Source: Myxococcota bacterium (GTDB taxonomy: Bacteria; Myxococcota_A; UBA796; GCA-2862545). Taken from it: 42,084 nt of DNA. Positions 1 to 42,084 of the stretch are shown piece after piece. The notes under the pieces are model-generated. The model had not been told where the DNA came from and ran no database searches. It saw nothing but the letters and a program-made list of their open reading frames with translations. The stretch lies in NCBI GenBank assembly GCA_039208735.1, contig JBCCQY010000071.1, forward strand, positions 1 to 42,084, written 5' to 3'. The translations under genes were made by a program, and so were the position numbers. Positions within the stretch are counted from its first letter, which is position 1; each line of letters opens with the position of its first letter.

Positions 1-2
1 GG

Positions 3-599
3 GTGCTGACCGAGACCGATGGGACTCCGCAGCTCGTACGCATCACCTTGTCTGCCTGGAAAGTGGATGCGGTCGCCGGGGCTGAAATTTGGAACCTGCT
101 GCGGCCGTTGGCGCCCGAGATCATTCAGGTGTTGGGCCAGCCCAAGGTGCTCAAGGTCGCAGGAATGACCCTCGAAGGCGGGGACCTACGGTGGACGGGA
201 AGTGCGAAGCCCGGCAAGGCGTTTGACCCGTTTGCCGTGGATCTTTCGGGTGCCACCTTGACGCTGCCTCCAGGCCGGGACCGTCACCCCATCCAGGTCG
301 CGGTGCCCCAGGTACGGTCGGCCTGTGAAGTCGAAGAGGGTACGCATATGGACGGCCTGACCATCCACTTCGACCGGGTGTCGCCCCATAGCGATTACGA
401 CCCACCCGAAATCGTCCGGAGCACCGCGATGGTGGCGCTGTTGCGCTACGACGCGGGCTGGCACTGGCAGCCGTTGGCCGGCCGTGAAGGAAAGAACGTG
501 TTCGGCCCTGCCGAAGGCATCGCGGCATCCAAGAAGGTCAAGAAGCCCGCCCTTGCGGTGCTCGAAGAACGGTCCTCGCGGCTGTTGAGGCGATCATGA
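3..599 (+). CDS. Hypothetical protein, 5'-truncated by the window edge; first visible gene of the vWA-MoxR-DUF5682 operon
   Basis: Frame is open from the window start; the stop overlaps the next start (ATGA 596-599). No recognisable motif. Confidence 0.6.
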   Translation: MLTETDGTPQLVRITLSAWKVDAVAGAEIWNLLRPLAPEIIQVLGQPKVLKVAGMTLEGGDLRWTGSAKPGKAFDPFAVDLSGATLTLPPGRDRHPIQVAVPQVRSACEVEEGTHMDGLTIHFDRVSPHSDYDPPEIVRSTAMVALLRYDAGWHWQPLAGREGKNVFGPAEGIAASKKVKKPALAVLEERSSRLLRRS

Positions 600-2020
600 C
601 CGAACAGACGGCCAATCGGCGCCAGCTGTTGTTTTGGCGCACGTTGCTGACGGCCCTCGGTGACGAAAAGACGCGTGATGGCCTCGAGGCTCCGGTTCAG
701 GAGCTGATTGCCGAACTCGGGCTGCCCAGGCTCGTCCTCGATCCGCGAGCCCCTACCGACCAAGTGCTGAAGCGCGCGAAGAAGCATGCCGCGTTGCTGA
801 AACCCCCACGCGCCGACGATGCGTTGTCCGAGGACGACCAGCTGCGCAGGGTAGCGCTGTCACTCAAGGCCACCCTCAACGTGTTTGGCAAGGTGGGCGG
901 AGCCCAGGTCTCCGCAGCCCAGTACACGCAGTGGCTCGCCGATGTTCGAGCCTTCGAGCTGGCCAATGGCTACGCGCCGGGCACGTTGTTGCGCGGTGCC
1001 GGAGGCGCATCTGGCCAAAGCCAGGAGGCCAGCGACGATTACCGAGGCGGAACGTCCGGTGACATCGGTGTGGAACAGGCCGAACTCGAGGAGGCGCTCG
1101 CCGAAATCGACAAGGGCGAAGGACTGATGGCGGAGCCCGAGATTCGAGCAGGATTGCAGGGCATTGAGAAACGGCTCATCGACCGCATGCAGCTCCGTGA
1201 AGTCCTCAAGGATGCGAAACTCGCCGCCAAGCTCACCCCGTCCATGGCGCTTACCGAGCAGTTGCTCCGCGACAAGGGGCATCTCGAAGGGCCCGCGTTG
1301 GCCAATGCCAAGCGGCTCATCCAGCGCTACGTCGACGAGCTGGGCGAAATCCTTGCGCGCGAGGTTGAAAGCTCGGTCACGGGAAAGCTCGACACCGATC
1401 AGCCTCCGAAGCGCACCTTCAGCAATCTCGATCTCAAGCGTACCCTCTGGCGAAACCTCACGAATTGGGACCCGGAAAGCCAGCGGCTGTACGTGGACCG
1501 GTTGTACTACCACCGCCACGCCAAACGCATCAACAAGACCGAACTGATCGTGGTCGTCGACCAATCGGGTTCGATGGTGCCCGCCATGGTCAATTGCGCC
1601 ATCCTAGCGAGCATCTTCGCGGGTTTGCCCAAAGTCGAGGGCCGCATCATTGCCTTCGATACCCGCGCCATCGACCTCACGCCTTGGGTCCGCGATCCCT
1701 TTGAATGCCTGCTGCGCACGCAACTGGGTGGGGGAAACGACGGCCTGGTCGCCGTGCCGCATGTCCAAGGCTACGTCCGCGACCCCCGCAACACGGTGGT
1801 GGTGTGGGTCTCGGACTTCTACGACACCCATGAACTCATGCCTGTGTTCACGCGCTGGGTGCGGTCTGGCATCACGTTTGTGCCGGTCGGCTCCGTGTCG
1901 AGTTCGGGCTTCTTTTCTGTTGAACCGTGGTTCCGCCGCGAGCTGAAGGCCCTGGGTACTCCCGTACTCTCGGGCAGTCTGCGCACGCTGATCCGCGAAC
2001 TCAAATCCGCTCTTCCGTAA
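596..2020 (+). CDS. VWA (CoxE/YehP-like) domain protein
   Basis: MIDAS motif VVVDQSGSM, IIAFDT, QLGGGND, VWVSDFYD; directly upstream of a MoxR ATPase. Confidence 0.88.
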   Translation: MTEQTANRRQLLFWRTLLTALGDEKTRDGLEAPVQELIAELGLPRLVLDPRAPTDQVLKRAKKHAALLKPPRADDALSEDDQLRRVALSLKATLNVFGKVGGAQVSAAQYTQWLADVRAFELANGYAPGTLLRGAGGASGQSQEASDDYRGGTSGDIGVEQAELEEALAEIDKGEGLMAEPEIRAGLQGIEKRLIDRMQLREVLKDAKLAAKLTPSMALTEQLLRDKGHLEGPALANAKRLIQRYVDELGEILAREVESSVTGKLDTDQPPKRTFSNLDLKRTLWRNLTNWDPESQRLYVDRLYYHRHAKRINKTELIVVVDQSGSMVPAMVNCAILASIFAGLPKVEGRIIAFDTRAIDLTPWVRDPFECLLRTQLGGGNDGLVAVPHVQGYVRDPRNTVVVWVSDFYDTHELMPVFTRWVRSGITFVPVGSVSSSGFFSVEPWFRRELKALGTPVLSGSLRTLIRELKSALP

Positions 2021-2038
2021 CTTCCGCTGGAGCAAGCC

Positions 2039-3148
2039 ATGAGCAACCACCTGCGTCCCCCGGCCGAAATCAAGTATGCCGAGGAGCTGGACTGGCTCGA
2101 GTCGATCGACGATGGGCAGAAGCCCTTCACCTGGCGGCTTTCGCCCAAGATGGTGCGCATTTTCGTGCTCGGTTCTCGCCCGAGCGATGGGCTCGACCGC
2201 GAGGTCGCCCAAAAGTGGTACGGCCACGCAAGCCTGGTTGAAAAGGCCATTGTGACCCTGGCCTCTGACCGCGCGTTGCTCCTCATTGGAGACCCCGGCA
2301 CGGGCAAGAGTTGGCTGGCCGAACTGTTGTCTGCCGCCATCAGCCGCAACAGCACGGACGTGGTGCAGGGCACGGCGGGCACGACCGAAGACCACATCAA
2401 ATACGCCTGGAATGTCGCCGAGGTCATCGGAAAAGGGCAGAGCCGTGAATCGCTGATTCCATCGCCGATCATGACGGCCATGCTTGCGGGCCGTCTGGGT
2501 CGCTTCGAGGAGCTGACGCGTTGCCCATCTGACGTGCAGGATGCGCTGATCAGCATCCTTTCTGAGAAGTACGTGATGATCCCCGAACTCGACGAAGACA
2601 ATGTGGCCTTCGCCGAGCCGGGGTTCAACGTCATCGCGACCGCCAACAGCCGAGATCGCGGGGTCAACGACCTCTCTTCGGCCCTCAAACGACGGTTCAA
2701 TTTCGTTCAGATTCCGATTGTAGCGAATCGAAAGGCGGAAAAGCAGATCGTCGAGTTTCGTGTCCGCGACCTGCTGGAGCGCAACCAATTCGACGTCGAG
2801 CTTCCTCCCGCACTCCTCGACGTGTTGTTGCAGACGTTCGAGGATCTACGTGTTGCATCGGCAAATGCGTCGAGCGACGACGAGCGCCTCGAGTCGGCCC
2901 TGTCGACGGCCGAGCAAATCGGGGTCGTCGAGGATGCCATTTTGCACGGTCAGTTCTTCGGGGAGGGTTTGGCCCCCGAGCACCTCGCGAAGAGCCTGGT
3001 GGGCACGCTTGTACGTCGGGTGCCTGAAGACGTGTCGGTGATGAACAAATTCTGGCACGCCGTCGTGGCCAAGCGCGCTAAGGAACATGGCGGGGATTGG
3101 AAGGGCTTTTTGCGGGGCGGGCAGGACGCCATGGAGCTGCATCGCTGA
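2039..3148 (+). CDS. MoxR-type AAA+ ATPase (YehL-like)
   Basis: Walker A GDPGTGKS, Walker B RFEELTR, FNVIATAN sensor I, LSSALKRRF arginine finger; GGAG RBS. Confidence 0.92.
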   Translation: MSNHLRPPAEIKYAEELDWLESIDDGQKPFTWRLSPKMVRIFVLGSRPSDGLDREVAQKWYGHASLVEKAIVTLASDRALLLIGDPGTGKSWLAELLSAAISRNSTDVVQGTAGTTEDHIKYAWNVAEVIGKGQSRESLIPSPIMTAMLAGRLGRFEELTRCPSDVQDALISILSEKYVMIPELDEDNVAFAEPGFNVIATANSRDRGVNDLSSALKRRFNFVQIPIVANRKAEKQIVEFRVRDLLERNQFDVELPPALLDVLLQTFEDLRVASANASSDDERLESALSTAEQIGVVEDAILHGQFFGEGLAPEHLAKSLVGTLVRRVPEDVSVMNKFWHAVVAKRAKEHGGDWKGFLRGGQDAMELHR

Positions 3149-5961
3149 TGGCGAACGATGCGATTGACACGCTCATGGGTCCCCTTCGCGCGGCCGCGCA
3201 GGCCTTTAGTGCCGATGCTGACGCACTCGATGGGGTCCTCTCGACACTGGCCCAAGATGTCGCCCGCGCGCGCTCTGAACGGTTGCCGATCTTTCCCGTC
3301 ATCCACCACAGTCCGGCTTCGGCGGTGCACATGGTGCGCTACCTACGCGAGAAGAAGCCCAAGGTTGTGTTCCTGGAGATGTGCGAGGACTTCCACGACC
3401 TGATCGAGCCGTTGCGCGATTGCACCTTGCCGGTCGCCTTCCAGGCGTTTGCCGGCGAAGTCGAAGGGCATCCCCCGGAGTGGACGCCTCTTTCGGTGGT
3501 GGCACCGATTACCGAGCTGTCCGCTGAATACCAGGCGATGGCGTACGCGATGCAACACGACGACGTGGACGTCGTGTTTGTCGACCGGTCGGTCGATCAT
3601 GTTTTTTTGTGGGAGGGTGAGCGAGACGCCAATCTCGACGCCGAGGATGACGACGCAGAGCCCGAGGAGGAAGAGGCCCGAATGCACGGGGGGGCCTTGG
3701 GCATCCAAGTGGGGAACATCGTGCCCACGTTCCCTGCGTTTCGTGACTTCTTGCTGCAGAACGCCCGAATGTCGCGCTTCGAGGAATGGACGGCGTTGTA
3801 CGTCGAAGAGCCCACCATCGGCGCCGATACCGAGACTTATCGCGAGGTGCTCTTCTTGGTAGGCAGCCTGTTTCGGCGTCTGGGCTCGCGCCCCCATGAG
3901 CGCGAGGTGATTCGTCGCCGCGACCGCTACATGTGGACCCGGATCAAGGCGCACCTGGCGCGAACCGGAGTCGACCCGACCGAAGCGGTGTTCGTGTGTG
4001 GAGCCGCCCATGCGGTCGACGATGAGTGCCCAGAGTGGGGGCTCGACAACGACCTGCGGTACGAGATTCCGAAGCGCACACAAACCCAGTGGCTGCACGG
4101 GTTCATTCCTTCGAGCTACGCCGCGATCGAACATCAGTTTGGCTACTCGCGGGGAGCGGTGACGCTGGCCGAGGCTCGCTGGAAGAAGGCTGTCAAGACC
4201 TGGAATCTTCAGCCGTTCACCTTGCCCTCCCGCAAGAGCAAGGCCAAAGGACCGAAGCGCATCAAGAAGGCGAAGCCGCCGGTGCCACTGTCGCTAAGCG
4301 AAGTGCTTTCGGTCGCGCCGGCGCTGGGTGAGGCCGACGCCGACGAGTTGCTCGGATGGTGCACGGGCATCGTGGCCGAGGCGCGTCGTGCGCGGTACCT
4401 CGCCTCGACCGCGGATGCCATCGCCATCTACGAGACGTCGATGTTGCTTGCGAACCTCCGCTCTCGACGGAGGCCCACCCCCTACGACTTCATCGATGCC
4501 GCTGAGACGTGCCTTGAAAAGGGGGCTCCGCCGGGTCGACGAAACGTTCGCCAGCTGTGCAGCCGGTTGCTCGGCGGCGACCGCGTTGGCCAGGTCGGCT
4601 ACGACTCGCTTCCCCCACTCGTGCAGAACATCTACGACCGGCTTGAACCCCTCGGCATCCATGCCTCGACTCGGCGCAAGTCTCGCGTGTTGCTGGACTT
4701 TACCTCCGAACCCGAGAAGCGTCCGTGCAGCCGGTTGTTGTGGCGTCTGCGCTGGTTGCTCCCGCAGAGTCGGGTAGCGGTGCCCATCATGGGCGACCTC
4801 AAGCTCGGCATGCAGCCAAAGCAGGAGTCCTGGGATGTGGCGCTGCATGGCCATGGACAGCGCGAGGTCATCCAGCTGGCCTTCGAGGGGGTCACCGTCG
4901 AGCAGGTGTTGGAGCGCCGGCTTTCGGAACGGGCGTTTGGTGCCGATGCGACCACGGTCGACGCGCTTGAGGCGGCCGAGGTTTCCGAGATTTTGCTCGA
5001 GAGTCCTCGCCTGACCCAAACCCTTGGCGAGCGGGCCGTCGAACGGCTCCTCGTCGAGGTGGGGGCCGACGATGCCCCCGAGATCTTTGCTCGGATCCGA
5101 CGCCTCGATCAGCACTACCGTACGCAGCCCACGGGAGCACCGGGCTGGGTCGGGCACTTCATCGCTACGGGCTACCAGCACTACACAAGCCAGCTGCCCG
5201 AGGCCTTTGCGGACCGGGGCACGACGCCCGAACAGCTGGCGGCCATGCTGTCGTTCGTGTTCACGCTCGAGAGTTTGGCCTTGGCCCAAGGGGGCCAGCG
5301 CAGCCAGCTCCGCCTCGCCATCGAACATGCCGGACCGGGCACGGTCGACCCCGAAAAGCTCGGGCTGCTCTGGGCCGCAGAGTGGCTGGTTCAGCGTCGG
5401 GATGAAGCCCAGGTGAGAGCGGCGTTTGGGGCGATCCTCGAGCACCCCTTGGGCCGAAGCGCCTACCCCCGCTACCTCTCAGGGTTCCTCCAGTCGCTCG
5501 CGTTCGCACCCAAGATGGGCCCGCTCGGCGTAGAGCTGTTGGGACGGGCGTTTGCGGAACTGGGCGATGACGTGCTTCTGCCCTGGATGCCCACGCTCTT
5601 GCAGGAGTTGCGTCCGCGGTCGGCCGACGTGCTGCCATCGCTGTTTGGCGAAGCGCTGCGGGCGTTGCCTCGGTCCCTCGACGCGGTCACGGATTGGCAG
5701 GCGCCCTGGCTCGCGCCTCCCGTGGCGGTCACGTCCTCGGCCGACGCCGCACCCTCGGCGGAAGCGGCTCTCGTGGGTCAGTTGTTGCGTGCGCATCCGG
5801 CCGCCGCGGATGCGGTCGCGACCTTGTTTGGCCGTGAACCTGGATTTGGCGCAGCTCCCGCTGCGGCCTCCCCTACGAGTTCGCCCGGATTGCCGCGAAT
5901 TCAGGCGCTTCTCGAGGCGCATCCCGACGCGCGGAAGGCCGTCGAGCGACTCTTCGCCTAA
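3148..5961 (+). CDS. DUF5682 / YehM-like protein
   Basis: Start at the TGATG overlap with the ATPase stop; motifs PVIHHSPASA, FLEMCED, RRDRYM, FVCGAAH, GGDRVGQVGYDSLPPL; conserved MoxR-vWA context. Confidence 0.8.
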   Translation: MANDAIDTLMGPLRAAAQAFSADADALDGVLSTLAQDVARARSERLPIFPVIHHSPASAVHMVRYLREKKPKVVFLEMCEDFHDLIEPLRDCTLPVAFQAFAGEVEGHPPEWTPLSVVAPITELSAEYQAMAYAMQHDDVDVVFVDRSVDHVFLWEGERDANLDAEDDDAEPEEEEARMHGGALGIQVGNIVPTFPAFRDFLLQNARMSRFEEWTALYVEEPTIGADTETYREVLFLVGSLFRRLGSRPHEREVIRRRDRYMWTRIKAHLARTGVDPTEAVFVCGAAHAVDDECPEWGLDNDLRYEIPKRTQTQWLHGFIPSSYAAIEHQFGYSRGAVTLAEARWKKAVKTWNLQPFTLPSRKSKAKGPKRIKKAKPPVPLSLSEVLSVAPALGEADADELLGWCTGIVAEARRARYLASTADAIAIYETSMLLANLRSRRRPTPYDFIDAAETCLEKGAPPGRRNVRQLCSRLLGGDRVGQVGYDSLPPLVQNIYDRLEPLGIHASTRRKSRVLLDFTSEPEKRPCSRLLWRLRWLLPQSRVAVPIMGDLKLGMQPKQESWDVALHGHGQREVIQLAFEGVTVEQVLERRLSERAFGADATTVDALEAAEVSEILLESPRLTQTLGERAVERLLVEVGADDAPEIFARIRRLDQHYRTQPTGAPGWVGHFIATGYQHYTSQLPEAFADRGTTPEQLAAMLSFVFTLESLALAQGGQRSQLRLAIEHAGPGTVDPEKLGLLWAAEWLVQRRDEAQVRAAFGAILEHPLGRSAYPRYLSGFLQSLAFAPKMGPLGVELLGRAFAELGDDVLLPWMPTLLQELRPRSADVLPSLFGEALRALPRSLDAVTDWQAPWLAPPVAVTSSADAAPSAEAALVGQLLRAHPAAADAVATLFGREPGFGAAPAAASPTSSPGLPRIQALLEAHPDARKAVERLFA

Positions 5962-6196
5962 CAGCTTGCAGGAGCGAAGCGACGAAAGCTGACCGCGTGA
6001 GCCTGCAGGCGCGTAGCGCCGAAGGCCAGCGGTGATCAGACTCGCGCAAGCTTTGCTTGCTGCTGTCCTGATTTCGCGCAAGCTTCGCTTGCCGCTGATC
6101 AGGCTGCAGGAGCCGCAGGCGACGAAGCCTGAAGCGCGTCGGGCTGCAGGAACAAATCAACAAATGGCCTGGCACCTTGGTTCTGTGACGAAGCCC
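5962..6196. repeat. Intergenic array of imperfect palindromes (REP/BIME-like or structured RNA)
   Basis: Four units of stem-TGCAGG(A/C)-hairpin-G(A/C)CGAA-stem at 5962-5991, 6001-6026, 6099-6132 and 6141-6196, plus two copies of TCGCGCAAGCTTYGCTTGCYGCT at 6042-6064 and 6074-6096. Lies between convergent genes. Confidence 0.8.
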
Positions 6197-6204
6197 AGTG
6201 CTGA

Positions 6205-7224
6205 TCACACGAAGGGGATGGTGATGTCCGAGACCCGAGTGAGCCACTCGGGAACCGGAAAGCCCTTGGAACGACGGAACTCGACGTCCCACAACTGCGA
6301 TTGGTAGCGGCTGCCGTGGTCGCACAACAACGTCACGATGGTGTGGCCAGGCCCCATGTCCTTGGCCAAGCGGACGGCGCCAGCCACGTTCATGCCAGCC
6401 GATCCGCCCATGAGCAGTCCATCGGTGCGGGCGAGGTTGTCGATCACCTCAACCATCTCCGCGTCGGGAATGCGGTACGCCTTGTCGACCAAGGCCCCAT
6501 CCACGTTGCCGGTGATGCGACCCTGACCAATGCCCTGTGAAACGCTGCCGCCTTCGACGTCGGTGGCCAGCTCTTGGCGCGTGAACCACGCATACATCTT
6601 GGCCCCGTGCGGGTCGGCGAGGGCGATGGTCACGTCTTGGTGCTGACCCTTGAGGTAGATCCCGGTGCCCGACAGGGTGCCGCCCGTCCCGATGGCCGAA
6701 ACGAAGCCATCGATTCGGCCCCCGGTCTGCGCCCAGATTTCAGGCCCGGTGCCCTCGATATGAGCCTGCCGATTCGCAAGATTATCCCACTGATTTGCAT
6801 AAAAGGCGCCCAGATTCTCTGCGATGCGGGTCGCGATGTGAACGTAGTTGTTGGGATCGGCGTAGGGTTTGGCAGGTACTTCGACGAGTTCGGCCCCAAA
6901 GAGCCGCAACATGTCTTTCTTTTCTTGGGTCTGGGTCTCGGGGATGACGATGATCACGCGGTAGCCGCGGGCCTGGCCCACCATGGCGAGTCCGATGCCG
7001 GTGTTCCCTGCGGTGCCCTCGACGATGATGCCGCCGGGCTTCAACACGCCGCGGCGCTCCGCATCAAGCACCATGAATTTGGCTGCGCGATCTTTGACCG
7101 ACATGCCGGGGTTCAGCCACTCTGCCTTGCCGAGGATCTCACACCCGGTGGCCTTCGAGGGCCCGTCCAGCCGGATGAGCGGCGTATTTCCAATGGCATC
7201 GACAACGTCTTGGCGAATGGTCAT
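6205..7224 (-). CDS. cysK: Cysteine synthase A (O-acetylserine sulfhydrylase, PLP-dependent)
   Basis: IGNTPLIRL, KAEWLNPGMSVKDR (PLP lysine), EGTAGNTG, GTGGT; ATG 7224 overlaps the cysE stop. Confidence 0.92.
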   Translation of the reverse strand: MTIRQDVVDAIGNTPLIRLDGPSKATGCEILGKAEWLNPGMSVKDRAAKFMVLDAERRGVLKPGGIIVEGTAGNTGIGLAMVGQARGYRVIIVIPETQTQEKKDMLRLFGAELVEVPAKPYADPNNYVHIATRIAENLGAFYANQWDNLANRQAHIEGTGPEIWAQTGGRIDGFVSAIGTGGTLSGTGIYLKGQHQDVTIALADPHGAKMYAWFTRQELATDVEGGSVSQGIGQGRITGNVDGALVDKAYRIPDAEMVEVIDNLARTDGLLMGGSAGMNVAGAVRLAKDMGPGHTIVTLLCDHGSRYQSQLWDVEFRRSKGFPVPEWLTRVSDITIPFV

Positions 7225-8126
7225 GGGCTGCGGTTCTCCCGGGCAACGTCCTGCGCTTGCAGGCGATGGAACACGCGCGATTTTGGCGGGACACTCCGCG
7301 TCAACCACACATTTCCGCCGATCACCGAGTCGGCACCCACCACCGTATCGCCGCCCAGGATCGTCGTCCCCGCGTAGACGGTGACCCGGTCCTCCAAGGT
7401 GGGGTGCCGTTTGACGACCCGGTCGCGGTCGCGGTCCACATCGCCGCGGACGGACAGGGCCCCAAGCGTGACGTTCTGGTACAGCTGCACCTCATCGCCA
7501 ATCTCCGACGTCTGGCCGATGACCACGCCCGTGCCGTGGTCCATGAAGAAGCCGCGGCCGATCTTCGCTCCGGGATGGATGTCGATGCCTGTGCGTTCAT
7601 GAGCATGCTCGGTGAGAATGCGCGGAATCATAGGCACGTCGTCAACGTAGAGACGATGGGCGAGGCGATAGGCGGTCACCGCATAGACCGAGGGGTAGCT
7701 GAACACGACCTCCTCCATGCTTTCGGCGGCCGGGTCCCGCCGGTAGGCCGCCTCGACATCGAGATGCAGCACCTCGCGAAGGTGCGGCAGGGCTTCGAGC
7801 AACCCCTGGACACGCTCCTCTGCCCAGGAATCGGCGCGCTTGAGAGACCGGTGTCGGTCCGCCCATGCCGCCGCCCGTCGAATCTGCGCTACCAAGGCCT
7901 CGGACGCCCGAAGCACGTGCTCCGCGAGCACCAGACGCAGGTTCGAAGCGTCGAGCTGTCGGCGACTGTAGAACCCCACGTAGAGCACGTGCAGCAGGTG
8001 ATTGAAGACCTCGATGACAGCACGCCGGTTGGGCAGCGCGTGGGTTTCGAGGCGATTCAGCGGTGTGTCGGGCCCATAGGACGAAACGAGGTCGTCGAGG
8101 ACCTTCTCGAGGTCGAGCGGTGGCAT
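7221..8126 (-). CDS. cysE: Serine O-acetyltransferase
   Basis: DPAA..EEVVFSYP, TGIDIHPGAKIG, FMDHGTGVVIG, KRHPTLED hexapeptide repeats; operonic with cysK. Confidence 0.93.
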   Translation of the reverse strand: MPPLDLEKVLDDLVSSYGPDTPLNRLETHALPNRRAVIEVFNHLLHVLYVGFYSRRQLDASNLRLVLAEHVLRASEALVAQIRRAAAWADRHRSLKRADSWAEERVQGLLEALPHLREVLHLDVEAAYRRDPAAESMEEVVFSYPSVYAVTAYRLAHRLYVDDVPMIPRILTEHAHERTGIDIHPGAKIGRGFFMDHGTGVVIGQTSEIGDEVQLYQNVTLGALSVRGDVDRDRDRVVKRHPTLEDRVTVYAGTTILGGDTVVGADSVIGGNVWLTRSVPPKSRVFHRLQAQDVARENRSP

Positions 8127-8359
8127 GGCCTACGCATATCGAGCCGGTGCAGCGACAGTCCGCGGGTGCCATCTCGACCTTGACGGGGCCCGGCGGTCCT
8201 TCGACGACCACGACCGACGCGAGCTGAGCGCCCTCACCCAGGCCTACCACCAGGCCTGGCACTGTTGGACCCTTGGGGATCATCGAGCGCTCGCGGGGCT
8301 GCCCACGCTGGGCAACCGGCTGTTCGCGTGGTTCGACAGGAAGCCAGAATGGGGGCAAC

Positions 8360-8668
8360 GGCTTCGAACAGCGTGAACAGCTTCATCTTCTACGGCAGAT
8401 CGGAGAAGATCGGCTCGAACAACCGCCAGGATCAGGAGGTCAGCATGCTCTGTCTCCACCTCCTGCAGAACTGTCTCGTCTATGTGAACACGGTGATGAT
8501 CCAGGAGGTCCTGGGCGAGGAGGGCTGGTTCGAAGCATGTCCGAGGCCGACCGACGAGCCCTCACCCCGCTGCTTCACGCGCACATCAACCCCTACGGAA
8601 GCTTCTCGCTCGACCTCACCCAACGCATCCCGCTCGGCGAAACCGCCAGAATGTCCCTCTTGGCTTAG
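8360..8668 (+). pseudogene. tnpA: Tn3-family transposase C-terminal remnant, frameshifted near 8535 (start approximate)
   Basis: [49 protein letters not shown] continues in another frame as [23 protein letters not shown], the characteristic Tn3 TnpA C-terminus. Confidence 0.85.
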
Positions 8669-8814
8669 CGTTGGAGTCATTGTCGCTCATCATTTAGATA
8701 TCAATTTACCTATGAGCAGTACTCCGAATTATTCAAGCTTACAAGTTTGTAGTTCGGAAGTTGTCTGAGCGGCCGAATTGAATAGTCATCCTTTTAGCTT
8801 GACTGAATGAGGAT

Positions 8815-8975
8815 ACTGCGTCTCGTCGTAGCGACCCTGAGTTTAGGCCAGGTTGTTCAGCGGGGTCCCCACAGAGGGATGGTCGGGACCAAGGGCGGCC
8901 TCCGTGAGGGCGAGGGCCCGACGGTAGAGCGGCTCGGCCTCCGCGGGACAACGACGCCGCTGGAATACCATCCCC
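8815..8975 (-). pseudogene. Kinesin-light-chain-type TPR repeat remnant (boundaries approximate)
   Basis: AEAEPLYRRALALTEAALGPDHPSVGTPLNNLA*TQGRYDE, a TPR_12-like consensus with an internal stop and deletion. Confidence 0.75.
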
Positions 8976-9154
8976 CCGTCCTGCACTACCAATTCAATAC
9001 AATCGGTCAGCGCCCGGATCGACACGGTCGACCTTCTCGATCTCGAATTCGAGTTGACCGCTGCGCGAGGCGAACCAACACTGCGCAAGGCCATGAGGGC
9101 GCCCGTGCCTTCCTGCGCTTCAGGCCACGAGCAGGATCCTATGGTCCTCTCGGC

Positions 9155-9191
9155 CTTAGCAACCGGATCCGCACGTTTCTACACGAGCCCC
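9155..9191 (-). mobile_element. Tn3-family terminal inverted repeat (outer end at 9191)
   Basis: Reverse complement is GGGGCTCGTGTAGAAACGTGCGGATCCGGTTGCTAAG (37 bp), matching the GGGG...GCTAAG pattern of ~38-bp Tn3 IRs; ~490 bp downstream of the tnpA remnant. Confidence 0.65.
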
Positions 9192-9973
9192 TACCTGCGC
9201 GACGGTTTGGTTCCTATTCCTCTGCGACGATCGAGTAGTCGGGTCGTGGCGCCGGTCGTCGTGAGGTGATGGCTCACGAGCTCCTCGCCCTGCTCCAGGC
9301 TGAAGCAGCCAAGTGGCGAGGCTAGCATTCGGGCGCCCTCGAGGGTCGTCACACGCTCGACGGTGGCCGTGTGACCGAGGGCCTCGAGATCTGCCACGAC
9401 CCGGTGAGCCCAGTGCAGGTTGAAGGGGCACTGATCGGTGTAGCGGGCGACGAAGGTGTTGTCAGCAACATTGCCGTTGGGCACGGCGTCGGTGAACCGC
9501 GGGTCGGGGCCGTCGGGCTGGCACCGATAGGCAAACAGCCGGAACTCTCCGCGCTCATCGACGACCTCGAACCCGAGATGCTTGAGGAAGCGCGGGTTGG
9601 CGAGGAACGGGCGCTTGCGCTTCGCGGCCGCTACCACAACACCGGTCCGCCCCTGCGCACGGGCATCCTCGATGCAGCTCTCGACCAGCGCACGACCATA
9701 GCCTTGCTTGGTGTAGCTCCCTGAGACCCACAGGCAGTGGACGACCAACCAACCCGGGGCATCGATAGGCCGCCAGGCGACCTCGGCCGGCGCGTACTCG
9801 ATGAACACCTTACCGCGGACATCGAGCTTGCGGAACACAAGGCCCTCCGCAAGACGCTCGCGAAGCCACGCCTTCTTGGCCGCAACGCCAGCCTCGTGCT
9901 TCTTGTCGCCGAGGGCGCAGCACAGGTGGTGAGAATCGAGGTCGTCGGCAGCGAGCTGGATGAACTGGGACAC
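9191..9973 (-). CDS. GNAT acetyltransferase with YoaP-like C-terminal domain
   Basis: HLCCA, GKVFIEYAPAEVAWRPI, HCLWVSGSYTKQGYGRAL (acetyl-CoA motif A), YTDQCPF; GGAGG RBS before GTG. Confidence 0.85.
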   Translation of the reverse strand: MSQFIQLAADDLDSHHLCCALGDKKHEAGVAAKKAWLRERLAEGLVFRKLDVRGKVFIEYAPAEVAWRPIDAPGWLVVHCLWVSGSYTKQGYGRALVESCIEDARAQGRTGVVVAAAKRKRPFLANPRFLKHLGFEVVDERGEFRLFAYRCQPDGPDPRFTDAVPNGNVADNTFVARYTDQCPFNLHWAHRVVADLEALGHTATVERVTTLEGARMLASPLGCFSLEQGEELVSHHLTTTGATTRLLDRRRGIGTKPSRR

Positions 9974-10097
9974 GACCGCCTCCCGCCTTCATCATGCCAG
10001 ATGTGGAGATGGAGCGCCGCGTGCTGGACTCAGGAGCGTCGCAGTTCGAGGCGTCGACCACGAAGGCATTCCTTCAGGCCATGGCCCAGCCCCTCGG

Positions 10098-10400
10098 ATG
10101 ACGGGCCCCACCCCAAGCCAAGCCCTGTGCCGCTTGCTCACGCAGGCATTCAGCGTGAACGAACTGAAGGCGTTTGTGGGCCTCGCTTCTGAAGAGGCCC
10201 GGCATGCCGTGAACTGGGATGGGTCTTGGGAAGCGGTGGCCTTTCGGGTCGTGGAAGCGCTCGAGAACCGAAACGGCCTGACCGTTGCGTGGTTTCAAGC
10301 CCTGGCCAAGGAACGACGCGGGCGCCATGAGGAGGTTGCGGCCGTGGCGAGCCTGTATGGCATTCCGAAGCTGGAGCGCACCGACTCCACGGACTCGTGA
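10098..10400 (+). CDS. Small helical protein resembling an effector-associated domain (EAD1-like)
   Basis: LCRLLTQAFSVNELKAF...VNWDGSWEAVAFRVVEALENRNGL...WFQALAKERRGRHEEV matches the EAD/death-like adaptor pattern by eye; ATG at 10098. Confidence 0.5.
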   Translation: MTGPTPSQALCRLLTQAFSVNELKAFVGLASEEARHAVNWDGSWEAVAFRVVEALENRNGLTVAWFQALAKERRGRHEEVAAVASLYGIPKLERTDSTDS

Positions 10401-10536
10401 TCGCCCGGGCGGCCCTCATCACGGTGCTCGGGGGATCGAGCGCCGCAAAGCCCGCGACCCTCGGAGACTACGACCCTGACTTTGCTTCTGCCTCTCGGTA
10501 ACCTGCGGTGACCGTCGCTCGGGACGTCTGGGAGGG

Positions 10537-11295
10537 ATGGACGTGGAATGGGAAGACTCGAAAGACGAAGAGCCGCTGGTGGGCGGCCGGCTGACCTTGG
10601 GGGTGGTCCGGGTCGGTGACACCGTGCGCAGGCCTCACAGTCCTGCATCGGAGTTCACAGAGAAGCTCCTTTCACTACTCGAAGAGCGAGGATTCCTAGG
10701 CGCACCCCGGTTCATGGGCCGCGACGAGCGTGGCCGTGACGTTCTGAACTTCATCCCCGGCACGGTTCCGGTGAAGTGGCGGCGGTTCGAAGACGAACAG
10801 GTTGGACAGGCAGGCAGCTTGTTGCGGCAGTTTCACGACGCGACGCGAGACAGCGTGCTGTGCGGGTCGGCGCCGGTGGTCTGTCACAACGATGCAGGCC
10901 CAAACAACGTCATCTTCCAGCATGAACGACCCATTGCCTTCATCGACTTCGACATGGCCGGGCCTGGCGAGCCCATCCTCGACATCGGGTACATGGCGTG
11001 GGCTTGGTGTGTGTCGTCGAAGCCCAAGCGGCAGCCCGTGACCCTCCAGGCTTCGCAGGTGAGGCTTCTTGCAGAGGCCTACGGACTGGGACGAGCCGAT
11101 TCGCGCGACCTACCCGACGCCATCATCGCACGGCAGCGTCGCAACATCACCTTCTGGAATGAACGGCGTGAACACTACGTAGAGGGGGAGTCGGTGTCGA
11201 GTCTGGCCAAGATCGACGAGGTGATTGCCTGGAGTCACGAGGAGGTGGCCTACACAATCGAGCATCGAGCCACGTTCGCGAGTGCGTTGTCCTGA
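10537..11295 (+). CDS. Aminoglycoside phosphotransferase (APH)-family kinase
   Basis: VRVGDTVRRP, GAPRFMGRDE, Brenner motif CHNDAGPNNVIF, FIDFD; GGAGGG RBS. Confidence 0.88.
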   Translation: MDVEWEDSKDEEPLVGGRLTLGVVRVGDTVRRPHSPASEFTEKLLSLLEERGFLGAPRFMGRDERGRDVLNFIPGTVPVKWRRFEDEQVGQAGSLLRQFHDATRDSVLCGSAPVVCHNDAGPNNVIFQHERPIAFIDFDMAGPGEPILDIGYMAWAWCVSSKPKRQPVTLQASQVRLLAEAYGLGRADSRDLPDAIIARQRRNITFWNERREHYVEGESVSSLAKIDEVIAWSHEEVAYTIEHRATFASALS

Positions 11296-12199
11296 CAACC
11301 TCTTCAAGACGTCACTTCCGACCTTCTGACCTTTCGGCGCGCAGGCCGGGCAGCGTGGCGCGACCCGAGATCGGAGGTGCTCGGACCAGGCCGGTTCGCG
11401 GAGGACCTGCGGGGTGCGCAACCCGGTCCTCACCATCGCCAGGTGGTGCCGAGCCGCAAACATGACCATCTGTGGGCGTCCGGACGGGTGGACCTTCGAG
11501 GTCGACGACGGGGGTGTTGGGATAGCGAGAGGGCCTAATGAGCGAACCTTGAGAATCGACCACCGCCGAACCGTCGGTTGCCCTTATGTTGCCCTGAGTC
11601 CTTATCCGAAGGGCAATAAGATATATTTCGGGCTGAAGTGGCGGCGGACTCCTGGAAACATCCTGGGCGGATCGAAGAGCAGTAGGCCCATAGGGAACAA
11701 CGAGTCGATCATGCGCCAAACGGCGATTGATCGAGTTCCCACCTTTTCGATCGGGGGCGAAGTCTCGAAATTGCACGAGAAGCTGGAGAAAGCGGGACCA
11801 TGGTCCTGAAATGGGAATCTGGGACGGCAAAGTGAAGGAACAACCATCCCGGTCGCTGCCGCAAACAACGTCTCATCAAACCCCCTCCTTTGACGGGACG
11901 TCTCGGCTGTTTGGCGCCAAATCTCAGCAATGTTCCATCTGGGCCATCTTGAAGGATGCTCCCGCGCGGAACCGATGCCGGGCGGTCTGTCCAGCCGTCG
12001 ACGGGTCACCCTCGATCGTAAAGCCGACGTCGAGGGGAGAAGAGAACCTGTCCAAGCTTCGAAATTCAAACCAGGCGGCCCACCGTTCAACCCCGCGGAT
12101 TGCCGTTTCCAATCCCATTGCTAACGAGCTGCCACACTTTCCAGTTTGACTTGGTCGAAAGCATCAAACCAAGACTTGCTCCGAAGACTAAGCGGCCAG

Positions 12200-15100
12200 T
12201 CAACCTTTGAGCAGCTTGGTTTCGCTTCGGAGGAATTTCGGGTTGTTGTCGATTGACAGCTTCTCACACAGACGCTGACGGACTTTGTAGGAGGACGGGA
12301 AAAGATAAAGGTGGTACCATACAAGGCGCCGAATGATGGTTGCGACAAGCGTGTTTCGGCGCTCGTCTTCGTACAGTCGAATCGCTTGCTCTGCGGGTGT
12401 CGACCGATTGTGATCGAGTTTGATCGACAGGTCGATCAGCCGGAAGGGCGTGCGACTCTCCCCAAGGCGCTCGACCTCTCGGTATACTGGAGAGAGTTCC
12501 TCGAGTCCAACTGATTGGGACACATGGCGGATGACTCCGAACGCCATGCGCTCGCAGAGCGCGAAGAGCACGGAGTTGGCCTCCATGGTGACTTGGTGCC
12601 TTCTGGATTCTGGGCGAAGCTTTGATACATACTCGATAATGGCCTTAAGGAAGTCTTCTCCATGGGATTCCATCACCGAGTAGAGGTAGTGCAGGACACG
12701 CAATCCCAGTCGATAGCAATGATCTGCGAGCTCCACCTTTCGTTTGCCATCCAAGGAGCCTGGGTAGTTTCGGAGAATCTGCCCGATGATCTGGATGGTC
12801 TTGAAAGCAGAATTGATCATCAGGATTGGCCGGATCTCTTCGTCGAAAGCGTCGGGGTCATCCTCCCACGGAGACGACTCCGAAACGGCCTCCGCTCGGT
12901 CGCGCTTCTCGAGTTCCTCGTTTCGGTTCTCCTCTACAGTCCGATCTCCGAGTGCGAGCGTCGGCGTCTCGGCAACCAACTCGTTCAAGTACTTGGTCTG
13001 GCGGTCAGTGTTCCATTCGGGCTGGTCTTCGAACAGACTGGCTGCCGCCTCAATCATCGTGTCGAGTACAAAGGGATCGCTCGATAGATGAGACAGAAAT
13101 AACATTATCGTGGCATTCGTTTCAAGATGAACCGAGCGCGCCAACTCAACAACTTCATCTCGGATGGCCGAATCGTGAAGATGCGACTTCAAAAACCGAG
13201 CAACAAAAAAGAACTCGATGTAGGGGTAGCCGAACGTAATGTGGTCCTCGCTGCGCCGTAGTAGACCTACACTGACCAGCTCCTCGACATAGCTGGGGTA
13301 GCTCGCCTTGATGAGCTGTCGGTCGCAATAGGCTCGATGCCATTCCGCGAGCGTATCGGCGTCGATGGAGTCCAATTCTTCAGTCCTGAAGAATCGAGCC
13401 AACTCGGTCAAGTAGTTGATGCGGGAGTCAATTTCGTGAGGTCGCTTCGCCACCTTGGACAGTGCTGTCACAATCAGCGTGTGATAGAGATACCCTTGGG
13501 AACCGGCCGAGGTGTCGTGATTTCGTCCCGCCTCAAGCTGCTGCAACAGGATGAGCACGAACAGCGGGTACGATGGGACAAGTCCCTTACCAATCAGGTT
13601 GGAGATGCTCTCTTCTGCCTTTATAGCCTCGCGTTGGAGCGCAGCTACGACTTGGGAATCCGAAAGGTCGCGTCCGAGGCTGTACCAACGAGCGACCACA
13701 TCGTGTCGGCGGCGATGTCCGAGTTGGAGGAGTTCTGCATGTGAGTAGTCAAAGATGGGATGCGTACTGGCCTTCTCCCCGGCCTGGGACAAGTATTCAA
13801 GCCGCACATCATTGGACGCCAGCAGAACGACGGTGCCGAAAAAGTCCTCGAGCGCATCGAGCATCCTCGCACGAGCAGGCTTGGTCAGACGGACTCGGTG
13901 GTAGTCGTCGATGACGATTCCCCGATACTTCGGAGCCAACGCCATGAATTTGTCGAGCCTGTCTTTCGAATACTGTGCAACGAAGAGCTTCCTGATGCCA
14001 CGCTTCATCTTCTCGATATTCTTCGGTGCGAACTCGGCACCAGATGCGAGGAGAGGCAGGACGTCCCTGGTACGTAGATCAGCAACCGTCCGTTTGGCGA
14101 GACTGGATTTTCCGCTTTTCTCCTCGCCAACGATGACGACACGACGGCGGCTCAGGATGTACCCGGGAAGATCGCCGATCAATTCTCCCTTCTTGCGTCC
14201 GGTGACGGGAAGATCCTGCAAATCCGGATACACGAAGAGGTCAGATAGACGCAGCCTGGCCACTCGGGGATGTGAGAATGTAGCCCCTGGGTCGTCGAGA
14301 TGCTTCTGGAAATCCTCATTGAACTCGTACAACCCTCCGAGTCGTCGCCGATTTCGAACGAAGGGCACCCAGTTCTCGCCGCCGGATGGCACGTATGCAC
14401 CATTCTCCAGTGAGAACGTCGTTACGCGCTGCTGCTTCTCACCCAGGTCCACAACGATGACGTTGAACGAGCTTGCCTTGCTCCCAGGACCTTCTTGAAG
14501 GACACCGCCTTCCACGTAGTCTACTCGATCACCAGTGGGATAAGTTCGAGTGAATGCTTCGCTGACGTGCTCGTGGCCAGTAACGATGACATCCGAGAAC
14601 TTCTCGATGTGCTTGCGAAGCTCCTTGCTGTTGTCTGGATCAAGCCAGCCGTAGGGATGGTGCATCAGCCACACCATCAAGTCCGGGGCATCCAACCCGT
14701 CGTTCTTGACACCGTCTGTGCACTTCGCCTTGATTAACTCCACGGGAGCCCTCATTTGCCCAGGACTTTCGCGGATTGAGCTCATCCACGCGGAATTGTA
14801 AGCGTGGAACACGATCTCTCGATCAAAGAGCACCAGTTGATGGACGCCGACAAGCCCATCTTTGCTGCACGTCCAGACGTCGTGTTCCTCCGCAAAGGAC
14901 TGGTAAGGAGCCTGTAGTTCTGTACAGGCCTTCACGATATCGGAGCTGGGGTCTACTGTCGCCGACTGAAGAAGCACATCTCGCACGTCGGTCGCCAAGC
15001 CGAAGTCGCAGTCGTGGTTCCCAGGGACACCGATTGTCGCCTTCAGGGTCACGCCGCGCTTTGCCAGACCATTGCGAAGCTGTCGCAACCAGTCTGCCGC

Positions 15101-15283
15101 AATTGTGTACTCCTCCGGCTTTCCGCTGAAGGCCACGTCTCCTGTGATGGTCAATACGACTGCGTCGCAACCGGAAACCTCGGAGTGAACTGCTCCCACG
15201 AGAACGTCGTTGAACTCGAGCAGCGGGTTGTCGCGGTCTGCGCGAAAGTGGATGTCGCTCAGATGAACCAAGGCAAGACGCAA
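12200..15283 (-). CDS. Calcineurin-like metallophosphoesterase fused to a STAND/NACHT-like NTPase and a helical C-terminal region
   Basis: Phosphoesterase motifs HLSDIH, TGD, VPGNHD, MHHP, GHEH; Walker A GEEKSGKS; Walker B IVIDD; FGYPYIEFFFVARFL WHD-like segment. TTG 15283 chosen for its GGAG RBS (the ORF is open to 15346). Confidence 0.85.
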   Translation of the reverse strand: MRLALVHLSDIHFRADRDNPLLEFNDVLVGAVHSEVSGCDAVVLTITGDVAFSGKPEEYTIAADWLRQLRNGLAKRGVTLKATIGVPGNHDCDFGLATDVRDVLLQSATVDPSSDIVKACTELQAPYQSFAEEHDVWTCSKDGLVGVHQLVLFDREIVFHAYNSAWMSSIRESPGQMRAPVELIKAKCTDGVKNDGLDAPDLMVWLMHHPYGWLDPDNSKELRKHIEKFSDVIVTGHEHVSEAFTRTYPTGDRVDYVEGGVLQEGPGSKASSFNVIVVDLGEKQQRVTTFSLENGAYVPSGGENWVPFVRNRRRLGGLYEFNEDFQKHLDDPGATFSHPRVARLRLSDLFVYPDLQDLPVTGRKKGELIGDLPGYILSRRRVVIVGEEKSGKSSLAKRTVADLRTRDVLPLLASGAEFAPKNIEKMKRGIRKLFVAQYSKDRLDKFMALAPKYRGIVIDDYHRVRLTKPARARMLDALEDFFGTVVLLASNDVRLEYLSQAGEKASTHPIFDYSHAELLQLGHRRRHDVVARWYSLGRDLSDSQVVAALQREAIKAEESISNLIGKGLVPSYPLFVLILLQQLEAGRNHDTSAGSQGYLYHTLIVTALSKVAKRPHEIDSRINYLTELARFFRTEELDSIDADTLAEWHRAYCDRQLIKASYPSYVEELVSVGLLRRSEDHITFGYPYIEFFFVARFLKSHLHDSAIRDEVVELARSVHLETNATIMLFLSHLSSDPFVLDTMIEAAASLFEDQPEWNTDRQTKYLNELVAETPTLALGDRTVEENRNEELEKRDRAEAVSESSPWEDDPDAFDEEIRPILMINSAFKTIQIIGQILRNYPGSLDGKRKVELADHCYRLGLRVLHYLYSVMESHGEDFLKAIIEYVSKLRPESRRHQVTMEANSVLFALCERMAFGVIRHVSQSVGLEELSPVYREVERLGESRTPFRLIDLSIKLDHNRSTPAEQAIRLYEDERRNTLVATIIRRLVWYHLYLFPSSYKVRQRLCEKLSIDNNPKFLRSETKLLKG

Positions 15284-15749
15284 AACAGGCTCCAACGATC
15301 GTGTCGGTGTTGGGAGGAAGGCTTGTTGCTGCGAACCGATCCGCAAGTAGGAAATGGCTATCGCGCCGTCGGTACTCTCGATATCAGCTATTCATAGCGT
15401 CCTTTAGGGTGAGCCATTGGAGGTCCTGGTGGACGGACGTGAACTGAGTGAACCGGATTTTGCTCTGAAGACTGGCTCCACAGAGCCCGCAGTGCATCCT
15501 GGTCCTTTCGCGCGGGGAGCCCGCCCACAGTGAACGCCAGGGCCTTGGTTAGGGCCTCGCGCTGGGTCGAGGGGCTATCCCCTGCCAAGCTCGGCATCAG
15601 GCCCCTTTCGTTCCACATACGAATCGAGCCACGCGATGATTTCGAGCGACTCGAACAGTGGCACGCCATCGATCATGAGGCACGGCACCTGGGTGCGACC
15701 GGTTCGCTCCCGAAGTTCTTGTCGAAACTCGGGTCGCATCGTGTCGCAT

Positions 15750-15870
15750 CCCCGAGGGCGGGCGTCCCGGAGGCGATCTCCTCGAGGTCCATCTGCAGGC
15801 TCGAGAGCGGCGTGCGCAAGTCGTGGGCGATGCCCGCGAGGTGGTCCTTCAGGGCCCCGCTGCGGGCCAC
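15750..15870 (-). pseudogene. Sensor histidine kinase HisKA remnant (boundaries approximate)
   Basis: LKDHLAGIAHDLRTPLSSLQMDLE H-box; no HATPase domain follows. Confidence 0.6.
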
Positions 15871-15932
15871 TGAAGTGAGCGCGCCACCCACGCGAACATC
15901 GTCGGGCCCTACCTCGTCGGCTTCTGACGGCT

Positions 15933-17189
15933 CTACAGCGGAACGCGGGTCAGGCTGTAGTTGAACTCGCCGGTCTGTCGATCCACGACGCTGGAGGGCT
16001 GCTCGACATCGAGGGGCCCGACCCACTGGTACGTGCTGATGTACAGGTTCTGGCGCCGGGTGAGGTAGTCCGCGTCACGGGTCGAAGGGGGAGGCGGCAG
16101 CGTGATCTCGCTCTGCCCCGCCGCTCCGATGACGGTCCAGAGGGTCCGATCGTTGTCGAGCCGGATGTTCATCACCAGGCTGCCGTCTTCGGGGAGAGCG
16201 GGATTCTGGATCGGCTGGTCCAGCGACGCGCTCCCTCCGCCCGGGGCCTGGAGCTGCGGCAGCGGCAGGAACGTTGAACGCGAGGCCCAGGTGTCGGGCG
16301 TGCCGGCCCGGTAGAGGTCGACGACGTCGTTCGGCACAGAACCCTCGTCCTGGACGAAGAGCCGGGTCATGAGGGTATCGGAGCCCTCGGGCGGCAGGTA
16401 GGCGATGTCGAACGTGGCCTGCGTGCCCTCGATGCTCCGGAACTCGGGCCAGCCGCACCACTGGGTGAAGTCGTCGTCCCGGACCATGACGCCGCCGCCC
16501 GGTACCCCGTCCGGCACACTCGGGACGTCGACGGTCACCGACACCCGGGTGGGTGTCTCGGGCTCGGTGAGGCCGAAGTCGAACGTCGTATCCGCGGTGA
16601 TGGCCGGGTGATCGAGGCGGTGCCAGTTGGTCGAGGGCGCCGTGACGCTCTGGGTCGTGCGGTCGGTCTCCTCCACCTCGAGCACCACGAGCGGAAAGGG
16701 CTCTCCGACCGGTGCATCCACCTGGTAGACGTCGTCCGCGCCTCCGCCGATGCCTCCGCCCGCGCCGTAGGTCCACATCAGCAGGCGGTGGTCCGGCGTG
16801 CGCCCCGTCACCGTGCCCGTCAGTTCGACCGACGGCGGGCCCGTCGGCGCCGCATCCGGGTCGAGGAACGGGAACCGGATCGGCTCGTCGGGCACGAGCC
16901 CGTCGAGCCGGGTGAAGATCGTGGCGAGCATCACGCCCTGGATCAGGGGATCGACCGTAACTGCGAACGGCCCGTTTGCCTCGTCGACACGCACATCCAA
17001 CAGCCCGTCGGACCCGGTCGTGCCCTCGGCTCGGGTGCCGAAAGCATCGTCGACGACGACGAACGCGCCGTCGAGCGCTTCGCCTTCGAAGCGGACATCG
17101 ACGGTCAACACGTCGGGAGGAAGCTCCTGCTCCGGCTCGGCGCAGCCGGCGCTGACCCCTACCGCGATCCACCACACCATTCGACCCAT
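15933..17189 (-). CDS. Secreted lipoprotein with beta-sandwich (carboxypeptidase-regulatory-like) domains
   Basis: GGGAG RBS, lipobox VSAGC, LDGAFVVV...GTTGSDG motif, beta-rich sequence. Confidence 0.7.
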   Translation of the reverse strand: MGRMVWWIAVGVSAGCAEPEQELPPDVLTVDVRFEGEALDGAFVVVDDAFGTRAEGTTGSDGLLDVRVDEANGPFAVTVDPLIQGVMLATIFTRLDGLVPDEPIRFPFLDPDAAPTGPPSVELTGTVTGRTPDHRLLMWTYGAGGGIGGGADDVYQVDAPVGEPFPLVVLEVEETDRTTQSVTAPSTNWHRLDHPAITADTTFDFGLTEPETPTRVSVTVDVPSVPDGVPGGGVMVRDDDFTQWCGWPEFRSIEGTQATFDIAYLPPEGSDTLMTRLFVQDEGSVPNDVVDLYRAGTPDTWASRSTFLPLPQLQAPGGGSASLDQPIQNPALPEDGSLVMNIRLDNDRTLWTVIGAAGQSEITLPPPPSTRDADYLTRRQNLYISTYQWVGPLDVEQPSSVVDRQTGEFNYSLTRVPL

Positions 17190-17940
17190 CGCACGCTCCC
17201 GTTTTGACGAGATGGTATCAAGCGGAGAACGAACCCACTGCGGCTTCGCAGCCTGTCGACTGCGCCGGGCGGCTCGAGAGGTGGCAGTCCGGCCCACCTT
17301 GCGCACCCGGGCGCCCGAGCGCGTCCGGCATCACCGAGACCCTCGTTCGCCAGGAGGAGCCGCTCGATCCGTCTGACATGCGGCACCGCGCGTTCGACGA
17401 GCTGCGGAAGCGGTGCGTCACTGAACCCGAGCTGGAAGAGCTGACGGAGGCGCTGTCGGGCGTGCTCGATGGCCACGATTCGAACGACATCGGCGCGTCG
17501 GAGCGACCGCTGGGGACAGCACTCCATGAACACATCCAGCACCCTGGGATCGGTCTCGTAGTAGCTCAGTCGGGCGAGCTCGTAGGGCCACCAGCTGGCC
17601 CGGGCCTCGTCCCAGTGGATGAGAACCCACGAATCGTCTTGGAGGATGACGTTCGCAGGCAGAGGATCGCCGTGGACGACGATCGGCCTGGGGGAGATTC
17701 GATCGCCGCGAAGAGCTCGAGCGCGCGACTGGCGACCCGTTCCAGCCACCCCTCTCGAACAACACCGACCTGCTCGAGCTCCTCGATGCGGCAGTCGCGC
17801 TCCAGCACCCCTGGGAACGAATCTGCGACCGAGTCGAGGAGACCTTCGATTCGCTGTCGGGCATCTCGGAATCGAAGGCCTTCGCCCAGGTCCCCGAAGT
17901 AGGACATCGACAACGCGTGGACCGGCTTCAGAGCTTCCAC
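17159..17940 (-). pseudogene. Frameshifted APH/choline-kinase-family phosphotransferase (boundaries approximate)
   Basis: The N-part (ORF 17566..17940) shifts at the G5 run 17690-17694 into PIVVHGDPLPANVILQDDSWVLIHWDEA. The metal-binding D appears replaced by H and the N-lobe is missing. Confidence 0.65.
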
Positions 17941-17994
17941 GACGCTGGGTACCCAGGCCTCGGGAGGGCATCCCCTTCTGCTTCAAACACCGAA

Positions 17995-18216
17995 ATGGTC
18001 GGAGTGATGCCGGGTGTTCACCTGGGTGACCTGGACGACGATGGCTACGACGACTTCTTCGTCCGGGACTCGGGCGACCTCGTGATCACCCACGGAGCTC
18101 CGGGCAATGCCTTTACCCAAGGCACCCTGACTTACCCAGAGACAACCACCCAAGTCGTTGGGTTGGCTGACATGGACGGAGACACCCTCGGGGGCTACTC
18201 GTCGCAGAACGAGTGA
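17995..18216 (+). pseudogene. FG-GAP/VCBS repeat protein fragment
   Basis: GDLDDDGYDDFFV and LADMDGD calcium-blade motifs in a short orphan frame. Confidence 0.55.
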
Positions 18217-18462
18217 CATGTCTTTCACGACACCCGAGTCGATGATTTCAAAACACGACGCGACTGTCGGGTGTTGGAGTGATGGGAAGGCCTGTCGAGC
18301 TAACCTTGACAATCAGCTACATCAGAGCCGCCGAGGGCGGTGCGGCAGCACGAACTCGACCGTCGAGGGCCGCTCGACGGGCGCAGGCGTCTTCACGGCT
18401 TCGGACAGCAACTCGAACATCGTTTGGTCGACTTCGCGGCGCGGCTGGGCCGAGCATGAGGT

Positions 18463-19689
18463 CTACATGGGTTCGACGAGGGCGTCCCACAGCCGCCGAA
18501 TCGAGGGTCGCTTGCCGTAGAGCAAGGTTCCAACGCGAAACAGCTTTGCCGCCCCCCGAACCGCGATCACGATGCTGGCGAGCAACACCAGTAGCGAAGA
18601 CCCGATTTCCCACGCTGCGATGTCGTCAATGGCCACCCGTAGCATCATCGCGGGAGCGCACGTCGGAGGGAAGAACGAAAGGATCCGCGGCACAATCCCG
18701 TTGGCATTCGACAGGAAAAGGGGCGACGCGATGAGCGGAATCATGGGGAGCATGATGACCACGGCTGCAAGCTGCTGACTGTCTCGGAAGGAACTGCCAA
18801 ACGATCCCAGGCCTACGAGCATCACCCCGTAAAAGAGGAACGAAAAGACGCCGAACGCCAGCGCGAGCAGCAACCGGGGAATCGAAACCAGCGTCCACAG
18901 CGCGCTCGTGTCCACCGTGGTGGCGAGCGCGATCAACCCGATGGGCATCGTCATGATGGTCCACACGCCGATCTGGAGCAGTCCGGCGCCCACGATGCCC
19001 AGCACCTTGCCGAAGAGCAGATCGTCGGCTCTCGCCGATGACAACAAGACGTCCATCATCTTGTTCTCTTTGTCTTCGACGACGCTGGCGAGCAGCAGGC
19101 TGGCGTTCATCGCCAAGGCGAAGATGAGGCCCATGGTGGTGCCGGCGGGAATCGCGAAGGCGGCGATTTCGAGGGTTTGGTCGACCTCGATGAAGGAACC
19201 GTCTTCGCTGCGTTGGTATTGGGTGACCTCGGCGCTGCCTCGGGTCCGATCGAGAAGGTCGGGGTCAATGCCCGATTGTCGTAACAGTTGTTCATGGATA
19301 CGACGCGAGATCCGGCGAGGCTGGGTCGCGATCCACCAATCGACCTGGTCGGAGTACAGGTCGAGTTCTCCATCGCGGATGTAGTCAGGGGGCAACACGA
19401 CAAAGGCGGAAATGGCGCCCCGTTCCAACGCCTGCTCCGCCACGTTGACCGAAGGGTAGGTGCGAAACGCCTCGGTTTCACCCAGCAATCGAGCCTCATC
19501 CACCACTGCGACCGGCTTGGGTGGTCCGGTACGGCGGGCTTCCGAGGCCGACAGTGCGCCAATGCCCGTGACCAGCCCGAGGTAGCTCACGAAGAGAATC
19601 GGCATCCCGAGGGTCATCCAGACGAACGACGCCCGCAGCACCGATGCCCGAAACTCGTGCAGGGCAATCGTGAACAGCATCGAATTCAC
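18463..19689 (-). CDS. ABC-2 type transporter permease (NatB-like)
   Basis: N-terminal TM, VAVVDE periplasmic domain, VVEDKENKMMDVLLSS, LLFGKVLG, further TMs, LLYGKRP. Confidence 0.9.
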   Translation of the reverse strand: MNSMLFTIALHEFRASVLRASFVWMTLGMPILFVSYLGLVTGIGALSASEARRTGPPKPVAVVDEARLLGETEAFRTYPSVNVAEQALERGAISAFVVLPPDYIRDGELDLYSDQVDWWIATQPRRISRRIHEQLLRQSGIDPDLLDRTRGSAEVTQYQRSEDGSFIEVDQTLEIAAFAIPAGTTMGLIFALAMNASLLLASVVEDKENKMMDVLLSSARADDLLFGKVLGIVGAGLLQIGVWTIMTMPIGLIALATTVDTSALWTLVSIPRLLLALAFGVFSFLFYGVMLVGLGSFGSSFRDSQQLAAVVIMLPMIPLIASPLFLSNANGIVPRILSFFPPTCAPAMMLRVAIDDIAAWEIGSSLLVLLASIVIAVRGAAKLFRVGTLLYGKRPSIRRLWDALVEPM

Positions 19690-20627
19690 TTTGCCGCCTC
19701 CATCAGGGGCACTTCGACCGGCGCCTCACCAACGAGGCCGACAAAGATGTCTTCGAGCGGGGTCGTGGCTTCGCGCAGCATCCGCACGGGCCTTCCCTTT
19801 TGGCCCAGTTCGGCCATCAGCGTCGTGATGCTGTGGCCCGGTGAAAGGCGGAGCCAGGTGACCGCTTCGCCCGACTTGGCTTCCGCGACGGCGACAAGGT
19901 CGTGCAAAGGCGTGTCGGGGTCAACCATGACGTCCCACGGCGTGTGGGTGCGCTTGACGGCATCGACCTCACCCTCGAGCACCTTTTGGCCCTGGTGGAT
20001 CATGACGATGCGGTCACACAGGGCTTCGACCTCGGCCATTAGGTGGGTCGACAACAGGATGACCTTGCCCTCGGAACGCAAGTCCGCGACCAGGCGCCGC
20101 ACGAGTCGTACGTTCACGGGATCGAGGCCCGAGAACGGTTCGTCGAGAACGACTAAATCGGGGTCGTGAAGCAGCGAACAGGCGATCTGGACCTTCTGGC
20201 CCATGCCTTTTGACAGTTCGTTGATGCGCTTGGTCTGCCAACCCTCGAGCCCGAGGCGCGCAAGCAGGCGCTCCCCGCGCGCGAGGGCTTCGTCGCGCGT
20301 CAACCCCTTGATGGCCCCGAGGTACCAAAGCACATCGCTGACTTTCCGCCGCTGGTACAGGCCGCGCTCTTCGGGGAGGTAGCCCGTGTTCGCCTTAAAC
20401 TCCGGGGCTCGGTTGGCCTCGGCTTGGCCGTCGACCAAGATCTGCCCTTCGTCTGGACGCAGGATGTCGAGCAACATCCGGATCATCGTCGTCTTCCCTG
20501 CCCCATTGGGGCCGAGAATGCCGAGGACCTCACCCGAACGGGCCTCGAAACTGACTTGTTGGACGGCGTGGTGCATTCGGGAGCCATTCCCAAACGTTTT
20601 GGTCACGCCCTTCAGTTCGATGTGCAT
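19686..20627 (-). CDS. ABC transporter ATP-binding protein (NatA-like)
   Basis: GPNGAGKTT, LSKGMGQK signature, VVLDEPFSGLDP, LSTH. Confidence 0.93.
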   Translation of the reverse strand: MHIELKGVTKTFGNGSRMHHAVQQVSFEARSGEVLGILGPNGAGKTTMIRMLLDILRPDEGQILVDGQAEANRAPEFKANTGYLPEERGLYQRRKVSDVLWYLGAIKGLTRDEALARGERLLARLGLEGWQTKRINELSKGMGQKVQIACSLLHDPDLVVLDEPFSGLDPVNVRLVRRLVADLRSEGKVILLSTHLMAEVEALCDRIVMIHQGQKVLEGEVDAVKRTHTPWDVMVDPDTPLHDLVAVAEAKSGEAVTWLRLSPGHSITTLMAELGQKGRPVRMLREATTPLEDIFVGLVGEAPVEVPLMEAAK

Positions 20628-20897
20628 GGGTTGGTTGTACCAGAGTTCCACGCACACGGCGTCGGAAGCCTAGATACACGGTCTTGCAACGGTTGGCAGG
20701 CCCGACAAGAAGGTCTGTTTGCAAGCAGGATGCCGGCCACCGAGCCTAGGTTTTTCCCGGGTGCAGCGATTGGACCCTCGCAGAATTGCACTCGGTCGCG
20801 CAGAATCGACACCCGATAAGTGCAAGATTGCGGGTGTATCAGGTTGCCGAGTCAGGTCTAGCCTGCGAGAATCCCCCACAAGGACGGAGGGCCAGGA

Positions 20898-22022
20898 ATG
20901 GGCACCCACAATCGAATTTGGCTCGCATTGCCGATTTTGGTCGCATGCACTGGCCAGCCGCCAGCGGGAACGCAGATCGGGGCCTTGCGGGTCGAAGAAC
21001 CGCCCGAGCCGCCTTCAGACTTCAAGGAACTCGACTTGCGCGCAGCCGTCGAGCAGGCCTTCGATATTGCAGGTCGCACCACGCTTGCAACGGCGTGGGC
21101 GGGCCACCGGGCGACCATGGCCGAAGGCACCTACAACTGCCCCAACGTGTGGTTGGGGGCTCCGCCGGAACGACTGGCCAACCTCGACGTTGGTGATGAC
21201 GAGATCTTGCCGGGTCTCGCATGGGCGGATCAGTGCCAGAACCCCGGCGAGAACACGTTTCGGGGGTTCACCTACTGGGAGACCACGGTCGACATCGACA
21301 CGGGCGTGGGCGACCGTCTCCTGATTGGGGATGCCCGGGTGGTCGACGACAACGACCAGGTGTTGTTCGAGTACGATGGTGAAGCGGCCGATGGGCTGAC
21401 GGGCTCCGACTACGAGAGCGATGTCGTGGTTCGCAAGCTTTCGGGCTCGCTTGTGGGGGGAGACGTGGCGGCTGGGTTGCGGGGTCAGCTCGCAGCGGCC
21501 TGGGCGACCGACGGTGACATCGATTTGACCCTCGAAGGCGCGGTGCATCTGCAATCCGGTTTCGGGCCTGCCGATACGCGAGCCCTGGACCTGAAGGTGT
21601 CGCCCGAGCTGGCCAACCTCCCGTTCTGGGAGCCGGGCTTGCCGCGCTACACCTCGGTGCGGTTCGATCTTGAGTTCGACAACGACTGTGCCCTTGAACC
21701 GTTGGGCTACGTCGGCGTGCGCGGCAACGAAGGGTTCTGGTTCGACGTGTACTTCTTGCCCAAGTACGACCGTGAAGAGGACCCGGCGCGAGGCGGGGCG
21801 TTCCCCTTCGAAGAGATCGACAACGTCGAGTGCGATGGCATTGGCACCGCGTTCATTCGCAATCTGTCGCTGAAGCAGGCCGATGAAGAAGACCCGAATT
21901 GGTCGCGCGAGATCCAATTCGATTTCGCGGCTATTCTGGCCGCGCTCCCCAGGCCGGCCATCGAGGATTTCCTCTTCCCCCTGCAGGAGCTGCCCACCCA
22001 GGACCCCACGGAGGCCCAGTGA
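20898..22022 (+). CDS. Acidic Cys-containing lipoprotein (paralog of 22639-23676)
   Basis: Lipobox LVAC; shares motif blocks with 22639-23676. Confidence 0.75.
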   Translation: MGTHNRIWLALPILVACTGQPPAGTQIGALRVEEPPEPPSDFKELDLRAAVEQAFDIAGRTTLATAWAGHRATMAEGTYNCPNVWLGAPPERLANLDVGDDEILPGLAWADQCQNPGENTFRGFTYWETTVDIDTGVGDRLLIGDARVVDDNDQVLFEYDGEAADGLTGSDYESDVVVRKLSGSLVGGDVAAGLRGQLAAAWATDGDIDLTLEGAVHLQSGFGPADTRALDLKVSPELANLPFWEPGLPRYTSVRFDLEFDNDCALEPLGYVGVRGNEGFWFDVYFLPKYDREEDPARGGAFPFEEIDNVECDGIGTAFIRNLSLKQADEEDPNWSREIQFDFAAILAALPRPAIEDFLFPLQELPTQDPTEAQ

Positions 22023-22642
22023 TGTGGATCGCCGCGTTCCTGCTCGGTTGCAACGGCACCGACCCTTCGCCTGACGCGCCCCCACCGACCGACACGGACA
22101 CCGGCGATGACCCGGTTCTGTTGCCGATCGACACCTCCAAGTTCATCCCGCGGGACACCTCGGAGCCGGACGTCATCGACGTTCAGCCCGACGACTTCCT
22201 CTTCCTGCGGCACTTTGGGACCTGGGAGCTGTCGGGCGGTTTTATGTCGGGCAACCTGACGATTCGGGAGTACGTCAACTTCATCGACACCGCCGATACG
22301 ATCGATACGGCTCCGCTACCATGGGTGTGCAACGTCGAGTATGCACTGACCGGTGAGCGGGTCGACAACGCCACCTGCCCGACCTGCACGGACGTGTTCA
22401 ACATCCAGCACGTGGTGACGAACGGGGCCTCCCCTGCGTCCTGCCGCGAGCCCGATGCGCCTGCCGACGGAGTGGTGTGGCAGCTTGGCTACGATCGCGA
22501 TGCCGAGCGCATCTTCCACAACTACTACGGCACCGATGTGTGGGTCCCGTGGTTCACCACCACGGGCAATGGCAACACCATCGACTTTGAGTGGGAAGCC
22601 ACCCTTGCCATCGAAGTGGAAGACACGGGAGATGCCGGATGA
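22022..22642 (+). CDS. Acidic lipoprotein with CxxC
   Basis: TGATG coupling; MWIAAFLLGC lipobox; DTDTGD linker; CPTC. Confidence 0.75.
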   Translation: MWIAAFLLGCNGTDPSPDAPPPTDTDTGDDPVLLPIDTSKFIPRDTSEPDVIDVQPDDFLFLRHFGTWELSGGFMSGNLTIREYVNFIDTADTIDTAPLPWVCNVEYALTGERVDNATCPTCTDVFNIQHVVTNGASPASCREPDAPADGVVWQLGYDRDAERIFHNYYGTDVWVPWFTTTGNGNTIDFEWEATLAIEVEDTGDAG

Positions 22643-23676
22643 ACCGCCTCGCCCTGGTGCTGTTTGCGTTCGGCTGCTCGAACGGCGACGATGAGTCAGA
22701 GACGATGGACACGGGCATCACCGAGGTGGAAAACGCGTTTCCGCTGCCCGAAGACATCGACACCATCGACTGGCAGTCCGTGTTTCAAGAGGCCATCAAC
22801 CTGGTCAAGACGGTGAACACGCAGGCGGTCTGGCGGGGGCATCTGGCCACGATGCAGCGCCGTGAGGTGGGCTGCCCCGACTTTTGGACGGGGGAGTTCA
22901 CGGTCGGGGCCCAGACCGTCGGCGAAGTCGATGGCATCGCGTGGTACGACGATTGCCGGATGCAGAGCGGCCTGTACTACGACGGCTGGCTCGGCTGGTC
23001 TGCCAACGTCGTCGAGGAAGGCGACCCCGACACCTTCGAGGGTCGCACATCCGATGCCGATCGGGTGATCGAAGGCGATGCCCTGGTAGGCAATGATGAC
23101 GGGGTGTTGCTCGAGTTCGACGGTGAGGCACGCGACAGTTTCTACCGGCTCGATGCCTACGGATTTGAGCGCTTCGTCTACTCGAGCCAGGTCGATGGCA
23201 CGCTTACCGGCACGGACGTCTTTGAAGGCACCACGACGCCCGAAGGCTTCCGGACCGACCTGTTCATGACGATCAGTGGCGGCGACGTCGATTCGTTCGA
23301 GGCCCGTGGCAACGCGTACCTGTTCACGCCGCAACTCCAAGGGCGGTTCGACTCGATCCAGGTCGACATGGAGTTGGTGGGGCCGACCGGAGCGTCACCC
23401 GACGACTGCACACTCGAGCCGGTTGGGTGGATGGGGGTCCGCGATCCAGATGCGTACTGGTACGACGTGGTGTTCCTGCCGCGCTTCCGCGAAGACGTCT
23501 CCGAAGACCCCTACCAAAACGACGCGCTGTCGTCGTGCGATGGCTGTGGTCGCCTCTACATCCAGGGCATTGAACAACAGGGCATCGATGTCTGCGTCGA
23601 CTTCTCGTTCCTGTTCGATGGGGAGTTCCCGCTACCCGACGCCGATGAGTATGTCCTTCCGTTCCACGGGCTGTAG
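22639..23676 (+). CDS. Acidic Cys-containing lipoprotein (paralog of 20898-22022)
   Basis: ATGA coupling; lipobox [29 protein letters not shown]. Confidence 0.75.
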
Positions 23677-23774
23677 CCCCGCAGTTGCTTTCGGCGGCCA
23701 CGGAAAGTAGGAAGACAGCAGGCTTCACGCCATCATGGGCCTGGACCGCAGTGCGGCCGGGATCCGGAGGAAGC

Positions 23775-24188
23775 ATGCAACGAACCATGTTCAAGTCGAA
23801 GATCCACCGTGCGACGGTGACCCACGCCGACCTCCATTACGAGGGCAGCGTGACCATCGACCGCGACCTACTCGATGCGGCCGACATGCTCGAACACGAG
23901 TGGGTGGCCGTATGGAACGTGACCAACGGCGAACGGATCGAGACCTACACGCTCGCGGGCGAGCGCGGCAGCGGAATCATCTGCCTCAACGGAGCCGCTG
24001 CGCACCGGTTTACCCCCGGTGACCTGGTGATCATCGCCACCCGCACTCAGCTGCCCGACAAGGAAGCACGGACGTTCGAGCCCACCGTGGTGCTCGTCGA
24101 CAGCGAAAACCGCATTCGAGATTCGCGCTACGTCGAAACGCCTGGGCCAGCGGTCATTCCGCGCATGACGGGCGCCTCGCACCTGTAG
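23775..24188 (+). CDS. panD: Aspartate 1-decarboxylase
   Basis: [29 protein letters not shown] (Gly-Ser autocleavage site), [24 protein letters not shown]. Confidence 0.96.
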
Positions 24189-24197
24189 CGCGTCCGG

Positions 24198-24935
24198 GTG
24201 AAGGGCCTCGTCCTCCAGTCGCATCGGCTCCCGCTTCCTGCACCTTGGCTGCGGGCGTGCCTCGATTCGGTCGAGGCGTGGGCCCAAGCGCAAGGGCTCG
24301 CCTACCGCTTCATCGACGATGGGCTGTTTGACCTTGTGCCGAACGACCTGATGCAGAAGTGTGTCGAGCGGCGCGTGGTGGCCACCGATCTGGCCCGGCT
24401 CGCGTGGCTCCAGCGGAGCCTCGACGAGGGCGTAGAGGTCGTCATGTGGTGCGATGCCGATCTATTGGTCGTCGACCCCGAGCGCCTGAAGGTTCCCGAC
24501 GCGGCGTACTCGGTCGGTCGCGAAATCTGGGTCGAAAATCAGAACGGCCGACCCCGGGTGAGGCGCCACGTTCACAACGCCTGGCTCTCGTTCCGAAATG
24601 GCAATCCAATGCTGACCTTTTATCGCCATGCCGCAGAGCGGATGGTCCGCGCCCATCGCGGCCCCATGGTGCCGCAATTCATTGGTCCTAAGCTTCTGAC
24701 CGCGCTGCACAATCTCATCGGATTTCCGGTTGCGGAAACGGTCAATATGCTGTCGCCTGTCGTCCTACACGATGTTGTGGCGGGTGGAGGTCGCTTTCTG
24801 TCTGCGTACCTCGACGCCTGCCATGAAATCCCGGCTGCGGTCAACCTGTGCGGATCGCTGATCGCCTCCGAGGCGGGGAGCGACGACCTGGTTCGGCACG
24901 CAATTGATCGGATGTTGAAGACTCCGACATGGTGA
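24198..24935 (+). CDS. Putative nucleotide-diphospho-sugar transferase-like protein
   Basis: YRFIDD, ATDLARL, DxD-like motif WCDADLLV, QFIGPKLLT (GP motif of GT32-like folds). Confidence 0.55.
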   Translation: MKGLVLQSHRLPLPAPWLRACLDSVEAWAQAQGLAYRFIDDGLFDLVPNDLMQKCVERRVVATDLARLAWLQRSLDEGVEVVMWCDADLLVVDPERLKVPDAAYSVGREIWVENQNGRPRVRRHVHNAWLSFRNGNPMLTFYRHAAERMVRAHRGPMVPQFIGPKLLTALHNLIGFPVAETVNMLSPVVLHDVVAGGGRFLSAYLDACHEIPAAVNLCGSLIASEAGSDDLVRHAIDRMLKTPTW

Positions 24936-25041
24936 ATCGGGGTGCTGGTCGGACCAGCACCGTGTACAACGTCCGTGGCCGGGCCCACCCCCGGGACGGC
25001 CCCCTCGGGAGACTGCGATTCGATTCCCCCGACCAGCAGGC

Positions 25042-25785
25042 TTGTCCGCCGTCTTTCGCGTCCTCGTGATCTTGGTTCTCACGGGCTGTATACGCGTGTA
25101 TCATCCATTGACGGGGTTGCATGACCCGATCGTCGTGGACCCGAGGTACCCGAACTTCGAGGGCCTGGGCGTCACCGTCCGGTGCCTGCCCCGGGATGAT
25201 CTCAACGACCGTGCGAAAGCCAGCGAAGAAGCCAGCACCCTCTGCGACCGGGTCAGCCAGCTCTTCGAAACGCAAGGGGCGGTGGTCACCGTGTCCGACG
25301 TCGTCGACATCGATGACTTCGATGAAGAGGAAGAGGAAGAGGAAGAGGAGGCCCCTCTCGACGCCGACCTCGTGATGGAGATTCGGTCTCGGCTGGTCCA
25401 CAAACGGCAGCCCTTCTTCACGATTCCCTTCTTTCTTGCTTCCTTTACCGTGCTGCCGGTGGTCGAGGAGCGCACGTTCGCCATCGATGTGGCGGTACGC
25501 GATGGCAATGGCTTCTTGCTGCTCCAAGACAGCTACCAAGGCCGGGTGGTGTCCCGTGGCGGCATTGGGCCTTGGCTCTTCAACAAGTTGGGCGATCTGG
25601 GTCGGGCCAAAGAAGACCGGTTGACCGTGGCTGCGTCGCGCCGGCGGTTCTCTGAGGATCTGTACCGTCAGCTTTCACAGCAGCTGTTTGACGCGATGTT
25701 GCGTTGGCGGGTGGTGCGCGAAGGCAATCGGCCAGCGCCTTCGGCGGTACTGAGTCCCGTGCAGACCACGGGAGAGACCCCATGA
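25042..25785 (+). CDS. Lipoprotein; gene 1 of the motor-associated operon
   Basis: Lipobox LVLTGC; poly-Glu tract; hydrophobic hairpin FFTIPFFLASFTVLP; ATGA coupling to the next gene. Confidence 0.7.
   Translation: MSAVFRVLVILVLTGCIRVYHPLTGLHDPIVVDPRYPNFEGLGVTVRCLPRDDLNDRAKASEEASTLCDRVSQLFETQGAVVTVSDVVDIDDFDEEEEEEEEEAPLDADLVMEIRSRLVHKRQPFFTIPFFLASFTVLPVVEERTFAIDVAVRDGNGFLLLQDSYQGRVVSRGGIGPWLFNKLGDLGRAKEDRLTVAASRRRFSEDLYRQLSQQLFDAMLRWRVVREGNRPAPSAVLSPVQTTGETP
25324..25350 (+). repeat. (GAAGAG)4.5 in-frame hexamer repeat encoding Glu9
   Basis: Read directly from the sequence. Confidence 0.85.
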
Positions 25786-26417
25786 TTCCGTTGGTGGCGG
25801 CATTCCCGTTCCTCGGGTTCATCGGCAAAGATCCTGCTCCCAGCGTGTTTCGGTCGTCCAAAGCGGCCCGTGAACTCGAGTGTCAGAGGGTCAGCGGGGA
25901 GGTCGGGCGGAGTCGGACTCCGAACGAGATCAAGCCAGACCGTCCCCGTGGGTCCTATGCCGAGCGCGACGTGCTTTACTGTCGGCAGCGCATCCTTCGG
26001 GAAGGGGTGCGGCACCCTCGTGACGAAGCGGTCTTGCGAGGGCTCGAAGAGCATGCCAATGAGGTGGCCTCCCTCGTCGCGTCGATTCGGGCAGATCTTT
26101 CGGACCGCACGTGGCTCGTCGAGTCGTTCTACCCGAGTCCCGCGGTGGGAACGAAGATTGCGTTTGCCACGAAGTCCGCCTTGATGCGTCAAACCCTCAA
26201 GGTGTCGGACCGAGTGCCCCTGCTTTCGGCGACCGACATCGATATTTTCATGCGGATGCCGCCTGACCAGGCGTATCCTGCAGCATGTGAGCGCTGGCAG
26301 TCGACCGGGCAGCTCCGCGACACCGACGTGTTGCTCGCGCAGGTCATTCGAGATCTGCGGGAGACACGCTTGCACACAGGTCTGTGTTTCGACGGCCAGT
26401 GGATGTGGCTCCGATGA
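25782..26417 (+). CDS. Hypothetical exported Cys-containing protein; operon gene 2
   Basis: ATGA overlaps at both ends; hydrophobic N-terminus; four Cys; ends GLCFDGQWMWLR. Confidence 0.7.
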   Translation: MIPLVAAFPFLGFIGKDPAPSVFRSSKAARELECQRVSGEVGRSRTPNEIKPDRPRGSYAERDVLYCRQRILREGVRHPRDEAVLRGLEEHANEVASLVASIRADLSDRTWLVESFYPSPAVGTKIAFATKSALMRQTLKVSDRVPLLSATDIDIFMRMPPDQAYPAACERWQSTGQLRDTDVLLAQVIRDLRETRLHTGLCFDGQWMWLR

Positions 26418-27592
26418 TGGCATTCCTGACTGTATTGGTTGCATGGTGCGGCCTGGCGTGGGCCGGGCCGGCTGAAGAGGCCCAGCTGGCCGAACTCGAC
26501 CGGCTGCGAGGCCGTTCGGCGAACCAGGTTCATCTGGCGGCGTTCGACCTTGTGGACGAAATGATCTACGGGTGGACCCAGGAACCGGTGTTTCCAAAAC
26601 CCACTCCCGTTGTTCTGGCCTCGGTCACCGTCCCAGTGGGTCTCGGCACGGGGTTGCAGGCCCAGCTTGAAAACCACATTTCGTCGGTCTTGCTGTCGCA
26701 TCCGAGTTCAAACGTAAAGCTGGTGCATTGCCCCACCTGCACCCAAGTGCTGGTGCATTCCTCGCCCAACGCGACGGTGGTGACGCGCGGTATCGACAAT
26801 CCCGCGGTGTGGTCCGAAATCGCAACGTCCACCAACCAGCACGCGCTGTTCATCGATGTTGAGGCCGAAGGGACGTTCTTGGTCCTTCGGGCACGCCTCA
26901 CTGCGCTTGAACCCGACCTGCCCATTTTGTGGAGCCGCACGATCACCTCGTCGGCGGATTCACCCGCTTTGCTCCGTAATCCTAGGGCGCTCACCTCTGC
27001 GGCTGAGGCTCGGCAGGAATACATCAATACCCTTCGCGGACGTTCGCCGTTCGCGGTTCCGTTCCGCATGACCGTTCGCGCCTACGCGCAGCCCACCAAC
27101 CGCCAGTCGGTGCCGCCACCGCCGTTCCTCTGGGTTCAAACCGGCATCGAGGTCGGTACAAGCCAGGCGAAGGATTGGACGACCAGCTTGTTGGTTGGCG
27201 CCACGTTCATCCCGCAGGCCTACCAGGGGCTGATGGTTCAGGGGCGGTTGCAGCGGTTGATCACGGGTCGAGCCCGCTCATTGACTCGTCCCGACCTGTA
27301 CGGCTTCTTTGGGGTCTCCCTGATCAGTGTGTGGGGTCCCGCGACGGCGCCGTTCTCGAATGAACGGGTCACTGCCGATGACGTCATTCAGGCTTCGAAC
27401 CTGGCTCCTCCGCGCACGTCGTTCGGCACGTTGCAGCTCGGGGCTGACCTTCGGGTCGGCAACCGCGTGGGGGTGTCCATGTTCGGCGAATGGATTCCCT
27501 CCCTCACCAACTCTCCGAACCTGGGCAGCTTCCTGCGGCTCGGTCCGGTCAGCTTCCAAGGCTTCGGGACTGAGGTGACATTCTGGTTCTGA
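26414..27592 (+). CDS. Exported protein with N-terminal alpha/beta CxxC domain and probable C-terminal outer-membrane beta-barrel; operon gene 3
   Basis: Signal peptide ending AWA|GP; CPTC; alternating amphipathic strands; C-terminal GTEVTFWF (BAM beta-signal-like). Confidence 0.7.
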   Translation: MMAFLTVLVAWCGLAWAGPAEEAQLAELDRLRGRSANQVHLAAFDLVDEMIYGWTQEPVFPKPTPVVLASVTVPVGLGTGLQAQLENHISSVLLSHPSSNVKLVHCPTCTQVLVHSSPNATVVTRGIDNPAVWSEIATSTNQHALFIDVEAEGTFLVLRARLTALEPDLPILWSRTITSSADSPALLRNPRALTSAAEARQEYINTLRGRSPFAVPFRMTVRAYAQPTNRQSVPPPPFLWVQTGIEVGTSQAKDWTTSLLVGATFIPQAYQGLMVQGRLQRLITGRARSLTRPDLYGFFGVSLISVWGPATAPFSNERVTADDVIQASNLAPPRTSFGTLQLGADLRVGNRVGVSMFGEWIPSLTNSPNLGSFLRLGPVSFQGFGTEVTFWF

Positions 27593-27600
27593 TCTTCGCC

Positions 27601-28536
27601 ATGCTCTCGGCGGCCGTCGCGGGCCCGTCTGCGACCACCGAAGCCCTGGATCGGCTTGAGGAAGTGCTCCTCGAACGGATCGAGGAAGGTCGGTTGTCGC
27701 GGGAAGACATGGTGCCGGCCATCGTGGTTAGCACCAAGCCGATCTACGAGGAGTCGAACGGCGGTTTCCAGACTCGGGCGCTCGATTTGCTATCCCAGAC
27801 CCTGGGAGACCGGGGCCTGCGTGTCTGTGAAGCGTGCATGGCGCCCCGGACCTACGCCGAAGACGGCAACCTCGTGCTCCAGACGGGTCCCATCGGTCTA
27901 GACGAGGTGCAGCGCCTTGACGACCAGAACCGTGGCGATGCGCAGCCAGCACGGACCGCCATTTGGGTCGAAGAAACGAAGCGCGGGGTATCGGTTCGGA
28001 TCGTCGACATCGCAACGGCCCGGGTCGTCTTCGCGCAGAACATCGATCCCAATTTCATCGAGTACCGACGCACGCAAAAGCGGTATCGAATGGCCGCGGA
28101 ACTCGAACGTCGGGCACGCCAGGACAGCCTCACGCAGGCGTTTGTGGACGTGGGGCTACTCCCTGACCAGCACGTATCGCTCGACTGGACCGATCAATGG
28201 GGCAAGACCAACAGCAACCTGACCGGCATCACTTTGACGGCCTGGGACCCCCTGGTGGGTCTGGGCGTGGTGCACTACAAGCGGTTGCGATTAGGGGGGG
28301 GCCGCTTCAATCCGCTCATTGGCGGAAAGGTCGTCATCAGCCTGCCCAGCGCACTTTCTCGAGTGGTCGATTCCGGTGACTTCGATCTGACCGACACCCT
28401 TGTCAATGGGGTGGCGGTGGCTCGAATCCCACTTTGGCGCTCTAACTACGGCATTCTTGCTACGGCATCGACCAACGGTCGCGTGACCATTGGGGTGTCG
28501 CTCATGAACATCAGTCTGCTGCCGGTGATCCCATGA
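27601..28536 (+). CDS. Protein with N-terminal CxxC TolB-N/CsgG-like domain and beta-rich C-terminus; operon gene 4 (true start may lie slightly upstream)
   Basis: CEAC; VRIVDIATARVVFAQN motif; amphipathic C-terminal strands; ATGA coupling downstream. Confidence 0.65.
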   Translation: MLSAAVAGPSATTEALDRLEEVLLERIEEGRLSREDMVPAIVVSTKPIYEESNGGFQTRALDLLSQTLGDRGLRVCEACMAPRTYAEDGNLVLQTGPIGLDEVQRLDDQNRGDAQPARTAIWVEETKRGVSVRIVDIATARVVFAQNIDPNFIEYRRTQKRYRMAAELERRARQDSLTQAFVDVGLLPDQHVSLDWTDQWGKTNSNLTGITLTAWDPLVGLGVVHYKRLRLGGGRFNPLIGGKVVISLPSALSRVVDSGDFDLTDTLVNGVAVARIPLWRSNYGILATASTNGRVTIGVSLMNISLLPVIP

Positions 28537-29162
28537 ATGTTCGGCTTCTTCTTCCTTTGTTCTGCGCAGCCTGCGCGGCTCGAAGCTACACCTACTACTT
28601 GATCGAGCCGGCTCCGGCGGTCGACGCGTTGTTCGAAGAGGATGAAGGCACGCAGCTGCGTCCGCTCGGCTTTGGGTCGACCACCGCCATGAAGGTCCGG
28701 TGGAACGACGGAGACGTGCTCACCGAGGTCGAGATCCCGATGCTGGCGAGCGGCCAACGCATCGTCATCGAGCACACCCCGGGGAACAACGACATCGAGA
28801 CGATTCCGATGTCTCGGATCGTTCCCCCACCGCCCACCAATGCCGACCGTACACTCGACGAGGCCTACCGCGATCGCGGTCTGCGCGTCAATGGCGATGC
28901 GGCCGAGGTGAGCATCAGTACGGCCCGAACGCGGATGCAGGAGGCGCTCGCTTCGGGCAACTACGAAATGGCCCTCGAGTGGTGCGAGCTGGTGATCGCC
29001 CGCTATCCGTCCCATCCCGAAACGCTTCGCGCAAAAGGTTCGATCCTTTTGCTTCTTGGCGAGCGGGAGAAGGCGATCGAGGTCTATGAACAAGTTGAGG
29101 AGATCGAGTCGGATCCCGCAGTGCGGAGAAAGCTCGAGGAACTCCAGCGCCAGCAACCGTAA
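28533..29162 (+). CDS. TPR-containing lipoprotein; operon gene 5
   Basis: Lipobox CAAC; C-terminal TPR (GNYEMALEW...YPSH...KGSILLLLGEREKAIEVYEQV). Confidence 0.78.
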   Translation: MNVRLLLPLFCAACAARSYTYYLIEPAPAVDALFEEDEGTQLRPLGFGSTTAMKVRWNDGDVLTEVEIPMLASGQRIVIEHTPGNNDIETIPMSRIVPPPPTNADRTLDEAYRDRGLRVNGDAAEVSISTARTRMQEALASGNYEMALEWCELVIARYPSHPETLRAKGSILLLLGEREKAIEVYEQVEEIESDPAVRRKLEELQRQQP

Positions 29163-29196
29163 GGGTGCCTAGCGCCCGAGATTTCGAGGGGAACCT

Positions 29197-29919
29197 GTGC
29201 AACTGATTGGACTGCTGCTGCTGGCCTTCGTGGTCTGGTACGGGTTCGGTGAACGGACCGATCAGACCATTTCCGCGTTTGACATGCATGCCTTTGTGGT
29301 CGTGCTTGGCGGTTCGTTGTCGGCCATCATGGTGTCGTCTTCGGTGGCCACCACGTTGCGAACCCTGACCGCCTTGCGGGAAGCGATTCCCGGGCTGGGG
29401 GTCTTAGGACCAGGAAATGATGCGCTAGAGGCGGACCGAGCCCAACTCGTCGAATTGTGGATGGACGGCAAGCGCGCCCAAGCGGTGCAGCTTGCCGAGT
29501 CGAGCCCGTTTCCCGCCATCGCTCGCATGGTGGACCTCGTGCTGAATCGGGCACCCGACGAAACCACGAAGGCGGCATTTACCGAGCTGACCCACCAAGA
29601 GCTGTCCCGTTGGCAGCCCGCCGTCGCGAATTGGGAGCTGCTCTCGAAGCTCGCTCCATCGTTCGGGATGGTTGGTACGATCACTGGGATGATCCAGCTG
29701 TTTCGCACGCTCGGTGAAGATACCAACATGGGGGCGGCCATTTCGCTTGCGCTGCTCGCGACCCTGTATGGGGTTGCGTTTGGCGCTGGGGTGGCGGGGC
29801 CGATCGGCCATTACCTGCGGAGCTTGCTCGACGAGCGGCTCGGGGTACTCGAGCGCTGTGAGCACAGCGTCAATGACCTCATCGCACGGTCCGGCCGCGC
29901 GGCTGCGGCGGGAGCGTAG
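29197..29919 (+). CDS. Flagellar-type MotA/PomA-like stator subunit; operon gene 6
   Basis: VVVLGGSLSAIMVS (MotA TM2), LAPSFGMVGTITGMIQL, ALLATLYG; precedes a MotB-like gene. Confidence 0.88.
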   Translation: MQLIGLLLLAFVVWYGFGERTDQTISAFDMHAFVVVLGGSLSAIMVSSSVATTLRTLTALREAIPGLGVLGPGNDALEADRAQLVELWMDGKRAQAVQLAESSPFPAIARMVDLVLNRAPDETTKAAFTELTHQELSRWQPAVANWELLSKLAPSFGMVGTITGMIQLFRTLGEDTNMGAAISLALLATLYGVAFGAGVAGPIGHYLRSLLDERLGVLERCEHSVNDLIARSGRAAAAGA

Positions 29920-29922
29920 TCG

Positions 29923-30552
29923 ATGCGCCGTCGTAGCTACGTCAGTGACGAAGGCTGGCTGCTCTCGTATGCCGACCTCATCACCAACCTGCTGATCTTC
30001 TTCGCCATGCTCCTTGGAGCAGCCGAGATCAGCCGAACGCGGATGCAGGAAATCGCGCGGGAACTCTCGGGGGAAGAACAGCCCGAAAGCCTCGCTTCGA
30101 TCCAGCAAGCCATCGATGAACGGATCGAGAAGGAAGGCCTGCAAGAGGTCATTTTCACCGATCTCACGGACGAAGGGCTCAAGCTGCAACTCAACTCGGG
30201 CCTGGTGTTCGATGTGGGCAGCGCGATCATTCGATCCGAGCAAGAAGTGGTTCTCGACAGCATGTTGCAGACTTTGGTGCCGTATGGCGACAAGTATGCT
30301 TTTGCGGTGGAAGGCCACACCGACTCCACGCCCTTCGGCAATGGCCAAGCCGAAGGCCGCACCAACTGGGAGCTGTCCGCCGACCGAGCGAATGCCGTTC
30401 GGTATCGCCTCGAGCAGGTGGGTGTGCAGCGTGGCCGAATCCGGGTGGAAGGTTTCGCCGACACCGTGTCGCTCCCCGAGGACCAACTCGAGGGGCTGAC
30501 GGAAGAGGAGCGCCTCGCCCGCCACCGCCGCGTCGTCGTGAGGGTGTTCTGA
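29923..30552 (+). CDS. MotB-like stator subunit with OmpA-type peptidoglycan-binding domain; operon gene 7
   Basis: WLLSYADLITNLLIFFAML (conserved ion-binding Asp), VEGHTD, NWELSADRANAV, HRRVVVRV. Confidence 0.92.
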   Translation: MRRRSYVSDEGWLLSYADLITNLLIFFAMLLGAAEISRTRMQEIARELSGEEQPESLASIQQAIDERIEKEGLQEVIFTDLTDEGLKLQLNSGLVFDVGSAIIRSEQEVVLDSMLQTLVPYGDKYAFAVEGHTDSTPFGNGQAEGRTNWELSADRANAVRYRLEQVGVQRGRIRVEGFADTVSLPEDQLEGLTEEERLARHRRVVVRVF

Positions 30553-32351
30553 TGGGGTTTGTGCGCAACCTTTTGTTGGCGGTCGTGAGCCTGGGAGCCG
30601 CGTCTTCGGCGTTGGCCCAGGTGCCGGACCGCCAGATCCCGCCCACCGTATTGACGGAATTGCGGCTTCTCGCGAATCGGTTCGATCTCGCATTGGCGGC
30701 GGACTGCGATGAAACGCGGTGCTTTTCGAAGGGCTGCACCTACATCGCGCACTCGGTGGCCGATCAGCCGAAGTCCACCTCGTTGCCCGGGCTTGGTGGC
30801 GAGCCGGGTCCCGGTAGCGTCGACGCGCAGGAATACCTGACGAGTGCCCGGTGTGCGTTCGCGTATGAAGAAAATGTCTCGGCAGAAGATGCCAAGGCAC
30901 TCGCGCGACGGCTTCGGGCAAAACTGTCGTCCGGTTGGACCTCGGTGAGCGTGACGACCCAGCGCCTCGAGCCGTTGCCGGATTACCTGCAAAAGCCCCC
31001 TCCGCCAGAGCCTGACCCCGAGGAGCAAGCCCTCGAAGAGGAGCCCCTCGAAGAGGAACTTCCGGCCGAAGAAGCGTGGTCCTTCGTGACCGCGGGCCGG
31101 GAACTCTGGACGAGCCTCTTACCGCATTTCTACTGGATGATCGGCCTGGTATTGGCCACCATGGCGGGTGCCATTCTCATTTGGGCGTGGCGGCGGGTGG
31201 GGCAGGCCTCGCTCGAGGAGCAGATGCTGCTCGCCGAGATGGGTCGTGGAGAGAGCGGGCCCAGCGAGGCCATGGTCTCTGAGACGTCCGACGAGGAAAC
31301 GTTCGTCGCCGAGCAAGAGGCGGCTTGGACCGAGCGCATGGAAGGCCTCGACCCGGCCAAGCCGGATCCAGAGATCCAGGCGCTGCTCCGAGAATTGCTC
31401 CGTTCGCGCGACCTTCCGCTCCTCGCCAAGGCGGTGCTGCGGTTCCCCCAACTGTCGCCCCTGATGCCGGCCGGCGGTGGGTTTGCGACGGCCAAGCTCG
31501 AACTCGCAGACTTCCTCAAAACGGTGGACGACGAGACCCTGCCGTCGGACGCGGAGTTCTACCGCAACCTCAACCGCAACGCGCTGTCCGCGGCGGTGGC
31601 CTCCCAAAGTGATGCCCAGATCGTAGTGAACCTGCGTGAAGAATTCGGCCCCTCGGGCTTGGCCACGTTGATGGCCCAGCTCGAGGACCGGCCGGCAGCA
31701 TTGCTCTTTGCTCTGGCGCCGACGGATGCGCAGCACGAAATCGTGCGGCTGTTGCCGACCCAGCGCGTGGCCACGATGGCCGAGATGCTCATGCGAAGCA
31801 ATCGCATGAGCCCGAGCGAGACCGAGCACCTCTTTGAGGTGTTGGCGGCGGCGCGGGGCGAAGTCACCATTCCCGGCGCCTCCAAGTCCAAGGCCATTAC
31901 CGACCTTGGTGAGGAGTTCGACGCGGCAGGCGCGTTGTCGGTGCTGCTCGAAAGCGTCAATCCGGCACGTCGCACGACCCTCTTCCGCAGCGCCCTGGAG
32001 CGGTCGCACGGCAGCTTCCCGGCCTGGTACCGTGGCATTCTCGTTGCCGACATGCTGTTCGAGTTGCCGGTGGAGACCCGCGCTGACCTTTTGCTCGAAC
32101 TCGACATCGAACCGCTGGCCGCGTGGATGTCGTTGCTCGACGGGGAGGCACAGTCCCGCCTGCTTGCCGGCATGCCACGGGCGCTGGTTTCTTCGGTGCA
32201 GTCGGTGTCTGAATTGGGGTCGCGGTCCCGTCAGGTCGCGCTCGCCGACCGGGGGCGTCGTGACCTTGCCCGGGCCTTCCAGCGGCAGCTCCAGCGGGCC
32301 CAAATCCCGTTTGAACGCGTGGTGGTGCCTGCAGGTGGGGGCGGACCGTGA
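30552..32351 (+). CDS. Single-pass membrane protein: signal peptide, FliF-RBM3-like periplasmic domain, TM, FliG middle/C-terminal-like cytoplasmic region; operon gene 8
   Basis: Signal ending ALA|Q; TM FYWMIGLVLATMAGAILIWAW (~aa 193-213); FliG-M-like LMAQLEDRPAALLFALAPTDAQHEIVRLLP; FliG-C-like ILVADMLFELPVETRADLLLELDIEPLAAWMSLLDGEAQSRLLAGMPR. Confidence 0.65.
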   Translation: MGFVRNLLLAVVSLGAASSALAQVPDRQIPPTVLTELRLLANRFDLALAADCDETRCFSKGCTYIAHSVADQPKSTSLPGLGGEPGPGSVDAQEYLTSARCAFAYEENVSAEDAKALARRLRAKLSSGWTSVSVTTQRLEPLPDYLQKPPPPEPDPEEQALEEEPLEEELPAEEAWSFVTAGRELWTSLLPHFYWMIGLVLATMAGAILIWAWRRVGQASLEEQMLLAEMGRGESGPSEAMVSETSDEETFVAEQEAAWTERMEGLDPAKPDPEIQALLRELLRSRDLPLLAKAVLRFPQLSPLMPAGGGFATAKLELADFLKTVDDETLPSDAEFYRNLNRNALSAAVASQSDAQIVVNLREEFGPSGLATLMAQLEDRPAALLFALAPTDAQHEIVRLLPTQRVATMAEMLMRSNRMSPSETEHLFEVLAAARGEVTIPGASKSKAITDLGEEFDAAGALSVLLESVNPARRTTLFRSALERSHGSFPAWYRGILVADMLFELPVETRADLLLELDIEPLAAWMSLLDGEAQSRLLAGMPRALVSSVQSVSELGSRSRQVALADRGRRDLARAFQRQLQRAQIPFERVVVPAGGGGP

Positions 32352-34561
32352 TCTTGGGTTTCGGACGTTGGGTCCTCGCCATACTCCTCGTCGTCTCGGC
32401 GATGAGCTGCGGCAAGGTTCGGCTCTTCGATGTCGGGGCGGAGTTCGTCCAGGCCGACATCACGTGGTTCGAAGGCGAAGAAACCTTGTTCGTCTTCTAC
32501 CAAGTCAACGCACTGCAGGGTCTCAACCAGCTTTCGGCGGTCGAGATCTCCTGGGATGGCCCCGAGCCGAGGGACTGGACGCCCATAGAAGACCTGCCCA
32601 AGGTCCACACCCACATTCCCGCAGATTGTGGCGTGACGTCGCTTTGCGGCAGCACGAGCCTGCATGTGCCGGGGGAGCCCACCCGCGTGCGCCTTCGTCT
32701 GCGCTACCACCCCGATGCGGAAAGCAACGTCTCCGCCCAGCCGCTCTACAATGTGGTGGGCGATGGCCCTCCGCCAGCGAGCCGAAGCTTCCTCGTCTAC
32801 GGCATCTTCGATGAGCGCAATGTGCTCATCCAGTGGCGCGGACGGCACCAGTTTCCCACGATCCGCAACCAGCGCGCGGAGCGCCTCGGGTTGAGGCGAG
32901 ACTTCACCGTTCGCGACCAGCGCTACGGCATCGTAGGGACTGCGCCCTCGAACAACCCCTACGGCTACGGCGAACCGTGCCCCGATGGGTTCACCGCGAC
33001 CGACATCCCCGAGCTGACCTCGAATCGTCGGGCGGTCTTCAACCTCGAGGAATTGCCCCAGGCCTCGTTTGGGGCCTCGGCGGTGTGTGCGGAAGTGTCG
33101 GTGCGCGATGCGACTGGGTCCTATACGACCGATGCGTATGCGAGGAAGAATCCCGAAATTCGATCGGCATTTCCGCGCTACGAGAATCCCGTTCGCGAAG
33201 CGACGGTGCTCCCGTTCTTCTTGGCTCCCTGTGGACGCATCATCTCGACCGAACATGAGGAGATGCAACGCCAGCGACTGCAAATGCCCGGCGTTCCGGT
33301 GACATGCACCGACGATGCGCTGAGTCCCGCGTTCACGTTCCAGTTGGCGGTGGCGTTTCTCGATGCCATCGAGACCGCGCGGCCGGCTGGCAACGACATG
33401 GTCCTCGCCATTGGCATTCATCAGGATGACGACGCCGTCAGTGCCGCGGTCGAGGAGGCCTTGGCGACGTTTTTGCCCGAAGAACGCCATCGCACCTCGC
33501 CCCGCGTTGCGGGCGCGTTTGTGTTCGATAGCGAAGCGCGGCGCATCACGATGGAGGGCGTCGACAAGACGACGCTGTGGTGCCCCTCTCTGATCGGCAA
33601 TGCCGGATTCAGCGCTTCCGCGGTTTCCTGTCCGAAACTGCCGGATGACCCCGCCTTATTGCTGGGCCCAATCGCCATTGACACGCTGCCCATCTTGCCC
33701 GACCGCGAGGAATATCTCGATTTCATCGATGACTTCTCGGTTCGGCTCGCCGGGACCATCAACGAGTTGACCTACCGGGTGCCGGAGTTCACACCCACCA
33801 CGGACCACCGAGACCTCGGTGATTTTGGCGTGGTGACCTTCGCGAACGGCGAAGCCATCACCGCCGATGGCGATGACGCTTTTTCGTACTGCGCAACCAA
33901 GGAACCCCTTCCGTTCGTCGTTCGCTCCGCGTTGATGGAGAGTCCCCAGCTCGCCTACCTGCTCGCGGATTACTGCGTGTCGACGACGCCAACGCCGGGC
34001 GACAGCGGGCGAGGGGGCGGCGAAGATACCGAGCCGCAGCCCGTCGGCGGTCCAACGCCGGGTGTGGGGCCTGACGACTACACGGGCTACGGCAAGGGCA
34101 GCTCCATCTGTGACGCCATCTTGGCCGGGCTCTTGCCCATCGATGCGCTGCCCGACTGGCACTCGGTGTTTGGGGAGTCCCGCTACGAGATCGGCCTGTT
34201 CTGGGAATTTCCCTTCCTGCTGCAGCTCGAGTATGAAGCGCGCACCGCGGCCTCCGTTACGGCCTTCGGCGTGACGATTCCGTTTGGGTTTGGCAGCGAG
34301 GACCAAAGCTTTTTCGGTTCTCGACTCTGGCGGGATCGAGAGGAGATTCCCAAGAAAAAGAAAGCGTTCAAGCCTGACCCCTACGACATCGACTCCATTC
34401 TGCAGCACTGTCGCCGCTTCTGTGACCATCCCACCCTTGACGGGGCGGGAGTCTACAACGTGCTCGCGCCGTTCCGGGCCACCTACGCTCGGGCTTGCTA
34501 TCGCCCGCGCTTCCCCGACCCGAACGACGAAAACTTCGATGGATTCCCTCTTGATCCCTAG
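32348..34561 (+). CDS. Large Cys-rich lipoprotein; operon gene 9
   Basis: GTGA coupling; lipobox AMSC; many Cys; Pro/Gly/Thr low-complexity insert. Confidence 0.72.
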   Translation: MILGFGRWVLAILLVVSAMSCGKVRLFDVGAEFVQADITWFEGEETLFVFYQVNALQGLNQLSAVEISWDGPEPRDWTPIEDLPKVHTHIPADCGVTSLCGSTSLHVPGEPTRVRLRLRYHPDAESNVSAQPLYNVVGDGPPPASRSFLVYGIFDERNVLIQWRGRHQFPTIRNQRAERLGLRRDFTVRDQRYGIVGTAPSNNPYGYGEPCPDGFTATDIPELTSNRRAVFNLEELPQASFGASAVCAEVSVRDATGSYTTDAYARKNPEIRSAFPRYENPVREATVLPFFLAPCGRIISTEHEEMQRQRLQMPGVPVTCTDDALSPAFTFQLAVAFLDAIETARPAGNDMVLAIGIHQDDDAVSAAVEEALATFLPEERHRTSPRVAGAFVFDSEARRITMEGVDKTTLWCPSLIGNAGFSASAVSCPKLPDDPALLLGPIAIDTLPILPDREEYLDFIDDFSVRLAGTINELTYRVPEFTPTTDHRDLGDFGVVTFANGEAITADGDDAFSYCATKEPLPFVVRSALMESPQLAYLLADYCVSTTPTPGDSGRGGGEDTEPQPVGGPTPGVGPDDYTGYGKGSSICDAILAGLLPIDALPDWHSVFGESRYEIGLFWEFPFLLQLEYEARTAASVTAFGVTIPFGFGSEDQSFFGSRLWRDREEIPKKKKAFKPDPYDIDSILQHCRRFCDHPTLDGAGVYNVLAPFRATYARACYRPRFPDPNDENFDGFPLDP

Positions 34562-35369
34562 TCTCGCCATGGTGTGGCTCGGTGCGGCCTGGGCCCAGGA
34601 CGCCGAGCCGGTTGAACCCGTCGAAACGTCCGAGCCGGCTCCGAGCCCCGAGGCTTCGGACGAAGACCCGTTGTCTCGCTACAAAACGCCTTTTCAGGTG
34701 CTCGCGAACCGCACCATCGGGACGGTGTCGTCGAAGCTCGCCTTCAATTGGCGACGGACGAAGATTCAAGTGGGAGGAACGGGGAGCTTCCTCTTCGAAC
34801 TCAACACGTTCAATTCGGCCCGGATCGGGGCATTGATCCGTCGCCCGACGAATAGCGTGATGATCGAGTTCGGTGTTTCGTACACCCGGGTTTGGGACTC
34901 CGAAAGCAGCCGTCAGCTTGCGATGACCGCGTTTCGTCAACCCGGTCGACCGAGTCGCCTCGAACTCGAGACCCAGGTGGCCATACCGCTTGCCGAAGGC
35001 GTGGTGACTGCCATGCCACGATGGTTTCCTTCGGCCCAGCTGGTCTTCAATGCGACGCTTGGTTTCCGCTACTCGATCTATCCCACCGGCTACGCGGAAC
35101 TCCGACCCGGACAGGTCGCCGCGGCCCTCTTCCAGCCGGCGTTGAGCGAGGCCGAACTCGCCAATCTCGAAGAGGCTCGTCTCGACGCGATGGCGGTGGA
35201 CCCCGCGCGCTATGGCATCACGGCCGGCTTTACCAACGATATCTACTTTGAACGCGGCATCTTCGTTTCGCCACGGGTGCAATTCGCCGTGCCTGCATTG
35301 GCGTTCGTGACCAACAGCAGCCTTCCGTTCTGGGTGGATGTGAGCCTGGCCGTCGGCGTGGCGCTCTGA
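34539..35369 (+). CDS. Probable outer-membrane beta-barrel protein; operon gene 10
   Basis: Signal ending AWA|Q, acidic/Pro linker, amphipathic strands (IQVGGTGSF, IEFGVSYT, FNATLGFRYS), C-terminal WVDVSLAVGVAL. Confidence 0.65.
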   Translation: MDSLLIPSLAMVWLGAAWAQDAEPVEPVETSEPAPSPEASDEDPLSRYKTPFQVLANRTIGTVSSKLAFNWRRTKIQVGGTGSFLFELNTFNSARIGALIRRPTNSVMIEFGVSYTRVWDSESSRQLAMTAFRQPGRPSRLELETQVAIPLAEGVVTAMPRWFPSAQLVFNATLGFRYSIYPTGYAELRPGQVAAALFQPALSEAELANLEEARLDAMAVDPARYGITAGFTNDIYFERGIFVSPRVQFAVPALAFVTNSSLPFWVDVSLAVGVAL

Positions 35370-37258
35370 TGTGGTGGCTCGTCGCTTCGGCGTTGGCTGG
35401 GGATCCGACTGGGCTCCCCACCGATCAGACGCTCGTGTATTACAACGCCCGGCTCGCGTTGCGCGAGGGGGACCCGCTGACCGCGGCCAAGTTCTGGTTC
35501 CTGCGCAACGCCATCGAAGACGAAACGGGTCGCGTTTCCGAGCACGACCCGGATTTCGGTTCGGTCACGTGGGCAGCGCTTGGCGACCTCGGCATTTGCC
35601 CAGATGGGCAGCCGACCGACGAAGAAGGGTCAGGGCTTTGGCCGTTGTCCCTGCACAACTGGGTCGTACGGAACCGCAACCGACGCTCCATTCCCAAGCC
35701 CCCCAACCCCTACCGTGCGTTCGATGTGGGCCGGCAGGCCCGGTACATCTCCATCGAAGACGTCCTTTCGGCTGACGAGATGCGGACCATTTCGCTGGTT
35801 CGCGGCCGGTGCTTGCGACCTCGCCTTTCGTTGCTCGACGCCGGAGAGACCCTGCAAGCCAAGTTGACGGACCGCGCGGTGGCGGCCCGTTTGCTACGTC
35901 ATTTGTTGGAGCAAGGCCGATCCACGATGGACCGAGACCGCGTGCGAGGGGTGGCGGCCATCGATGCGCGCCTCTTCGATCTCGATCTCAAGATCACCGA
36001 GCTTGCCGCTCGGGAGGCGCGCAAGAAGGCTCGAAAACAGGCGTTGACGGCGCGTCGAAGAGGTCTCTCTCGTGAGTCGGTCTCCGTGGCCGTCGAAGAG
36101 GCGCCCAAGTTTGCGTTCCGGAATTCAAGAGATGCCAAGCTGATCTTGCGACAGTCTCGCGATTGGCCTGTTTCGGAATGGATGACGCTTTCGTCAGAAC
36201 GGAGGCGGTTTCTGTATGACAAGGCGCGAAGCTACGTGCAGGACCCCGAGGCGTTCGATGGCCTTGCGTTGGGAATCATCGATGCCTTGATCGAGCGGGG
36301 CGAAGGGGCGGACGTCGCGCTGTGGATCCCACGCTACGCGGCCGGCCTTGAGCCCATCTGGTCGGGGGAACGGGGGCGTCGCCTCCTCGCCCTTGATGAC
36401 GAAAGCGGCTTTCGGGAGCGGTCGGTGGTGGCGCTGCATCGAGGGGTGCGCTTCCTCGAGCAGGGCCTGATGCCGGAGGCGCTGACCGCTTTTGCATTCT
36501 CGCTCCAGAATGCTGCGCAGTCGCAGATCGATGACGAGGTTCAAAGCCTGTCATTGCGATGGATGTCGTACGTGGCGTCCCAGTTCGAGTTGACCGACGA
36601 TCTTTTGGCAACGCTCGAGGAACTCGTTCCGCGTCGCGAGTACACGGTGATTCTCGAGGACCTCATGTGGAGCGCGGCGTTCCGCGCGGACCGCAGGTCG
36701 TTCGATCGGGGGCGACGTCGGCAACCGGGGCGAGGAGCCCTCGTTCGACGCATGGACCTGCTACTGCCGCTGGCAATGGGCGACGTACCGCGGTTCACCG
36801 CGGTGATTCGGCAACGGCTCGAGGAGTCCCCCAGCGAGACCATTCGGTTCCTCGACCAATTCGTGCAACGGCTCGAACTCGAAGACAGCGGGCTGCGAGC
36901 GGCCCACGTCGAGACGCTCACCCGCATTCGGACGATGCTCGAACCGATTGCCGATCCGCAGGGAGACGGCCGATCCCGCCGCCGCGCCGAGGCGTTGCTG
37001 GACCGGACCCTTTCGATCATCGATGGCGTAGGGGGACTCGGGGATGCGGCGTCGAGTCGTGACCGGGCGCGCGACCTCGACCCCTCGGGCACGGTGTTCG
37101 CGGGAAGCGTCCGCTTGGCGCCTTCCGATCCGTTGCCCTGGCCGTTCCGCATCGATTCCGTGTCGGCGCCCTCGATTTTCCAGCCGTTGAAACTGCGGCC
37201 TGTCGAGTGGCAAGATCCCGATGGGAGCTGGGTGTTTGGCTGGAGTATCGAAGGATGA
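35369..37258 (+). CDS. Large exported alpha-helical (TPR-like) protein; operon gene 11
   Basis: TGATG coupling; short signal MWWLVASALA|G; TPR-like YYNARLALREGDPLTAAKFW and LHRGVRFLEQGLMPEALTAF. Confidence 0.68.
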   Translation: MWWLVASALAGDPTGLPTDQTLVYYNARLALREGDPLTAAKFWFLRNAIEDETGRVSEHDPDFGSVTWAALGDLGICPDGQPTDEEGSGLWPLSLHNWVVRNRNRRSIPKPPNPYRAFDVGRQARYISIEDVLSADEMRTISLVRGRCLRPRLSLLDAGETLQAKLTDRAVAARLLRHLLEQGRSTMDRDRVRGVAAIDARLFDLDLKITELAAREARKKARKQALTARRRGLSRESVSVAVEEAPKFAFRNSRDAKLILRQSRDWPVSEWMTLSSERRRFLYDKARSYVQDPEAFDGLALGIIDALIERGEGADVALWIPRYAAGLEPIWSGERGRRLLALDDESGFRERSVVALHRGVRFLEQGLMPEALTAFAFSLQNAAQSQIDDEVQSLSLRWMSYVASQFELTDDLLATLEELVPRREYTVILEDLMWSAAFRADRRSFDRGRRRQPGRGALVRRMDLLLPLAMGDVPRFTAVIRQRLEESPSETIRFLDQFVQRLELEDSGLRAAHVETLTRIRTMLEPIADPQGDGRSRRRAEALLDRTLSIIDGVGGLGDAASSRDRARDLDPSGTVFAGSVRLAPSDPLPWPFRIDSVSAPSIFQPLKLRPVEWQDPDGSWVFGWSIEG

Positions 37259-38046
37259 AGGCATCGGCGGCCAAGCAGAAGGCTGCGGCCAAGCTGGCCC
37301 AGCTCGAACAACGACGGCAGGCCCAGTCCCAGGTGGCCGCCCAGAAGCGGGCAGCACTCGAGCGACGCCAGCAGGCCGAGGTCAGCAAGCTCGAACGTCG
37401 GCAACAGTCGCAGGCTGAGGAACTCGAACGGCGCCAGAAGTCGCAGGCCCAGGCCATCACGGCCAAGCGGGTGGCGCTCGAGCGACAGGTCGCCGAGCGG
37501 AAAGCCGCGCGCCCAAAGGAACGTAAGGGCGACCGGATTTGGCGTTGGATCGCCCTCATCCTGGCCATCCTACTCCTGCTCTTGCTCTTCCGTGAGTGTG
37601 AGGAAGCGCCCGAACTTGAGCCCGAAGGTGTGGGGACCGTGGGGCCTGCGTTGGCCGTCGAAGTGGTGTCCGATCCGGCGCCTGTCGTTGTCGAGCCGCC
37701 TCCACCTCGCGTGGTGCGTCGCGACCGCCCCAATCTCGTTCCGCCCCCACCGACGCCGCCGAACTGGCTCGTGGCCTTCCGCATGCAGGTGTCTGCCCGC
37801 AGCCCTCGGCTCGCGGAGTGCTTTGAAGGCATGGGCCGGCCTGGTCAAATCAAATGGACGGCCTCGGTCGAGCCGACCACCGGGCGAGTGGGCGACCACG
37901 TCATCGAACCGCTGTTGTTCACCGGGGAATTGTCGAAGCCCGAGCGGTCGTGCATCGAGACGGTTCTGGCAGAGCCTGACTATCGGCTTCCCCCTGTAGA
38001 CCCCGATTCGATGCCCTCTCGCGTAAGCCTGGTGCTCGAGTTCTAA
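37255..38046 (+). CDS. TonB/TolA/GltG-like protein with coiled-coil repeats, TM, Pro-rich linker and AgmX/PglI-type C-terminal domain; operon gene 12
   Basis: ATGA coupling; LERRQ repeats; TM WIALILAILLLLLLF; PPPP linker; RLAECFE...GQIKWTASVEPTTGRV...SCIETVL...RVSLVLEF. Confidence 0.7.
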   Translation: MKASAAKQKAAAKLAQLEQRRQAQSQVAAQKRAALERRQQAEVSKLERRQQSQAEELERRQKSQAQAITAKRVALERQVAERKAARPKERKGDRIWRWIALILAILLLLLLFRECEEAPELEPEGVGTVGPALAVEVVSDPAPVVVEPPPPRVVRRDRPNLVPPPPTPPNWLVAFRMQVSARSPRLAECFEGMGRPGQIKWTASVEPTTGRVGDHVIEPLLFTGELSKPERSCIETVLAEPDYRLPPVDPDSMPSRVSLVLEF

Positions 38047-38621
38047 AGCGCTCCTGTGGCCCAGCGGTCGTAGCAATCGAGCAAGCAGCTACGAATGTTG
38101 CCGTCATGCTTGGCCCACAACGCGTCGTAGTCGAGCGCCCGGGGGCCTCCCAGGGCCTCCACGATCTGCTGCAGGACGGTGGAATCCGTCGTGTGCCGGT
38201 GAAGTACGGGCAGGCCGCAGTCGTGATGGCTGGTGACGAGCAAAGGACCCCGGCGGACGCTCCGTAGCAGCCTCCATAGCGGACGAGGCAACTGCTCGAC
38301 ACCGTCCACCGTCACCAAGGTCCTGTCTCGAGGGGCGGCAAGAACCGCGCCCCACGCGTTCCAGGGCGGCCAGGTGTGAGGGTGGAACGCGAGGCGCACG
38401 ATCCGCCAACCGAGCCGAAGGTAGTGACGTTCCAGATCTTCGCGAAGCGTGGTCTTTCCCGTACCGTGGGGGCCCACCAGTGCAGCGCGGTGATGGAGTG
38501 CCGCCAAGCGCTTGGCGAAGGCGGTGAGCGCGGACCCGGTGGCGTAGCGGATGCTGGGGTGGCGCTGGACCCGAAAGGGGTTGTCGGCAGGTCGACGCTT
38601 AGAGTTGGACTTCGTGGCCAT
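38043..38621 (-). CDS. Small P-loop NTPase (AAA/DnaA-Hda-like)
   Basis: NPF motif, Walker A GPHGTGKTT, Walker B VTVDGVEQ, GNIRSCLLDCYD. Confidence 0.75.
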   Translation of the reverse strand: MATKSNSKRRPADNPFRVQRHPSIRYATGSALTAFAKRLAALHHRAALVGPHGTGKTTLREDLERHYLRLGWRIVRLAFHPHTWPPWNAWGAVLAAPRDRTLVTVDGVEQLPRPLWRLLRSVRRGPLLVTSHHDCGLPVLHRHTTDSTVLQQIVEALGGPRALDYDALWAKHDGNIRSCLLDCYDRWATGAL

Positions 38622-38946
38622 CGGGCCCAATCACGATGTCCGCGTGGGCGAAGCCGTCGCCCGGCTGGACTTCGGCCTCGATCGTCCACTGCAGGGTGAT
38701 GAGCTGGCCCGAAAAACTCGGGGGCGTCTGAGGGGCCGTGAACGTCACGGTCGTGACGGACTCCGCTGGTGACAGGGCCTGTTCAGACGCCAAGGCGACA
38801 TCGGTGTCTCCCCGGCCCGAGGTTCGCCAAAGCAAACGGACGGTGACTGCCTCGGGCTCCGGATCGCGGGTCCAGGTCACCGTGACGTCGATGGTGTCGC
38901 CCGGTGCGTAGTGCAGCTTCGAGGGTTGAACCAGCACTTCACGCAT
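38599..38946 (-). CDS. Small arrestin-N/Ig-like beta-sandwich protein
   Basis: YAPGDTI, VRLLWRTSGRGDTD, PPSFSGQLITLQWTIEA; overlaps its neighbours. Confidence 0.65.
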   Translation of the reverse strand: MREVLVQPSKLHYAPGDTIDVTVTWTRDPEPEAVTVRLLWRTSGRGDTDVALASEQALSPAESVTTVTFTAPQTPPSFSGQLITLQWTIEAEVQPGDGFAHADIVIGPDGHEVQL

Positions 38947-40060
38947 TGGCCGACTCGGGAAACACCGTGAGAGGGAAGTGGCTTTCCACGTCGGGCCAGT
39001 TCAACAGCACGCCTGCGACTTCGATGCGCCACACGATGGCGTTGTGTCCGCCGTCGAAGGTGGGCGCCGCGTCGGCCGGGAGCGCCACGGTGGTCGAGCC
39101 CCGCGCGATCTGCATCCCGTCCGTCGTATTGAGGAGTTCTTGGGTGAAGAAGACGTGGGTTTCGGTGACCGAATCCGTACCTCGCTGGTACGTTGCCCGT
39201 TCTTCGCCGACCAGGGTGAGCGTCAGCCGACGCAGGCGCGCCGCATTCCCTTGCATCACCCAGGACACGGTGGTGTTGCGCCCCAGCACCGGGTCGCCAT
39301 CCGGCAACGAGAGCACGGGATGGGGGTTGAACATGCGGAGCAGCTCGTAGCCCGAGCCCACCAGCAGCGAGATGCCGCTAATCACAAACACGCCGAGAAA
39401 ACTGAACAAACAGGCGTCCATGTCGGACCAGAACGCCAGCACGGCGGCCCAGGTGATGGCGTTCCAGATCACTGCGAGCATGGCGATGCCGACAAAGCGC
39501 GCTCGCGGCGTGATCTTGGGGTTGAGCTGAACCAGGCTGGGGTCGCGATACAGCGGCAGCCCGCCCCGTGAAGCCAACGGGGAGCTGCGTTGTCGTGAGG
39601 TGAGCCACGGTACGAGGGGCACGAGCAAGAACGGCACCCCTATGAGTCCCCAGAGCAGGTACATCCCCGCATCGCGGTTCATGACGGCCTGCGAGGGATT
39701 GGACGGATTCACGAAGACCGTCGCGGCGCTGCCCACTGGATGAGCATTCGCAATCTGCTGTTTGCCCCGGCGACCCGAACTCGAGCCCACCCGGAAGTCA
39801 TAGTCCTCGCTGACGTAGGATTGCCCGGCGTAGCGATAGGCGCAGCGTACGTCGATGGCGTACGTTTCGCCGTCCGAACTGGTGACCTCGCTGTGGACCA
39901 CCTCGCACGGCACGGCTTCCCAGGTCTGGGCTCGCAAGATCTGCCAAGCGGGCCGGAGGGTCAGCCCACCCACCACCAGAAAACCGACGACCCCGAACAC
40001 GCCGAAAAACAGAACGGCACAGCCGGACGACGGTTTGGGAGCGAGAAGAGAGCGGCTCAC
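38939..40060 (-). CDS. DUF3592 membrane protein with C-terminal arrestin-like domain
   Basis: TM, then WEAVPCEVVHSEV...YRYAGQSY...VGSAATVFVNPSNPSQAV (DUF3592 pattern), further TMs, PTFDGGHNAIVWRIEV. Confidence 0.8.
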   Translation of the reverse strand: MSRSLLAPKPSSGCAVLFFGVFGVVGFLVVGGLTLRPAWQILRAQTWEAVPCEVVHSEVTSSDGETYAIDVRCAYRYAGQSYVSEDYDFRVGSSSGRRGKQQIANAHPVGSAATVFVNPSNPSQAVMNRDAGMYLLWGLIGVPFLLVPLVPWLTSRQRSSPLASRGGLPLYRDPSLVQLNPKITPRARFVGIAMLAVIWNAITWAAVLAFWSDMDACLFSFLGVFVISGISLLVGSGYELLRMFNPHPVLSLPDGDPVLGRNTTVSWVMQGNAARLRRLTLTLVGEERATYQRGTDSVTETHVFFTQELLNTTDGMQIARGSTTVALPADAAPTFDGGHNAIVWRIEVAGVLLNWPDVESHFPLTVFPESANA

Positions 40061-40076
40061 GCTGCCTGGTATTCCA

Positions 40077-41204
40077 CTACGGCGTGGCGGTTTCGGACGA
40101 CGTCACCGGCGTTTCCGTCAGAAAGGTCTCGTAGAACGGAGCACAATCGCGGCGAATCCGATCTTCGTCGAGGTTGAATTTCGACAAGTCGTATTTGTGC
40201 TTGCTCTTGTAGGCCCGCTGTTTTTCAGCCTGAGCGGCGATCGCATCGCGTTGGGCCTGCGTGGGCTCGTGGCCCATGAAGGTGTGCATCTCCTCCATCA
40301 TGCCGTCGAAATCCTTCATCATCCGGTCATAGTGGACGAGGAAAACGCGATCGCGGTCGATGCTGCCGTCGTTCCACTCCTCGGTGAACCGAAGCATGAG
40401 GGTGACCAGGCCGCCGTAGAGCCGCTCGAGCCAGCGTTCACGCGTGGCCTCCGGCAGGTTCCAAAATCCAAACGCGTTGTCGAGAACGCCCGAGACGAGG
40501 CTCATGCCGGATGGGATCGTTGAGAGCGGGTCGCGCACCATGTAGAGCACGCGCGCATCGGGGAAGCGGTTGAGGAATGAGGGCAGCCGTACCGAAAGGC
40601 TGAACAGCTTGGCCACGACCACGTCGGAACGGTGCCCCACGAGCGAACGCCGCCACACCTCTTCGAGCCAGTCATAGTCGCGTTTGGTGGTGTCGCGGTT
40701 CTTGACGTCGAACGAATCCAGGTGGTCGACGTCGTCGAAGGCAAGGAAGAAGCCGTAGAGGAAGAATCCATCGAAGTATCGGAACAGGATCGCCACATCG
40801 TCAGTTTCGACACTGGTAAGGCCCGTGTCGTGGGCCGCGGTCTTGTGGTACCGCGTTGGGGCGACGGCTTCGAGGAGCGGCAAGAACGGCTTGAGCAGGG
40901 CCTGGATCGTGAGTGAGGCGTACAGCATGCGGTAAATTTCGTTGCCCGCACCGTACGACTGATCCGACAGGAATCGCTGAAGGAAGGTGGTGCCGGTTCG
41001 CGGATTTCCGACCAGCACGATCGGTCGTTCGACCTTGGTTCGCGCAAGCTTGGGGAAAAAGATTCGATCCAACCCCTGCCCGATGCCGACGACCAATCGG
41101 ATCAGATTCCACATGAGACGCGCGGCCCATGGCAAAAGAAACACGCCAAACGTGCGGCGTGCTACTCGGTAAGCCAGGTTCATCCGGCCAGAAATGGTCT
41201 CCAT
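40077..41204 (-). CDS. Sulfotransferase family protein
   Basis: 5'-PSB motif GNPRTGTTFL and 3'-PB motif FPDARVLYMVRDP..TIPS; GGAG RBS before ATG 41204. Confidence 0.88.
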   Translation of the reverse strand: METISGRMNLAYRVARRTFGVFLLPWAARLMWNLIRLVVGIGQGLDRIFFPKLARTKVERPIVLVGNPRTGTTFLQRFLSDQSYGAGNEIYRMLYASLTIQALLKPFLPLLEAVAPTRYHKTAAHDTGLTSVETDDVAILFRYFDGFFLYGFFLAFDDVDHLDSFDVKNRDTTKRDYDWLEEVWRRSLVGHRSDVVVAKLFSLSVRLPSFLNRFPDARVLYMVRDPLSTIPSGMSLVSGVLDNAFGFWNLPEATRERWLERLYGGLVTLMLRFTEEWNDGSIDRDRVFLVHYDRMMKDFDGMMEEMHTFMGHEPTQAQRDAIAAQAEKQRAYKSKHKYDLSKFNLDEDRIRRDCAPFYETFLTETPVTSSETATP

Positions 41205-41338
41205 CAACGTCTCCGCTACGCAGGGGGCCGGTTCTACCCGGTCCCGGGCCTTAGCTCGATGTAGCCGACTGTGCTTCGACTCACGCGCTCAGTTGGTGAG
41301 GGCCTTGTCAGCTATCGAGGGGAGGAGTAGGAGAACGC

Positions 41339-41947
41339 ATGTTCATCGGATCGACTTCGCTGACCTGCATGCCCTTGCCAGGCTCCCCCGGTCTTTTCGT
41401 GGGCCCGCTTCGCGAACCCTGGTGTCCTGCTGCCGAGTCGGCCGTGTTTGAGGCCTGGTGGGCGGAGCGCCCCGTCGACGAGCAGTCCATCTTGATGTAC
41501 GGCAAGTCGACGGTGATTCCTCGCCGTCAGCGTGCGTACGGCCGGGATTATCGCTTCTCGGGACAAACGAGTAAGGCCGCCGACATTCCGGACTGGTTGG
41601 CGCCCGTACTGACCTGGGCCCAGCAGCTCGAGCCCCGCTTCGATGGGTTGTTGCTCAACTGGTACGACGGCGCACTCGGTGAACGGATTGGCCCCCACCG
41701 CGACAGCATCCAGGGGTTGGTCCCCGAAACCCCCATCATGACGCTTTCGTTTGGCGCCACACGAACCTTCCGGATGCGGGGGCACCCTCCGGCGGGTCAG
41801 CCGGCCATCGATCTGCAAGCGTCCCACGGGCACGCCATCGTCATCCCATGGGATACGAATCGGGTCTATAGTCACGCCGTCCCGCACTTCAAGCGCGACA
41901 CGGGACGGCGGATTTCGATCACGATTCGTGCATTTAGCCCCGACTAG
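41339..41947 (+). CDS. AlkB-family 2-oxoglutarate/Fe(II) dioxygenase
   Basis: PRRQRAYG, LLNWY, HxD (IGPHRD), distal H (YSHAVP), RISITIR. Confidence 0.9.
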   Translation: MFIGSTSLTCMPLPGSPGLFVGPLREPWCPAAESAVFEAWWAERPVDEQSILMYGKSTVIPRRQRAYGRDYRFSGQTSKAADIPDWLAPVLTWAQQLEPRFDGLLLNWYDGALGERIGPHRDSIQGLVPETPIMTLSFGATRTFRMRGHPPAGQPAIDLQASHGHAIVIPWDTNRVYSHAVPHFKRDTGRRISITIRAFSPD

Positions 41948-42084
41948 AGACCTGACCAACAGTCACGCGGCTTCCTTCAGTCGTCCGAGGACGAAGCAGT
42001 TCGCTACAACCGCGCAAGCCGTAGTGTGGAACTGGTTCTTCTCGACGCCGCGGTAGCGAGCGTATCGCCCTTGGATGGCACCCA
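41944..42084 (-). mobile_element. 3' end of an IS (IS1182/IS5-like DDE transposase C-terminus at 41963-42082), continuing beyond the window
   Basis: Minus-strand frame GAIQGRYARYRGVEKNQFHTTACAVVANCFVLGRLKEAA*, then a short IR-like tail ending in CTAG (41944-41947). Confidence 0.65.

Follow-up and report, generated by a model that had tools for sequence, protein, structure and literature searches.

What would a flagellar-type stator and a FliG protein do in an operon that carries no other flagellar gene? To our knowledge, no FliG ring is known to serve as anything but a flagellar rotor. The question is raised by a locus in a Myxococcota bacterium (GenBank assembly GCA_039208735.1, contig JBCCQY010000071.1), located at positions 25042 to 38046 on the + strand of the window, the 42,084-nucleotide stretch of DNA that was analyzed. 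The locus is tiled by 12 ORFs. Overlaps of −4 or −1 (ATGA, TGATG, GTGA) form 7 of the 11 junctions, and gaps of 8, 34, and 3 bp form three more; the gene 9/gene 10 junction is uncertain, with gene 10 starting at 34539, 34551, or 34569. This arrangement agrees with the original prediction of 12 co-oriented genes joined by overlaps or short gaps, and the further claim that the window contains no other flagellar gene held in a Pfam and NCBIfam scan covering 28 of the window's 182 ORFs. Promoter and terminator scans at the operon gave only chance-level matches.

Genes 6 and 7, predicted to be motA-like and motB-like, were confirmed by family matches. Gene 6 (29197 to 29919, + strand) encodes a divergent flagellar-type A subunit that matched PF01618 above the cut-off. 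Its best NCBIfam matches were the flagellar MotC, PomA, and MotA families, below cut-off, while TolQ was far weaker (E = 0.01 versus 5e-18 for the MotC type). MotA relationships were examined with quick and FastTree trees. In the quick tree, operon MotA formed its own branch beside flagellar MotA, to which it was closer than to TolQ or AglR, and stood apart from the flagellar MotA of the same host; the MotA sets of the two operon versions (see below) did not group together. Residues P154, T161, T189, and P202 are invariant in operon MotA, and, with respect to the flagellar ion transporter (FIT) class of PMC12505986, its sequence aligns over the cytoplasmic domain. Gene 7 (29923 to 30552, + strand) encodes a short MotB of 209 amino acids with Asp18, a plug, and an OmpA-type wall-binding domain. 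PF13677 and PF00691 both matched above cut-off, and the essential D18 was invariant in 22 of 22 sequences. A plug and an OmpA domain are listed as traits of flagellar stators (PMC12505986).

The predicted rotor is gene 8 (30552 to 32351, + strand), with a signal peptide, a periplasmic ring-type domain, one transmembrane helix, and FliG (AlphaFold model pLDDT, 86). Residues 286 to 590 (31407 to 32321, + strand) are a FliG N/M/C homologue lacking the EHPQ motif and the acidic torque helix. The profile of this region matched PDB entries 1lkv (E = 5e-16) and 8umd_B residues 32 to 321 (E = 7e-11), comparison with the FliG family by hhalign gave 96.5%, and the model matched the FliG-C fold with a Z score of 11.1 (rmsd 2.3, 88 residues aligned). 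The N domain is more weakly supported (alignments to 8umd_B and 3hjl). FliG was found only with the wide alignment A6 and was missed by single-sequence Pfam and NCBIfam searches and by the narrow alignment A1. Three weak A6 matches (L123, L128, and L129) proved on retrieval to be standard fliF-fliG loci and were set aside. The segments described earlier as FliG-like are thus FliG by both profile and fold.

Residues 28 to 141 of gene 8 (30633 to 30974, + strand) resemble RBM3 of FliF, with an alpha-beta-beta-alpha-beta order and, in the model, a disordered insert between two long strands; four Cys residues of the periplasmic domain were invariant in 75 of 75 sequences. The domain matched FliF structures 8z5v (Z 8.8, rmsd 3.5, 93 aligned) and 6scn (Z 8.1, rmsd 3.6, 96 aligned), a likeness tied with those to MamM-CTD (Z 8.9) and KH-type folds. 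By sequence, the connection to FliF is weak (hhalign 35%, 33 columns). The full FliF layout (first membrane helix, RBM1, RBM2, and RBM3) is absent: the periplasmic part of the model consists of a single domain, about 115 residues long, without RBM1 or RBM2. Of the FliF/FliG fusion that had been proposed, the FliG part stands and the FliF part is reduced to one RBM3-like domain. Mean column identity was 0.69 to 0.79 in the ring domain and FliG-M/C, compared with 0.35 to 0.57 in the leader and linkers.

In E. coli, the torque charge pairs are MotA R90/E98 with FliG D288-D289/R281 (PMC12505986). Per 12 residues of the torque helix, flagellar FliG has 3.4 that are acidic and gene 8 has 0.6, and the Arg/Glu pair of flagellar MotA is out of register in operon MotA. 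Because both the torque acids of FliG and the Arg/Glu register of MotA are gone, the known torque contact has been lost. This loss of charges was a point absent from the original prediction. EHPQ is the FliM-binding motif of FliG-M. Its EH-Q residues were invariant in 20 flagellar FliG proteins, but neither the most frequent gene 8 motifs nor any of the three consensus lines contained EHPQ.

These genes travel together. The motA, motB, and gene 8 homologues were adjacent in all 21 related loci and all 17 distant loci, and all 12 genes occurred in order in 16 of the 21 related loci, with three cut by contig ends and two broken; in L057 and L058, the order breaks after gene 8 or before motA. The distant loci represent an 11-gene version of the operon in Bradymonadaceae, including the cultured Lujinxingia, and one or the other version was present in 46 of 401 sampled genomes. 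The distant rotor protein matched FliG independently (E = 1e-4; hhalign 95%). A third rotor subfamily is represented by one locus on a 4.5-kb contig, in which gene 8 lies next to gene 5, without an intervening motAB; it gave no plasmid match. Support for a single origin of the three rotor subfamilies is low (0.51).

Most of the remaining genes are predicted to act in the envelope. The three lipoproteins of the original prediction correspond to genes 1, 5, and 9, predicted lipoproteins in each of which a hydrophobic leader precedes a Cys placed as in a lipobox. Gene 1 (25042 to 25785, + strand; start codon uncertain) has LTGC at residues 13 to 16 with a conserved Cys, had no Pfam or NCBIfam match, and was found in 19 of 21 related loci, as was gene 2 (25782 to 26417, + strand), a predicted exported protein of no family with four invariant Cys residues (alignment A8). 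Gene 5 (28533 to 29162, + strand) is a TPR lipoprotein with TPR_2 above cut-off and an invariant Cys14, and its homologue in the distant operon is c3 (hhalign 97%). Gene 9 (32348 to 34561, + strand), large and Cys rich (15 Cys, lipobox-like leader, no family), is a candidate surface or cargo part; hhalign linked it weakly (25%) to c10 in the distant operon. Gene 11 (35369 to 37258, + strand; alignment A14) encodes a large predicted exported protein present in 20 of 21 related loci. It had no Pfam or NCBIfam match, TPR included, so that of the TPR proteins proposed, gene 5 stands and gene 11 does not. No support came from hhalign (≤1.4%) for pairing gene 11 with c6, gene 10 with c7 or c5, or gene 9 with c1.

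Two or three beta-barrels had also been proposed. Gene 3 (26414 to 27592, + strand) looks like an LpoB/CsgG/TolB_N-like domain followed by an outer-membrane barrel: Atlas feature matches to LpoB/CsgG and OMP_b-brl clusters were 0.94 to 0.95, Atlas structure rows reached the naming bar for OMP barrels, and 18 of 19 family members end in Phe. Its homologue in the distant operon is c8 (hhalign 96%). The other two candidates are less direct. Gene 4 (27601 to 28536, + strand) is, judging by its sequence, likely a distant paralogue of gene 3, to whose c8 family it was linked at 64% by hhalign; one of 18 gene 4 members had a weak CsgG match (E = 0.07), direct comparisons of gene 3 with gene 4 and of gene 1 with gene 4 were negative, and a sequence search of the PDB gave no match for gene 4. 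Gene 10 (34539 to 35369, + strand), with no Pfam family match, is a barrel candidate by its C-terminal pattern, an alternating strand whose last residue is F or L in all 21 members.

Gene 12 (37255 to 38046, + strand) encodes an inner-membrane protein with a charged N-terminal arm, one transmembrane helix (residues 92 to 119), a Pro-rich linker, and an end domain that is likely of the AgmX/PglI type (TonB-C-like). Compared alone with AgmX/PglI domains of the host, gene 12 gave 3.8%, within the range of 28 control windows (≤4.0%), whereas its distant homologue c4 (gene 12/c4 link, hhalign 55%) gave 95%, as did gene 12 and c4 pooled. The match emerged only when 12 host domains were used together with c4; comparisons with TolA-C and a three-member AgmX set were negative, and NF033768 and NF033760, used for GltG/GltJ-type TonB-C domain proteins, did not match gene 12. 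The TonB-C-like protein of the original prediction is therefore retained by way of the distant version only. Could the operon be a Ton- or Tol-like energizer, in which MotAB winds or pulls the gene 12 product so that the barrels are opened or loaded, while gene 8 does not turn and serves as a static scaffold keeping stators in position? The loss of torque charges from both partners, a TonB-C-like protein at the end of both operon versions, the short MotB, and the one distant locus without adjacent motAB all fit such a device. We nevertheless consider it rather unlikely, as the A/B subunits are of the flagellar type, with a plug and an OmpA domain, rather than the ExbBD/TolQR type, and the whole of FliG is conserved, including the C domain that faces MotA.

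The Glt gliding machinery likewise combines a TonB-C-like membrane protein, TPR proteins, and outer-membrane barrels. The barrels, TPR lipoprotein, and AgmX/PglI-type domain of the operon echo this parts list, as would be expected of a second surface-gliding engine in which MotAB and FliG replace AglRQS and the motor travels along the cell. Bradymonas and Lujinxingia are described as gliding without flagella (PMC7188933). However, searches for GltA/B/H, GltC/D/E, and CglB gave no NCBIfam match at E 0.1 among the operon proteins, and all five genomes tested had GltG-like genes, below cut-off, at other loci; the label "Glt-like" describes only a likeness. In addition, a wall-binding domain in MotB suits a fixed motor, the close version is absent from 376 of the 401 genomes, and most families lack both versions. 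A gliding engine of this kind is distinctly improbable.

Carriage of the operon does not depend on a flagellum. The host itself is equipped with a complete set of flagellar genes and another motAB apart from the operon, and its FliG, FlhA, and FliP genes are on contigs other than that of the operon. Contamination was rejected as a source of the flagellar contigs C81, C13, and C28, which are as near the genome tetranucleotide mean as the window contig. A role of the operon MotAB as sole stator of the host flagellum was also rejected given the second motAB, and 18 of 19 flagellated close carriers likewise have a second motAB. Of the close carriers, 19 of 24 are flagellated, compared with 9 of 20 noncarriers. 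Searches gave no FliG match in 5 of the 24 close carriers and no flagellar FlhA match in 17 of 21 distant carriers; judged by FliG or FlhA, 22 of the 46 carriers gave no flagellar rotor or export match. All 21 of these that were searched for flagellin gave no match. In G182 (99% complete, with an intact operon), FliG, FlhA, FliP, and flagellin searches were all negative. The FliM search was uninformative, since it failed to match even the host, which is flagellated. A flagellated host was not foreseen in the original prediction; across the carriers, the operon is independent of flagellar genes. A flagellum accessory (a second stator or rings) or a flagellar leftover would suit the flagellated host and close carriers, as well as G332 (96% complete, 340 contigs), which has FliG and FlhA but in which only the operon MotB plug was found. 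Such an origin is extremely improbable in view of the 22 carriers, the nine flagellated relatives without the operon, and the intact state of the genes across families.

Another nonflagellar use would be as the base of a secretion system, partnering a needle-less type III system, or as a Zorya-like anti-phage motor. Most carriers of the distant version have an FlhA-like gene below the flagellar cut-off, probably SctV, and MotB matches ZorB models. Against the former, G182, G187, and G317 gave no FlhA-like or FliP-like match, and gene 8 lacks domains to hold an export gate. Against the latter, Zorya models gave only generic ZorB matches, to 1 of the 12 operon proteins, with no match to ZorA, an effector, or another defense protein. 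We regard either role as very unlikely.

We consider the operon likely to encode a rotary machine, as yet undescribed, that would move or work something at the cell surface. We lean slightly toward a flagellum-independent, probably ion-driven ring motor in which flagellar-type MotA/MotB and a membrane-anchored FliG exert force on a predicted outer-membrane complex, and we give an even chance to its being a second, nonflagellar FliG-ring motor of predatory and gliding Myxococcota, with a one-chain rotor, its own stator, and an outer-membrane machine. A stator-rotor machine, the core of the original prediction, has held on the FliG fold, on co-conservation, and on the question of a sole stator. 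Speaking against a simple rotor are the loss of the torque charges and of the FliM-binding motif and the distant locus in which gene 8 has no motAB beside it; the tied RBM3 match, the two broken loci, the low support for a single origin, the separate MotA sets of the two versions, and the higher share of flagellated genomes among close carriers also weigh against the ring motor. For the gene 8 machine, we infer ring formation, rotation, and an output as follows. By analogy with flagellar stators, MotB would sit on the wall while ion flow turns the MotA pentamer. The RBM3-like domain would drive assembly of gene 8 copies into a ring, whose FliG-C domains would be geared by MotA through a private, re-coded interface, presumably in one direction only, given the loss of the FliM site. 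Force may then be passed on by the ring, together with the TonB-like product of gene 12, to the predicted barrels (genes 3, 4, and 10), the predicted lipoproteins (genes 1, 5, and 9), and gene 11. The most likely output, modeled on the Bacteroidota GldLM motor that drives a ring and adhesin, would be movement or presentation of a surface lipoprotein, such as that of gene 9, in contacts with surfaces or prey. If this is correct, the operon is a living minimal rotor-stator module that bears on the role of the flagellar motor core before or after flagella. It offers a fixed parts list in two deeply split versions, with cultured hosts (Lujinxingia, nonflagellated).

The literature searched contained no description of such a system, consistent with the earlier remark that it was not recognized as a described one, and several known machines can be compared with it. 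With the flagellar motor it shares MotA/MotB with the Asp, plug, and OmpA domain and FliG N/M/C; the one periplasmic domain ahead of the transmembrane helix resembles FliF RBM3 no more than it does other folds. In contrast to the flagellar motor, the rotor is made as a single natural chain, with a signal that is predicted to be cleaved and without RBM1/2. The EHPQ motif and canonical torque charges are missing, and the locus has no export gate, rod, hook, or filament, has nine extra envelope genes, and occurs in genomes in which no flagellar genes were found. Like Agl-Glt, it pairs an ion motor with a TPR lipoprotein, predicted outer-membrane barrels, and a membrane protein that is likely TonB-C-like, but its motor is MotAB type with a wall anchor rather than TolQR-type AglR/Q/S, and a FliG protein is present. 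The GldLM/GldKN machine of Bacteroidota links a 5:2 ion motor and an envelope ring to outer-membrane barrels and surface proteins. A 5:2-type motor, ring, and outer-membrane and surface proteins are predicted here as well; no Gld or Spr family matched the operon proteins in NCBIfam, and the predicted ring lies in the inner membrane and would be driven from the cytoplasm. Gene 12 has a TonB/TolA-like topology, as in the Ton and Tol-Pal systems, whose ExbBD/TolQR-type subunits differ from those of the operon and to which FliG is foreign. Finally, Zorya also uses a MotB-like subunit outside flagella, whereas the MotA of the operon is of normal length and would work with envelope partners.

Twelve ORFs, all on the forward strand, fill positions 25042 to 38046 of the window. 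Seven of the 11 junctions are overlaps of -4 or -1, one junction is uncertain, and the widest gap is 34 bp, so the original prediction of 12 tightly packed, co-oriented genes was borne out. Family profile searches also agreed with the predicted stator pair: gene 6 resembles MotA, while a MotB plug and an OmpA domain were recognized in gene 7. Where several TPR proteins had been predicted, a TPR match was obtained for gene 5 only; gene 11 is among eight other operon genes with no significant family match in this search. Searched as a single sequence, gene 8 gave a marginal MgtE_N match only. The names given to homologues indicate Myxococcota.

Gene 8 had been predicted to contain FliG-like segments, with the fold named as the test. 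A wide alignment of 75 gene 8 homologues (A6) matched solved FliG at an E value of 5e-16 (1lkv), and a match at 7e-11 covered residues 32 to 321 of Salmonella FliG. Comparison with an alignment of 20 flagellar FliG proteins from related genomes gave 96.5% over 218 columns, and 13 of the 75 members matched FliG_C on their own. With the predicted model (pLDDT 86, pTM 0.59), FliG ranked first both in Foldseek (E = 4e-4) and in a wide structure search (Z 11.1, rmsd 2.3, 88 aligned). In order, the model comprises a leader, an alpha-beta-beta-alpha-beta domain (residues 28 to 141), a linker, a membrane helix (192 to 214), and helical domains. The periplasmic domain resembles FliF RBM3 (Z 8.8 over 93 and 8.1 over 96 aligned residues) in a tie with MamM-CTD (8.9) and KH-type folds. 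We favor RBM3 for the modeled domain because it lies outside the membrane and has a disordered insert between its long strands, the same place at which FliF carries its collar insert. The model has no room for RBM1/2, so an export gate would find no seat there. Of the fused FliF/FliG-like rotor originally proposed, the FliG part stands, and the FliF part comes down to this one domain with its tied match. Natural FliG fusions also occur elsewhere: a 105-member Atlas cluster, mostly from Pseudomonadota, has YscJ_FliF_C, FliG_M, and FliG_C within a 446-residue protein, and in another cluster, of 129 members, FliG_C is linked with a glycosyl hydrolase 57 domain.

At an E value of ≤1e-12, A6 matched 64 of the 401 genomes sampled from the phylum: 25, host included, carry the operon as in the window (close version), 21 carry a second gene 8 subfamily, and 18 match in the FliG part only, the three loci fetched from these being ordinary fliF-fliG. 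As co-conservation of the neighborhood would predict, all 12 genes are in order in 16 of 21 fetched close-version loci, and motA, motB, and gene 8 are adjacent in all 21. Contig ends cut three of the others, and two are broken (L057 after gene 8 and L058 before motA), with the missing genes absent from the surroundings of the break. In L104:6600-17200, the 12 genes are in order yet fragmented between long, open flanking ORFs, a picture suggestive of decay across the entire unit; this genome, a single contig of 1.8 Mb (96% complete, GC 0.48), has no FliG or FlhA match. One record titled Enterobacterales (L003) has 12 genes 44 to 75% identical to those of the window, and its title is probably wrong. 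Four upstream window genes recur in none of the fetched close-version loci. Elsewhere in the window, VWA_CoxE, MoxR-type AAA ATPase, and DUF5682 genes lie in a row (596 to 5961, forward strand; family profile search), and a gene for a DS-8 anti-phage protein (12200 to 15346, reverse strand; NCBIfam, 908 bits against a cut-off of 790) sits in a low-GC stretch (0.55) that was likely acquired.

The second subfamily (600 residues) occurs in 20 of 34 genomes of one family (f17) and in G281. In 17/17 fetched loci, motA, motB, and the rotor gene lie inside a conserved 11-gene run, the distant version. Profile links to the window operon were found for the rotor (99.8%), gene 5 (97%), gene 3 (96%), gene 12 (55%), and gene 9 (25%) but for none of four other genes; two distant-operon genes gave weak barrel matches under the cut-off. 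In L120:6970-8340, motA and motB share one 457-residue ORF that lacks part of the motB match (fusion or frameshift), and downstream of the operon (L110 to L114) further clusters (c23, c20, c24, c18, and c19) are conserved in 5 to 7 of 17 loci. A third subfamily, seen in protein searches, has no full-length match in the 401 genomes; the one locus fetched for it has, in this order, genes 4, 5, and 8, an unknown ORF, and gene 9, with no motAB between. A 274-residue lipoprotein-like ORF between gene 8 and gene 9 homologues (L102:3030-3854) matches no operon profile.

The host genome encodes flagellin, rod, hook, fliF, fliG, and flhA; no Pfam FliM match was found there, the gene being divergent or unassembled. 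The operon MotAB is not the sole stator of the host or of most other flagellated close carriers, since the host has a second motAB on another contig (C28) and 18 of the 19 other close carriers with FliG have a second MotB plug. Among 20 noncarriers, nine are flagellated, with one plug each. As had been anticipated, some carriers appear to lack flagella: no FliG was found in 5 of 24 other close carriers, whose single plug is the operon's own, and neither FlhA over the cut-off nor flagellin was found in 17 of 21 distant carriers (both in 4), these being related, nonindependent assemblies 84 to 99% complete. Missing contigs are an unlikely cause because G182 is 99% complete and four genomes of genus g60 are 96 to 99% complete. 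In single-plug distant carriers, the plug lies beside the rotor gene in 12 of 15. A flagellar accessory, which the flagellated carriers would accommodate and these genomes would not, is the least probable reading of all. G182, G187, and G317 have no FlhA-like or FliP-like match, which suggests from gene content that the operon needs no type III export gate; a secretion base, or else a defense system, is very unlikely. G281 has 25 flagellin N-domain matches over several contigs, some in ORFs of 1,300 to 2,200 residues. Operon MotA (29197 to 29919) reads ATLYG, and host flagellar MotA (L009:7031-7792) and the distant version read TTFYG, which would mean proton and sodium use, respectively.

The Glt-like envelope parts originally proposed held in general character only. 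Predicted models liken gene 3, of which gene 4 is likely a paralogue, to LpoB/CsgG/TolB_N domains and outer membrane barrels (TM by query, 0.35 to 0.43); the C-terminal strand of genes 3 and 10 is of the barrel type; and gene 12 has a TonB-like topology and, judged via its homologue in the distant version, a likely AgmX/PglI-type end domain. However, no operon protein matched a Glt family in the NCBIfam search, and GltG-like genes lie elsewhere in 5/5 genomes tested; by these matches, the operon would not be the hosts' Agl-Glt cluster. A gliding engine is accordingly an improbable reading, even though public proteins of the second subfamily carry the names Bradymonadaceae and Lujinxingia, and one study describes Bradymonas and Lujinxingia as gliding, in contrast with flagellated Persicimonas (PMC7188933).

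The chief weakness of the rotor reading is the altered torque contact. The EHPQ motif, the FliM site, is kept in flagellar FliG and missing from gene 8, and the torque helix has 0.6 acidic residues per 12 versus 3.4 in FliG. R89 and E97 are kept in 21/21 flagellar MotA proteins; in operon MotA the invariant Arg is one column off, with no Glu in register. These charge pairs form the stator-rotor contact according to PMC12505986. Change in both partners would fit either a private interface or lost gearing. Under the main rival, which we consider fairly unlikely, the ring would stay still as a scaffold, and the force would travel via gene 12 in the manner of Ton/Tol. We lean toward a wall-anchored stator that would give unidirectional rotation of a one-chain FliG ring, with the ring and gene 12 driving an outer membrane complex, most likely to move or present a surface lipoprotein. 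What is observed is the parts and their distribution only.

Full-text searching, with subscription papers largely outside its scope, returned no description of this system, and stators of this kind could appear in the gene tables of PMC12505986. Tested against the flagellar, Agl-Glt, Ton/Tol, and Zorya families, the operon qualified for none. It is a real, conserved, flagellum-independent system on a flagellar torque core, and it likely works like the core of the flagellar motor.

Follow-up and report, generated by a model that had tools for sequence, protein, structure and literature searches.

The window analysed here is a stretch of 42,084 nucleotides from a Myxococcota bacterium (contig JBCCQY010000071.1). 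It carries a block of 12 genes on the forward strand (25042–38046), abutting with gaps of −34 to +34 bases, whose products comprise MotA, MotB, a fusion protein (X), predicted outer-membrane barrels, lipoproteins and possibly a TonB-like membrane protein. The first two genes, for a conserved predicted lipoprotein (25042–25785) and a conserved Cys-containing protein (25782–26417), belong to no family. The third (26384–27592), a core gene, encodes a predicted outer-membrane protein that ends in Phe and has an LpoB/CsgG-like domain and a β-barrel, as suggested by Atlas leads; it matches its counterpart in a permuted version of the block (type 2, found in records named mostly as Bradymonadales) at P 94.7. 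Its probable paralogue (27601–28536) reaches the same type-2 family at P 53.8 and has no Pfam match. A TPR protein with a lipoprotein-like start (28533–29162; Pfam TPR_2; P 97.9 to the type-2 TPR protein) is encoded by a core gene common to the type-2 version and a five-gene version described below. Next come motA (29197–29919), motB (29923–30552) and the gene for X (30552–32351). The remaining genes encode a large Cys-rich predicted lipoprotein (32348–34561; no family), a secreted protein that appears β-barrel-like by eye (34539–35369; no family match), a large helical TPR-like protein (35369–37258; TPR_2 match in 2 of 41 members) and a protein with a basic N-terminus, one transmembrane segment, a Pro-rich linker and a two-Cys C-terminal domain (37255–38046). 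The latter is possibly TonB/AgmX-C-like: its type-2 counterpart matches AgmX/PglI-C at P 93.6, the window copy is linked to that counterpart at P 11, and its own score against AgmX/PglI-C (12.0 versus a shuffle maximum of 15.8) is not significant. No gene for FliM/FliN, the export apparatus, rod, hook or filament was found among the 12 with Pfam and NCBIfam.

Conservation of the block and its stator pair

Eighty loci were kept from 134 found. All 12 genes are present in 47 of the 80, order and strand are invariant across loci, and, as judged from coordinates, 32 of the 33 incomplete loci have their missing genes at or past the edge of the available DNA. One locus (L026:4229-10381) is alone in missing four upstream genes despite 4.4 kb of room. 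Regions fetched from two further genomes (G400 and G370) have the 12 genes in unchanged order. No recurring families flank the block, except for protein kinases in 11 loci. In the window, an ordinary aspartate decarboxylase gene lies upstream (23685–24188), and genes for a P-loop protein, a DUF3592 protein and a sulfotransferase lie downstream on the opposite strand (38043–41207); neither region is conserved with the block.

MotA of the block (Pfam MotA_ExbB) has the cytoplasmic torque-interface helices, and its profile matches 10 of 10 MotA/PomA chains in the PDB and no ExbB or TolQ. P154, T161, P202 and R/K93 are present in 75/75 sequences and E101 in 65/75; the register of Arg90/Glu98 shifts between HMMER and MAFFT, with conserved K/R92, R93 and E101 nearby. 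MotB exceeds the Pfam cut-offs for MotB_plug and OmpA, and its ion-binding Asp18 is found in 76 of 77 rows, the other being a gap. The ion-channel residues of the pair are intact. Both proteins score below the curated cut-offs of the NCBIfam flagellar models; their torque helices, Asp, plug and OmpA-like domain mark them as stators of the flagellar type. In a 61-row MotA tree, types 1 (the block with full-length X) and 2 fall outside 30 flagellar MotAs, yet group with them against five ExbB/TolQ-type proteins, all from the window's own genome. No order of events is claimed from this tree because of its long branches and narrow sampling.

The fusion protein and its relation to FliG and FliF

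X is a protein of 599 residues whose start codon (ATG) overlaps the motB stop codon. Scoring of 8000 candidates gave 368 relatives (E≤0.001), and the best 120 of these (the first row being the query itself) share 50–76% identity over 94–100% of the length; where source names are given, they are mostly Myxococcota hypothetical proteins. X is therefore a conserved gene. It consists of a predicted cleavable signal peptide, a probable periplasmic RBM-type domain, one transmembrane helix, a FliF-like tail and FliG-like N, M and C domains. The signal peptide (residues 1–22; 30552–30617) is predicted from the sequence, and a simple hydropathy rule finds a signal-like start in 114 of the 120 relatives. 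Hydrophobic segments after the signal number one in 90 of the 120, two in 21, none in 7 and three in 2. In X, hydropathy places the single helix at about residues 192–213 (31125–31190), followed by R214 and R215, which are kept in 120 and 117 of the 120 relatives, respectively.

When X alone is compared with Pfam, the sole match is to MgtE_N (26.2 bits versus a cut-off of 25.9), and no FliG or FliF match is found in Pfam, NCBIfam or PDB sequences, including the curated scores of TIGR00207 and Pfam FliG_C and FliG_M. The homology appears only through deep profiles and a structure model. An earlier note, made from the DNA letters, had read X as a fusion of a FliF ring domain and FliG directly after motB, and would have abandoned this reading had the helical region matched only MgtE_N or generic ARM repeats without FliG-C topology and the periplasmic part had no RBM fold. 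A match to MgtE_N only is what lone X gives in Pfam; the deep profiles align the N, M and C domains of FliG over 295 columns. Of the Pfam families that the note proposed to search, FliG_M, FliG_C and YscJ_FliF_C are all unmatched by X alone, the FliG_C cut-off is passed by 7 of 66 relatives, and YscJ_FliF has no match in X or in any of the 66.

The FliG alignment was obtained with hhalign from 67 sequences, including distant relatives, and pairs residues 276–588 with FliG 23–322 (P 97.5–97.7); VIA aligns residues 286–597 with FliG 5–331. The three FliG domains occur in order and are homologous over the length of the FliG-like region (residues 286–591; 31407–32324), and the FliG-C fold is present. 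In the reverse direction, searching genomes with the X profile recovers true FliG: of 12 proteins tested, 10 pass TIGR00207, and this model is the best match of the remaining two. All motifs quoted in the earlier note are found in the translation, and its register by eye is reproduced by hhalign: LEDRPAALL corresponds to the EHPQT segment, FDAAGALSVLL to GGVxxxAEIL, ILVADML to MFVFEDL and the terminal helix to the GPVRLSEVE segment.

The Gly-Gly hinge of FliG, otherwise G214/G215 in Vibrio, has a role in switching; its position is Phe-Asp in X, and Phe and Asp are kept in 105 and 111 of 120 relatives, respectively. The canonical torque charges are also absent at the columns that we take, by motif, to be those of Arg281 and Asp288/Asp289: the Arg281 column holds Ser, Ala or Thr in 120/120, and the four most frequent residues of the acidic columns include no acid. 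As read from the alignment, this loss counts against X acting as a rotor. Conserved Arg residues lie near these columns (546, 558, 560 and 569). Of 24 distant relatives, 15 have Arg or Lys where FliG has Arg281, and in type 2 the residue corresponding to Asp289 is Glu in 7/7. The EHPQ(R) motif, described in PMC6680979 as binding FliM, is found in 0/120 and 0/67 sequences, versus 27 of 34 canonical FliG proteins, bearing out its loss as first noticed by eye.

The periplasmic domain (residues 28–142; 30633–30977) has an αββαβ arrangement in the structure model and is probably related to RBM3 of FliF. It contains a long hairpin (57–70/93–105), a flexible SLPG loop and four Cys residues (52, 57, 62 and 101), which, like Pro79-Gly80, are invariant in 120/120 relatives and 67/67 aligned sequences. 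The model has this single periplasmic domain of about 115 residues; TM1, RBM1 and RBM2 are missing. Compared directly with FliF, the domain gives no match (14.6 versus a shuffle maximum of 16.0). A chain of profiles (12 shuffles a step) leads from X to type 2 (27.3 versus 14.4), from type 2 to a family of 800-residue proteins (91.2 versus 16.6) and from there to RBM3 of FliF (31.6 versus 16.0, weak at P 30). Behind the transmembrane helix, the FliF-like tail (about 252–285; 31305–31406) emerges from hhalign: residues 252–289 match the last 37 residues of FliF with a score of 36.1, whereas 25 column shuffles reach at most 17.8 and 11 control profiles 14.1–24.7. Two other subfamily profiles match the same FliF tail (51.5 and 37.5; shuffle maxima near 18). 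This match is good but not final, since it is short and helical and the shuffles lack helical periodicity.

Taken together, X is genuinely homologous to FliG and carries a FliF tail and, probably, RBM3, and it lies outside both the FliG and FliF families by their defining motifs. The reading of the earlier note is supported in part: it stands for FliG, and becomes a probability for the ring domain.

Flagella, distribution and related versions

Myxobacteria are usually taken as non-flagellated. The genome of the window has separate fliF, fliG, flagellin, motA, motB, fliM/fliN and flhA genes on other contigs, in what appears to be a complete flagellar system (G000:C81:5900-26400, C28:50500-54200 and C13:56183-58138) with six flagellin-domain matches. 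Flagellar systems also occur in many relatives within its order.

In a sample of 301 genomes of the phylum, 20 have full-length X and so carry type 1; the distribution is patchy. A flagellar survey covered 49 distinct genomes (53 handles, with four duplicates counted once). Flagellin and full-length FliF are both found in 22 of 30 type-1 carriers, including the genome of the window, and both are missing from the other 8, a count that involves some incomplete assemblies, carriers chosen for having X and kin that are not independent. The non-flagellated carriers include single-contig records of Archangium minus and A. lansingense with intact blocks, and in A. minus the motA of the block is the only full-length MotA match in the genome. 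The block is flagellum-independent.

One single-contig genome of 1.8 Mb (G094) has stops or frameshifts in 12 of 12 block genes, the pattern expected of one unit lost together. It looks like a reduced genome that has recently lost the system. The pseudogenised block lies at about 1782600-1793200 (G094:C1; L095), and flagellin, FliF and FliM/N matches are also missing from this genome. Records titled Enterobacterales, Klebsiella or Bifidobacterium (L002-L004, L014, L051 and others) carry the block at 50–70% identity to Myxococcota and cluster with the latter in the MotA tree; here, metagenome bins were probably mislabelled.

Type 2 was assigned by match pattern in 18 genomes, 7 of which were checked for neighbours; 14 of the 18 have no flagellin. 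Among 104 genomes of the phylum to which G311 belongs, 64 give a match at E≤1e-15; by manual count, the match runs from the N-terminal domain onward in 22 of these. The five-gene version (L220 and L229) consists of a barrel, a TPR lipoprotein, MotA, MotB and a fusion of 839–922 residues. The window block differs from this core by seven further conserved genes, by the four Cys of its periplasmic domain and by a FliG that is more eroded. Five fetched regions contain a similar fusion without motAB (L221:7260-9641, L222:7429-9810, L223:8426-10846, L227:7415-9892 and L230:8555-10900). This orphan is a widespread membrane-anchored FliG fusion of 780–825 residues with two RBM-like repeats; it adjoins a conserved housekeeping-like neighbourhood, and about 40 further genomes seem to carry such a fusion. 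Rearranged type-1 blocks, with motA/motB divergent from the other genes, are seen in L224, L225 and L231, and L224 has an extra gene for a 250-residue protein after the fusion. Three other fetched regions (L233, L234 and L235) contain further motA/motB pairs, with no flagellar genes and no FliG fusion detected.

A candidate rotary machine of the cell envelope

The fusion and its own MotA and MotB, encoded in a fixed block that is also present in bacteria without flagella, probably form a second rotary machine in the cell envelope, so far undescribed. X could be a one-chain rotor, with the rear half of FliF (RBM3, TM2 and tail) continuing in frame into a complete FliG. A ring might be built from many copies, with an S-ring-like periplasmic collar and a cytoplasmic FliG ring. 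MotA5B2 units of the block would anchor to peptidoglycan via the OmpA-like domain of MotB, and ions passing through Asp18 of MotB would drive them to turn the FliG ring. The direction of rotation would be fixed, given that EHPQ, the Gly-Gly hinge and FliM/FliN genes are all missing. Such a machine would have no export gate, rod, hook or filament, and its load would be a periplasmic and outer-membrane complex made from the other nine gene products (barrels, lipoproteins, TPR proteins and possibly the TonB-like protein). The output would most likely be mechanical work at the outer membrane, for example on a surface-contact or transport complex in surface-living predators. We favour, with some confidence, a rotor that ions drive in one direction and that acts on an outer-membrane complex. 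More tentatively, and short of calling it probable, we suggest that this is a complete unswitchable motor, a FliF-FliG ring with dedicated stators that turns an outer-membrane complex without a secretion system or filament. It could then add one more class to the ion-driven machines of the envelope, one with several old subtypes among predatory bacteria, and be a living case of a rotor-stator module at work independently of the type III export core.

The main rival, which we regard as unlikely yet serious, is a static scaffold: X, derived from FliF and FliG, would gather MotAB, which would energise a TonB-like or other partner as ExbBD and AglRQS do, and nothing would turn. The lost torque charges agree with this, as does the TonB/AgmX-C-like protein that closes the block, on the strength of its type-2 gene. 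The orphan fusions do so too, as they indicate that a fusion can persist where no stator is linked to it. However, MotA of the block keeps the flagellar-type cytoplasmic helices with R/K93 and E101, basic residues are conserved in X, and distant relatives and type 2 retain charges at the torque positions. The TonB-like gene, moreover, is absent from the five-gene versions, and the window copy has no significant match.

We consider it improbable that the likeness to FliF arose by convergence, in which case X would be a FliG homologue anchored in the membrane, its small α/β domain would be unrelated to FliF and no MS-like ring would form. The fold of the periplasmic domain does tie with CDF C-terminal, KH-II and OsmC domains, YscJ_FliF is unmatched in the 66 relatives, and the last link of the profile chain is weak. 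Against this, the domain is periplasmic and is followed by a transmembrane helix, the FliF tail and FliG, as in the order of FliF; the tail is matched by three separate family profiles, and the chain matches fall on RBM3. Among Atlas neighbours (480–720 residues), which carry FliG domains, two have YscJ_FliF_C (PF08345) in 22% and 55% of members.

Even less probable is an accessory or second flagellar motor supplied with export, rod and filament components by the main system, as might be thought from the flagellin in most type-1 genomes, that of the window included, and from motor parts that are all flagellar homologues. Intact blocks occur in genomes without flagellin or full-length FliF, the two Archangium genomes among them, most type-2 genomes also have no flagellin, X has neither RBM1/RBM2 nor EHPQ, and MotA of the block falls outside the flagellar MotAs sampled (long branches). 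Least credible is a Zorya-like anti-phage sensor on a MotAB-type motor: the distribution is patchy and MotB matches ZorB models (E 4e-14), but it scores higher with flagellar MotB models, MotA is unmatched by ZorA, PADLOC has no match for 11 of the 12 block proteins, neither the block nor its surroundings have a conserved nuclease or helicase gene, and the block has no plasmid match.

The favoured rotor would share with the flagellar motor core (the FliF MS-ring, FliG and MotA5B2/PomA5B2) the FliG N, M and C domains, a FliF-type tail, probably an RBM-type domain, a four-TM MotA with torque helices, and a MotB with Asp, plug and OmpA-like domain. In contrast to flagellar FliF and FliG, X is one chain in which a cleavable signal replaces TM1, and its short collar has invariant Cys. 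The barrels, TPR proteins, lipoproteins and possibly TonB/AgmX-like protein beside a 5:2-type ion motor recall the Agl-Glt gliding motor and Ton/Tol, whose motors, unlike that of the block, are of the TolQR/AglRQS type and have no FliG ring protein. The AglRQS motor is described in PMC13104615. SpoIIIAG, which was not among the fold matches listed for X, and SctJ are neither fused to FliG nor linked to a stator. Laboratory FliF-FliG fusions of Salmonella and Vibrio (PMC11481574) likewise join the FliF C-terminus in frame to the FliG N-terminus; those have full FliF, inside a flagellum or engineered, whereas X is natural, conserved and has lost half of FliF.

The literature passages searched, among them some from PMC13277936 and PMC7188933, contain no description of the 12-gene block, and describe the pairing of a FliG rotor with a MotAB stator solely for the flagellum. 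Stators with a plug and an OmpA domain are treated as flagellar in PMC12505986. The parts of the block are already known, unlike the system. It is a concrete candidate answer to the role of rotor proteins in non-motile species, a question asked in a preprint (10.1101/2024.12.05.626484). It also allows a test of whether a rotor and stator can do without the type III export core, a question relevant to the origin of the flagellar motor. X, MotA and MotB are a minimal three-protein motor candidate for reconstitution. Deletion and cryo-tomography are feasible, as the named records include cultured non-flagellated carriers: Archangium and Hyalangium (type 1) and Lujinxingia (type 2).

In type 2, the gene after the fusion (L093:11098-12171 and L096:10705-11628) encodes a predicted lipoprotein in which inspection by eye suggests a vWA/MIDAS-like motif (DxSxS in L096), without Pfam support. 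One non-flagellated genome (G303; L232:3375-13383) contains both type 1 and type 2, and a gene for an Ig-domain surface-type protein follows its type-2 block.
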